DNA from: Octopus sinensis
Taxonomy: Eukaryota
Direction of reading: 5' to 3'
Assembly (NCBI RefSeq): GCF_006345805.1
Contig: NC_043002.1
Location: 14,260,001-14,324,000, forward strand
DNA: 64,000 nucleotides
Under the pieces are notes generated by a model, which was given only the letters and a program-made list of their open reading frames with translations, had not been told where the DNA came from and ran no database searches. A program made the position numbers and the translations under genes. Shown in pieces: positions 1-64,000 of this stretch. How positions within the stretch are numbered: the stretch's first letter is position 1; the number at the start of each line of letters is the position of its first letter.

Positions 1-840
1 TAATCGAGGTCTGCAGCGATGTGGGACCATGTGTTGAACCCGACTACTAGCAGATCTTAACTTTTCAAATCTCTGCGCAGACGCAAAACTTACACGGCAG
101 TATAGGGCATGCCGGGAAGAATTTTACGAATAAATCCATCATGTAATATGCGAATATAAACAAGAAGGGTAGTAATATTATTTACTACCAGGTGCCCAGC
201 ACAAAAGACGAATTAGTCATAAGACAAAAATATTATTCATATAGAAAAATATTATTCATGTAGCTTTCTATATATCTATCTATTTGTTTGTGTGTATATG
301 TGTATATGTATGTCTGTGTGCGTGCGCGCGTACTTCCGTGAGTGTATGCGTGTGTATGTGTGTCTATTTGTGTTTATGTGTATGTGTATGTGTATGTGTA
401 TTTGGTGTGTGTGTGTGTGTGTGTTAGAGACACTGTATATAGACGTTACGATATACGTTTCGAAACAATTTCCATTGAAAAATACGTTATCCAATTTGAA
501 GATATGCAATGAAATCCATGCAAAATAGCAGGCATTTGTAATTGTTCTCTAGACAACTGTTTATGTTACAATCAAACTTATTAGTAAATTGAAAATGACA
601 TTTCGTTCCGTTCTTCTGTTATTTATCAACATTGCCTCGTAACCAATCATCTCTAAGTAATATTATTGTTTTGCGCCAGCTGTTGGACACTTTCCTGACA
701 TTATGCTCCAGATTAGCTCGGCTGGATACTTGCGAACGACACATATTTATCTAAGCCATATATCTATACGTTCCTGTGTGTGGGATGTACGAATCTCTTG
801 GTTTGCATTTGAGTGCATTTGAGCGTTTCAATTCGTGTGA

Positions 841-1005
841 ATGCATATGATTTTGCGAGTGAGTCTTTGCATATGTAGTACCCCCATATATGCATTCATA
901 CATACACGTATACGTACAAATATACATATATTATACATTACATATATATGTATATATATATATATATATACTCATATATGTTACGTTATATTATGCATAT
1001 ATATG

Positions 1006-1038
<33 letters not shown>

Positions 1039-1104
1039 GTATATATATACATACGTGTAGATTTATGTACCTATACATATGTATATATGCATATATATTA
1101 TATA

Positions 1105-1137
<33 letters not shown>

Positions 1138-1390
1138 CTCACATATATATTACATTATTTTATACAAACATATATTTATGTATATACATACACACATATA
1201 TATATCTATGTGTGTGTGTGTGTGCATACATATATTACATTATATCATACACGTAAATTTATATATATTTTTATATACATGCATTCATACATACGTATAC
1301 ATATATATGTATCCACGATCGCTCTCACACACACACACACTCACGCACACACACACACGGGCACGCATACAAGCACATATATACATATAG
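841..1390. repeat. Compound (TA)n/(CA)n low-complexity tract
   Basis: Dinucleotide runs throughout; the YI/HT-rich ORFs here are read-through of the repeat. Confidence 0.9.
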
Positions 1391-1689
1391 TAAATAGAAA
1401 GTAAGCTTATCACCATGGCGACGCATCACATCATTTACCATGTATAGCATGAAGTGTGACATATGGATGGTAAAATTTAATTCAGAAATGGCGTCAACGG
1501 TGAAAACAAGTGATTTCATAAATGCAAGTTATTAAATAATGTAATATGTCCCCTTTGAAATTACAAAACTGAATATTTTCACATGATCAATGACACAGCA
1601 TGGACATTAAAATTGCGGCTAACGTTATCTACGAAAACTCATTTACACTCTTGTGGTTTTACATTGTTAGGTATAATTACACAATCGGA

Positions 1690-1857
1690 CGGTATCCCAC
1701 AGAAGCTGCTCCGCCTCATACAAGGCTACTACCGATCGACTCGAGCACGCGTCAGGGTCTATGGTGAGCAGGCGTTCTCAACACCACGCTCCGGGACTAC
1801 CGGGGCGTAGAGGAGAGGAGTCGCGGTTACGGACCTGGTCTACGCGGACGACATCGT
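1690..1857 (+). mobile_element. RTE-type non-LTR retrotransposon RT fragment, left part
   Basis: Translates GIPQKLLRLIQGYYRSTRARVRVYGE...AVTDLVYADDIV; catalytic YADD at 1841-1852; stops at (TA)11. Confidence 0.8.
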
Positions 1858-1906
1858 ATATATATATATATATATATACGAGAAAGAAGCAACAAGAATG
1901 GATTAG

Positions 1907-1999
1907 TTTTTAGTACAATTGTTTCATACAAAGACAGGCTTTATTAAAAGTTGCAAATATTGCAGCAGATAAAGGTGTCCCGTACTCATCAGCTAAAAC
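1907..1999 (-). ncRNA. Mirror copy of the minimal Type I hammerhead
   Basis: Reverse complement of 2685-2777; one substitution at the distal end of helix I. Confidence 0.83.
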
Positions 2000-2684
2000 A
2001 CATATGAGTTCTCCAAACATCTAGTGGGTGAGGCTACACTCATGAAGTATTGGAGATAATTTCATTAAAAGCAGATTTAGGTTGTAAACAGACTTCCGAA
2101 GTTCTTTAATGATGATGCAGTCTCATCACAGGTTTTTAAAAAAAGCTTATTAGCTTCACAGAGTTGAATTAATCCGTAGTGTAGATGTAAAATTCCAGAT
2201 ATATGAGGAAGAATTTCATACTCACAGACGATGAATTTATCCATGGTTAATCCACAATGAGGTGGGTATAATTTCATGCTATATGATAAGGTATTTGTCA
2301 CATTACTGTTCTCTTCACAAGACTGCTATGTTATGATTAGGAAATCATAACATAGCAGTCTTGTGAAGAGAACAGTAATGTGACAAATACCTTATCATAT
2401 AGCATGAAATTATACCCACCTCATTGTGGATTAACCATGGATAAATTCATCGTCTGTGAGTATGAAATTCTTCCTCATATCTCTGGAATTTTACATCTAC
2501 ACTACGGATTAATTCAACTCTGTGAAGCTAATAAGCTTTTTTTAAAAACCTGTGATGAGACTGTGCATCATCATTAAAGAACTTCGGAAGTCTGTTTACA
2601 ACCTAAATCTGCTTTTAATGAAATTATCTCCAATACTTCATGAGTGTAGCCTCACCCACTAAGATGTTTGGAGAACTCATATGT

Positions 2685-2777
2685 GTTTTAGCTGATGAGT
2701 ACGGGACACCTTTATCTGCTGCAATATTTGCAACTTTTAATAAAGCCTGTCTTTGTATGAAACAATTGTACTAAAAC
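2685..2777 (+). ncRNA. Minimal Type I hammerhead ribozyme with extended helix II
   Basis: Helix I GTTTTAG/CTAAAAC; CTGATGA 2692-2698; helix II GTACGG-GACA...TGTC-T-TTGTAT extended by CTTTAT/ATAAAG and TGCAA/TTGCA; GAAA 2759-2762; helix III C[AATT]G; GUA triplet, predicted cut after 2770. Confidence 0.85.
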
Positions 2778-2942
2778 CTAATCCATTCTTGTTGCTTCTT
2801 TCTCGTTTATAATCACTCCACATTACTGTACGGTTAACACCATATAGTTCTCTGGTGCATCTAAGTTAAGTACCGCATTCAAGTAACTTCATTAGAATTG
2901 ACTTGAATCTTAATTGCTTTTATTTTATATATATATATATAT

Positions 2943-3637
2943 GGAAGCAGGGAGGATGTTCAAGGGGCTCTCGAAGGGGTTCAAATGGCAGCAGCCGCGG
3001 TTGGTCTCCGAATCACTGCCGCCAAGTCGAAGGTGATGAGGGCGTTGGTTCCGACTGACTTCTGGCAGCCAATATCTCTCGCGGGCGAGGAACTGGAGGA
3101 TGTGGAGTCTTTTGTCTACTTGGGCTCAACGGTGATCCCAAACGGTCAGGGTGCAGCTGAGGTCGATCATCGCATCAATGCTGCTCGATCTGCCTTTGGA
3201 CGCCTAAAGCGGTGTCTGTGGGACTGAAGGGAGATCTCATTGGTGACCAAAGGGCGACTATATCAGTACTTCTCTATGGCTGTGAAACGTTGCCTATGCT
3301 GGTGGTCGATCAACGGAGGCTGGAAGTCTTCGACAATGACTGCCTCCGGTGCATTCTTCGCTGCCGTCGGGTGGATCGAGTTTCCGCCGCCAATCTGCGA
3401 CTTCGCCTGTCTCTGAGGCCCCTTCCATCTGTCCTTCTGCAACGGTGCTTGCGGTGGTTTGGCCATGCATGTAGGCGTCCGATGTGTGAATTGAGCCGTG
3501 ATTTCCTTCTCCCACCTCCACTTCCCAACTGGCGGAAATGCGCGGGCGGGCAGCTGAAGACCTGGGTTACGACGATCAAGGAGGACCTCACTGTGCTCAC
3601 GGGACCGCAGGTGGTCGGCCTGCGCCGATGGAACCGT
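2943..3637 (+). mobile_element. RTE-type RT fragment, right part (continues directly after YADDIV)
   Basis: GSREDVQGALEGVQMAAAAVGLRITAAKSKVM...VESFVYLGS...INAARSAFGRL...LLYGCET...RWFGH: post-YADD RT region of RTE-clade LINEs, with stops and frameshifts. Confidence 0.85.
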
Positions 3638-4117
3638 ACACATATAAAAACATGTACGTATATATATATATATATTTATAGGTGTACGTGTATATGAAGG
3701 ATAATGGGTGTACGTATGTGTTTGTGTGCGTGTCGCCGCCCTTGGCCATTTTGCACATACATGACAACACCTCTCTCTCTGTCTCTCTTAGTGAATCATT
3801 CAAACTCACTAGAAAAAATGCGAGAAAAAGTACATAAATAAAAAAGAATTATGCTATCACTCTCTCCCTTTCTCTCTCTCATACAGCGCAAGACATACCT
3901 TTTCTCTCTCTCTTTCTTTCTCTCTCTCTCTGACAACTCACCTCTATTTCTCTCTCAGTCAAACGCACACTAAAAATGATGCGAGAAAAAGTAATTAAAA
4001 TTTACGCTATCAATCTCTCTGACAACACACGCACCTCTCTCTCTCACTCAATCACTCATACAATCACTAAAAAAAGATGCGGAAAAATATGAAAAAGATG
4101 TACGTTGTCATTCTCTT

Positions 4118-4153
<36 letters not shown>

Positions 4154-5827
4154 ACATACACACACACACACATACACACTCATAACACACACACAACAAC
4201 AACACACACCATCTCTTTCTCTCTCACACACACTCAGCACACACTTTAAAGTTATCATTCAAGTTTCAATAAGGTAAAATCTTAAATTAGTAATTGACAC
4301 ATTATCTATTAGTATAATAGCAGAGCCTGAAAAAAAAAACGTGAATTACATTAAAAAATGCAAGCAAGAGAGATAAAATTCTTAAGGTTATACACCTGGA
4401 AAAGTACATGACAGGTTATTTTCCACGTGTAATAGCTTGTGCTGTACTTTTCCAGGTTTAAAATCCTAAGAATATTATTTCTCTCGCTCGCATTTTTCCA
4501 TGTAATAAATACATCGCTATTAAATATATTTGCTCCTTTACTTTCTGTAAAGTAATGCTATACGTTCAAATCTGTATCTTGTTCAGAATTCATAATAAGT
4601 TATTTGCTCCAAACTATCGAGTCATAATATTCTGATCCAAAACTATTTCAAGGCGAGGAAGACTGAACTATAGAATTCAATTAAATCTAGATGATAAAAT
4701 AAAGGAAATAAAGCAGTACCAGTCATTAAAAGTTTTAAGAGTAGGTGAAAGGGATAGGAATAATCACAAAAAGAAAGGAGTGAATTAGAAAATGCTACAA
4801 AAGAAAAACACGATTAATATTAAAAGTGATCTTAATGCTTAGAATAATGACTGAGTTATCGCATTGATATGATACACTATTACTTTAACATAGTGAATTG
4901 GGAGTTAATTGAATTGAAGAGCTTAAATAGAATAATTGCAAGACAGAGACATTGAACTAAATCCACAGTATTAAAGCCGATATTGCTAACATGTGCCTGC
5001 GCTGCGCGAAATTCATGCTGGTGACTAATAAAGAACTATTGGAAAGAAATATTAGTGTGAATAGAAAAATCCCAAGAAGCAAGAAAAGCGTAATAGATTA
5101 ACATGATAGAAACAAAATATAAAAAATATACACATTCAATTTATATAAAAATAACAATATATTGCAACTTTGAACACGTGGTTGAACATGCACAAAAGCT
5201 GTAAAATGACAGAAAATGCGAGAATCATATAAACAGTAAAAACAAAAAAACTAAGGTATCTTCACATCACAATCGCGATGTTATATGAACAAAATAAAAA
5301 TGAGAAAAATCCTCCATGGCGAATAACATGCAAAACTCGACAGGAGGGAACAAAAGAGAATGAAGGTCACAAATTTAGAGCTGTTACTGAAATAAAAATA
5401 CAAAAATAGATCTAATTTTTGCTGTATTGAGCCAATCGCTAGAGAGAAAGCCCTAAGAATATAGTGAAATGAGGCGTCCAAATCAATTGCAGAATCTGCC
5501 ATCTATACAAAGATTCTATAAAATGATGTAACTGGCCACACCAGTTCTTCCTGTGCAGTCAATGAAAAACCAGAGTATATCCAGGAGTATAATTGTGTTA
5601 ACAGCCCCGACCATTGGTTATAAATCTGATTATATGGTTTGAAATCTGAAATAGGACTTTAGCATCCATTGAAAAGCTGTATTCTAGTGCTCTAACTATA
5701 GCAGGGGATGTCAAGCTTATCCTGACTAAAAATGCTTTTGCCGAACTATTTCAATAAAGTTGTAATTACTGGAGGTGGGGGAGCGGGGAAATGCCTGTAC
5801 CTTTGCCAAAATCGTAATATATATATA

Positions 5828-6393
5828 TTGGGTTGTCCGGAAAGTTCATGCCGATTTTTAAAGGAAAGAAAAAGGTCAATAAATATTTGCCATTACAGTT
5901 TTAATCAACCAAATATGAACCATTCTGTTGCACAATGCGGCTCCATTTTTCCTTTAACATCAAAATACCCTCTTCCCAGAATTGTGGTGGTCCCATGGCA
6001 AAGAATTCTTCAAGGTATCTTTTTACGTCATCCAAGGAATTTAAATTTTTACCATTAAGACTATTCTGCAGAAACCTGAATAAGTGGAAATCCAAAGGAG
6101 CAATATCTGGTGAATATGGAGGGTGGGGTAACACATCCCAGCCGAGCTGCAGTAATTTTTGTCTGGTTCCTAAAGCATCGAGTGTCGAAATTGAACTTTC
6201 TTATCTTTCATTTTAAAGGGTTACAGAAATTACAAAGGTTATAGGAACGTAAACCTTCTTCCACGAAAAGATAGTTTAAACTTTGCTCTAAATGGAGGTG
6301 TAGTCAAATCTTATTTTTTGGACTCAATCATGTTCTAAAATAAGTCGAAATGTAAGCTACTATAAATCGGCACGAACTTGCCGGACAACCCAA
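5828..6393 (-). mobile_element. Internally deleted mariner element
   Basis: TIR TTGGGTTGTCCGGAAAGTTC at 5828 with its inverted copy ending 6393; TA on the left; minus-strand LPHPPYSPDIAPLDFHLF (mariner YSPDL motif). Confidence 0.9.
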
Positions 6394-6945
6394 ATTCTTA
6401 AACACTTGATGGCAATGTTGATATTGTTACTGTTGTTGTAGTTACTTTCGCTCTGGTTTTATTCATGTTGCAGCGTTTGATACTGTCTCTGTTGGACTCC
6501 CGTCTTGCTGCAGTAATTTATTCAGCAACAGTGGGTCTTTCTTTCCCTATTCTGCTTTTATTATGTGGTGCCCAGTTGACGGATTGATCAACATCTCAGC
6601 ATTCTTCTTTTTAGAATTACACACAACTCGAAACCATTCAGTTGGGAAACAAGGTCTAGAATCGTTCCCAGGTGTTCAGGTATTATATGGAGAAAAACTT
6701 TTAAGTCAGTTCAACTTTTTTCCGTTAACATCTAAAAGTAATTTACTTTTTGCGATACTCTGCATGCAAAACATCTACCCGAAATCTGTCTTTGGTAGAA
6801 GCACCATTATTACTAGCAGCGTGATCCCGTTTGGTCCGATTGTCTTCTTGGGAAAGACTGTAGAACTCATCGGTTGCTGTTGCTTCTGCCTCTGCTGTTG
6901 TGTGCTTGTAATGAAGTTGTTGCATGTATTGATGTTGCTGCTTTT

Positions 6946-7289
6946 GTTTGTTTGTTAAGCGAAGCGGTCTTCGTTCTAGTGGGAGAAGTCCGAAACGTGG
7001 TCCTTTGCTATTCGTAAGACGCGCAGAAGAGAAAGCAGGTCAACCCCGACACCGAGACGGATGGATGAATGCGCATCCAGGCTCAGCGGTTGCGTAGGAA
7101 GTCGGGGACAAGAAACAGGAAGAAAGAATGAGAGAAAGTTGGAGCGAAAGAGTGCAACGGGGGTCGCCACAACACCCTGCCGGAGCCTCGGGGAGCTTTA
7201 GGTGTTTTCGCTCAATAAACACACACAACGCCCGGTCTGGGAATCGAAACCGCGAAACTACGACAGCGAGTCCGCTGCCCTAACCATTG
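6946..7289 (-). mobile_element. tRNA-derived SINE (5'-truncated head), (AAAC)n tail
   Basis: Minus strand TGGTTAGGGCAGCGGACT...GGTTTCGATTCCC (A/B-box-like); core shared with 25648-25943. Confidence 0.75.
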
Positions 7290-8883
7290 ATGTTGCTGCT
7301 TCTGTTGCTGCTTTTAACTCTGCTTCTCCTAATGTTGCTGCTGATGTTGTTCCCGCCACTGCCTTTATTTCCACTAAATGGCAGCCTATGTGTATTTTGC
7401 TGTGTTTTGTGTTTAGGTTGTTGTAGTTATTGTTGTTATTGCTGCTGTCGTTTCCCGCTACAGCAATTTTTAGATATTTTGATGTTAGAAGTTTCAAAAT
7501 TTTAAAACCGCTTTCTTCTCATTACACAGTGAGTGGTGAGCTTTGAAAAATACTCTACAAGTCATCGGGAATCATCTACTGGCTCACAATGTAGATTACT
7601 GGATGTGAAAACTGACGCCATGTTTGTAGAACTGATTTTCAATACAAACTTTGAAATTTTTACCAAAATATTTGCAACCCAAAAGGGTAGGGAACGAAAA
7701 GACCAACCAGTTCACATCCTTTTAGTGTTTCATTTAAGAGAAAATGACATGTAGCAAAAGTTTAGAAATTTGCAATTCTAAGTAAATAAATATATATTAA
7801 AAAAAGTAAACAACATCACGCGCCATCCGATAGACATCTTGCCGATACAAACATGAAAATAATAAAAGGGACAGCAACAACAACAATCTCAACAAGATCA
7901 AGAACGATATCAAACACGATCAAAAGAACAAGACAAACGATTTGTGGAATATTAATTGTCGATCGAATCCAACTAGATTTTTAGCTCCTCTATTTCAATG
8001 CCTTCTGGAAGGATGATACCGAAAATTTTCAAAGAGATAAACTAATAAAAGCTATCCAACATTATCATAATTAGCACTCGATGTGTCTCTGAACCAGTCT
8101 TTCATCACCAAGGCTATGCTTAAAAAAAGTTCTGGTGCACATTTAAAAAGATACAGGTTAATATAATACGAAACAGGAGAATAAACAGGATAAGTAATGA
8201 GAAGTTTATAAGATAATCTATAATGACTATAGGAAATCAATTGTTAATAGTATTATAATATTCACCACAGAGAGCAATCACTAAAACAATAAAAGCTATG
8301 ATTGATCTTGATTATTGAGAGAGCATAAAACATTCAAAATTTATTTTCTCCAACGCAGCTGTGAACGCAGTATCACTTGTATAATGTGGAGAATATACAT
8401 CAGTGTTGCTCAAACGACCTTCACACCAAATTCAAAATTCCACGAAAGCTGGGTCTTGTGCTATACACCTCCTGCAAAATTCAGGCTCACAACCCATAAG
8501 CGCACTAAGACGCCATTACTTTTATTTAACGAACCCTTCTGTATCAACTATTATCAAAGACGAAAAAAGATTCCAACAGCTTGAAATGATATATATCCAA
8601 ATTTCTTCAAGGGATACCGCACAAGCGAGCTGTACATCGATAATCTCAATGAGCAACAACGCAGTATTTAAATGCACCACACAAGACTTGATTTAATCGC
8701 GACATAACAGATTCTACCAGTGGTGACATTAAGTTAGAAATAGCTTGTGGCAATTTCGGGCCGAAGTATTGATTTCTGTTCCGAGGTGAAAACTTGATCT
8801 CTTTTCGATCCAGATATATCATGAAGAGTTTTGGAATGGTAGTCACTCGAATTTACTTTCCTCGTGGGAACATGGAAAATATT

Positions 8884-8884
<1 letters not shown>

Positions 8885-8915
<31 letters not shown>

Positions 8916-8953
8916 TGTATGTATGTATGTATGTATGTATGTATGTATGTATG
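8885..8953. repeat. (ATGT)n microsatellite
   Basis: About 17 perfect tetranucleotide units. Confidence 0.95.
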
Positions 8954-8955
8954 TT

Positions 8956-9290
8956 CGTTGTGTCAGGTGACTTTCGAGTGCTACTGGTAACATGTAACCC
9001 AGTACAACCTGTTGGATGGTCGGGTCGTCGGCGACTAAACCGGCAACCCCACTAAGCTTGCTTGGTGAGGAGGGTGTTTATTGGACATCCTGCGGGATGA
9101 AAAACTAAACCTGTCAAAAGGCGGAGGAACTCTTAAAAGTCAACGGCCATCTAATAAATGTCTTAAGGCTGTATCATACGCGGGGACATAGAAATAATCG
9201 GACTGAATACCCGAACGCGCGATTAAACCATTGGGAGTGAAGGACTCCTAGCCTTTGTTAGGGCATCCTTCTAGGATAAGGTAAATCAGG
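8956..9290 (+). mobile_element. Possible LINE 5'-UTR-like interspersed repeat fragment
   Basis: GC-richer, CpG-containing block next to a microsatellite; resemblance to LINE 5' regions is from recollection only. Confidence 0.3.
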
Positions 9291-10998
9291 TACATGGGAT
9301 AACTCGTTTGTCTGTCCTTGTTTGTCCTCTCTATGTTTAGCCCCTTGTTTAGTAAAGAAATAGGTACATGGGATAACTTCGAAATAAAACCTGCGGCTCA
9401 GTGGTTACCGATGTTGTTGACTTGTTCTTCTTTTCGGATTATGACTGCTGTTGCTTAGTGAGTGGGATTGACTCATTGCACATCCATTCCTCACTTTGAA
9501 AAAGAATCTTCTTGCACAGGCATTGCACGACAACAACATTGATTAAGCTTCGTGCAATGGCCATACTCGATAACGAGGGGGTAGCCACCATGTATTTACG
9601 TACGTATGTTTCAAAATTGTCATGAGATTAATTTTACACACAGATTAGCATTAGAATCGGTAGAATTCTGGAATTGACAAATGCCTAGAGAAAAGTCAGG
9701 AGACATTCCGAAAAGAATTTATTATACTCGAAGTATTATGTTTAGTATTAGAAAACTACTACTTCTGTTTTGATAATCAATATTACTAAAAATAGGCATT
9801 GGATTCCTCGAATAAAAAAATCTGTCTGGAATTAATTTTGATCAATATTTCCCGTCCTCTGTAATAAAACACTGGAAAACATTAATGGATGATTATGACA
9901 TAGTATTAAACAAAAGTAAGGAAGACATTACAAGACTCTTTAAATTAATAAATAGGTTTCGTAAATTGTTCTGTTTCATTATGGAAATGAATGAACGAGA
10001 ATTTCTTTTCTGGACAGTCTGTAAAAGAAAATGAGAATCGTAACCAATCTTTATTGCAAGGACACAGCCATATACCAGTATTCAATTTTTGACCTTCATT
10101 TCCAATCAAACCAAAAAGAACATACCATTTCATATGGCAAGATATATATGTTCAGAAAGGTTATACAAACGACTAAATGTGTTGCCTTAGAAGCAAAATA
10201 TCCCCCAAAATTAAACCATGCTGTAATTAAAGCAAAATATATCCCAATTTTTGCCTTTCGCAAAAACACTAACACGGAAGCTGAAACAACAAACAAACAA
10301 TAAAAAGAAACAGATATTAATGTTCCATTAGAAATCACCCATATCCCTAGAAATCACGAAATCTTACATTTGACAACGGGGACCATTTAATAATACAGCT
10401 ATCACCGAATCTCGGACAAATAATGGAAGAATAACAAATCATAAACTGCGGACTATGACACCATATCTTAAAACACTGCTAACAACAGCAAGATTCATAG
10501 TTGAAGCAGAAAAAATGAGGGAATAAACTGAAGGGAAAACCAAATATGAAATGAGCAATATAATTCAACAAGAATAAAGAAAATGAAGCATAGGGTGGAA
10601 TTGAAGATGACTGCGAACATGAATTACAAAATAAAGTAATCTCTCATGTTTTATAACTTGCCCACAATGCAGGGTGAATTACTTCGGAGAAACAGACTCA
10701 ACATTTTCCAACCAATTTAAAATCTATTAAAAGTACTCCATGTAGCAAACATGTTGATATTAGTGCATCTCAAAAATTCAAAACGTTTCCTTTTCCCAAA
10801 GTAAAAAAAAGAAAGAAAATGATTAACTTCGAAACTCAAAGAAAAATGAGTGAATAATATACTTGCAAGAATTTTGCAAAATCTTATATAACAATAATTA
10901 CCAAAAGAAGTCACAAAATTCTTTAAAAGAGAGATTTTATGTAAAAGCAAGATTTCCTGCTATTACGGGTACTTGATTTTGGCAGTATATATCCCTAC

Positions 10999-11054
<56 letters not shown>

Positions 11055-11152
11055 ATATGTATCAGGCTAATAAAGCTTTTAGAAATGTTTACTACCTGTG
11101 GCCTAGCGTGTAGAAAAGTTAGTCAATAGATAATATATTATTCATATAAATA

Positions 11153-11441
11153 CAGTATACATTTAAACACGTAATAGGTATCCGTCATAGGATTCCTTTC
11201 ACGCTAGAAGGAACAGCTAAAGTCCAAACATTATTAGGGATATAAACTCAAAGGGAATGAAAAGTAACAACAATTACCATCTATCTGCTGGACCATGGTT
11301 TCAGAATTTTTCTACAAATAAAATAATTTTAATTGCTAAAAACGTCTTTTTATCCCTAATAGGGGTTTGGATTTTAGCTGGTCCTTCTAGCATGAAAGGA
11401 ATCCTATGACAGATACCTCGTATGTGTTTAAATGTACTCTG
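11153..11441. mobile_element. Tc1/mariner-type MITE
   Basis: Imperfect ~95-bp terminal inverted repeats (CAGTATACATTTAAACAC...CATAGGATTCCTTTCA.. / ..TGAAAGGAATCCTATG...GTGTTTAAATGTACTCTG); TA on both sides. Confidence 0.75.
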
Positions 11442-11473
11442 TATATATATATGTGTGTGTGTATGCATGCATG

Positions 11474-11519
<46 letters not shown>

Positions 11520-12373
11520 CAAACAAACATACATACATAAACATACGGACTTCTACTTGGTGGTACTTCATTACTGTCAAGTAACCGCAAACCACCACGC
11601 GGTTAGAAACATATATCCTATATTGCTCAGCATCACGAAAAATTATCCTGCTGTTGGTTGTAAAACTTGTATTTATAAATATGCTTCCTGATAAGACATA
11701 ACACATTAAGTAATATAAAGACGTCTTTATTTACATAAGAGATTTATTCATACATTCGTTTCTCTTAAGAATACGAAACTAAATGGTGAAACGCAAATAC
11801 TTATACGACAACGTACTGAGTTTGTGAAATATACTGATGCATTTTCGTCTAGATCAGTACTTTTGAGTCTAAGAATAATATAAGGAAATTGGAAAGCTAT
11901 CAAATTATGTCTGGTAAAGTTGGGACAGTATGCTGAATAAAATATGCTAAGAAAATATGTTTATAATGGTAGAATCACGACATAGACGGGATAGGAAAAA
12001 ACGAAAAAAAAAAAAAAAAAAACAGACTCTAAAAAATGTTTGAAGTGTTGTATATTTACTATCTACTGAAAACATTTGAATCTCATATCCTGCTCCTGAA
12101 ACGGCATTAATATCCGATCGGATATATCCATTACTGTGAGCATATCGTTAATGAACAAAATACACCAAAGTTATTTTAGAACTAAATCTTAAACACATGC
12201 ATGCGTTCATATTTACACATAGTGAATTTCATATATATATATATATATCTATAACAATTTAGGAATGGCCTAAACAGGCCATTCGTCCACCAGAAAGAGC
12301 AGCCAGAACTCCAACCGCCAAGTAGTGTAATTCGGAAATAAGGTGAAAATTTAAAAACATTTACCCTAATTCA

Positions 12374-12474
12374 TCTTTTATACGATGCATCGTTTCAGTG
12401 TCTTTAATGATAGACCAGCTTAATTAAATTAAATTAAGCTAGTCTACCATAGGTCACACTTCATCAGTAAAAGA
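12374..12474 (-). ncRNA. Type I hammerhead ribozyme, array copy L1
   Basis: Minus strand TCTTTTA-CTGATGA-AGTGT[extension]ACACT-GAAA-CGA[TGCA]TCG-TA-TAAAAGA. Confidence 0.92.
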
Positions 12475-12845
12475 AACCTGGGAGAGACGGACATACACGA
12501 GGCGACTGTATCAATGCCTCGGGAATGTCTGTCTTAAAATTTTCAAGACCAACGCATTCGCGCCAAACTTATCGGCAGCAAATATAAACTGCCGATTCCA
12601 TCTCAGATTAGTCAGAAAATTATCAATTAATCAATTTAGGGTAGCAAAAAATTCAGTAAAAATTATCGTTACCAGCGGCCTAGTGGAAAAGAGAAAATAG
12701 TCAAAGACTAAATATGTATAAATATAACAATTTAGGAATGGCCTAAACAGGCCATTCGTCCACCAGAAAGAGCAGCCAGAACTCCACCGCCAAGTAGTGT
12801 AATTCGGAAATAAGGTGAAAATTTAAAAACATTTACCCTAATTCA

Positions 12846-12945
12846 TCTTTTATACGATGCATCGTTTCAGTGTCTTTAATGATAGACCAGCTTAATAAAT
12901 TAAATTAAGCTAGTCTACCATAGGTCACACTTCATCAGTAAAAGA
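12846..12945 (-). ncRNA. Type I hammerhead, copy L2
   Basis: As L1; 1-nt deletion near the distal helix II loop. Confidence 0.9.
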
Positions 12946-13319
12946 AACCTGGGAGAGACGGACATACACGAGGCGACTGTATCAATGCCTCGGGAATGTC
13001 TGTCTTAAAATTTTCAAGACCAACGCATTCGCGCCAAACCTATCGGCAGCAAATATAAACTGCCGATTCCATCTCAGAATTAGTCAGAAAATTATCAATT
13101 AATCAATTTAGGGTAGCAAAAAATTCAGTAAAAATTTATCGTTACCAGCGGCCTAGTGGAAAAGAGAAAATAGTCAAAGACTAAATATGTATAAATATAA
13201 CAATTTAGGAATGGCCTAAACAGGCCATTCGTCCACCAGAAAGAGCAGCCAGAACTCCAACCGCCAAGTAGTGTAATTCGGAAATAAGGTGAAAATTTAA
13301 AAACATTTACCCTAATTCA

Positions 13320-13420
13320 TCTTTTATACGATGCATCGTTTCAGTGTCTTTAATGATAGACCAGCTTAATTAAATTAAATTAAGCTAGTCTACCATAGGT
13401 CACACTTCATCAGTAAAAGA
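13320..13420 (-). ncRNA. Type I hammerhead, copy L3
   Basis: Identical to L1. Confidence 0.92.
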
Positions 13421-13793
13421 AACCTGGGAGAGACGGACATACACGAGGCGACTGTATCAATGCCTCGGGAATGTCTGTCTTAAAATTTTCAAGACCAACG
13501 CATTCGCGCCAAACTTATCGGCAGCAAATATAAACTGCCGATTCCATCTCAGAATTAGTCAGAAAATTATCAATTAATCAATTTAGGGTAGCAAAAAATT
13601 CAGTAAAAATTTATCGTTACCAGCGCCTAGTGGAAAAGAGAAAATAGTCAAAGACTAAATATGTATAAATATAACAATTTAGGAATGGCCTAAACAGGCC
13701 ATTCGTCCACCAGAAAGAGCAGCCAGAACTCCAACCGCCAAGTAGTGTAATTCGGAAATAAGGTGAAAATTTAAAAACATTTACCCTAATTCA

Positions 13794-13893
13794 TCTTTTA
13801 TACGATGCATCGTTTCAGTGTCTTTAATGATAGACCAGCTTAATTAAATTAAATTAAGCTAGTCTACCATAGGTCACACTCATCAGTAAAAGA
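13794..13893 (-). ncRNA. Type I hammerhead, copy L4
   Basis: As L1 but one A missing at the core/helix II junction (possible consensus error). Confidence 0.8.
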
Positions 13894-14264
13894 ACCTGGG
13901 AGAGACGGACATACACGAGGCGACTGTATCAATGCCTCGGAATGTCTGTCTTAAAATTTTCAAGACCAACGCATTCGCGCCAACTTATCGGCAGCAAATA
14001 TAAACTGCCGATTCCATCTCAGAATTAGTCAGAAAATTATCAATTAATCAATTTAGGGTAGCAAAAAATTCAGTAAAAATTTATCGTTACCAGCGGCCTA
14101 GTGGAAAAGAGAAAATAGTCAAAGACTAAATATGTATAAATATAACAATTTAGGAATGGCCTAAACAGGCCATTCGTCCACCAGAAAGAGCAGCCAGAAC
14201 TCCAACCGCCAAGTAGTGTAATTCGGAAATAAGGTGAAAATTTAAAAACATTTACCCTAATTCA

Positions 14265-14365
14265 TCTTTTATACGATGCATCGTTTCAGTGTCTTTAATG
14301 ATAGACCAGCTTAATTAAATTAAATTAAGCTAGTCTACCATAGGTCACACTTCATCAGTAAAAGA
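14265..14365 (-). ncRNA. Type I hammerhead, copy L5
   Basis: Identical to L1. Confidence 0.92.
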
Positions 14366-14480
14366 AACCTGGGAGAGACGGACATACACGAGGCGCTGTA
14401 TCAATGCCTCGGGAATGTCTGTCTTAAAATTCCCGAGGCATTGATACAGTCGCCTCGTGTATGTCCGTCTCTCCCAGGTT

Positions 14481-14580
14481 TCTTTTACTGATGAAGTGTG
14501 ACCTATGGTAGACTAGCTTAATTTAATTTAATTAAGCTGGTCTATCATTAAAGACCTGAAACGATGCATCGTATAAAAGA
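14481..14580 (+). ncRNA. Type I hammerhead, copy R1
   Basis: CTGATGA at 14488; 1-nt deletion in helix II (GACCT vs GACACT); predicted cut after 14573. Confidence 0.82.
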
Positions 14581-14950
14581 TGAATTAGGGTAAATGTTTT
14601 TAAATTTTCACCTTATTTCCGAATTACACTACTTGGCGGTTGGAGTTCTGGCTGCTCTTTCTGGTGGACGAATGGCTGTTTAGGCCATTCCTAATTGTTA
14701 TATTATACATATTTAGTCTTTGACTATTTTCTCTTTTCCACTAGGCCGCTGGTAACGATAAATTTTTACTGAATTTTTTGCTACCCTAATTGATTAATTG
14801 ATAATTTTCTGACTAATTCTGAGATGGAATCGGCAGTTTATATTTGCTGCCGATAAGTTTGGCGCGAATGCGTTGGTCTTGAAAATTTTAAGACAGACAT
14901 TCCCGAGGCATTGATACAGTCGCCTCGTGTATGTCCGTCTCTCCCAGGTT

Positions 14951-15051
14951 TCTTTTACTGATGAAGTGTGACCTATGGTAGACTAGCTTAATTTAATTTA
15001 ATTAAGCTGGTCTATCATTAAAGACACTGAAACGATGCATCGTATAAAAGA
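14951..15051 (+). ncRNA. Type I hammerhead, copy R2
   Basis: All core residues and three helices intact; predicted cut after 15044. Confidence 0.93.
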
Positions 15052-15425
15052 TGAATTAGGGTAAATGTTTTTAAATTTTCACCTTATTTCCGAATTACAC
15101 TACTTGGCGGTTGGAGTTCTGGCTGCTCTTTCTGGTGGACGAATGGCCTGTTTAGGCCATTCCTAAATTGTTATATTTATACATATTTAGTCTTTGACTA
15201 TTTTCTCTTTTCCACTAGGCCGCTGGTAACGATAAATTTTTACTGAATTTTTTGCTACCCTAAATTGATTAATTGATAATTTTCTGACTAATTCTGAGAT
15301 GGAATCGGCAGTTTATATTTGCTGCCGATAAGTTTGGCGCGAATGCGTTGGTCTTGAAAATTTTAAGACAGACATTCCCGAGGCATTGATACAGTCGCCT
15401 CGTGTATGTCCGTCTCTCCCAGGTT

Positions 15426-15526
15426 TCTTTTACTGATGAAGTGTGACCTATGGTAGACTAGCTTAATTTAATTTAATTAAGCTGGTCTATCATTAAAGAC
15501 ACTGAAACGATGCATCGTATAAAAGA
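15426..15526 (+). ncRNA. Type I hammerhead, copy R3
   Basis: Intact; predicted cut after 15519, 475 nt from the R2 site. Confidence 0.93.
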
Positions 15527-15899
15527 TGAATTAGGGTAAATGTTTTTAAATTTTCACCTTATTTCCGAATTACACTACTTGGCGGTGGAGTTCTGGCTGC
15601 TCTTTCTGGTGGACGAATGGCCTGTTTAGGCCATTCCTAAATTGTTATATTTATACATATTTAGTCTTTGACTATTTTCTCTTTTCCACTAGGCCGCTGG
15701 TAACGATAAATTTTTACTGAATTTTTTGCTACCCTAAATTGATTAATTGATAATTTTCTGACTAATTCTGAGATGGAATCGGCAGTTTATATTTGCTGCC
15801 GATAAGTTTGGCGCGAATGCGTTGGTCTTGAAAATTTTAAGACAGACATTCCCGAGGCATTGATACAGTCGCCTCGTGTATGTCCGTCTCTCCCAGGTT

Positions 15900-16000
15900 T
15901 CTTTTACTGATGAAGTGTGACCTATGGTAGACTAGCTTAATTTAATTTAATTAAGCTGGTCTATCATTAAAGACACTGAAACGATGCATCGTATAAAAGA
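15900..16000 (+). ncRNA. Type I hammerhead, copy R4
   Basis: Intact; predicted cut after 15993. Confidence 0.93.
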
Positions 16001-16217
16001 TGAATTAGGGTAAATGTTTTTAAATTTTCACCTTATTTCCGAATTACACTACTTGGCGGTTGGAGTTCTGGCTGCTCTTTCTGGTGGACGAATGGCCTGT
16101 TTAGGCCATTCCTAAATTGTTATATTTATACATATTTAGTCTTTGACTATTTTCTCTTTTCCACTAGGCGCTGGTAACGATAAATTTTCTGAATTTTTTG
16201 CTACCCTAAATTGATTA

Positions 16218-16248
<31 letters not shown>

Positions 16249-16344
16249 AATATATATATATATATAGACATACACACACGCACATATATATATATTCGTT
16301 TATGAATATATATATATAGAAAAGCACACACATGTATATATATT

Positions 16345-16530
16345 TGAAATTTACAGAATTAGATAATACGAAGACAGGTGTATTCACAACAAGCAAGTGT
16401 ATTAGTTTAACGCTCGGGAAAAATGAAAAAAGACTTTTACGTTTCGAGCCTATGCTCTTCAACAGAAAAAAACAAGAGAAAATAAAAAGAAGGAGAATGG
16501 AAATACTTGTAGATTTCAGCGGTCCAACAC
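16345..16530 (-). mobile_element. Short PLE-pLTR-like element with variant minimal hammerhead (16434-16470)
   Basis: Minus strand TTTTT-CTGTTGA-A-GAGC[ATAG]GCTC-GAAA-CG-TA-AAAG; core position A6 is U. Confidence 0.65.
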
Positions 16531-16574
<44 letters not shown>

Positions 16575-16729
16575 ATACACACACACACACACAAACACAC
16601 AAACACACATACACATATATATACTTGGACAGATCAGTAAGTATTGAGACTGTTGCCATAGTAGCGAAGCTAAAGCCAGTAGAGTGAAGCTGCTTGGTGC
16701 AGATTGACCTTCAGTTCTGCTTTGCATGC

Positions 16730-17497
16730 ACAGTGAGGTTCAGCGCTCTAGGTCACCGACGCCGTGCTTGGAAGGAGCGTTTGTAGCGTGTGATCGTCGC
16801 ATTGAACATGACAGAGAAACATGCGCTGAGAATCTGCATCAACCTTTGCCAAAAGCTTGGTGATACCTAATCAGAGGCCTATGCAAAATTTTCAAAAAGC
16901 TTTCGTCCTAGTCGACAGAATGAAGACGATTTTGTGCGACTGAAACTCGAGTGTCTTTAGATCAGCTGAAGGCGGTTTTGGCACTAACTTAGCAGACACG
17001 CGTCTCATACCCAAATCTTTATAGTGATAATGGACAAAACTGAACCGTAACTGATTTGCACATCTGATAACTCACGGTTGTTATTCTACGATTTTCCTTC
17101 ACAGCTGCACCCACATCTGTGAGGTTTTTCTCAGTTCTGCTGGTTGCGGGTCTCTCAGAACGTTTGTCACTTTCGACCATTTTCGGCCATCTTAGAAACG
17201 TCTGAACTTCTCTTACACTTGTGAGCGTCTCAACACTGATCACCATACACTTTGTACAAGTTTGAGTAAGACTTTGAGCAGGTATGACAACTTACTCTCG
17301 TGCTGAATGCGACCATCCCACATTACACACGTTACATTGAAGCACTTCTGTAAACGATGGAAGTGAGCTAGAATTTTCAAAATTTAGTGCACATTAACTC
17401 CTGAAGTCAAGGTCAATCTGTGCCAAGCAGCTTCACTTCGTGATTTAGCTTTGTTGGAATGGATAAGTCCGGATACTTCTCGATCAAACCTTGTATA
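16730..17497. mobile_element. Decayed, rearranged mariner-like transposase N-terminal fragments ending in a TIR
   Basis: Plus 16808: MTEKHALRICINLCQKLGDT; minus 17019-17246: FLRWPKMVESDKRSERPATSRTEKNLTDVGAAVKENRRIT (HTH-like region); TIR-like end TCCGGATACTTCTCGATCAAACCTTGTATA. Confidence 0.6.
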
Positions 17498-17499
17498 TT

Positions 17500-17761
<262 letters not shown>

Positions 17762-18426
17762 AATATACAAGGTTTGATCGAGAAGTATCCGGACTTATCC
17801 ATTGCACTGAGGATAGTTAAAATATTTTTTATTAAAATATTAAAGCTGTAACCGGTTTCACAGTTAAACACTGAATTTTCGAAAAGGTCAAATAGAAAGA
17901 CGTAGCTTATGTCGTAGTTGTCTTGCTTCTGATTAGTGTTTGAAAATAGCCCTACATTTATAGGGAGTTCTTAGCTCAAATTAGCATATGTTTTGGATAA
18001 GTTATGACTGGTAGCCGATAAGCACAGGACTGGTCTTAGAAATCTTTGTAGGTTCCCCGCAACGCCCATGTGCTACTGTCAAGTGACAATGTTTGGCGAC
18101 ACAATTTCAGACTGACACGATTGACTGTACATGTCCAAACAATGAATGCTCTGAATGTTCTCTGTTAAGTGTTTGTAGAGAATGAACAAATGTTTAAGTT
18201 TAGAAGCTTTTGTACGTTTCCTGCTACCTGACAGTATATTTTGAGCCTAAAAAGAAGGCAGACAGAGTTGACGTAATATGTTTAGTTTTAATCAAGGCAT
18301 TCCAAATTTAATGTCTGGTGGGAAAGTGGACAAGAATCATTTGTTATAGTTCAGTGATTAAAGTTTAGGTTGTTAGCTGATAACAACCTAAAGATAAGTG
18401 ACAGAATGAGATCTGTGTGTGAACAG

Positions 18427-19720
18427 TTATTTGTGTATATACTCTATTAAAGTCTTCGTTTGTACTGTTGTATGAAAGTGTTGTATGAAAGCGTTTATCC
18501 ATGCTTCATCTCTGGTATTCGCCGAACACAGGTAGATTGGGGAAGACCTGAAATTTGGAGGATTTGATTGTTGCACATATTTTTTGCACATATGCAATGG
18601 AATCTGTGTAGCACTGGGGTTTCGTATTTGTTGTCGGGTAATAGTCTGTAATTTTCTTCGAGTAAGTTTTGTTTGACCTATGTAATCTTCAGTGCATCCT
18701 TGAGATTTGATAGTCCATATTAAATCCCTCAAAGAACATATAAAGTGATTTTTTAAAGGTAAAAATCTGTCCAGATTTGAATTTGCATATTGTGTCTTCA
18801 ATAAAGTTGATGCAGGTTCCGCAATTGTGGCGGCGACACTTTTTGACCGCTGGTGTAGGAATTGTGGTATGTAATTTATCACTTGTTAGGAATTTTCTGA
18901 GAGACTTTGATTATCTTTTCATTTTGATTATTTTGTGTATTTAAAATGTCTGTTTCATTCTTGGGTCTTGTTTTAGTAATGGGATGTTTTGATGAATAAT
19001 ATTGTAAAGCTCTGCATTCTTGAGTTGTGTGTTGTAATAAAAGGTAGAGTATTGGATGTATCTGGAGCGTTCCTTGTAAGATATTTATAGCTTTGCACAT
19101 TCTACTCCGTTGTTTATTAGCATTAATGGATATTATCTTTTAAGTAGTACTTCTTTAATTCCTGGAGTCTTTGATTGCAAGTTTCAGGTTCAAGCCAAAA
19201 TTCTTCTTGCTAGATGAAAAGGGATATTATTCTTCGTGTATTTGGGATGGCATGAGCAGAACAGTGGGTATCTTTTAAAATCTGTATGTGTGTTATGAAT
19301 ATCTGTTTCAATGAATATTTTATCTCTTTTGATAGTTTGTATATTTAGGAATAGTAGTTGATTTCTACTGTATTCCATGGTAAAGTCAATATTATTGTTT
19401 ATGAAGTTGATTTTTGAAATCTATACGTTGTTCAAATGTGTACGTGCGTAGGATTAGGCAGTTATCTAAGTAACGTTTCCAGTTTTCTAGTAGATATTTG
19501 TGGAGGTTCAAGCCATGTATTAATTTAGAATATTCATATATTTTGACCTGTATGTATGCCATGACTATATTGGTGTAAGTCGGAGCAACTTTTGTCACCA
19601 TCGCAGTTCCACACAGCTATTTATGCATGTTAAATCTAAAATATATTTGTAGTTTTCATTGATAAGATGTATATCTCCATCTGTTTGTTCTAGTTCTTTA
19701 AGCAACGTAATTCACGAGTA
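18427..19720 (-). mobile_element. Decayed Penelope-like retroelement (RT + GIY-YIG endonuclease)
   Basis: GTAMVTKVAPTYTNIVM; WKRYLDN (RYxDD decayed); FLNIQ; IETDIHNTHTDFKRYPLFCSCHPKYTKNNIPFHLARRI (PLE-type C-terminal RT motif); TIKSQGCTEDYIGQT (GIY-YIG). Multiple stops and frameshifts. Confidence 0.85.
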
Positions 19721-20579
19721 ATTTATAAACGCTAGATTCGAGGTTTTTCGTTTTGAAATTTTTTAGTTAATATTACGTTTTGGAGAGATAAATAGACTTT
19801 TTATTTAAGAAATATTATAAAACTCTATATAAGTATTGATTGTTAAATATGAATTTATAATTTTTTTAATATGTTAATGATAATTTAGATATTTACGTTT
19901 ATTTAATTATTAGTATTTTATAATTATTATATCTGTACGTAAATTTTAAAATATTATTTAGTCACTTTGGGATCTAGAACGTAAAAATGTTTTTATTATA
20001 TTTCTAGTTTTATTTATTTCTAGTATTAATACATTAAATAATAGTAGTAATAATAAATATTTTATAAAGATAAGTTATGTTTTTACTTGGTATTTTTCAT
20101 TTCTCATTTTTTATTAAATATTTTGGAAAGCTATCTATAATATTTATGTAAATAATAATGGACTAATTTATTTACGTTTATTGAAAGAAAAAATATAGTT
20201 TTTTAATTACCATATTTGTTGATAATAATTTACATACTTACTTTTATATATTTATTATTTTATAATTATTTTATGTGAAATAAAATATAAAAATATTAAG
20301 GGTGATTGTTTTGTAAATTAGTTTGGTAATTAAATATTAGAGTATAACTAGGTTAAAAATATTCTATAGTTTATTAATGTTTTTATTAGGTTAAATTATA
20401 TCTTCACAGATACATACATTTTTCTATCTATTTACTCTATTTTTTACCTTAAATATTTAACATAATAAATGTATTGTAGGCAACTGATCTTAATATTTTC
20501 CGTTTCAAATTATTATTTCATTTTTTGATAAATATTGTTTAACTCTATTTGCTTATTGAATTTAACAATTATTGTTAAT

Positions 20580-20674
20580 CTGAAGAGTGACTATAATTTA
20601 AAATTGAATTGATTTTCGATTAAAATTAGATTTACTTGTGATTCGAATTTAATTATAGCCATGTAACGTACGTA
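20580..20674 (+). ncRNA. Degenerate minimal hammerhead relic
   Basis: CTGAAGA-GTGACTATAATT...AATTATAGCCAT-GTAA-C[GTAC]G-TA; GAAA mutated to GTAA; helix I not recoverable. Confidence 0.4.
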
Positions 20675-20970
20675 GTTTGTTTTACTTATTATATATTGGT
20701 TATTCATTTTTATACCTTTTGTGATCTAGTTGTATGTTTTATAAAGATATATTTTGTTCATATTTAGGATTTGGTTTATGTCTATCATTGTTTGAATTGC
20801 ATAATAGTTAGTGTTTGTCGAATTTATATAGTGTATCTAGTATATATATATATAATATATTATATATTATATATATATATATATATTATAAGATAGATAT
20901 ATACATATATATATATAGTTAGCTTCAGCTCAGAGCTGTAGCCATGCTGGAGCACCACAGTTTATATATG

Positions 20971-21019
<49 letters not shown>

Positions 21020-21397
21020 TATATATATATTATATTATATATAATATATATATAAGCAGCCGTGTGGTAAGAATTTTGGTCTCCAGCAACATGGTACGGT
21101 GTGCACTCTCATATTCTGACAACTTGTGCAAATGTCTTCTGTAACCTTAGGCTGATCAAAATATCTTCAAAACTGTGCGCCAGGAAGGCCACAGACTAAT
21201 GGCTCAAACTGATAAAATGTATACATACTCACACAGGCATGCACACACGTGCAAACAGATATGTGTGTATATATTAAAGTACAGAAGAAAATATATTTAT
21301 AAACAATTTTAAAAATTACGCATAAATATATATGTTGGTGGCTTGGTCTGCATAAAAGTGGTACACACACACACAACCCCTCCCATATATATATATA

Positions 21398-21620
21398 TGG
21401 CCTTCAGTATGTGACCTCGTCTGTACCACTAGCGATTTTTTTCCTCTGTTTTCCCTTCTCGGGATCTTTCCTTCTCCTATGTTTCCGACGAAGAGCTCCG
21501 CTCGAAACGTATAATCCTCCTTCTTCCCTTCTTTCCTGAGCGTCCAATAATACTTTATTTGTTCCACGTCCTTGCGTTGTTGTGTTTTTTTGCTTTTGTT
21601 TTCTTGTTTGGATTAACTTT
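21398..21620 (+). mobile_element. ~220-bp element with minimal hammerhead-like motif (21481-21515)
   Basis: GTTT-CCGACGA-A-GAG[CTCCG]CTC-GAAA-CG-TA; ends GGATTAACT then TA run; homologous to 45932-46145. Confidence 0.7.
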
Positions 21621-21807
21621 ATATATAGTAGAAATATGTTACGAAAAGAAAATATAAAATACACGTGGAAATGTAAGGGTAAAATATGAAAAATCAACGA
21701 AAATGCATATTGTAACGACAAATATATACATTTATATTGACTGAAGTAGTAGTACAAGTCATAAAAGTCATTATTATGAGATGATTATAAGATGGTAATA
21801 AAGTAAG

Positions 21808-21870
<63 letters not shown>

Positions 21871-22375
21871 TATACCTATGGCATACTTACGAATATGAAT
21901 ATACACACCTTCCTGCACATGTAGATGTACAACTGAGTTCGCTTATTATTCTGTTCATAAAATCGATGCTGGACATATGTCTTGTTAGGTACATTCCGAT
22001 GCCTACCAAATTCTCTTTAGAAGTGATGCCATCTCTAACCGCTCGTTAGGTTCTCTAACAGTACACATCCGTTAATTGAACTTTTGTTTTCCCTCGGTTC
22101 TTGACCTCTTTTTTCTTCTTCAAATATATATTTAGCCTGGTCTCCACAACTATATTTCTTTCATACATACTGTTTCCCCTGAGACGCTATACGAATGATT
22201 TTACACAATTATGGCAAAATTTCCTCAAATATAAATGCCTATATATTCAATCGGCCACGCGTATAAAGCAATACTTTTCTACTCCTACGCGTAGCCTCAA
22301 CATAGACGCGGTTTTGCTGTTAGACGTTCAATTGCCTTATCTCTTTGTTATGTTCGTATAAATTACAATTGCTTG

Positions 22376-22481
22376 AATACCTACCTACCTACCTACCTAC
22401 CTACCTACCTACCTACCTACCTACCTACCGTCTTAACTAACCACCCACCCATCTTCGTAACAACATATCTACCAGCCTGTA

Positions 22482-22542
<61 letters not shown>

Positions 22543-22546
22543 CACT

Positions 22547-22615
<69 letters not shown>

Positions 22616-22799
22616 TCATACATGCATAATACATATCTATCTATCTATCTATCTATCTGTCTATCTCTCTCTCTATCTATCAATCTATATTTTTGTCCGT
22701 CTATCTATCTAGCTATCTGTGTTTCTGTCTGTCTGTCTGTCTGTCTAACTATCTAGCTATGCATACATACACAGTCGCATAATTGTCCGTATATATATG

Positions 22800-22830
<31 letters not shown>
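22376..22830. repeat. Compound microsatellite (ACCT)n-(ATCT)n-(CT)n-(AT)n-(GTCT)n-(GT)n
   Basis: Direct reading. Confidence 0.92.
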
Positions 22831-22834
<4 letters not shown>

Positions 22835-23405
22835 TTGCGTGTGGGTTTGTGCGTGCGCATCTGTGAGTGTTTTGTGTGTATGACAGTCACTTGAATATGA
22901 ATTGCTAATAAAATTTGTTTACAATTTTATAGAATGAATAACTAATTCACTGTATATAATTCAATAACATTATTTACAGCGGTTTCCCGAGAGACGCATT
23001 CGTATACAGGCATTCTTACTAGATTACTTCCCCTTAACATAGCATATGTTTTTATGCAATCTTGGAAGTTTACACACATACAACATTTTAAATACGTATT
23101 GTTTACAATTCAATCGGAGATATACTTTATTCAAAAACATTCATAGCATACACATTGTTTTCTCGGTATATAGTGCTTCAACTTAATTTCGTTTTGACTG
23201 TAATATCCATTCTCTGTCATCTTCCCACCACTAACTACACCTGACATTGAGCTCCTCGGTTTTGAGGCATAGGGCCTAAGGATTCTTTTCTCTGATTTCT
23301 TGCCAATAGAGAAAGAGCCGGTTTGTAACCTAGATCTAACGCTCCTTCATTGGAATTTCAACATCAACAATAGGGTATTTATGTATGTATGTATATATTT
23401 ATGTA

Positions 23406-23493
<88 letters not shown>

Positions 23494-23945
23494 ATAGAAA
23501 TGGTAAGACAACAAAGGAATGAAAGAGACCTCGATATTATGTAAAGAGAGGAATTTATCTGCCGATATAATATGTGACGATTATTCGGTAGCCATGATAA
23601 AACTCTGAGTTTCGGATGTTGCGGCGGAAACCCATGTTGGCATCTCTTCTGTTTTGGGGCCATCGAAAAAAATGCTATGAAAATGACCGTTAAATCAAAG
23701 GGAAATTACTGTGTGATTGACCTTTAGTAAAACAAAAGAGCTATTAAAATGACCGCTCTTTCTGCTCTATCTATCTATCTGTCTATGTATCTATCTACAG
23801 CCTGCTTGTACTTATGTATATGTGTATGCTTGACAATCGATGTAAGTTTGTTTGGGCTAAGGCAACCTAGTATTTTAGGAAGCAGGCCAAAAGTATAAAT
23901 AGATAACACTTTTAAATATAAAGCTTTTAATAGAGTGTCCCCCAT

Positions 23946-24124
23946 CACTAGCGTAGCTAGAGGGATTGTGGAAGGTGCGGTCCGCATTGGGCGGCATTTC
24001 AAAGGGGCAGCACTTGTCATCCTGTTGTAGGCTATTGCTGTATGCAATATGTGTTTTTTGTTGGATCCGGTGGCGGCAAACGATAGGGCTACCCCGGGTA
24101 GCACGCACTCTAGCTACGCTAGTG
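23946..24124. mobile_element. hAT-type MITE, 179 bp
   Basis: Perfect 17-bp TIR CACTAGCGTAGCTAGAG / CTCTAGCTACGCTAGTG; flanks GTCCCCCAT and GTCCCCAT (about 8-bp TSD, one C slippage). Confidence 0.8.
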
Positions 24125-25504
24125 GTCCCCATGCTAGAAATCGTTCCTAGCTGACAGCTGTTTCACGTAAACTTTTTTCTGACTCACTAAAACACTCAGC
24201 CTAGTAATATAAACCTCAAAGTCATTTCCTTTACACATACTTTAATATTATCGACAAAGTAAAGATGAAATTTCTATCTTTTTTTAATTATATATCCAGG
24301 GAAAAGCGGTGAACATATATGATGGTCGGCATGCCAAACGAAATGGTTAGTGGCATTTCGTCTGTCTTTAAGTTCTGAGTTCAAATTCGACTGAGGTCGA
24401 CTTTGCCTTTTATTCTTTTGGGGTTGATATATTAGATGCCTGTTGAACTTTGATGTCAATGTAAGTGACTGTCCCTCACCTCTCAAATTTCGGGCCTGGT
24501 GTTTGTAGCAGTAATGTATATGTATACAGAGAAAATGTAACAGCTGTTTCGTGCAAATCAACAACAGTAGCGTATCCAACATCCAATGTCTCCTATAGTT
24601 TAGCCTATAACATACAAAGACCCTAGTTTTATATATAACTTACCTCAAACCGTGTTTACTAAGCCCGTCTGAATTTGGAAATATCTGAACAGACGGGAGA
24701 AATTCTCATGGGGCATTCCTGATTGATCGGAAAAATACAGCGACATCCAAAAGAAACTGTATCTGCTCATCTGCAATTGAATATATTTTATACACACAAA
24801 AATAACCGACCAAAATGAAAAAAAACAAACCCCAGTACTACCTGAGAATCAGAAACCAAATATTAAGAATGGAAACATTCTGGTAAATCTCAATGGAAAA
24901 TGCTATCATCAAGCTGATCTCCAACCAATCTCTTTGCAATTTTGGTCGTGTTTTGCAAGGTAATAAAACTTTCACGGTATAACTATAGAGACATACAAAT
25001 ACACACGCACACACATACATGCATATACATAAATGTACGCACTTCCATGCATGTATACAAAACACACACATACTCATACACACACATATGTGTGTTTATG
25101 TATGATTTGGTGTGATGTATTTGTCCATCCCAATTTCCTTTCCTTTCAATTCTGCTTTCGTTGACACTTAATATACAAAACGTGGGATTTACTCCAACTG
25201 GATAAAGTAACTTAGTTATGGCTTACCATATATTTACACTTCTTTCAAATTGTTTACCTTGCAATCATCTTTCACCACGATTTTCACACATTATCGACGG
25301 CCATATTTGTCCTTACCCAAAAGAATGTAGCTGCAGTAATATGGATTGTACTTGTGTTGGATACATCAACCTACTTTTGCGATAAAATTAAAATAGTTAT
25401 TTCCGTGCAATGAAAACTTGACCGAAGTATTATTTAAGTTCATACATGTATACATATATATTAATAAATAGATACGTACACACATATACACTTACCTAGA
25501 TACT

Positions 25505-25614
<110 letters not shown>

Positions 25615-25647
25615 CACATATATGTATGTATGTACGAATCTATCTGT

Positions 25648-25943
25648 GGAGGCACATGGCCTAGTGGTTTGAGCAGTGGACTCGTGGTCGAGGGATTGCT
25701 GGTTCGAACCGCAGACCAGACGATGTGTGTGTTTATGAGCGAAACACCTAAGCTCCACGTGACTCCGGCAGAAGGTAATGGCAAACTTCTGCTGACTCTT
25801 TCGCCACAACTTTCTCTCACTCTTTCCTCCTGCATCTTGCAGCTCACCTGCGACGGACCATGGTGGGGAACATATACGCCAAGGAAACCGGGAAACCAGC
25901 CCTATGAGCCGGGCGTGGCTCAAGAAGGAACGAACAACAACAA
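25648..25943 (+). mobile_element. tRNA-derived SINE with (AAC)n tail
   Basis: A box TGGCCTAGTGG, B box GGTTCGAACC; core shared with 6946-7289. Confidence 0.8.
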
Positions 25944-25995
<52 letters not shown>

Positions 25996-26947
25996 GCCTA
26001 TGTGTGTGTGTGTGTATACAGCTGATTTTGTCGGAGGGCACTATCAAAAGTCGTCTGCCGTCGCTGAATGATAAAAATCCCACCCGCCGACTACAACAAT
26101 AAACCTCATTTTCTTAGTTTCCCTTTCATATTGCAAGCAAAAATACTCGAGAGAATTCCTTAATATCGTTAGTGTTTACTTTGGGAAATTATACCAAATA
26201 TTATGCTTACTGCGTAACACCTCATTCACCATCTAACACTAATTATCGATACTGCAGTCACATTTTTGTTACGTGGTGCAAAGGCGACGGTGTTCTTTTC
26301 TTTTGAATCAGTAGCCTACATTTCCAGCCAGGTGATATAATCGACGTAATAACTGTCAAGATTATTCTTGTTCGTTTCGTATTTGTTTCGAGAGAACAAA
26401 ATGAAAAACTGACACCTAAGGGTCAAAGATTAGAAATTAGAAGATAAGTTCTAAAACAAAATTGAACGAAAATTGAACACTTCGTATGTAGAACTTATAT
26501 GATTTTAAGGGTTAATTGCTGTTAAAATATGTAGCATAAGAAAATAATAAGAAATGCGGAATAATAAGTATTGGAAGGGAGGCATATCAGAAAAATCAGT
26601 GTGCTGCATATATAATTCATTCTGTTAAAGAATCCCGCACCGAAAGTTAGTTGCATATATTTCTTCTACCTGAACATATATTATTGCATGAAGTAAACGA
26701 AATTTTTATCGCTTTTTGAAGAACGTTAATCATAGTAATAATAAATGCCAATTTAAAGAGAATACTTCGGCGAAATGTAGAATGTGTTTAATGGCAATGT
26801 GAAGAACAAGCGATACGTTATCATTCTCAATGTACAAAAAGCACTGTATTCGAAAGAATAAAGAATAAGGATTGAAACATTTAATAGACCAATGTGTGTA
26901 AAAGTTTTGAAATGAAGAAAAATTTTGAAAACTTAACCTAACAATTC

Positions 26948-26983
<36 letters not shown>

Positions 26984-27137
26984 TGTCCCGCAAATAAAAC
27001 CCAAAAGACGTAAATGGACACGTGAGGAATACATTTCTATCTGACACGCATACTTCACAGCAGTACTCTACCCAAAAAATGAAAATACAACAACACATAC
27101 ATATAAAATATGGAAGGAAAATAATAGAGATATAGAC

Positions 27138-29806
27138 TTGGATACAGCAATGAACCCTAATAAATTAGCTAACGTACGAAGATACATTCTCAACACAAAA
27201 AAAATATCAGAAATAGAAATAGAACACCTAAAAGAAAACATACACCAGGAAAATGTAGATAGAAGCCACACAACAATGCCCAATAATATAAACACTGAAA
27301 CTGTAAAACACGAAGACAAGCGCAACATTCCCAACAAACACGATGTAAACAACGAAGGGGAGCCTAATGATTATGATAATATAAAAAATAAAATAATCAA
27401 AGAACTGAAAACCACAGAGCTCAAAATGGACCACCGACCATACCTCCCAAGAATCAAAATAAACGAAATAACAATACCTATTATAGACAGCATAAACCTA
27501 GCCGTCACTGAAAAAAGTGATATCACTGAGCTAAATAACCTAATATACGCAGCAGCCACTGCAGCCACAAAGGAAGCTGGATACTCACCCAAACCCGCCC
27601 AAACAGGAGTACCACCACCCAAACAAACCCTGTGGATAAATAACATCCAAAGAAAAATAAAAAAAAATAGAAAAGACCTGTCGATTCTTAATGAAATCAG
27701 CAAACAATCAACGCTACTGAGCAACAAAAAGAGAACAAAAATACTCCGCAAATATAACATCACAGAGAAAGATTTGCCTGAAATAAAAGAAAAGCTGAAG
27801 CAAGATATCCTTGCCAAAGCACAAAGGATCTGCCGGTACAAGAAACGCCAACGCTTCTTTGAAGAAAACAAAAAGTTCAACTCCAACCCCAAAAAGTTCT
27901 ACCAAGAACTGGGCAAAAATAAAATAGAAGTCACTGCAGCACCAACGGCAGAAGAATTGGAAGAATTCTGGAGAGAAATATGGTCGGCGAACGAACCACC
28001 AAAAAAAAGGAGTATCAAAATAACAAACTCGGCATCTGAACAACTTTGGACCCCCATAACAACTGAAGAGGTCACCCAGGCACTGCAAAGACTAAGCAAC
28101 TGGAAGGCACCTGGGCATGACAAGATCCCCAACTTCTGGTTGAAATATCTAACAGGAATGCACAAAAAGCTGGCTGAAAACTTTAACAGCATACTAGCAG
28201 AGCCAGAGACAATGCCTGAATGGCTCACGAAGGGGAAAACCATCTTAATTCCCAAATCAAATGAAACAGAAAAACCAGAAAACTACAGACCAATAACCTG
28301 CCTCCCTACTATGTTCAAGGCATTTACTGCAGTGATATCACAAAGGCAGAACAAGCACCTGGACGAAAATAAACTGTTCCCAGAAGAGCAGAAAGGATGC
28401 CGCAAAGGCTCATATGGCTGTAAAGATCAACTAATGATTAATAAAGCCATAACTGAAGACAGCCACAGAAAGAAGAAAGGCCTCAGTATGGCCTGGATTG
28501 ACTACAAAAAGGCGTTTGATAGCACCCCCCACACGTGGATCCTCGAAACACTAGCCATTAACAAAGTAGCACCAACAATCATAAAATTCATAGAGCACTC
28601 TATGAATAAATGGCAAACAGTCCTACACCTCCAAACAAAAGAGGGACTCATGAAAACCAAAGACATCCCCATTAGAAGAGGAATATTCCAGGGAGACACG
28701 CTCTCTCCACTCCTTTTCTGCTTGGCACTGTCACCTCTATCTGATATGCTAAATAGAACTGGATACGGATATAAATGTTACGGCAAAACGATCAGCCACC
28801 TTTTATATATGGATGACCTAAAACTATACGCTGCAAATGACAAACAGCTGAAACACTATTAAAGACAGTTCATGGATTTACCAAAGAAATAGATATGAAA
28901 TTTGGATTAGAAAAATGCGCCAAAGTAACCATGAAAAAAGGAAAACTAGTTAAGAGTAACAACATCACACTAGATAAAACCAATGAAATAAAAGAATTAG
29001 ACCAAAGCCAAACTTACAAATACTTAGGAATCCATGAACTAGATAAGACACAACACAGACAAATGAAAGAGAAAATAAAAAAAGAATATTATAGACGAGT
29101 TAGATCAATACTAAACACAGAGCTCAATGCTAAAAACAAGATAATAGGTATCAACACTTTAGCCGTCCCAGTTATAAGTTACAGCTACAATATCCTCAAC
29201 TGGACACGAAATGAACTGACCAAAATAGATAGGAAAACAAGAAAAATAATGACAGGATCTAGGATGCATCACCCAAAATCTGACATAGAAAGACTATATA
29301 TACAACGTATAGAAGGTGGTAGAGGCCTTATACACCTGGAAATCTACTATAAAATAACCACCATAGGACTGCAAAAATATCTACTTCAGAAGGAAGGAAA
29401 ACTGATCCAGATAGCGGCAAAACACGAGCAAAACAAAAAACTGTTCTCAGTATTTAAGGAAGCTGACAAATGCAAACAAGAAATCATACCACCTAATAAA
29501 CATGAAGAAGAAGAAGAAGATGAAGAAACAACAAAAGCTATAAAACAAATGAAATCCAAACTAAAAATAGAACAGCAACGAACCATGATAAAACGATGGC
29601 ATGAAAAGCCCCTTCATGGTAAATACTGGACTAAACTAAACGCAAAAGAAATAGACAAAGAAAAATCCCAGCAATGGTTGAGAAGCTCAGGACTCAAAGC
29701 AGAAACAGAGATATTTTTAATTGCAGCACAAGGCCAAAGCCTCCCTACCAGAAATTACCAAAAACATGTAATGAAAAGAAATATGGAGATGGACAAGAAA
29801 CAATAA
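27138..29806 (+). pseudogene. RT ORF of the R4/Dong-like element, frameshifted near 28850
   Basis: A 1-nt loss after YMDDLKLYAANDKQL joins the 574-aa and 303-aa ORFs; the zinc-knuckle CxxC appears deleted near 29775. Confidence 0.85.
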
Positions 29807-30041
29807 ATCATATTATCTCTAGCTGCCCAGTCCTGGCTAAGAAGGAATATATTCACAGACATGACAGAGTTGGAACCTACATACATTGGAAGCTATGCCA
29901 ACATTATGGAATAACAACAGAAAAAAGATGGTATAGGCACACACCAGAAAAAGGTCACAGAAAACGAGAAAGCAACCATACTCTGGGATATGCCGATACA
30001 CACAGATAGAGAAATTAAGGCCAACAGACCATATAGTGTGT

Positions 30042-30381
30042 GAGGGCGCGTGGCTTAGTGGTTAGGGCATTCGGCTCATGATCGTAAGGTTGTGAGTTCG
30101 ATTCCGGCGACGCGTTGTGTCCTTGAGCAAGACACTTTATTTCACGTTGCTCCAGTCCACTCAGCTGGCAAAAATGAGTTGTACTTGTATTTCAAGGGTC
30201 AGCCTTGTCACTCTCTGTGTCACGCTGATTATCCCCGAGAACTACGTTAAGGGTACACGTGTCTGTGGAATGCTCAGCCATTTGCACGTTAATTTCACGA
30301 GCAAGCTGTTCCGTTGATCGTATCAGCTGGGACCCTCGTCGTCGTAACCGGCGGAGTCTTTTAAAAAATGAGGAGGAGTGA
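30042..30381 (+). mobile_element. tRNA-derived SINE inserted into the LINE endonuclease domain
   Basis: A box TGGCTTAGTGG 30051, B box GAGTTCGATTCC 30094; LINE frame resumes VVRDHEEKK at ~30383. Confidence 0.85.
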
Positions 30382-30802
30382 AGTTGTCAGAGACCATGAA
30401 GAAAAAAAATGCTTTCTAACTGATGTATCAATACCGGCTGATGACAACGTGTCTCTAAAAGAAATGGAAAAACTTTCAAAATACAAAGACCTGGAAATAG
30501 AGGTAACTAGAATGTGGAATCTGAAAACAGAAACAATTCCTATCATAGTCGGTGCATTAGGCATGATAAAAAAAATATTCAGACAAATACATAACAAAAA
30601 CACCAGGACTTACAAACACATATAGCATACAGAAAATTGCACTACTAGGCACTGTACACATCCTACGCAAAACACTTTCCATACAAAAACCACCAGAGCA
30701 TCACAAAGAATCACAGCACATACCCAAGGCACACAGAGCTGCGCTCGGTAGTGAAGTGAAAGCACGCTATAAAAATAAAACTACTGAATAATAATAATAA
30801 TA

Positions 30803-31698
30803 GTATGCCCTGATGCAATACCAAACAGTGGCTCTCATGGCTTCTGATCTTAACTGATTGGAAGTGTTATCATGTACATTGTTTTGTCTTGGTATAAAAG
30901 ATGGGCTACAGCAAATACTCTGCTAAATACCACAGATTTGCTTGTCAGTTGTTTGGCCTGAACCTGTTGAGCATGTCCCTTTGTGGCTGACGAAATGTGC
31001 ATCTCCCATCACGAGCAGAAGTAGTGGGGGAGCAAAATAGCCATGTGTTGATAGGGATTCTTAAGGGTTTGAATAATTCACCTCTGGAAACATGGGTGTT
31101 TCGTTCAACATCTTTAAAGAACCCTTATTCAGGGACCTTTTGAGCGGGTGGGCTACTCGACCAGAAGAAAATTCCAAAAGGAGAAAAACGCAGTCTATTA
31201 ACTGATTGAAGGTGTTACCATGTAGGTGTTTTGTCGTGGTAAAAAGATCGGTTACAGCAAATATTCTGCTTATTACCACAGATTTGCTTATCAGTTTGAC
31301 CGTAACAAGTTGGGTATGTCCCTTTTTGGATGACGATTTGTACATCTCTGATCATAAGCAGAAATAGTGGGGTAGCATCATAGCCGAGTACTGAAAGGAA
31401 TTCTTTGGTGTTTGAATAAATCAACTCTGGAAATATGGACGTTTCGTTTAATATCCTTAAACGAAGGTTATTCACGGACCTTTTGACCGATGTGGGCTAC
31501 ACCTGTAAGGTGGGCCCACAATTCAAGGTCATGTTCTGTTTATCTTGATATGAGATCCTTATGCCGTGCATATAAGGTTGTGATGCATGTGCTTGGTGTA
31601 CCCCTATCAAACGGGTAGTTATGATGTATGTACTGGGCTCCGTATATTTTACCACAGCGTCAATTTGATGGCATGCACTGCTTTCTCATTCAATAATA
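30803..31698 (+). mobile_element. Interspersed repeat (probable LINE 3' region) with a diverged internal tandem duplication
   Basis: 30845-31160 and 31195-31500 are diverged direct copies; the block ends in CAATAATAG. Confidence 0.55.
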
Positions 31699-33843
31699 GT
31701 ACAATATTCACAACTATACGTTTTGTGGTTACTTTGCTACATGAGTGATAAAATTATGTCTGTAACTCAATTTTATTTAATCTGTATAGAATTGGTTGGA
31801 AAAAGATATAGTTAAGTACTAGACACGGTTTCACATTTTTTGTAGTTTAATATTTAGATATGTGTAAGTTTAAGTACTATGGGACGTTGATGATAACATA
31901 TGTAGTCTTGTTTTAATTTCCTAAATTATGGGTTTCAACTGATTTATACGAAAATAAAAGGCTTTGGGTCCAGAAATTTGAGTAGGCATCACACAAACCA
32001 ATAGCCGTTGTACTAGCCGTTGTACCACAATCTGTGTTACCCTAAAGAGTATAAAGAGAAAGGCTATAATTATACTTTTTATAGCTCTAAACAAATATTT
32101 CCTTGGAAATGTTAGATTAGATGTTCTTTCAATATTTAGATTTTAACTGAAATGTTGTACCTAATAAAATTCATTGCTTTGAAATATCCGCATATATTTT
32201 ATGATTTTACTTGGGCATAGTGGTACTAATAACCTTCAATTTGATCTCAATATACATATGTTTCAGAATAAAAAATTAGGCGCGTACAAAGCGTAAAATG
32301 ATGATCACAGATATTAGATGATCGCTGAACACCACCCACAGATATCTTAGAAAATATTTCATGATATATGAAATGGTATTCACAAATTTACAAATAAGAG
32401 ACAAAAAGCAAACAGATTATTGCCTGAATATAATATAACTCTAGAGAACATATCCTGTGTTACGTACGGAATTGTCTCTCTGCAGTCAATAATCGTGAAA
32501 GGATATCACGGTTGCATGTATTGTTAAAGAGAGCAATGACAGATGAAGGCACATGCGAACGTATAAACGTATACTGCAGTAAAGAAAATATCACCTGACA
32601 AAGAAAATATAAAAAATCCCAGTCGGTGCTATTGTTGTGAGTATAATGCAAAACTCTATCAGTAAAATAAAATTTAAATATATTATTTTCAACTGTAGTA
32701 GTTCAATATACTGTTGAACTCATAATACGGAAATGAGATATAGAAAATACAATGGAGTGACAGAAAGTTTCACATATATCAACAACGTACTGTCATGTGA
32801 AATAAAGTTATCTGAAACTAAAACGGTTATTTAGAAATCTTTGACAGATATTTACATACTGATAAACATTTTAACACTTCTTGCTGCAAACATTGTCGAT
32901 ATTTTTATGTGATTATAAAATAATAGGAAAATAAAAGACCTGCAGCTCATACAGAATTTCTTAGTTTAAACAATAAAAGGAGAGAGAATGGACCTATGTC
33001 CATAACGTACATGACACTGTTTTTTTGTTTAGAAGGGATATAATCTATTGTATTTCGGTTGCCGTTCTTTTATTGTTCTTCCTTGGTTGCCATGGTATCA
33101 AAATATTCCCTTAAGTGGGAGAACAGTTAGAGGCAGAGTTGAATCCCAGCAGTTTTGAGGGTAAGGGAAATGTATGGTATGTCACTTTATCGATCTTGAG
33201 GAGACGAAAGATAAAGTTGAACTCGATAGATTTGAACTCAGAGTGTAAACAGCTGGATGAAATTCCACTCAACAATTTGTCCAACATGTTTACAGTTCTG
33301 GCAGCTCACAGATTTTGCTGCTGGTTCTTTTCACTGATTTTAACAATGACATCTAATTATCTAATTATTTTGTATTTATAAGATAATATACAAAAGATTA
33401 TAAACACTTTTATACTTTATAAATGGTTACTATTTTGCAGTTAAATCAGATTTACTACGAAAATATAACCAGTGGAAAATTACGCAATGGCAAGCAATAT
33501 CACAATCATATGTTCTAGACGATAAACGCCATTCCTAGAGAAAGGCCCGTGGCCCAGTATCTAAAGCATTGCACTGTTGATACTCGGACGGCGTCATGCT
33601 TTGTGTTCTTGAGCATAACACTTTATTTGAGGTTATTCCACTCCACTCAGTTTTGTATATGTGTTTTGTAAGTGAGATCCCCCACGACACACTGGCGTCC
33701 CGTTCAAAATAAAATTCCAGGTAACCGGCCTAATCAGTCCTAGGACTGCAGGCAACAGTATTCTGGGGATGACGGTGGAAAGGATGAAGGTGGTGATAAA
33801 AAGAAGCATGATGCAGTACCTGTTTGCTAAATGAAGAAAACTA

Positions 33844-34400
33844 TTGGGTTGTCCGGAAAGTTTGTACCGATTTATAGTAGCTTAAATTTCGACTTATTTT
33901 AGAACATGGTTGAGTCTATAAAATAGGATTTTAATACATCTCTATTTGGAGCACAATCTTTCCGTGGAAGAAGGTTTATGTTCCTATAACTTGTGTTAAT
34001 TCTGTAACCCTTTAAAATGGAAGATAAGAAAGTTCATTTTCGTCACTTGATGCTTTGGGAACCAGACAAAAATTGCTGCAGCTCGGCTGGGATGTGTTAC
34101 CCCACCCTCCATATTCACCAGATATTGCTCCTTCGGATTTCCACCTATTCAGGTCTCTGCAGAATAGTCTTAATGGTAAAAATTTCAATTCTTTGGATGA
34201 CGTAAGAAGATACCTTGGTGAATTCTTTGACATGAAACCACCTCAATTGTGGGAAGAGGGTATTTTCAAGTTAAAGGAATGATGGAGACGCATTGTGCAA
34301 CAAAATAGTTCATATTTAGTTGATTAAAAATGTAATGGCAAGTATTTATCGACCTTTTACTTTCCCTTAAAAATCGGCACGAACTTTCCAGACAACCCAA
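33844..34400 (+). mobile_element. Internally deleted mariner element, same family as 5828-6393
   Basis: TIRs TTGGGTTGTCCGGAAAGTT.. / ..AACTTTCCAGACAACCCAA, TA on both sides; MEDKKVHFRHLMLWE fused to RQKLLQLGWDVLPHPPYSPDIAPSDFHLF. Confidence 0.92.
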
Positions 34401-37400
34401 TAAAATTAATCATCCTAGTCGGGAATACATTTAGGAGATATTTAAATGCTGGATGGGAACTTGTACCTCTAGATCCACAATTTAGTTCTTCTCTTTGAAC
34501 ACACCCTATTTCGTTTAATATGTCTTTGTTTTTGTCAACCAACAAATATACACTAGATGCACTTACGTTTCTGTATTTTTAAGAAATAAGCGTACGCTGT
34601 TTCCATTTGGAATACCATCCGAATAACACACGGTGTACAACAACGCACAAATTTACTTGTAAGCTTAAAAACGCTAACGGCATCAAAATGCTAGCGAATG
34701 AGATGAAAATAGAAAGCGTGTCGGAAAACAGTTTCCATTTGTTTGAATAATTACATTAATGGCTTTCAGAGAATATAACCAAAAATAAACCAAATTCAAC
34801 AACGACAAAGACCTACTCAGTAAATAGTATAAATGGACGACTATAAAAATAAATAACAAAAATAAATAAATCGAACGTTAAAAGAAAACTGAAGGCAAAC
34901 TCAACAATGTAAATCCATCTGTTAATTGCTGTCTGCAAGTAAGAGAGTAAGTAAATACAATGGAGCGATCGGACGATTTCATCAATTCAAAACACTTTTA
35001 AAATAATGTCATTTTCGATTTTTTTAATTGCGAAATTAAAGAATAAATAAAACAATAGAAAGCGGTAAAAGAACGAGAAAGATATTTTTAGTGAAGCATT
35101 TAATGAGATATTACTACAACTAATTAGGTCAATAGCTAAATGCAGTGAAATTTCAAACTTTGTCTAAGTACAAGTAAAATCAATAAAAGTATATATAAAC
35201 ATACAAACATATCATATACTATATATACATGTATACACACACTTACACACGCACGCACACACACAAAAAGTTATGCTTTTAAATCTGTGCACATACCTGG
35301 TGACATGCTGTTTAAAACGCATTCACAATAGTCAACTACCTGATGTTATCATCACTATTGATATAAATGCCACTGTATTTACTTCAGAAATTTCTTCGAG
35401 TTGGTATCTTTCTCTCATACGTCACGCACACACACACACACACACACACAGAGTATGAAGCAGTATATTACATAATAGCTATGCTTATTGACTATAATTA
35501 GTGAGAATGTTACCAGCGGTTTCGTGCCGACATTGCAGACATTGCAGGCAGAAGCACATACCGTTTCGTATGCTGGTGATGTTTATAGAATCTTGTTCAC
35601 TGGATGTTGGTATTTAAAAAATCTGAAAAGAAAGTGGAAAACTATAAAATTTCTCGTGGGTTAGGAAGAAGAGTAACAGATGAAAATTCAGATATGTTAC
35701 CCCGGGACAAATAGCACAGTAACTTACCTGTCAATGGTGTACCTACATTAAGTATGATACATAGAGGGCTATTTTAATTTAATACTGCCTCAATTGCGTA
35801 TACAGGTATTTAATTAGCCGGGTGGTTATTCTAATCAAGACAAACATTTGACTGCAAGTGCAGATGGCGAATAGACTCAAAGTGTTGAAAAATATTTAGC
35901 TTCCTTCCTGGTTGCAGTTGGTTAGATTTTTCTCTCCATCTGATTTTTAATTGTTTTTTTCAGCACAGCACATCCATAAGGGAACTTGCCTCAGAGAGAA
36001 TACGGCCGGAACTGGTTTATCAACGGTGTACGTATATTATTCACAGATGGCTATTTTCATGTAGAACAGTTACACTACAGGAAAATAACTTCTACTTTTA
36101 CGAAGGCAATGTGTTCCTCACACTCGGCTCATTGGCGCACAGTATTCTAGGACACTGGTGTTTCGATATGTTGTGTCTCGTCAACAATCTATTTATCATA
36201 TTTAATTTGTAAAGTTCGTGGACAGGCCATTTATGACGGCATCTGTGGCGAGATGATATCTATAACTGTGATGTGTGTAAAACGTAATAAATATCAAAGA
36301 GAGACGAAAACTTGTCCTGACAATGGACCTCGAAAACACCAGATGAATCCACACCTTTGTAAAACTTGTGGATTCATTTAAGTTTTATTCGTAGCCTGTC
36401 ATGTACTCGGACAAGAATTGGTCAATTTTTTTTTTTTACTTCGGAAGAAGTTAATAAATTGTTCACTTATTTTGCGGCAAACTGTCTTGCTGAATATGGT
36501 ATATACAATATGGTATATACAACAGATGCCGTATTAATCTAAAATAGCCAGCTATGTATCATATGCAATGTATACGCACAATAAACAATTTATCCAAGAG
36601 AGATGAACAAGTACCACAGTAACTGGCTAAGTAAGTGGCTTAATACGTGAAACTTTAAGTATGATACATACATGTCTGTTTATATTTTTACCCTTTATTT
36701 TCATTTTCCATATATGTGTCATTAAAATGTTCAAGTTTTTCCAGCTCTTTAAGTGAACAACAACATCATATAAAACGTGGAGATAGCAAGTAAAATCCAC
36801 ATAAATTCATTACTGTTTTTCCGTTATAATATTTATGTAATTCTGTTACAATTTCCTATCTGTTCAGTCGAACATAGTTCCGTATATCACAACCAGGTTA
36901 GTGTCACTCCAGATTTTCTGCTTGTCTACAACCTTTACATGTAGATGTGATTTAGAAATGTTTGCACTGTCTACAATAGCAATAGTTAACTATCTACTCA
37001 AATTTCTCGATATATTTTGTCTTTCCAAGGATTGGGTAACCGCATTGAAGTAATCGATTGTCTCTTTAAGCTGATTGCATATTCAACGGCTGAGATTAGC
37101 ATGTTCACCTATTTCTTATGTTGCTAGATTTATGTAACCAGTCATTGATTTTTGCCAGCTAAAATCAAACATTCTCTTTGTAGCTTCGTTGTAGCGTCCT
37201 TGTGCGTTACCATGTAGCAATCTAAATTAGATTACTGTCTCACTTTCTTCACATAGTTCAGTCTGACCAAGGACAGGCTGTGATCACCATATTAAAAAAG
37301 AAAAAAAAACAACATATATTTGACAATTGTTCTATGATTTTGTACTTTGTCATTGCTTTGTCATTGCAGAAAGATTGCTTTCGGTAGACATATTTTTTAA

Positions 37401-37795
37401 AAATTATATCTGTGTATACCTTCATATAAAACGGTGAGCTGGAAGAATTGTTAGCGCGCCGAGGAAAATAATTAGCGGCCTTTCGTCGCTCTTTAGTTAC
37501 TGAGTTCAAATTCCAGCGCGATCGACTTTGCTTGTCATTCATTCGGAGGCTGACGAAATAAAGACTATAGGAGATGTAATCGATTACATGCGTCCTCGGA
37601 AACTTTAGGTCTTACACCTATAGCGGAAAACGTTTTCGGTTACTTTTGGGCACCCCCACCAATTGGAAATTCGTTGTTTAAGTTTTCAAGCTATAGAATT
37701 TCACCAATCATAATTTTCCTCTAATTATATTTTCTAGGAATTTTATTCACTCGGCACAGTCATTCTTAATACGTTCATCTAATTGTCTCTCTGTG

Positions 37796-37838
<43 letters not shown>

Positions 37839-37875
37839 GTCTGTCTACCATCTATCTATTTATTTATGTCTAGCT

Positions 37876-38260
37876 TCTCTTTTACTTGTTTCAGTCATTT
37901 GACTGTGGCCATGCTGGAGCACCGCCTTTATCGACCAAATCGACGACCCCAAGACTTATTCTTTGTAAGCATATTACTTATTCTATCAGTCTCTATTGCC
38001 GAACCGCTAGGTTACGGGGACGTAAACACACCAGCATTGGTTATCAAGCGATGTTGGGGCGACAAACGCAGACACACAAACACATACACATACATACGAT
38101 GGTCTTCCTTCAGTTTCCGTCTACCAAATCCACTCACAAGGCTTTGGTCGGACTGAGGCTATAGAAGAAGACATTTACCCAAGATGCCACCCAGTGAGAC
38201 TGAACTCACAACCATGTGGTTCGTAAGCAAGCTACTCACCACACAGCCACTCCTGCGCCT
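37876..38260 (-). mobile_element. tRNA-derived SINE family A
   Basis: Head AGGCGCAGGAGTGGCTGTG.GGT...GTTCAGTC, internal microsatellite, tail CCAGCATGGCC.CAGTCAAATGACTGAAACAAGTAAAAGAG. Confidence 0.85.
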
Positions 38261-39554
38261 GTACAGAGCCTCTCCTGCAGCTGTATATCCATCTGTCTAT
38301 CTATCTTTCTATCATCTATAAATTTAGGCACAAATTATCTTCACGAATGACATACGAAAAATTGCCCGTGTAGCTGTGCAGTTTCAAAATATTTAATCCT
38401 AAATGTATAAATGTAAGTGTTTATTGGATTTTTACTGTGCTGTAGTTGTCTTGCATTTGTTTTGAGTACCAACGACATATCGATCAGTTTATTTATCGTC
38501 CTACTATAATTCTTTCTACTTTAATTCCCATGAATTATAATGTAGTTTTTTTGTTGCGAATTGCTGTGATTTATGTAATTTTTGAAGTTTTTGTTTTTAA
38601 AAACTATTTTGACTTGTCAGTTTATGATTAGGCTCATAATGGAAATTATAACTACACATGAATTTACTATTTATTTCGGACCTTTTCTTAAGCTGTCATC
38701 GTTTTAAATCTTTAAAATTAATTTTGTTTCAATTCTTTTGACATTTGGTGTACTATTGTAGTTTATTATGCTACATATGGAAATGAAATCACTTTTGCCG
38801 TAAATAAAGAATTTAAAGTTTACCAATTTTGGGTAATTTTAGCGAAACGAAAGCTACAGACATCGTGGTATATGTTTCTATAGTAACAAGGCATATACTC
38901 AGCATAAGCAACTACAACCACTTGCTGGTTCCGTTTCTTAGGCTTACGCATGCTATTGGGATGAAAATTGAACAAAAATGATTATTTTTCGATTTACTTT
39001 CCGGCTGGAAGGAAATGTTGATCTTGGAGAAAATTTGAACTCGTAGCACAATGAGTCGGAACTCATAGCACGTGACTATTCTCTCCAAACTTCTAATGAT
39101 TCGGCTAAATAGTAATTCTTATCTTCCGATCGAGCCAAGACAAATTCATTTCCATTATTGAAATTGAAATTGCTGATACAAACTGTCGGTTTGATACAAA
39201 CCTCTGCTAAAAACGTTAACATTTCGATGCAAATGGATCACACTATTCCTTATTTATTGGACTTTTAGAATTTCTGTCAAAAGACATAATGACCATGTCT
39301 TTCTAGACACTGCTGTTAATATATTTTAGCATGCAATCACGTGTTTTAGCTGTCGCAGTATTTTCATTAAAAAAAAGAAAACTTCGGAGGCGTATATTGT
39401 TGTGGTAACCTGTTAATGTTTGAGAAATGTAAGATTTTCACTGCTACTGCAGGCTATTAAACTGTGTGAGAAACTTATGGCGATATCCTAATGTTGCTTC
39501 ATCTAATATACTGGAAAAAATCGTGTTGGATGTATTTGAACTTTCGGGAACTTT

Positions 39555-39975
39555 AGGCGTAGGAGTGACTGTGTGGTAAGTTAGCTTGCTAACGAACCAC
39601 ATGATTCCGGGTTCAGTCCCACTGCGTGGCACCTTTGGCACGTATCTTCCACTATGGCCTGGGGCCGACCAAAGCCTTGTGAGTGAATTTGGTAGACGGA
39701 AACTGAAAGAAGCCCGTCGTATATATATATATTTATATATGTGTGTGTTTATGTGTGTGTATATGTTTTTATGTTTGTGTTTGTCCCCCAACATCGCTTG
39801 GCAACCGATACTGGTGTGTTTACGTCGCCGTAACTTAGCAGTTCGGCAGTAGAGACTGATAGAATAAGTTCTAGGCTTACAAAGAATAAGTCCTGGGGTC
39901 GATTTGGTCGATTAAATGCAGTGCTCTAGCATGGCCACAGTCAAATGACTGAAACAAGTTAAAGCGTAAAGAGTA
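39555..39975 (+). mobile_element. SINE family A
   Basis: Same head, internal (TA)/(TG) tract and tail. Confidence 0.85.
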
Positions 39976-41680
39976 AACTAATTGATTTCAGTGTGTGTAT
40001 ACATATTCTGTCAACATTAAAAAATTGAACGTCGGCTTTTGAGGATATTCTAGTAATCCTGAAAATGCTCTTACCATCCCTCAATGAATTTATCCCTGCA
40101 ACAAAGAAATTTTAGTCGGCGTAGAAAGATCTTTGAACACAATTATACTTGTAAAATTTCAATGCGCAAATTTTTCCGCCGCATAACTTTTTTAATACCT
40201 AATCATTAGTATGTATACTGAGTTTAGGTCTGGTCTACTCGTGACAAACGCAGTGTCTGAAAAGCTATAGAAACGGGCGTAATTATGTCTCAGTAAGAGA
40301 GTTTAATGAACGTGGAGGCATTGCTGTCTGAAAGGAATAATTACAAATTATGGGTTCATAATCATTGAAAATTTTGCAATAATTCAACATGTATTAAATT
40401 TGATATCAGGGGGAGTCAGGACGACTTTCTTCAAAAATAAAAATATATATAACAGTATCGAAAGATATTCAAGCATTTATATCTCGTTAAAATTCAGTGA
40501 AACTAAACAGGGATAATATCTGCTATTAATATCTTGAACTGAATTTATAGTTCAACCTTTTGGCTAAATATTGATTCCCTAACGAATACTCATTCTTTGA
40601 AAAACAATAATGAGCTTATTGTGTATAGTACTCAAGTGCATTATAACTCGTAGGTAAGGTTGAAAGAGGGAAAGTTGCTAGAATTAAAGTATACAAGAAC
40701 GGCAATGAATGATAGTAATGCCTGGACAATAGACAGAATAAAACACAAAAGTCACAAATGTGAATATTTAAAGAACCATACGGAAGACAGTATGAATAGG
40801 CACATCATCACTGGTTTTGGTGAATTTCCGGATATATGGAACTTTTGAAGGTTGAAGTGTCTTCATAGCTAACAACATATTCCACTAGTTCTTCCATTTT
40901 TTCACAATTCTGAAAAGTATTCTTAAGTGTATACTACGTCTCCAAAATAAAAGAAAGAAAAATATAATTAATTACTATTATAATATAAGAAGCTTTACGT
41001 ACACGCACGAAAACATATTTTTAAAAGTCACACCAAATAACTTATACGATGGCCACAAACTGAACAAATGTCAAAATTTATAATTGTTTAACCTCAATAT
41101 GCTATTAGTGCAAATGTACTAGTGACCAACTTAAGAAAACTAAATATATTATGATTAATATTATATATAGTATCGATAGTAGTTCGACTTAATTTTAATA
41201 ACATTAGGAAAACTAGACAATATCAGGTGATGTGTATCTGCATATTTGGAAATGAAACATTATTCCACTGTCTCTGATCAATACAACTACGGCATAAGCA
41301 GTAGCCTTAAAAATATTTAAAACACTGGGAATAAATTACTGAATAGAGCTAACACTTAACTAATACAAAATATTTTAGATTTTCTTTCGGCAAAACGACC
41401 AATAATCACATCCTCCGCACCGGCATTTTCAAATTGAAGGTTACTAAACATCCATCAGACAAACCATCGGCCACAGTTACTACTTTCTCTTCTCTGTCTG
41501 TCTCTCTCTCTCTCTGTCACATGTGTGAGTATACATGTGTACGTATGTGTATATGTATGCGTATAAACGCATACATGTGTTTGAAAATGTAGTAAATACA
41601 TACATACACACACACACACATACACCCACATATATATGCTAATATGACACTGTGTGTAGGTGTAATAACTATATATATTC

Positions 41681-41721
<41 letters not shown>

Positions 41722-42370
41722 CACGCACACACACACACACGCACACATATATATGTACGGCGGTATTCTTTCGGTTTCACTCTACCAAATTCACTCACAA
41801 GACTTTGGTCGGCCCGAGGTTATAGTAGAAGACACTTGCTCAAGGTGCCACACAGTGGGACTGAGCCCGGAACCATAAATTTGCGAAGCAACCTTCTTAC
41901 CACACAGCCACTGTTGCGCCTACATACCTTTTTTATACATGTATATATGTATGCGTGTGCGTGCGTATGTACATATATTTCTGTGCATGTATATGCATGT
42001 ATTGTGTGTCTCTTTATGTGTATGTATATACGTCTGCACGTATGCAAGCACATGCAGGTATGTCTATGGAACGTCTCTACACGTCAGCGTCTGAATTCCT
42101 TTCTCGCTCGCATCACCATTTTCTTCTTTGTGTTTCTCAATATACTGAAAATCATTTAGTTTTTTACTATGATATATGTACGTATGTGTGTATGTGTGTG
42201 TGTGTGCATGTGTGTGTGTGTATTGCAACGATGGAGATTTTTTCTTTTTAGGAACTAGCTCCTGCTTCAGAAAACGAATTTAAATAATCGAAAACAGAAC
42301 AGAAACATACACACTTACAGAGTGTATATACACATACATGTATACACCTACAGCTGCATAAAGGTATAAA

Positions 42371-42597
42371 GCTGGCAGAAACGTGAGCACGCCGGGCGAA
42401 ATGCTTAACAGTATTTCGTCTGCCACTACGTTCCGAGTTCAAATTCCGCCGAGGTCGACTTTGCCTTTCATCCTTTCGGTGTCGATTAAATAAGTACCAG
42501 TTATGCACAGGGGTCGATATAATCGACTGAATCCGTTTGTCTGTCCTTGTCTGTCCTCTCTGTGTTTAGCCCCTTGTGGGTCGTAAAGAAATAGGTA
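42371..42597 (+). mobile_element. SINE family B (duplicated at 44471-44700)
   Basis: GGCAGAAACG.GAGCACGCCGGGCGAAATGCTTA...GAGTTCAAATTCCGCCGAGGTCGACTTTGCC...AAAGAAATAGG. Confidence 0.8.
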
Positions 42598-42728
42598 TAT
42601 ATTTACACACAAAGCATACACACAAATGCATATATACGCACAAAAATACATGGGCGCACACATGCACACACATACATATATTCATTCATATATACAAAAA
42701 ACAAAATTATATATATATATATATATAT

Positions 42729-43139
42729 AGGCGCAGGAGTGGCTGTGTGGTAAGTAGCTTGCTAACCAACCACATGGTTCCGGGTTCAGTCCCACTGCGT
42801 GGCATCTTGGGCAAGTGTCTTCTGGTATAGCCCCGGGCCGACCAATGTCTTGTGAGTCGATTTGGTAGACAGAAACTGAAAGAAGCCTGTCGTATATATG
42901 TATATATATATAAGTGTGTGTGTATATGTTTGTGTGTCTGTGTTTGTCCCCCTAGTATTGCTTGGCAACCGATGCTGGTGTGTTTACGTCCACGTCACCT
43001 AGCGGTTCGGCAAAAGACACCGATAAAATAAATACTGGGCTTACAAAGAATAAGTCCCGGGGTCGATTTGCTCGACTAAAGGCGGTGCTCCAGCATGGCC
43101 GCAGTCAAATGACCGAAAGAAGTAAAAGAGTAAAGAGTA
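42729..43139 (+). mobile_element. SINE family A (duplicated at 44840-45250)
   Basis: Full-length copy; head-only minus-strand copies at 41755-41921 and 43863-44029. Confidence 0.85.
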
Positions 43140-43768
43140 TGTATGTACTCGTGTGCGAGAGCGAATAAAATAGAGCTCAGCACACGCACACACACAGACA
43201 TACACGCACACACACGTACACCCACTATCTCGTACATACATACATTGTACGTGTGTGTGTTTCCCTTTAACTCAAACATGGAAGCAATAGGCGCGTGTGT
43301 GCTTGAGTGTGTGTGCGCGCGAAAGAGTACGTACCACTCATTACCTCCCCCACTGACTTCAAAGCAAATGTTGGTTTTAGCAGGACATGAAAACGAAAGT
43401 AAATAAATAAAAATTCTTTACGGAAATTGCCGAACAATCAGATGGAAAAAAATGGCAAGTTCGAGACCTTGGTCGAAAGATCCCTACATCACAATGTATA
43501 ATGGTTTGTAATGAATATTTGTAGCGACACGGATGAATTAAATTTGCATGGGAACTCCATTAGGCATTAATATAGTGTAAAATGCATGTTAAATTATTTG
43601 AAAGAACTATGAATCATATTCAGGCCATACGAAAGGTATAAAATAACCGCGACCTACTTATGCTTTTATTCTCATTTTACCAAATTATATTTGGTAATCA
43701 AATATAATTGCGTAAATTTTGGTACCTTTTACAGATGTTACAAGGTGAAATTTCGGCTATATATTATG

Positions 43769-43829
<61 letters not shown>

Positions 43830-44805
43830 CACGCACACACACACACACGCACACATATATATGTACGGCGGTATTCTTTCGGTTTCACTCTACCAATTCA
43901 CTCACAAGACTTTGGTCGGCCCGAGGTTATAGTAGAAGACACTTGCTCAAGGTGCCACACAGTGGGACTGAGCCCGGAACCATAAATTTGCGAAGCAACC
44001 TTCTTACCACACAGCCACTGTTGCGCCTACATACCTTTTTTATACATGTATATATGTATGCGTGTGCGTGCGTATGTACATATATTTCTGTGCATGTATA
44101 TGCATGTATTGTGTGTCTCTTTATGTGTATGTATATACGTCTGCACGTATGCAAGCACATGCAGGTATGTCTATGGAACGTCTCTACACGTCAGCGTCTG
44201 AATTCCTTTCTCGCTCGCATCACCATTTTCTTCTTTGTGTTTCTCAATATACTGAAAATCATTTAGTTTTTTACTATGATATATGTACGTATGTGTGTAT
44301 GTGTGTGTGCATGTGTGTGTGTGTATTGCAACGATGGAGATTTTTTCTTTTTAGGAACTAGCTCCTGCTTCAGAAAACGAATTTAAATAATCGAAAACAG
44401 AACAGAAACATACACACTTACAGAGTGTATATACACATACATGTATACACCTACAGCTGCATAAAGGTATAAAGCTGGCAGAAACGTGAGCACGCCGGGC
44501 GAAATGCTTAACAGTATTTCGTCTGCCACTACGTTCCGAGTTCAAATTCCGCCGAGGTCGACTTTGCCTTTCATCCTTTCGGTGTCGATTAAATAAGTAC
44601 CAGTTATGCACTGGGGTCGATATAATCAACTTAATCCGTTTGTCTGTCCTTGTCTGTCCTCTCTGTGTTTAGCCCCTTGTGGGTCGTAAAGAAATAGGTA
44701 TATATTTACACGCAAAGCATACACACAAATGCATATATACGCACAAAAATACATGGGCGCACACATGCACCCACATACATATATTCATTCATATATACAA
44801 AAAAC

Positions 44806-44842
<37 letters not shown>

Positions 44843-45879
44843 CGCAGGAGTGGCTGTGTGGTAAGTAGCTTGCTAACCAACCACATGGTTCCGGGTTCAG
44901 TCCCACTGCGTGGCATCTTGGGCAAGTGTCTTCTGGTATAGCCCCGGGCCGACCAATGTCTTGTGAGTCGATTTGGTAGACAGAAACTGAAAGAAGCCTG
45001 TCGTATATATGTATATATATATAAGTGTGTGTGTATATGTTTGTGTGTCTGTGTTTGTCCCCCTAGTATTGCTTGACAACCGATGCTGGTGTGTTTACGT
45101 CCACGTCACTTAGCGGTTCGGCAAAAGAGACCGATAAAATAAATACTGGGCTTACAAAGAATAAGTCCCGGGGTCGATTTGCTCGACTAAAGGCGGTGCT
45201 CCAGCATGGCCGCAGTCAAATGACCGAAAGAAGTAAAAGAGTAAAGAGTATGTATGTACTCGTGTGCGAGAGCGAATAAAATAGAGCTCAGCACACGCAC
45301 ACACACAGACATACACGCACACACACGTACACCCACTATCTCGTACATACATACATTGTACGTGTGTGTGTTTCCCTTTAACTCAAACATGGAAGCAATA
45401 GGCGCGTGTGTGCTTGAGTGTGTGTGCGCGCGAGAGAGTACGTACCACTCATTACCTCCCCCACTGACTTCAAAGCAAATGTTGGTTTTAGCAGGACATG
45501 AAAACGAAAGTAAATAAATAAAAATTCTTTACGGAAATTGCCGAACAATCAGATGGAAAAAAATGGCAAGTTCGAGACCTTGGTCGAAAGATCCCTACAT
45601 CACAATGTATAATGGTTTGTAATGAATATTTGTAGCGACACGGATGAATTAAATTTGCATGGGAACTCCATTAGGCATTAATATAGTGTAAAATGCATGT
45701 TAAATTATTTGAAAGAACTATGAATCATATTCAGGCCATACGAAAGGTATAAAATAACCGCGACCTACTTATGCTTTTATTCTCATTTTACCAAATTATA
45801 TTTGGTAATCAAATATAATTGCGTAAATTTTGGTACCTTTTACAGATGTTACAAGGTGAAATTTCGGCTATATATTATG

Positions 45880-45931
<52 letters not shown>

Positions 45932-45936
<5 letters not shown>

Positions 45937-46145
45937 ATCCAAACATGAACAAAGAGAACACACCACAACGCGAGGACGTAGAACATGTATAGTGTTACTG
46001 GACGCTCAAGAAAGGAAAGAAAGAAGGAGCATTTAACGTTTCGAGCGGAGCTCTTCGTCAGAAACATACGAAAAGGAAAGATCCAAGGAAGGGAAGACGG
46101 AGGAAAACAAATCGCCAATGGTACACACGCGGTCACATTTTGAAC
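45932..46145 (-). mobile_element. ~215-bp element with minimal hammerhead (46031-46065), 3' end on (TA)n
   Basis: Minus strand GTTT-CTGACGA-A-GAG[CTCCG]CTC-GAAA-CG-TT-AAAT; ends GGATTAACT + (AT)n. Confidence 0.75.
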
Positions 46146-46162
46146 GCATACACACACACACA

Positions 46163-46212
<50 letters not shown>

Positions 46213-47206
46213 CATACACACATACACACACACATATATGGAGTACAGAAACGAAATCATTTACTTGAGGACAACGGACGTTGGAATGAGAATCTGCATG
46301 TAAAGAAAACTGTTAAACCAAGTCCATATGTATGTAACTTATAATTACATATCCATAACATTATTCAAGATAATTAAATCTAAATCCCAAGTTTAACAAC
46401 ATTGTTTGCCTATCTGAAGCATTTAATTAGTCATATCATTGTAGCTAATTCCCTTCGGTGGCTGTTTCTTTTAGTATAAACATGCTGAAGCGATTTTCTG
46501 TGATCTAATTGAAAAGTTTAACCGCAAATATTGAATGCTTTCCAGTGCCGTATAACAAACGCTTATGTAACACTCAAACCTAACAGAAGCTCATGGTGAT
46601 GCAACCCACAACAAATGCAATTGAATTAATTCTACCTGCGATTCTTACATTGAAACGAACTTGTTAAGACCTGTCTCGTAATGTAATGCATATTGTGCAA
46701 GTCAAACTATTGATAGAGCAGTATTTCTCAGAATAATTTCAGCACCTGAAATTATTCAGATTTTCAACATATATTTCTTAACTGATTTCGCAATCATTAG
46801 GCGTATCAAGAAATAATTTGGTTGTTAATTTCTAGACACAAGGACCACTATTCTAATTTAGATTTATTGATACGATTAGTCGAAACACTGCGGTATCTGA
46901 AATTCCTTACGTCAATGGACTGCATATGCTACGAACACACAGTCTAAAGTGTGTTGTTCACGAAGATGAAATACAAAAGCGCCAATATATTCAAGTTCGA
47001 ATCTGTCAGAACCAAGAGAACGCGAAGGAATACATCATTGTTTATATTCTCACTATTTTCCACGCACATAATGAATTGTTATTACTTTTGAAGACATCAG
47101 GACGTACCAACAAATAATTTGTTTGCTGGTTTCTACACAAAAACACTTATCTCATTCAGGTTTATTGATCCGGTGCACTTTCTAAATCATATTTCACTCA
47201 CTATAT

Positions 47207-47255
<49 letters not shown>

Positions 47256-47494
47256 TTATCTTGTCTGTAATAGATTTGTGACTTTTCGGTGGTACAGAAG
47301 TATTTTTGACTTCTATCATTAGCGATATAGGTACTCATGTAGTACCCTTGTGTATATATGTACATATCTAATATTACGTATATATTTTATTAATTTATCT
47401 ATACGGCTGATAATTCACTTAGCACTTGCGATGGTATTTTAATAATACCATCCCTATATATATATGTATATATATGTATGTGTGTGTGTGTATT

Positions 47495-47625
47495 TCATTT
47501 CTATTCTCTTATTTTTCTTTTTACCTCCTATATCCTTCCTTTTCCAAAAAAACTCTTTATATTGAACCCTACTATTTCCCTCTAGTTAACTCTCTCATAT
47601 AGCCTCTGATGAAGGGATATCCCTA
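47495..47625 (+). mobile_element. Pyrimidine-rich fragment ending in a half hammerhead cut off by (TA)n
   Basis: GCCT-CTGATGA(47606)-AGGGA[TA]TCCCT then (AT)n where GAAA would be. Confidence 0.45.
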
Positions 47626-48359
47626 ATATATATATATATATATATATATATACACTCGCAAACGTACGCATACTTTTATACACATACAAACATTTGCAAA
47701 TTACAAATACTTCTTGAAAGCGGAACTGTAATATCACGGAAGACTAGTCAGAAGTTCACAAGTTCAAAATGAGAAAATTGGTTTTGTTGTCCAAATTTCA
47801 AGGATAAAAACTGGCATCGTTGTTAGAAATAAAAAAAATATTTTCTTACAGGAAGACATCAAATAATTCATTGTGGAAGAAAAAACACACACACACACAA
47901 ATATACTCATATACTCTTTTCTCTCTCTCAAATTGGAATAAGCTTGTACATTTTTCTATCGCTATAATTTCCTGCTATATAATTATTTTATTTATCTTAC
48001 CCATATATTTTCTTTTTTCCTTTGAATCATTAATCTCTACTTCTTTTCACTTGTGATATTTTCTTTTCCTATTACATTCTAGATTTATCCTTTTCTTTTT
48101 TTTTCGCATTAGTTTTGTTTACGTGTATAACAATAGGGTTTATATCATTTGTGACTATTACTTCTAATTTATTGACCAATAAATACTTTAAATTATTGCT
48201 TCTCTTGTAATTGTTGCTGCTTTTTTCTCCTCTTTGTAGCAATAGCATTTTCTTTTCCGTTAGATTTTGCGTTCTTTCCTTCGCTCCCCCAGTCCCACTC
48301 AAACCAGACCTCAGTAGATGGAATCTACCTCAACAGAATAACTGACTATTGGTCTATAA

Positions 48360-49175
48360 ATGTAGACTCTTCTACTCTAGGCACAAGGCCAGAAATTTTG
48401 AGCGAAGGGGCCAGTCAATTAGATAGACCTAAGTATGCAACTACTATATAATTTATCGACCCCAAAAGGATGAAAGGCAAAGTCGACCTCGACGGAATTT
48501 GAACTCAGAACGTAAAGACAGACGAAATACCTATTTCTTTACTACCCACAAGGGGCTAAACACAGAGGGAACAAACAAGGACAGACAAAGGTATTAAGTC
48601 GATTACATCAACCCCAGTGCGTAACTGGTACTTAATTTATTAACCCCGACAGGATGAAAGGCAAAGTCGATCTCGGCGGAATTTGAACTCACAACGTAAC
48701 GGCAGACGAAATACCGCTAAGTATGTCGCCCGGCATGCTAACATTTCTGTCAACTCGCCACCTTAAGCGAAATATTATTTTCTACTCTAGGCCCAAGGCC
48801 GGAAATTTTAGGGGAGGCGGCCAGTCGATTAGATCGACCCAGTGCGCAACTGGTACTTAATTTATCGACCTCGAAAGGCTGCAAGATAAAGTTGACCTCA
48901 GTGGAATTTGAACTTAGAACGTAAAGACAGCCGAAATACCTATTCCTTTACTACCCATAAGGGGCTAAACACAGAGAGGACAAACAAGGACAGACAAACG
49001 GATTAAGTCGATTATATCGACCCCAGTGCGTAACTGGTACTTATTTAATCGACCGCGAAAGGATGAAAGGCAAAATTGACCTCGGCGGAATTTGAACTCA
49101 GAACATAAAGACAGGCGAAATACTGCTAAGCATTTCGCCCGGCGTGCTAACATTTCTGCCAGCTCGCAGCCTTAA
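48360..49175 (-). mobile_element. SINE family B, multimodular tandem
   Basis: GGATGAAAGGCAAAGTCGACCTCG.CGGAATTTGAACTCAGAACGTAA module recurs four times. Confidence 0.85.
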
Positions 49176-52100
49176 TCACATTATATTATACAATTAATCC
49201 AGCTTACTGTTAATAGGGCACATACGGTACCGATGGCCTCGGTCTTTTATGAGAAAATTTGGGAAACGTTATCCAGCTTTTCTTTCCGTTAAATCAGAGA
49301 ATTGAAGTTAGAAGTGTGTATAAGTTTCATTAACTTACGTCATCGGCAAGAAAAATGCGCTGTTTACTATGCATGAGTCGCGAAATACAGCAAAAAATCT
49401 GCTAATTTTCTGCCAAAAGTTCCTAAATAAAGTCTCGAAAAATAATTGTTTATAACAATGAAGGTAATTGATATGTACAAAATGTGTGCTCCTGGCAAAT
49501 ATCATTATTCCAATGAATCTGGATCACAATACATTTAAAAAGACATGAGATGTCTGTTCAGAATCCTTTCGTATGTAAACCATGAGAGTGTACACAACTG
49601 GTCTATTTGCCAGAGCAAGCATTGCCATCAAGTTCAATTTATTGAGTCAATGTAATCTCGGTGTCTTCGACATGTTTATCACTTGAATGAAAGCCATATT
49701 CCAAAATACTCTGTTCTATGTTGAGCTGATTTTGTTTCTAGAAGCAAATGTCGGCCGCACAGGATATGTTTTTGTATTGCAACATGAGATTCTTCAGCAT
49801 ATTGAATTGGGAATTATTCACACACGATGGTACACATCGAACTTACAAGACTTACATAACTATCTAGACTAAGTAATATATTCTTATAGAAATTCCCTAA
49901 AGAACCATATAAGAATCAATAGTCATTGTATGATGACCAAAGATTGGGCATCGTAGTTAATTCAGATATTTCCATTTCTCATCTCTTCATTTACCAGCCT
50001 CAAAAACACCATCAAAACCACTACACACTACCCTACTTACCGGAAAATCACTTTTCGCAGACTCAAAGAATTACAAATGTTACCTACATATTTTAACTAA
50101 TTATATGTCGCCATCAATTAGCAAAATTGTTACGGTTCCGGACATAATACTTAACTGCATGTTTTCGAACTTTACGTTCAAATTTTAAAAGCCACCGATG
50201 TCATCATTGGCTATCATCCTTTCGAGGTCGACAAAATAAGTACCAGTTGTGTACTAGGGTCAATGTAATCGATCAACCACTCCCCTTAACATTGATGGTA
50301 TTGTGCCAAAACTTGAAACGATTATATATCTCTTGTACAATATTTATAAAGATCTTTTTTTCATTTCCCAACTTTTTTTCCTATTCACTTGAATTATATC
50401 AACACACCGGCGTAGCTTAGATTACATCTAGAAAATTTTAAATCATTCAATGCGGTTTTAACATGAAATTAATCTAATTCTTCTTTTCAGTCATCTTAGC
50501 ATACTCCTAAATAAATATCAGTCTTCAGACTTACAAAGTTAAGCCTCATTAAAACTGATCTTCTGATTAATTTGGTATAAATTTCAATTAATTTGGTTAG
50601 GATTTCAATTAACTTAAAGTTTTTGAATTAATTTAATTCCATTTTTAATCAACTAAGCATGCTTGTAAAGAATTGGTAATCCGTAGAGCTCACGGATTGC
50701 AATAGTGTGAACTTAGTTTAATGTTTTTACATAAACAATTAGAAATACTTAATGATATCAGTTACGTCTTCTATGTAACTTAAGTACTTTATAACCCGCC
50801 TATATAATAACCAGATATCGCAATTGTTCGTTTATTTAAGTAAGTTGTACATTAAAATTGTCGGCTTCAGTAAACATATGTAAATGTTGTTCTCAATCCT
50901 TTTCGTAAACATAGCATTGTGTTTAAATATATCTTTAATAAATAATTAATGATAACTTAACCAACGTTCGTTATCTTCTATAATGCTTTAATGCTAAAGT
51001 GGTTGAAGATAGACTTAGTTAAAAAAAAACGAAACAAAAAAATAAGCAAGTATGTGAGGTAATATCGCAGCAATCGTAAGTGTAAAACTGTTTAGTTTGC
51101 GGTTTGTTGACAAAATATAATCGATATACTCGGCTGGATTCAAATCTGAACTGTTTCTCGCCAGAGAATGAAGCAGCCTGATGAGCCCTCGGAAAGAAAT
51201 TTATTTGAAAGCTGCATGGAATCACTATATATGAATGGAATATTGTTCGAGCGAATCGTTAAAATATCATTATCAATAAATGTTTGCTAATAGTCATTAT
51301 ATATATTTGCATCCGGTGGTTATGAATTAACTTTCTATGTCTAAGACAAATCAACCCTTCAGAAAGATTCGTTTCGTTGTCTCTTCAGAGATGAAAATGG
51401 TGAATTTTGTTTACAATTGTTGATGAGAAATGTTTATTTTCTGCAACATTACAGCCGCAACAATAACGGATTTGGTTCAATTGAAAATTAAATAACTAAC
51501 ATGAATAATTTCGCTTATATATTTGGCTTGCAAGATTCTTTATGTGAATTCGTGTGTTGAAACAAGTTTTGTCGGGTTTTGGGAGAGTCAATACACCAAT
51601 AATAATAAACACACACAGTTTCAGCATCACACATTCATTACTAGCCAATCTATTAAATATCGGACCAATTAATAATCAATCGTTCAATAAATGTGTTGGC
51701 TAAACAATCGCTTGTTTGTTTGTCAGAATCCTTTCGTTGCTATTCACGACCACATCAATAACATACCCTCACAATTCCAGGTCTGCCTTGAGTCTCTAAG
51801 AATTAGTATTATGCTTGTGTGTATGTATATATGCATGTATAGGATTATGTGGATGTGTCGTCGATGATAAAACATGCGAAGGGTGAGAATAAACGAAGAA
51901 TATATGTGTGTGTGTGCGTGTGGTTGTGTGTGAACACCATCGTGCCGGGTTTTTTTCGTATGTTTGTGAGTGTCTGCGTTGAACATATTTGTAACGTTTG
52001 ATTGGACAACCCTTTTGTTTACGCTTTGTTCGATTTCCTGGGATTAGCCGGTCATCTCATAAAGATTTAAGTATGTAGTCCCTCATTTAGGGAGGGTATG

Positions 52101-54488
52101 TTGAAGAGGAGAACCAGGGTATGATGTGTATGTGTTTGTGAAAGTGTATGGTAGTGTGAAAGTGTGAATGTGTATATGTGCGTGCGCAAATGTACAAGAT
52201 TTGTTTCAACACAGGAATTCACATCAACAATCTCGCAAAATAAATACTTAAACATAATTTGAATTACTCACTTAAATAGAATTATTTATGGGACTCGAAC
52301 TAAGCTGTTGCTGAAAAGCTCGACATTCAACAACGAAAGGTTTCTAAGCATATTTCACCCCTAGCCCGGTAATTTAGGTTAACGACTGAATAAGCAGTGA
52401 AATTTCAAGAAAATACTTAGGATAGTAGTTTATGATGTATGCACAAGGCTACATAGATTTAGTAAAGTAGAAGACACGGAATATGTAAAAAGGTAAAATC
52501 AATATAGGCATCTATGTACTATAGTTAAAGCATACACACTGTCGTTATGGCAGTTGCTGCCGATGCATTTCTACGATGAGGTGACGTCCATGGTGCGTAC
52601 TTGCAGCCACCATATTCTCGACCGAGAATTCGTCAAGAATTCGTCGTAGCATGTGTCTGTGTACAGAAAAATCTTTGAATTTCTGTACCAGCTAATTCAT
52701 AAAGAGAACCGTCGGTAAACAAGCTAGTAAAAGCAAAGCATCTGAGCAATATCACTTACCGAACTCTCTCTATTCGGTATGCTTAGTCCATAGAAGGTCA
52801 AACAGTCTACAGTAGAAATGAAATGCACGATATACCAGGCAATATAATTATTCACAATTATGTCAGGGCGTAGATATTAACAATGTATAAATAGGTGAAC
52901 GCATATATTTATATCATAATCTTGTACGGGGTATTTAATAACATATGTAATCCCAATATATGTTACCTTCAAGATATATAATTTAAAATGTTGAGATTGT
53001 CAGCAACAGGAACAGGTGGTTATCCAAGCTACACTTACGAAGGTGAATTCCTCAAACAGGACAGGTAAAATTCTAACGATACTGCTGGTATAAAAGCATT
53101 TCCTTATATTTTGCAGTATGCTTTATTGATTTTGTAGAATCATTATGCCACCATAATGATTTCTATTTTGATATCCCCTAAAATGTTTTCTGCCGTAGCA
53201 AATTTTCAGGTGCACGATTCACAGAAGAAATCCGCTCATAGAATCTTCCATGTTGGCTCGTATTTGGAGAACAAACATTTTGTTTTGGGATTTTTTTCAA
53301 TATTCATTCGTTCATTCCCATCGTAGCTTCCAAACTGAATAAAGTAGAAAAAGACATCAAATACTTTCATCACGCCATTCTATTTCTACAGCTTCAGTAA
53401 AATAAAAAAAACACTTTTGCGGACAAAAAAAGACAGTATTTAGGCTTCAGAAGTACAGAAAGCTACATTAATTATTTTATAGTTTTGGTTCAATTCGCAC
53501 TGGTACACTTGAAAGATATATAGCGAACTCGAAACAACTGATTTTGGTATACTCTCATCTCAGTTATGTTCGTTAATGTCAATCATACAAAATACTGTTT
53601 TGGAGATTGTTTAGCTATAATAAAGCTGATTTCTCGGCAAATGTTTCATGTCTCCTATCCTCCTCTATTTTTTATCAAATATCCAAGATTACTTTGTGCA
53701 ATAAGTCCTTCCATCTAAAGTTGATAACATGGAATTTGATAGTCAATTAGATGCTGATTTTACAATGTTACTCAGTAACAGAAACATTCGCCAGTTGTTT
53801 GATGTGTTAACCACATTTTCTTTTGATTAGATTCACAATGAATTACGCTCTGCATTATATAATTTCTGCTTTAGAAGGGAGCAATTTACATAACCATTAT
53901 TTCCATTTAAGAAGGAAGTAAGACAGAAATAATCAATTTGGAACGGAAATACAATAACTGCTAGCTTAATTCTAGTTAGTTTGTCGTGACGCTCTAACTA
54001 GATCTTTCTATATAGAATTCTGTATTATATATGTAGCATATAATTGCAATATATGGTTGGAATTCCATCTAATTGTAAGCAACAGACTACCTTCAGTTTC
54101 TCATAAATTTATAGAGTCACAAATCAAAACAATCTAGAACCTAATATTATGTGTTCATTTCCTACATCAAATATATATGCTAATATTTAGGTAAATAACA
54201 TATAAAGATTTGGTGTAAGGTATATATTTTCCGCAGCAATCTTACGGGAGACGAGATAATAGTAAATGAAGTGAAATATCTTCAGTCGGAGATAAGAAGA
54301 ATATTAGGATTGTTATTTAAAATGAAATTACTAAGAAACGGGCAAGCGAAATCGCTGATGTATATTATATTTGATTATCAGCAGATTAGTTCCAATAGGG
54401 TTGACGAAATGCTGCACTAGACTAATTTGGGAGGGGATTGAGTAAAACGAAGGGGCGTTGGGTATGATACTTTGCACTATATTGTTCA

Positions 54489-55150
54489 TGCTAAGGTGGC
54501 GAGCTGGGCGAAATGCTTAGCGGTATTTCGTCTGCCGCTAGATTCTGAGTTCAAATTCCGCCGAGAAAAAGGCGATGAACTGGCCGAAACGTTAGCACGC
54601 CGGGCGAAATGCTTAGCGGTATCTCGTATGCCGTTACGTTCTGATTTTATATTCCGCCGAGGTCGACTTTGCCTTTCATCCTTTCGGGGTCGATAAATTA
54701 AGTACCAGTTATGCACTGGGGTTGATATAATCGACTTAATCCGTCTGGCTGTTCATGTTTGTCTCCTCTGTTTTTAGCCCCTTATGGGTAGTAAAAAAAT
54801 AGGTATTTCGTCTGCGGCTACGTTCTGAGTTCAAATTCCGCCGAGGTCGACTTCGTCTTTCAGCCTTTCGGGGTCGATTAAATAAGTACCAGTTACTCAC
54901 TGGGGTCGATATAATCGACTTAATCCGTTTGTCTGTCCTTGTTTGTCCCCTCTGTGCGTAGCCCTTATGGGCAGTAAAGAAATAGGTATTTCGCCTGTCT
55001 TAACGCTCTGATTTCAAATTCCACAAAGGTCGAATTTGCCATTCATCATTTCGGTGTCTATAAATTATGTACCAGTTGCATACTGGGATTGATCTAATCG
55101 ATTGGCCCGCTCCCGCAAAATTTCGGGTCTTGTGCCTAGAGTAGAAATGA
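54489..55150 (+). mobile_element. SINE family B, multimodular tandem
   Basis: TTCTGAGTTCAAATTCCGCCGAG(GTCGAC) module recurs four times. Confidence 0.85.
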
Positions 55151-56558
55151 TTATATATTTCATGCGTCTTGACTTATGAGTTCTAATCAAGTACAGGGAC
55201 CTTCTTGGTCAGAAAGCATAATACCACACCTAGTTTCACGTCTCCACTTGGCATGTTGGGTGACATTAGCAAAATTTACTTGCTTGTATATATTCAAACC
55301 TGGTCTTTAGATTGGGAAGAACATCCTCTCCACCTATTACTCTTGTGAGTCCTGAGAAAGGTCACTGCTATTACCTACACTCCTGTCTAAATACAGAAAT
55401 TTGATCATATAAACATAAAAGTAAAATGGATGTCTATCTAACGTTTATAAATTATAAATATTCAAGTAAATTGGGTAAAATTTGCCTTCCATGTTATAGA
55501 GGTCATTGGATAGTAGAATTGCTCCAGGGACATTATGGAGCCGGACAAAATACCTTGCGGAGCTATATTATACCCGGTTACATTTTGAGTTAATATCCAG
55601 CTGAGATATTATTATACTTCGTTAACTAATACAATTTTATAGTAGAGTTTCACTACTTGAGTATATTAATTACACAGAGCAGCATCGAGAGGGACGATGT
55701 TGAAATAAACCTGTTATTGATGCTTAGGGAACTGTCATGGATATTGCTCATCTCATTTGCTGATTGCATGAATTTGGTCATTACCATAGTTGAGAATGAG
55801 AACAAACGATTTAGCTGTGGCTATCGAAACCTCCTCACTTCTTGAAATGTTCTTTGTTAGGGAAGAATTCTTCATTACAGAAAACTTATTCACACATATG
55901 ATAAAATGGCGACAATGAGCAAATACTGTTGTGCAATATAAATATTATTTAGATGCATCTCATTAGGTTTATCAAAGGTTCTAGACATTCGACTGTATCT
56001 GTCAAATATTTCTAAGCAAATATTTGACAGATGCTTCTATAAATATCTAATGTCCTACTAAATTCATATGGAAGAGTTACAACTAGTTATACTAAAACAT
56101 TTTCCAAGCTTTATATAAAGCTTCACAGACATATTGGGATGAAATAAATAGACAGATCGCACACCGTACCTTCAAACAGGTAAGATTTTGAATATATTTC
56201 CAGTTAGTTATTTTTTCCAAATTAAATGTAAGTGTGAACTGTATTTTATTAAGTAAAGATCAAAAGTACAGACTTTAAAAATGTGTAGTATTGCAGAAAT
56301 TTATTTATATTTGAAAGATATTTATCATGTTACTAAGAGGCACGTGTATAAAAAAAAATATTAAATAAAATTTAGTAAATATGCAATAAATAAACGAAAC
56401 AAATTGAATGCACAATTGCTATGTTAACAAATAAAATCACTCGGCGAATTTGCAATTATAAGGATTATAGAAAACTGCAATTATATTTATAAAATAATTT
56501 GCCTTTAGAAGAGAAATGGTTAATTAGCCATATTGTATAATCGAGGATTATAAAAGTT

Positions 56559-56615
<57 letters not shown>

Positions 56616-56724
56616 TTTGTTTGTAGATACATTGGCAACAGGTGTTAATTATTTCAAATCTGAAAAAGAATCAAGACATTTTAAAACAAATGCAATATGT
56701 TCATTCCGGTGTTGTTTCCACAGA

Positions 56725-56725
<1 letters not shown>

Positions 56726-56803
<78 letters not shown>

Positions 56804-56808
56804 AAGTA

Positions 56809-56863
<55 letters not shown>
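56726..56863. repeat. (ATCT)n-(CT)n-(AT)n compound microsatellite
   Basis: Direct reading. Confidence 0.95.
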
Positions 56864-56868
<5 letters not shown>

Positions 56869-57009
56869 CAAAGGTTTACCACGATCCTACCTGCATTAGA
56901 TTGAATTGATACCAAACAAGAAACGCAATGTGAATGAAACTTCAAGAATATCTTTCACGGCCTGAAGATTAGCGCTGACTGGATTAAAACTGTTAAATCT
57001 ACATTTGAT

Positions 57010-57405
57010 TTAAAACGTTGGTGACTACGAGCAAAGAACTGGAAATGGATTTGGTGGAAGAGGATTTAACAGAATAATTTGAAAAAGACATACAGCCCCT
57101 GACGAACGAGGATGAGATTTGGCATCAGGAGTAGCAAAATAAAGAAGAAGAGGCAGTGGAACCTGAGCCACGTGAATTTACCATTAAGAAAATGCAGTAA
57201 GCGTTTGCATATATCGAAAACGGTTTTTTCTGTGCTCAAGGATATGGATCCAAATGCTCAACGCTTTTCGAAGTTTATGGGAGTTATAGTGTAATTCTTG
57301 AGGAAAAGAAGAACTCTCAACCGGTTTTTTAACCGCATCGAACAAGAACAGCCAGAGTCAGCAGTTGATGTTGACAATCCACAACCATCTACACACGCAA
57401 TTTAA
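57010..57405 (+). mobile_element. Tigger/pogo-like transposase C-terminal remnant
   Basis: ELEMDLVEEDLTE*FEKDIQPLTNED...REFTIKKMQ*AFAYIENG..VLKDMDPNAQRFSKF resembles my recollection of the Tigger1-type C-terminus. Confidence 0.65.
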
Positions 57406-58990
57406 ACCACCAAATTGTATCTACTTATTGGTAAATTCAGTTTATTTTGCTATTGCAAAATAATAATTACTTAATTTGTTTTTAAGCTTAAAAAAAGGTT
57501 TATTTTTATTTTACTATGTCATTGTAAAACCTCATTCATAAATAAAGCGTCCACGATGTACGATAGATACCGTGAAATTTTATTCGTAAATTTAGATTAC
57601 ACTTTTCTTTACTCTATTGCATTAAAAAATAAGAATTATTTATTTTTATGCTTAAAATAGGCTTTATTAAACATGTATTATTGCAAATGTATTCATAAAT
57701 AAAGTACACAGCTGGGAATGGTTGTTATTGATTTAGCCTAGAATCAAGTAAATTCAGCATGGACTAAAATAGAGAGAAGTAAATTCGGCCTAACCTAAAC
57801 CACTAGATACGTTAATTCGACTTAAGCCGTGTCTCCTGGAAACAATTAACGACGTAGGGTAAGGTATGTCTGTATATGTATTATAATAAATAAAGATTTA
57901 GATGAATGCATGTATTAGAGTAAATAAACTTTAAACTGATTTAAAATATTCCCATGCGGCTTTACAGGAAAGAATAGATATCTATTTCAAGACCTTATAT
58001 AAAAGAAAACTATACGTTTCTATAACAAAGAAATATCGCGTGTGAAACGAAGGTTGCACAATTCTATATGCAGTTAATGAATAATATATAAAGTTTCTGA
58101 ATTTTGTGTATTTCAAAGTTCCATGAATACCTTCGATTCGTTCTCTCAATAGAGAGAATACAGGATTTTTATTTTTAAATAATGTTTTAGGATGAAAATA
58201 CAGTCATTGTGTATTTCTCGGATTGGAATTTTTCTTGTTATGTCCGTCGATATCTTACTACATATACTCCAGTTTTTGCCAGACGATATGATTATTTACT
58301 CAGATATAAAGCAGACAAAATTTCATTTCTTATTTATTCAATACGAGACATTTGTCTATATTCTCTATGGTTTGAAATTTTTACAATTTCTTTATTAAAT
58401 TCTTCTGTCTATTGTCATAATTTGATTCTGTGTAAGTTCAATAAAGTGCGTCATATCGATACAATCTGCAGGATATCTGGCGATCAAATCAGAAACGGTA
58501 AATTTACATTGGAATTTATTATATTATATTATTTTTTACTTGTTTCAGTCATTGGGTTGTGACCATGCTGGGGCTCTTTATTGAAAGATTTTTAGTAGAA
58601 CAGATAGACATTGGTACTTATTCTTTTTAAAGTTTAATTCCTTATATATCAGGGGTTTTTTTTTTGAACACCCTAAAGTTGCAGGGATGTAGAGACCAAC
58701 ATCTGTTGTCAATTAGTAGATGAGTGATAAACTTATACATACAAACACATATACACGCACACATATTTTTGGATATAGATCTTCCGCACAAGATCCGTCT
58801 TCTAGTTTCACTCACATTACATTTGATTGACCAAGGCTATATTAGAAAAGACAATTTATTAGGTGCAACGCAATTCGACTGCACCTGAAATATCACATGA
58901 TATATATATATCAATGGAAAGGATAGATAGGTACGGCTATGGCAATGTGGTTAAACGCGCGCTCTTTATATATGTATGTATGTATGTATA

Positions 58991-59056
<66 letters not shown>

Positions 59057-59887
59057 ATATATATATATGTTGTTGGCATCCTTTTTGTCTCGAGAGACAA
59101 TGGAGTTGCGCATAAAATAATCTAGTCACGAGTGATATATATATATATATAGGAATATTGATATAAACGGAATGATTTTAGTCGAATTCTATATTCATAT
59201 GTAGTGCAATTGCATAATTATTTGTAGAACAGTGGTCTTTAATCTAGTTAAAGAAATTTGTGGTTTTAATTTTACTTGCTTAGTTATACTTGCAAAGTGA
59301 CGAATTTATTTCCAAATGTGACATCGGGATTCTTGTCTCAGTCTGCGTTTATTACAAGTAAAACAACTGAAAAATATACCAAATATATTAGAAGCAAAGA
59401 TATAGTACTGCATATTTCATATTTGCGATTTTCTTTGACTGACGTCCGTTTCCGCGTTTCATTTACCTTTTACGCTTGTTAGTCATTAGACTGTGGGCAC
59501 GTTGATGCATAACCTTGCATTATTCTAATGAAACTAGTCCAGCCAGTACTTATTTTTTCCAAGCCTGGTTCTTATAGTATAGATCACTAATGCCGAACTG
59601 CTAGGTAACAAAGAGATAAACACACCAAAACCACTGGTCAATTGGTGGTGGGGAATCATCACACACACAGAGACACAGATACAAATGCAAACACACACCA
59701 CGCGCGCACGCACAAAAACGTTTGGTCTGCCTGAGTGTATAGTAGGTGCGATGCAGTGGACAGATCTCGAAACCACGTGGGTGGGAAACCAACTGCTTAA
59801 CACACAGCCACATCTGCACCTATGCACGGTCACTCCCACGCCTATACGAATATTCTGGGTTGTGTTGATGGCGTGGGTCTTGATTAT

Positions 59888-60305
59888 ACTCTTTTTCTCT
59901 TTTTTTCTCTTTTTACTTGTTTCAGTCATTTGACTGCGGCCATGCTGGAGCACCGCCTTTAATCGAGCAAATCGACCCCGGGACTTATTCTTTTGTAAGC
60001 CCAGTACTTATTTTATCAGTCTCTTTTGCCGAATCGCTAAGTAACGGGGACATAAACACACCAGCATCGGTTGTCAAGCAATGCTAGGGGGACAAATACA
60101 GACACACAAACACACACACGCATATATATGTATACATATATACGACGGGCTTCTTTCAGTTTCCGTCTACCAAATCCACTCACAAGGTTTGGTCGGCCCG
60201 AGGCTATAGTAGAAGATACTTGCCCAAGGTGCCACGCAGTGGGACTGAACCCGGAATCATGTGGTTGGTAGACAAGCTACTTACCACACACCCACTCCTG
60301 CGCCT
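59888..60305 (-). mobile_element. SINE family A
   Basis: Full-length minus-strand copy; more decayed relatives at ~58540-58830 and ~59530-59830. Confidence 0.85.
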
Positions 60306-60899
60306 TATCTTTCGCTTTCATTAAAAACATTTAGGATTGTAATTTTTAAGTGCACAAAAAATATATGCAACACAAATTGGGGACATAGGGGTTGATATTG
60401 CTCTGCTGTCAGGTTAGAAGTTTATGTTTGGGTAGGGGAACGGCAAACATTCAAAACAGCACAAATTTTCGTTGATAGTTAAACAATGGACCACGTTCAA
60501 ATATTCTATGGACAATTAGATTACTGAATATTTTAAATTCAATTATAATTAATTCCGAAAATTACTGTGCAAAACACAAATCTCAAGTGTTTTTAAGCAA
60601 TAATTGTGATAAGAGGAGGAAATTTATATACACTAGGAATTATATCATATAATTAAACGATTAGTAATTACAAATTTAAATATAGGCTTCGTACAACACT
60701 ACAGTCTGATACATTACTAGATCTTACTGTATATGGCAGGTAATAGTACTAAATTTTAACACTCAGATCACTGTCTCATGCAAGAAATCTTCATAGTAAA
60801 ATATGAGTTTATTACTTCAGAAGCAGAGATAGTTTGTAAAGATCGATATGTATCCCATGGTTTATATAAAGTAGAGAAATAACACTGACAAGCAATATG

Positions 60900-61660
60900 T
60901 AGAAAACTGACAAACCAGCCAAACATTGTTATTTAATTTCTAAGAGATACAAAATATCTGAAAATATTTGGCACTAAACTGATCCAAAGTATTGCACATA
61001 ATTCTTCAATATACCTCTGGTAATAGGAAACTAGATAAAAAGAATATTTCTTCGAAACGCAACAAAATATTGTTTCTACGCTTCTGATATTTTCAACAAA
61101 AATTCAGTCGGAAAAATTAGAGAGTTAAGTATTTTTGATGTTACTACATTCTTACTTTTGTGCTATTCAAGCTTTTGTTATTGATTTCTGTTCAATAATA
61201 CCCGCACCAAACAACTGTATGTAAATGACAACGGCATTTTACCCAGAATAAGATTTCTAAGCAACAAATTACAAAGTACTGTGGATATACAAATGCATAA
61301 ATAAATTTAGTTTGTAGATATATTGACACCGAGTACATGATTCTTTAAATCTGAAATATTAGAATAAAACTAGTTTTCTAAAAAAAAAGGCAATAAATAA
61401 TTTCCTCGTTATTTACACCGGTCTATTCCTCGATATAGAATATAAAATATTTTACAAAGTATGGAATAACGCAGACTGATAACGGAGAGCGATTTCACAT
61501 TTCACAATTAAGTATATTTAGAAATGCATTTCTTTGCATACAAGTAACTGAATGTTTTGACACCGGCCTCCTAAAGCGACAATTTTCTCCATGTTAAACC
61601 GCAATGAGAATGTTCTTTTAAGACCAGAAATACGTCATATATATTTGGACTTAATGTTAC

Positions 61661-61722
<62 letters not shown>

Positions 61723-63830
61723 CTGCGTATATATATATACATATATATATATGTGTGTGTGTGTATATATAATTATTTATCTGTCTATCACGCATATATA
61801 CATACGTATATATATGGAGTATATATGACTATTTTGCCATGGAATTTGCTTCAACGAATATAGCTTAGTGGCAACGTATTAAAGTATTAAATATGCGTGT
61901 TCCACTACGTAAGAAGAAAGTTTATCAGATGTTAAATTATTTCACAACAATTAGTGTAAAACTAACAATTGGATAAAAAGTCATTCTTCTTCACTGCATG
62001 TTTAATTTTAACGAACAATATCTGTAAAATGTAAATATACGTACAAAATTATATTTAATAATTATAGTTTATTAGAATATAAATTGATTCAAATTTGCTT
62101 TGTGTAATTTTCATTAAACAATAAATAATTAATGATAAATCTCAGAGCGAGTTATAAACATTTTCAATATCAGTATCAATCGATACTGGAAAAAGTATAT
62201 GTATTTGTGAGGGGAACTGACTTCTCGTCGACAACTATGATTGTCACACGCCGATGATGGGTCAATACCCTGAAACTCGAGTCCGTGTGTATCATAAGTT
62301 GAAGACGGGAAGGATGGCTTCCCTTCACAAATACTGATAGGGCACTGAAAGTGTGTCTATAGCCAGCTGGAGGAGGTGTCTTCCTGGGGCTACAAACTAC
62401 AGTAGCATCCATCCTTAGGGGTTAGCCATATTCAAATGGCAAATATACGTCACAATAAATAATTATTTCTACACCTAAAAGAATAGAATACTCTGATACT
62501 AAGTATTAGGTAAAGAAATTTTAACTAGTAAATGAATTAAGTAACTTTGTATTGTGTCTCTCAAAGATCTGTGCATCCCTTCAGGTCATTATATGTAAAA
62601 AATAAAATAATTTAAGGTATTGCTATTGAATGACCAAAAATTCATTCGAAATACATGAAATAAGAACTAAATAAGAAATGTATAACTTATTTCTATCATG
62701 AAGTGTCTCAGTTGTAGTACTTCAAACCCTAAATCACTTGCGTAATTCTGTGACTATCATCTACACTAGCGTGTCCCTCACACAGAGTAGCACAAGATGA
62801 AAATTGATATTTGCTCCAACCCACGCACAGTATATGGTTCGATTATTTTTCATTTTCGTTGAACAAACGTCGAGGTTCTAATACAAATATCCATGCAACA
62901 TCTCAAAAGTTTAAAATCAAAATATGCGATATTTCTCTTCAGTTACCTTCGAAATGTTATGCTTGGGTTTGAAATTGACAGAAATTTGAAAAGAGGGAAT
63001 GAATTAACCTTGTAATTGAAACGTTTGATTATTTTCAATTGTATAATTCAGAACGTTATTGCATAACGTATGACGTCTTTTACGTATAATTCAGCTTGAC
63101 AAACTATTATTTAATTTACTTCAGTGTAACCCTCATTTGATGTTTATATAATATTAAGCAAAAAAGTATTTAACATTCTCACTAAATGAGATCTTTTTAG
63201 TCTATGAAAGATATGTGGTGTAATCAAAAATTTAGAAATACGAATTAATTTATTAAAAACATTAGCTATTACAATATTTGATCTATGAAATAATTGTTAG
63301 TTTATACAATTTAATTTGAACAACATTTTCTGATAGAAAATAAACTTTACAGAAAATAAACTGAAATTCCCTATTTATTGCTTCAGAAACAGATGACGTT
63401 TTGAAGAATTGATATTTAACATTTCGGTTGTATAAAAGAAAAATAACAAAAAATCAGTATGTGCAAGACTGCCAAGACTGCCAAACACAAATCATTGAAT
63501 TTGTAAAGGAGAGATAAAGGACACCTGAAAAGTATTTGGCACTAAACTAATCCAAAATATTGCATATAATTTATTTTCTTACCTCTGGTAATATAAATGC
63601 AGATGAAGATGATTATTTCCCCAAATACAACAAAATATTGTTGTTATACTTATGATAACTCCAGCAGAACTTAGACTGAAAAAAATCCTAGAATTAAGTA
63701 ACTATTTTGATGATGATGCATTTTCACATTTCTTTAGTAAATGATTTTAACACTTGTTATTGATTTCTGTTCAGTTACATTTGTACAAAACAACTGCAAG
63801 TACATGAGAGTGCATTTTATTGCAATAAAC
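60900..63830 (+). repeat. Diverged local duplication: ~60900-61260 vs ~63470-63830
   Basis: Shared TATTTGGCACTAAACT.ATCCAAA.TATTGCA.ATAATT, TACCTCTGGTAATA, CAACAAAATATTGTT, TTGTTATTGATTTCTGTTCA. Confidence 0.75.
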
Positions 63831-64000
63831 TTTCATGGGTGTGCAGCAAATTTCTGATAATGAATCGTAAGAGGACAGAAGAAAATGGGAACTCTATAGA
63901 GGTGGTATATTCAATAAAATGGAAATTTTGAAAGTATGTATAACTAAAGTATTATGATCGCTTCTCCTTATGAATAAAAATCGATATACGTTGAAGGTAA

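What the first reader, a model, noticed from the sequence alone, without database searches (positions are those of the whole stretch)
12250..16219. Nine-hammerhead array: a ~475-nt retrozyme-like RNA fixed in the genome as a palindromic multimer
Seen: each non-coding unit has a complete Type I hammerhead: 7-bp helix I TCTTTTA/TAAAAGA, CUGAUGA, helix II AGUGU/ACACU with a long extension, GAAA, helix III CGA[UGCA]UCG, and a GUA triplet. Five copies are on minus, four on plus. Units are nearly identical, differing mostly by 1-nt deletions. Established: tandem Type I HHR repeats in animals (newt satellite 2, schistosome Sm-alpha, cricket pDo500, non-LTR retrozymes) are transcribed and self-cleave to monomers; circular forms are reported for retrozymes, and PLEs are the proposed mobilisers. 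Inference: a young cephalopod retrozyme-like family with a 475-nt monomer. I cannot confirm it is undescribed.
Basis: partly seen in the sequence, partly recalled or inferred. Interest (0 to 1): 0.95.

Follow-up and report, generated by a model that had tools for sequence, protein, structure and literature searches.

The report
Hammerhead-ribozyme retrozyme array, head-to-head
A 4-kb block of about eight nearly identical 475-base non-coding repeats, each with a complete self-cleaving hammerhead ribozyme motif, is a new example of a known kind of animal mobile element (a non-LTR retrozyme), and its shape suggests a Penelope-like retrotransposon inserted it.

Summary
Window 12251-16219 holds two inverted arms of a 475-nt non-coding unit (4.6 units with the ribozyme sense on the minus strand, 3.8 on the plus strand). 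They are joined 5'-to-5' at 14429-14431. There are nine type I hammerhead motifs. Seven fit a strict descriptor that found nothing in 300 simulated windows. The 475-nt monomer folds into all three hammerhead helices (z -7.4). Rfam and a covariance model trained on four validated retrozyme hammerheads both miss the motif. Rfam also missed a plain Penelope-like-element (PLE) hammerhead in a control, and the probable cause for the array is a roughly 54-nt extension of helix II. Thirteen of 14 differences between units are single-base homopolymer deletions, so the units are effectively identical and the array looks like one recent event. Both outer ends abut (TA)n. A second, unrelated hammerhead element at 1879-2925 has the same head-to-head, (TA)n-flanked shape. 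So does a full-length PLE from another assembly, apart from the inverted arm. A dead PLE lies 2.2 kb away. Best reading: a non-LTR retrozyme inserted PLE-style into a (TA)n microsatellite. It is a new member of a known kind. Cleavage, expression and copy number were not testable here.

The parts
12251..14431 (-). Left arm: 4.6 units of the 475-nt repeat with the ribozyme sense on the minus strand. Its 3' end (unit position 131, ...CCTAAATTGTTATA) lies at 12251, one base from the (TA)n tract 12231-12248/12249.
14429..16219 (+). Right arm: 3.8 units with the ribozyme sense on the plus strand. Its 3' end (unit position 229, ...CCTAAATTGATTAAT) lies at 16219 and runs directly into (TA)n from 16218.
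14410..14435 (.). 5'-to-5' junction of the two arms: CGGGAAT (14410-14416), a 12-nt spacer gtctgtcttaaa (14417-14428), then ATTCCCG (14429-14435). The 3 nt ATT (14429-14431) are shared by both arms (microhomology). The arm 5' ends are at unit positions 315 and 330.
15045..15519 (+). Reference monomer from one cleavage site to the next, 475 nt and identical to the consensus. Predicted cut sites (after GUA) are after 14573, 15044, 15519 and 15993 on the plus strand, and after 14272, 13801, 13327, 12853 and 12381 on the minus strand.
14951..15051 (+). Type I hammerhead, 101 nt. It comprises helix I UCUUUUA/UAAAAGA, the CUGAUGA core, helix II AGUGU/ACACU (5 bp) followed by a 5x5 internal loop and a 19-bp stem, GAAA, helix III ACGA[UGCA]UCGU, and cleavage after A17. 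Identical copies lie at 15426-15526 and 15900-16000.
14481..14579 (+). Hammerhead copy with a 2-nt deletion (AC) in the 3' strand of helix II. It fails the strict descriptor. The deletion may be real or a sequencing error.
14265..14365 (-). Hammerhead copy on the minus strand. Further minus-strand copies lie at 13320-13420 and 12374-12474 (identical), at 12846-12945 (1-nt deletion in the helix II loop, still passes the descriptor) and at 13794-13893 (1-nt deletion of the A after the core, fails the descriptor).
12231..12249 (.). (TA)n tract at the left outer end of the array.
16218..16266 (.). (TA)n tract at the right outer end of the array.
18427..19625 (-). Degenerate, 5'-truncated Penelope-like element, 2.2 kb from the array. 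It keeps reverse-transcriptase motifs (GTAM..AP.Y.N; RYLDN; FLN), a CX5CX2C linker and the GIY-YIG motif (DYIGQT), and is interrupted by stops and frameshifts. It is context rather than part of the array, and shows that PLEs live in this genome.

Best explanation
The block is a non-LTR retrozyme: a non-coding, non-autonomous retroelement whose 475-nt unit carries one type I hammerhead ribozyme.

Shown by the sequence:
- Nine hammerhead motifs have a complete catalytic core and three helices.
- The units are effectively identical.
- The two arms are joined 5'-to-5' with a 3-nt microhomology and a 12-nt spacer.
- Both outer (3') ends sit in one (TA)n microsatellite.

[quoted passage not shown] A host tRNA ligase circularises them. 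The circle, or an uncut multimer, is copied round and round by the reverse transcriptase of a Penelope-like element. The PLE's GIY-YIG endonuclease had nicked a (TA)n tract, and that nick provides the primer.

This would give, in a single event, a multimeric cDNA of identical units. The inverted second arm would arise either from priming at the second nick or from a fold-back template switch of the nascent cDNA. That is the same 'inverted 5'-truncated copy' structure described for PLE insertions. This particular locus is probably a recent insertion product. Whether it is also a transcribed master copy is unknown.
For: Hammerhead motif:
- The core and helices are present in nine copies.
- The strict descriptor found 0 hits in 300 simulated windows.
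- The minimum-free-energy fold of the linear monomer forms helices I, II and III exactly (-147 kcal/mol, z -7.4). The circular fold is -141.5 kcal/mol, z -7.4, 63% paired.
- A palindromic helix III also occurs in all four experimentally validated retrozyme hammerheads.

Retrozyme features:
- The array has no ORF of 40 aa or more and is 37% G+C.
- Unit length and copy number fall in the published ranges (51-972 bp; most families have at most 7 units).

Single recent event: 13 of 14 differences between units are homopolymer deletions, nearly all seen in one unit only, plus one substitution.

PLE-type insertion:
- PLE insertions are described as tandem/inverted, often with an inverted 5'-truncated copy, and (TA)n is a preferred target of the Naiad PLE clade, with a similar bias hypothesised for Neptune.
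- Both array ends abut (TA)n, which covers only 2.1% of the window.
- An unrelated hammerhead element at 1879-2925 has the same head-to-head palindrome (4-nt spacer) and (TA)n on both sides.
- A full-length PLE in locus L012, related to the window's PLE fragment, has a minimal hammerhead about 100 nt after its ORF and (TA)n on both sides.
- A PLE fragment lies 2.2 kb from the array (E 1.1e-88 to a relative that carries RVT_1; other relatives carry GIY-YIG).
- Both arm 3' ends fall 5-6 nt after the two copies of the unit's only 9-nt internal repeat, CCTAAATTG. This suggests sequence-guided priming.
Against: - No hammerhead family of Rfam matches, even at E up to 10. A covariance model built from four validated retrozyme hammerheads does not score the motif either.
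- The Rfam miss carries little weight, because Rfam also missed a plain PLE hammerhead and the second element's hammerhead. The likely cause for the array is the roughly 54-nt extension of helix II. Even so, no independent model confirms the motif.
- The 10.1-11.1 pair is A-U rather than the usual G-C.
- No second locus of the unit was found in the window, in IMG/VR or in JGI metagenomes. Mobility and family status are therefore unproven.
- Because the units are identical, there is no covariation evidence.
- The neighbouring PLE is dead and shows no sequence similarity to the unit.
- No target-site duplication can be read inside a microsatellite.
- The near-symmetry of the 5'-5' junction (unit positions 315 and 330) is not what two independent priming events would predict.
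Confidence: 0.72

Rival explanations
1. The tandem array is real, but the palindrome is an artefact of long-read sequencing or assembly, such as a fold-back chimeric read or a mis-joined repeat.
For: The deletion-only homopolymer noise (13 deletions, 0 insertions) points to a lightly polished long-read assembly. Tandem and inverted repeats are hard to assemble, and the PLE literature says so itself.
Against: - The two arms have different lengths and end at different unit positions (131 and 229).
- Each arm runs into different unique flanking sequence through a (TA)n tract.
- A second, unrelated hammerhead element in the same window has the same architecture. It is cleanly inserted into a LINE reading frame that continues on both sides (YADDIV | SREDVQ).
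- A chimeric read would not pick out hammerhead elements twice, nor place both ends in (TA)n.
Confidence: 0.07
2. The block is a satellite that grew at the DNA level by unequal crossing-over or replication slippage. A replication fold-back at a short inverted repeat then inverted it. The hammerhead is a passenger and no reverse transcription was involved.
For: The 5'-5' junction has a short spacer (12 nt) and a 3-nt microhomology, which is what replication fold-back inversions look like. The 2026 preprint discusses local amplification of retrozyme repeats by unequal crossover.
Against: - Units that differ by essentially nothing beyond probable read errors fit one-step synthesis better than stepwise growth.
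- A DNA fold-back would duplicate or lose flanking DNA. It would not leave both outer ends inside one (TA)n tract.
- The same architecture recurs in an unrelated, non-tandem hammerhead element.
- (TA)n flanks also bound a bona fide PLE.
Confidence: 0.12
3. The motif has the shape of a hammerhead but is catalytically dead or too slow to matter. In that case the repeat is an ordinary satellite or a relic.
For: - The 10.1-11.1 pair is A-U rather than G-C.
- Helix II is unusually long.
- In the minimum-free-energy folds of the 131-nt ribozyme region and of the circular monomer, the CUGAUG core pairs with CAUCG of helix III, which is an inactive conformer.
- No covariance model recognises the motif.
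- Two of the nine copies carry deletions in or next to the core.
Against: - All invariant core positions are intact in the other seven copies.
- The linear monomer folds into the active three-helix form.
- A validated axolotl retrozyme hammerhead cleaves with a U-U mismatch at the same 10.1-11.1 position.
- The 4-bp helix III capped by a tetraloop is more stable than in the amphibian ribozymes that need dimers.
Confidence: 0.1
4. The block is not an independent retrozyme but a run of terminal repeats (pLTRs) of an autonomous PLE whose coding part is absent from this locus.
For: Retrozymes and PLE pLTRs are reported to be phylogenetically intermingled. PLEs form partial tandems.
Against: - The PLE hammerheads described in the literature, and the one found here in L012, are minimal (helix II of 2 bp, helix III of 3 bp). 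This one has full-length helices.
- The unit shows no similarity to the window's PLE fragment or to the L012 PLE.
- 8.4 copies without any coding sequence matches the retrozyme definition.
Confidence: 0.12

Closest known systems
Metazoan non-LTR retrozymes (Cervera and de la Pena 2020, PMC7229834), for example the Mytilus galloprovincialis 350-390-bp repeats and the Acropora millepora 220-240-bp repeats
   Same: - Tandem non-coding repeats, each with one type I hammerhead.
- G+C below 50%.
- A strongly self-paired monomer.
- A palindromic helix III.
- Co-occurrence with PLEs in a mollusc-type genome.
   Different: - The unit is longer (475 nt against about 170-400 nt in that paper, though within the 51-972 bp of the 2026 preprint).
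- Helix II carries a 19-bp extension beyond an internal loop, instead of a small loop 2.
- The 10.1-11.1 pair is A-U.
- The array consists of two head-to-head arms. I did not find this arrangement described in the retrozyme papers I searched.
- Expression and circular RNA are not shown here.
Penelope-like elements, in particular the structure of their insertions (Craig et al. 2021, PMC8557442)
   Same: - Tandem plus inverted organisation with a 5'-to-5' junction.
- Insertion into (TA)n microsatellites.
- A type I hammerhead.
- A PLE relative with the same flanks was recovered here (L012).
   Different: - There is no reverse transcriptase or endonuclease ORF.
- The hammerhead is full-sized rather than the minimal PLE type.
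- The 30-40-bp 'tail' described for PLEs was not recognised. Instead one arm is 98 nt longer in unit coordinates.
Newt satellite 2 and axolotl retrozymes (HHR_Amex1 and HHR_Amex2)
   Same: [quoted passage not shown]
- GUA or GUC at the cleavage site.
- A palindromic helix III that would allow a double-hammerhead form between neighbouring units.
   Different: The amphibian helix III has 1-2 bp and needs dimers. Here it has 4 bp plus a tetraloop, so cleavage as a monomer is expected. There is no sequence similarity.
L1 twin-priming inversions (from my own knowledge: Ostertag and Kazazian 2001)
   Same: The two segments of the insertion sit head-to-head, each with its 3' end against target DNA, and are joined by microhomology.
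   Different: In L1 the two segments are different parts of one linear RNA. Here both arms carry the same repeated sequence and their 5' ends nearly coincide (unit positions 315 and 330). That fits a fold-back template switch, or a circular or multimeric template, better.

Membership tests
Hammerhead ribozyme, type I | Invariant core: C3 U4 G5 A6 N7 G8 A9, G12 A13 A14, the A15.1-U16.1 pair, and H17 at the cleavage site | tested here: met
   CUGAUGA, GAAA and GUA are present in all nine copies. One copy (13886, minus strand) lacks the A after the core.
Hammerhead ribozyme, type I | Three helices around the core, with helix I open and helices II and III closed | tested here: met
   The descriptor gives helix I 7 bp, helix II 5 bp and helix III 4-6 bp in seven of nine copies. 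The minimum-free-energy fold of the 475-nt monomer forms all three helices. The strict descriptor found 0 hits in 300 simulated windows.
Hammerhead ribozyme, type I | Recognition by a covariance model of the family (Rfam hammerhead families, or a model of validated retrozyme hammerheads) | tested here: inconclusive
   There was no Rfam match at gathering score or at E up to 10, and none with model R1. Rfam also missed the second element's hammerhead and a plain PLE hammerhead. R1 did find a canonical-size motif at 62245. The probable cause of the miss for the array is the roughly 54-nt insertion in helix II.
Hammerhead ribozyme, type I | Covariation that supports the helices | not testable with these tools
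   The units are identical and no relatives were found.
Hammerhead ribozyme, type I | Site-specific self-cleavage | not testable with these tools
   This needs in vitro transcription.
Non-LTR retrozyme | Tandem repeats of about 50-1000 bp, each carrying a type I hammerhead | tested here: met
   8.4 units of 475 bp carry nine hammerheads. The published ranges are given.
Non-LTR retrozyme | Non-coding, low G+C, and no LTR, PBS or PPT | tested here: met
   There is no ORF of 40 aa or more and G+C is 36.6%. The ends are plain truncations of the unit with no terminal repeats. PBS and PPT motifs were not searched for explicitly.
Non-LTR retrozyme | A highly self-paired monomer RNA | tested here: met
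   The z-score is -7.4 for both the linear and the circular fold, and 63% of bases are paired.
Non-LTR retrozyme | Dispersed copies in the genome (mobility) | not testable with these tools
   There is only one locus in the window. No eukaryotic genome can be searched by nucleotide sequence with these tools.
Non-LTR retrozyme | Expression as linear and circular monomer RNA | not testable with these tools
   No transcriptome data were available.
Non-LTR retrozyme | Co-occurrence with PLEs in the same genome | tested here: met
   A PLE fragment lies at 18427-19625 on the minus strand.
PLE-type insertion | Tandem copies with an inverted 5'-truncated copy (5'-to-5' junction) | tested here: met
.
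PLE-type insertion | Insertion into a microsatellite, (TA)n for some clades | tested here: met
   Both ends abut (TA)n. The same holds for the second element and for the L012 PLE.
PLE-type insertion | A 30-40-bp 'tail' extension at one end | tested here: inconclusive
   One arm extends 98 nt further in unit coordinates (positions 131 and 229). No separate tail sequence was recognised.

The most novel reading that the evidence does not exclude
The array may be a frozen record of how retrozymes integrate. In this reading, a single event combined rolling-circle reverse transcription of a 475-nt circular RNA by a PLE enzyme, priming from a nicked (TA)n tract at a specific RNA motif (CCUAAAUUG-N-UUA), and a fold-back template switch that made the second arm. 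This would be the first junction-level evidence that PLEs mobilise retrozymes, and it would explain the puzzling inverted copies of PLEs themselves. A read-through transcript of the locus would also be a hairpin with a stem of about 1.8 kb. Such a hairpin could feed small-RNA silencing or A-to-I editing directed against the family.
Probability: 0.3. Interest if true: 0.6.

Novelty: new member of a known kind. Interest (0 to 1): 0.42.

Why it matters
Non-LTR retrozymes and their link to PLEs are already described (2020 to 2026), so the existence of one more family is routine. I found no paper describing one in cephalopods.

The useful part is the anatomy of the insertion. The units are identical, the two arms are head-to-head, and both outer ends sit in (TA)n. 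An unrelated hammerhead element in the same window shows the same shape, and a full PLE elsewhere shows the same (TA)n flanks.

The published case for PLE mobilisation rests on co-occurrence and on similarity to pLTRs. Insertion junctions of this kind are direct mechanistic evidence, and they could be surveyed genome-wide at low cost.

There is also a practical lesson. Neither Rfam nor a model trained on validated retrozyme hammerheads detects hammerheads with a long helix II, so censuses based on those models will undercount them.

Tried and rejected
- **Rfam at gathering score and at E up to 10.** No hammerhead family matched. The many 'microRNA' matches (MIR814, MIR821 and others) sit exactly on the two palindrome centres and are artefacts of perfect hairpins.
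- **Covariance model R1 from four validated retrozyme hammerheads.** It did not score the array, but it found a different motif at 62245.
- **Exact-pattern scans of IMG/VR and JGI metagenomes for the ribozyme.** The metagenome scan gave ten hits, all chance matches in unrelated sequence with no CTGATGA upstream.
- **Identifying the source genome through the LINE ORF.** The best relative was only 44% identical and there was no exact record.
- **tRNA or Pol III-type origin of the unit.** ARAGORN found nothing. A box-A-like string on the antisense strand was not pursued.
- **Bacterial promoter and terminator scan.** It is irrelevant for an animal genome.
- **Similarity of the unit to the neighbouring PLE fragment, to the L012 PLE, to the O. 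bimaculoides locus and to the second element.** None was found. The resemblance between the tail of the second element and the L012 PLE tail is weak (z about 3.5, and some shuffles score as high).
- **Mirror test for a fold-back copy.** Differences between units are not mirrored between the arms. They are probably read errors, so the test says nothing.

Full report
**1. What is there**

Tandem Repeats Finder reports two adjoining arrays of one repeat. The first is 12239-14431 (period 471, 4.6 copies, 98% matches). The second is 14429-16219 (period 474, 3.8 copies, 99% matches). The two arrays are reverse complements of each other, with stretches of up to 688 nt at 100% complementarity.

I cut both arms at the predicted ribozyme cleavage site. 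This gave seven full units of 471-475 nt and four partial ones. The consensus is 475 nt. BLAST of the consensus against the window places the left arm at 12236/12251-14431 (ribozyme sense on the minus strand) and the right arm at 14429-16219 (sense on the plus strand). No other copy occurs in the 64 kb.

**2. The hammerhead**

Nine copies of CTGATGA...GAAA...GTA are present, four on the plus strand and five on the minus strand. Read as RNA, each copy has these parts:
- Helix I is UCUUUUA/UAAAAGA.
- The core strand is C3-A9 = CUGAUGA.
- Helix II is AGUGU/ACACU (5 bp), followed by a 5x5 internal loop (GACCU/UAAAG) and a 19-bp stem.
- G12-A14 is GAA.
- Helix III is ACGA[UGCA]UCGU, which includes the A15.1-U16.1 pair.
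- A17 is the cleavage nucleotide.

I wrote a descriptor that requires the core plus helix I of at least 6 bp, helix II of at least 5 bp and helix III of at least 4 bp. It finds seven of the nine copies. It also finds two copies of a different ribozyme elsewhere in the window. It found nothing in 300 simulated 64-kb sequences with the window's dinucleotide composition.

The two copies that fail carry small deletions. One has lost AC in the 3' strand of helix II (CTGATGA at 14488). The other has lost the A after the core (13886).

Folding gives independent support:
- The 131-nt region folds into helices I and II (-41.4 kcal/mol, z -5.4).
- The 475-nt monomer, taken from cut site to cut site (15045-15519), folds with all three hammerhead helices in its minimum-free-energy structure (-147 kcal/mol, z -7.4).
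- As a circle it reaches -141.5 kcal/mol, z -7.4, with 63% of bases paired.

**3. Why the covariance models are silent**

Rfam gives no hammerhead match at gathering score or at E up to 10. I took the four retrozyme hammerheads whose cleavage was shown experimentally (coral, mussel and two from axolotl; supplement of PMC7229834). I aligned them and built a covariance model. Run with filters off, that model does not score the array either.

The Rfam miss says little, because Rfam also misses the second element's hammerhead. It misses a textbook minimal PLE hammerhead too, the one found in locus L012. My model does find a canonical-size hammerhead-like motif at 62245-62289 (27.4 bits, E 8e-6). 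The common factor in the two missed window ribozymes is a long insertion in helix II, about 54 nt in the array. I infer that the insertion is the cause. The direct test, rerunning the models with the extension removed, could not be done with these tools.

**4. Age**

Among the seven full units there are 14 differences. Thirteen are single-base deletions inside homopolymer runs, nearly all seen in one unit only, and one is a substitution. Deletion-only homopolymer noise is the usual signature of lightly polished long-read assemblies. The true units are therefore probably identical. This fits synthesis of the whole array in one step better than slow satellite growth.

**5. The ends and the junction**

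In unit coordinates (position 1 is the first base after the cut), the left arm runs from 315 at the junction to 131 at its outer end. The right arm runs from 330 to 229.

The junction reads CGGGAAT-gtctgtcttaaa-ATTCCCG. The 3 nt ATT (14429-14431) are shared by both arms. The arms are thus joined 5'-to-5', and their 3' ends point outward.

Both outer ends run into (TA)n: 12231-12249 on the left and 16218-16266 on the right. Tracts of (TA) with at least six repeats cover only 2.1% of the window. Both outer ends also lie 5-6 nt after the two copies of the unit's only 9-nt internal repeat, CCTAAATTG.

**6. A second element with the same shape**

The descriptor also found a different type I hammerhead, with CTGATGA at 1992 on the minus strand and at 2692 on the plus strand. 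It has helix I GUUUUAG/CUAAAAC, a long helix II, and helix III ACAAUUGU.

It belongs to a near-perfect palindrome with its centre at 2340 and a 4-nt spacer. The arms are about 460 and 583 nt long and differ by two substitutions and two indels. (TA)n lies on both sides, at 1857-1878 and 2926-2942. The element interrupts a LINE reverse-transcriptase reading frame between YADDIV and SREDVQ.

Two unrelated hammerhead elements thus share a head-to-head palindrome and (TA)n flanks within one window. This argues against an assembly artefact and for a shared insertion mechanism.

**7. Penelope-like elements**

On the minus strand at 18427-19625 lies a broken, 5'-truncated PLE. It keeps reverse-transcriptase motifs, a CX5CX2C linker and a GIY-YIG motif. 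A conceptual translation, with X placed at the stops, finds relatives at E 1.1e-88. These include an Octopus bimaculoides protein (55% identity, E 1.9e-54) and proteins from Mytilus and Saccostrea. The relatives carry RVT_1, GIY-YIG and HTH_animal domains.

One relative sits in a full-length element in locus L012, from an ENA assembly. Its features are:
- ORFs at 2771-6332.
- A minimal hammerhead about 100 nt after the stop codon (attattgtcCTGATGAtataGAAAccggtc|gacagtaat).
- A 78-nt partial terminal repeat upstream.
- (TA)n on both sides.

The literature describes PLE insertions as partial tandems, often with an inverted 5'-truncated copy at the 5' end. It reports (TA)n as a preferred target of the Naiad clade, with a similar bias hypothesised for Neptune PLEs. 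The array matches that description point for point, except that it has no ORF.

**8. Mechanism**

The retrozyme life cycle is established. Repeats are transcribed and the hammerhead cuts out monomers. A tRNA ligase circularises the monomers. A primed circular RNA is then proposed to template tandem cDNA copies that integrate elsewhere, with PLEs as the suspected source of the enzymes.

The sequence here shows identical units, a (TA)n target, a 5'-5' junction with microhomology, and arm ends at a repeated motif. From this I infer a single PLE-type target-primed event on a circular or multimeric template.

How the second arm formed is not settled:
- The two arm ends lie at equivalent motif copies, which favours two priming events.
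- The near coincidence of the two 5' ends favours a fold-back template switch. The offset is 15 nt in a 475-nt unit for the array and 4 nt for the second element. I estimate the joint chance of this under independent ends at roughly 1 in 1000.

**9. Comparison and novelty**

All testable criteria for a non-LTR retrozyme are met. The differences from described members are:
- a longer unit than in the 2020 paper, though within the 51-972 bp of the 2026 preprint;
- an extended helix II;
- an A-U pair at positions 10.1-11.1;
- the head-to-head arrangement, which I did not find described in the retrozyme papers I searched.

I found no paper on hammerhead retrozymes in cephalopods. A cephalopod origin is plausible but not proven. 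The evidence is the octopus PLE relative and SINE-like repeats shared at 73-77% identity with an O. bimaculoides locus. The source genome is not in the searchable collections.

My verdict is a new member of a known kind. The anatomy of the insertion is the more interesting part of the finding.

Noticed in passing
window 1857-2942: A second, unrelated type I hammerhead element forms a near-perfect head-to-head palindrome (centre at 2340, 4-nt spacer). Its hammerheads lie at 1907-1999 on the minus strand and 2685-2777 on the plus strand. (TA)n flanks it on both sides, and it interrupts a LINE reverse-transcriptase frame between YADDIV and SREDVQ. A native (TA)n inside that coding stretch seems unlikely, so the tract may be made or expanded during insertion.
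   Followed up: partly
window 62245-62289 (+): A solitary, canonical-size type I hammerhead-like motif (CACACG CCGAUGA UGGGUCAAUACCCU GAAA CUCGAG UC CGUGUG). It was found by a model trained on validated retrozyme hammerheads (27.4 bits, E 8e-6). Core position 4 is C instead of U, so it may be inactive. There are no repeats around it.
   Followed up: partly
window 18427-19625 (-): A degenerate, 5'-truncated Penelope-like element (reverse-transcriptase motifs, CX5CX2C linker, GIY-YIG) with several stops and frameshifts. Its best named relative is from Octopus bimaculoides (55% identity). No hammerhead was recognised in its 3' region.
   Followed up: yes
L012 2598-6590 (ENA ERZ25069866, ctg3240): A full-length PLE related to the window's fragment. 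It has a minimal hammerhead about 100 nt after the ORF and a 78-nt partial terminal repeat that begins inside the hammerhead. (TA)n lies on both sides, 40 repeats at the 3' end.
   Followed up: partly
window 14337-14509 and 2198-2483: Strong sub-threshold Rfam 'microRNA precursor' matches (MIR814, MIR821, MIR4371 and others) sit exactly on the two palindrome centres. They reflect perfect hairpins, not microRNA genes.
   Followed up: yes
window 27138-29806 (+): A LINE-type reverse transcriptase in two ORFs (574 and 303 aa; RVT_1 at E 1.4e-22). The closest relatives in the protein collection are only 44% identical, and the named ones come from shrimp, insects and a sea urchin.
   Followed up: partly
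window 54618-55101; also about 49032-49178, 42372-42502 and 44475-44605: A SINE-like repeat, tandem at 54618-55101 (184-nt period, 2.6 copies). It is 75-77% identical to a stretch of an Octopus bimaculoides chromosome (L011 11611-11758).
   Followed up: no
window 41644-42159 and 43691-44266: Two ORFs share an identical C-terminal half, which indicates a local duplication with a spacing of about 2.05 kb.
   Followed up: no
window 17450-17810: Inverted arms of about 45 nt (ggataagtccggatacttctcgatcaaaccttgtata) flank a (CT)n/(TA)n microsatellite block, just downstream of the PLE fragment.
   Followed up: no
window 16700-17250 (-): An ORF fragment (…ERPATSRTEKNLTDVGAAVKENRRITT…) looks, from memory, like the N-terminal part of a mariner-type transposase. 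I did not test this.
   Followed up: no
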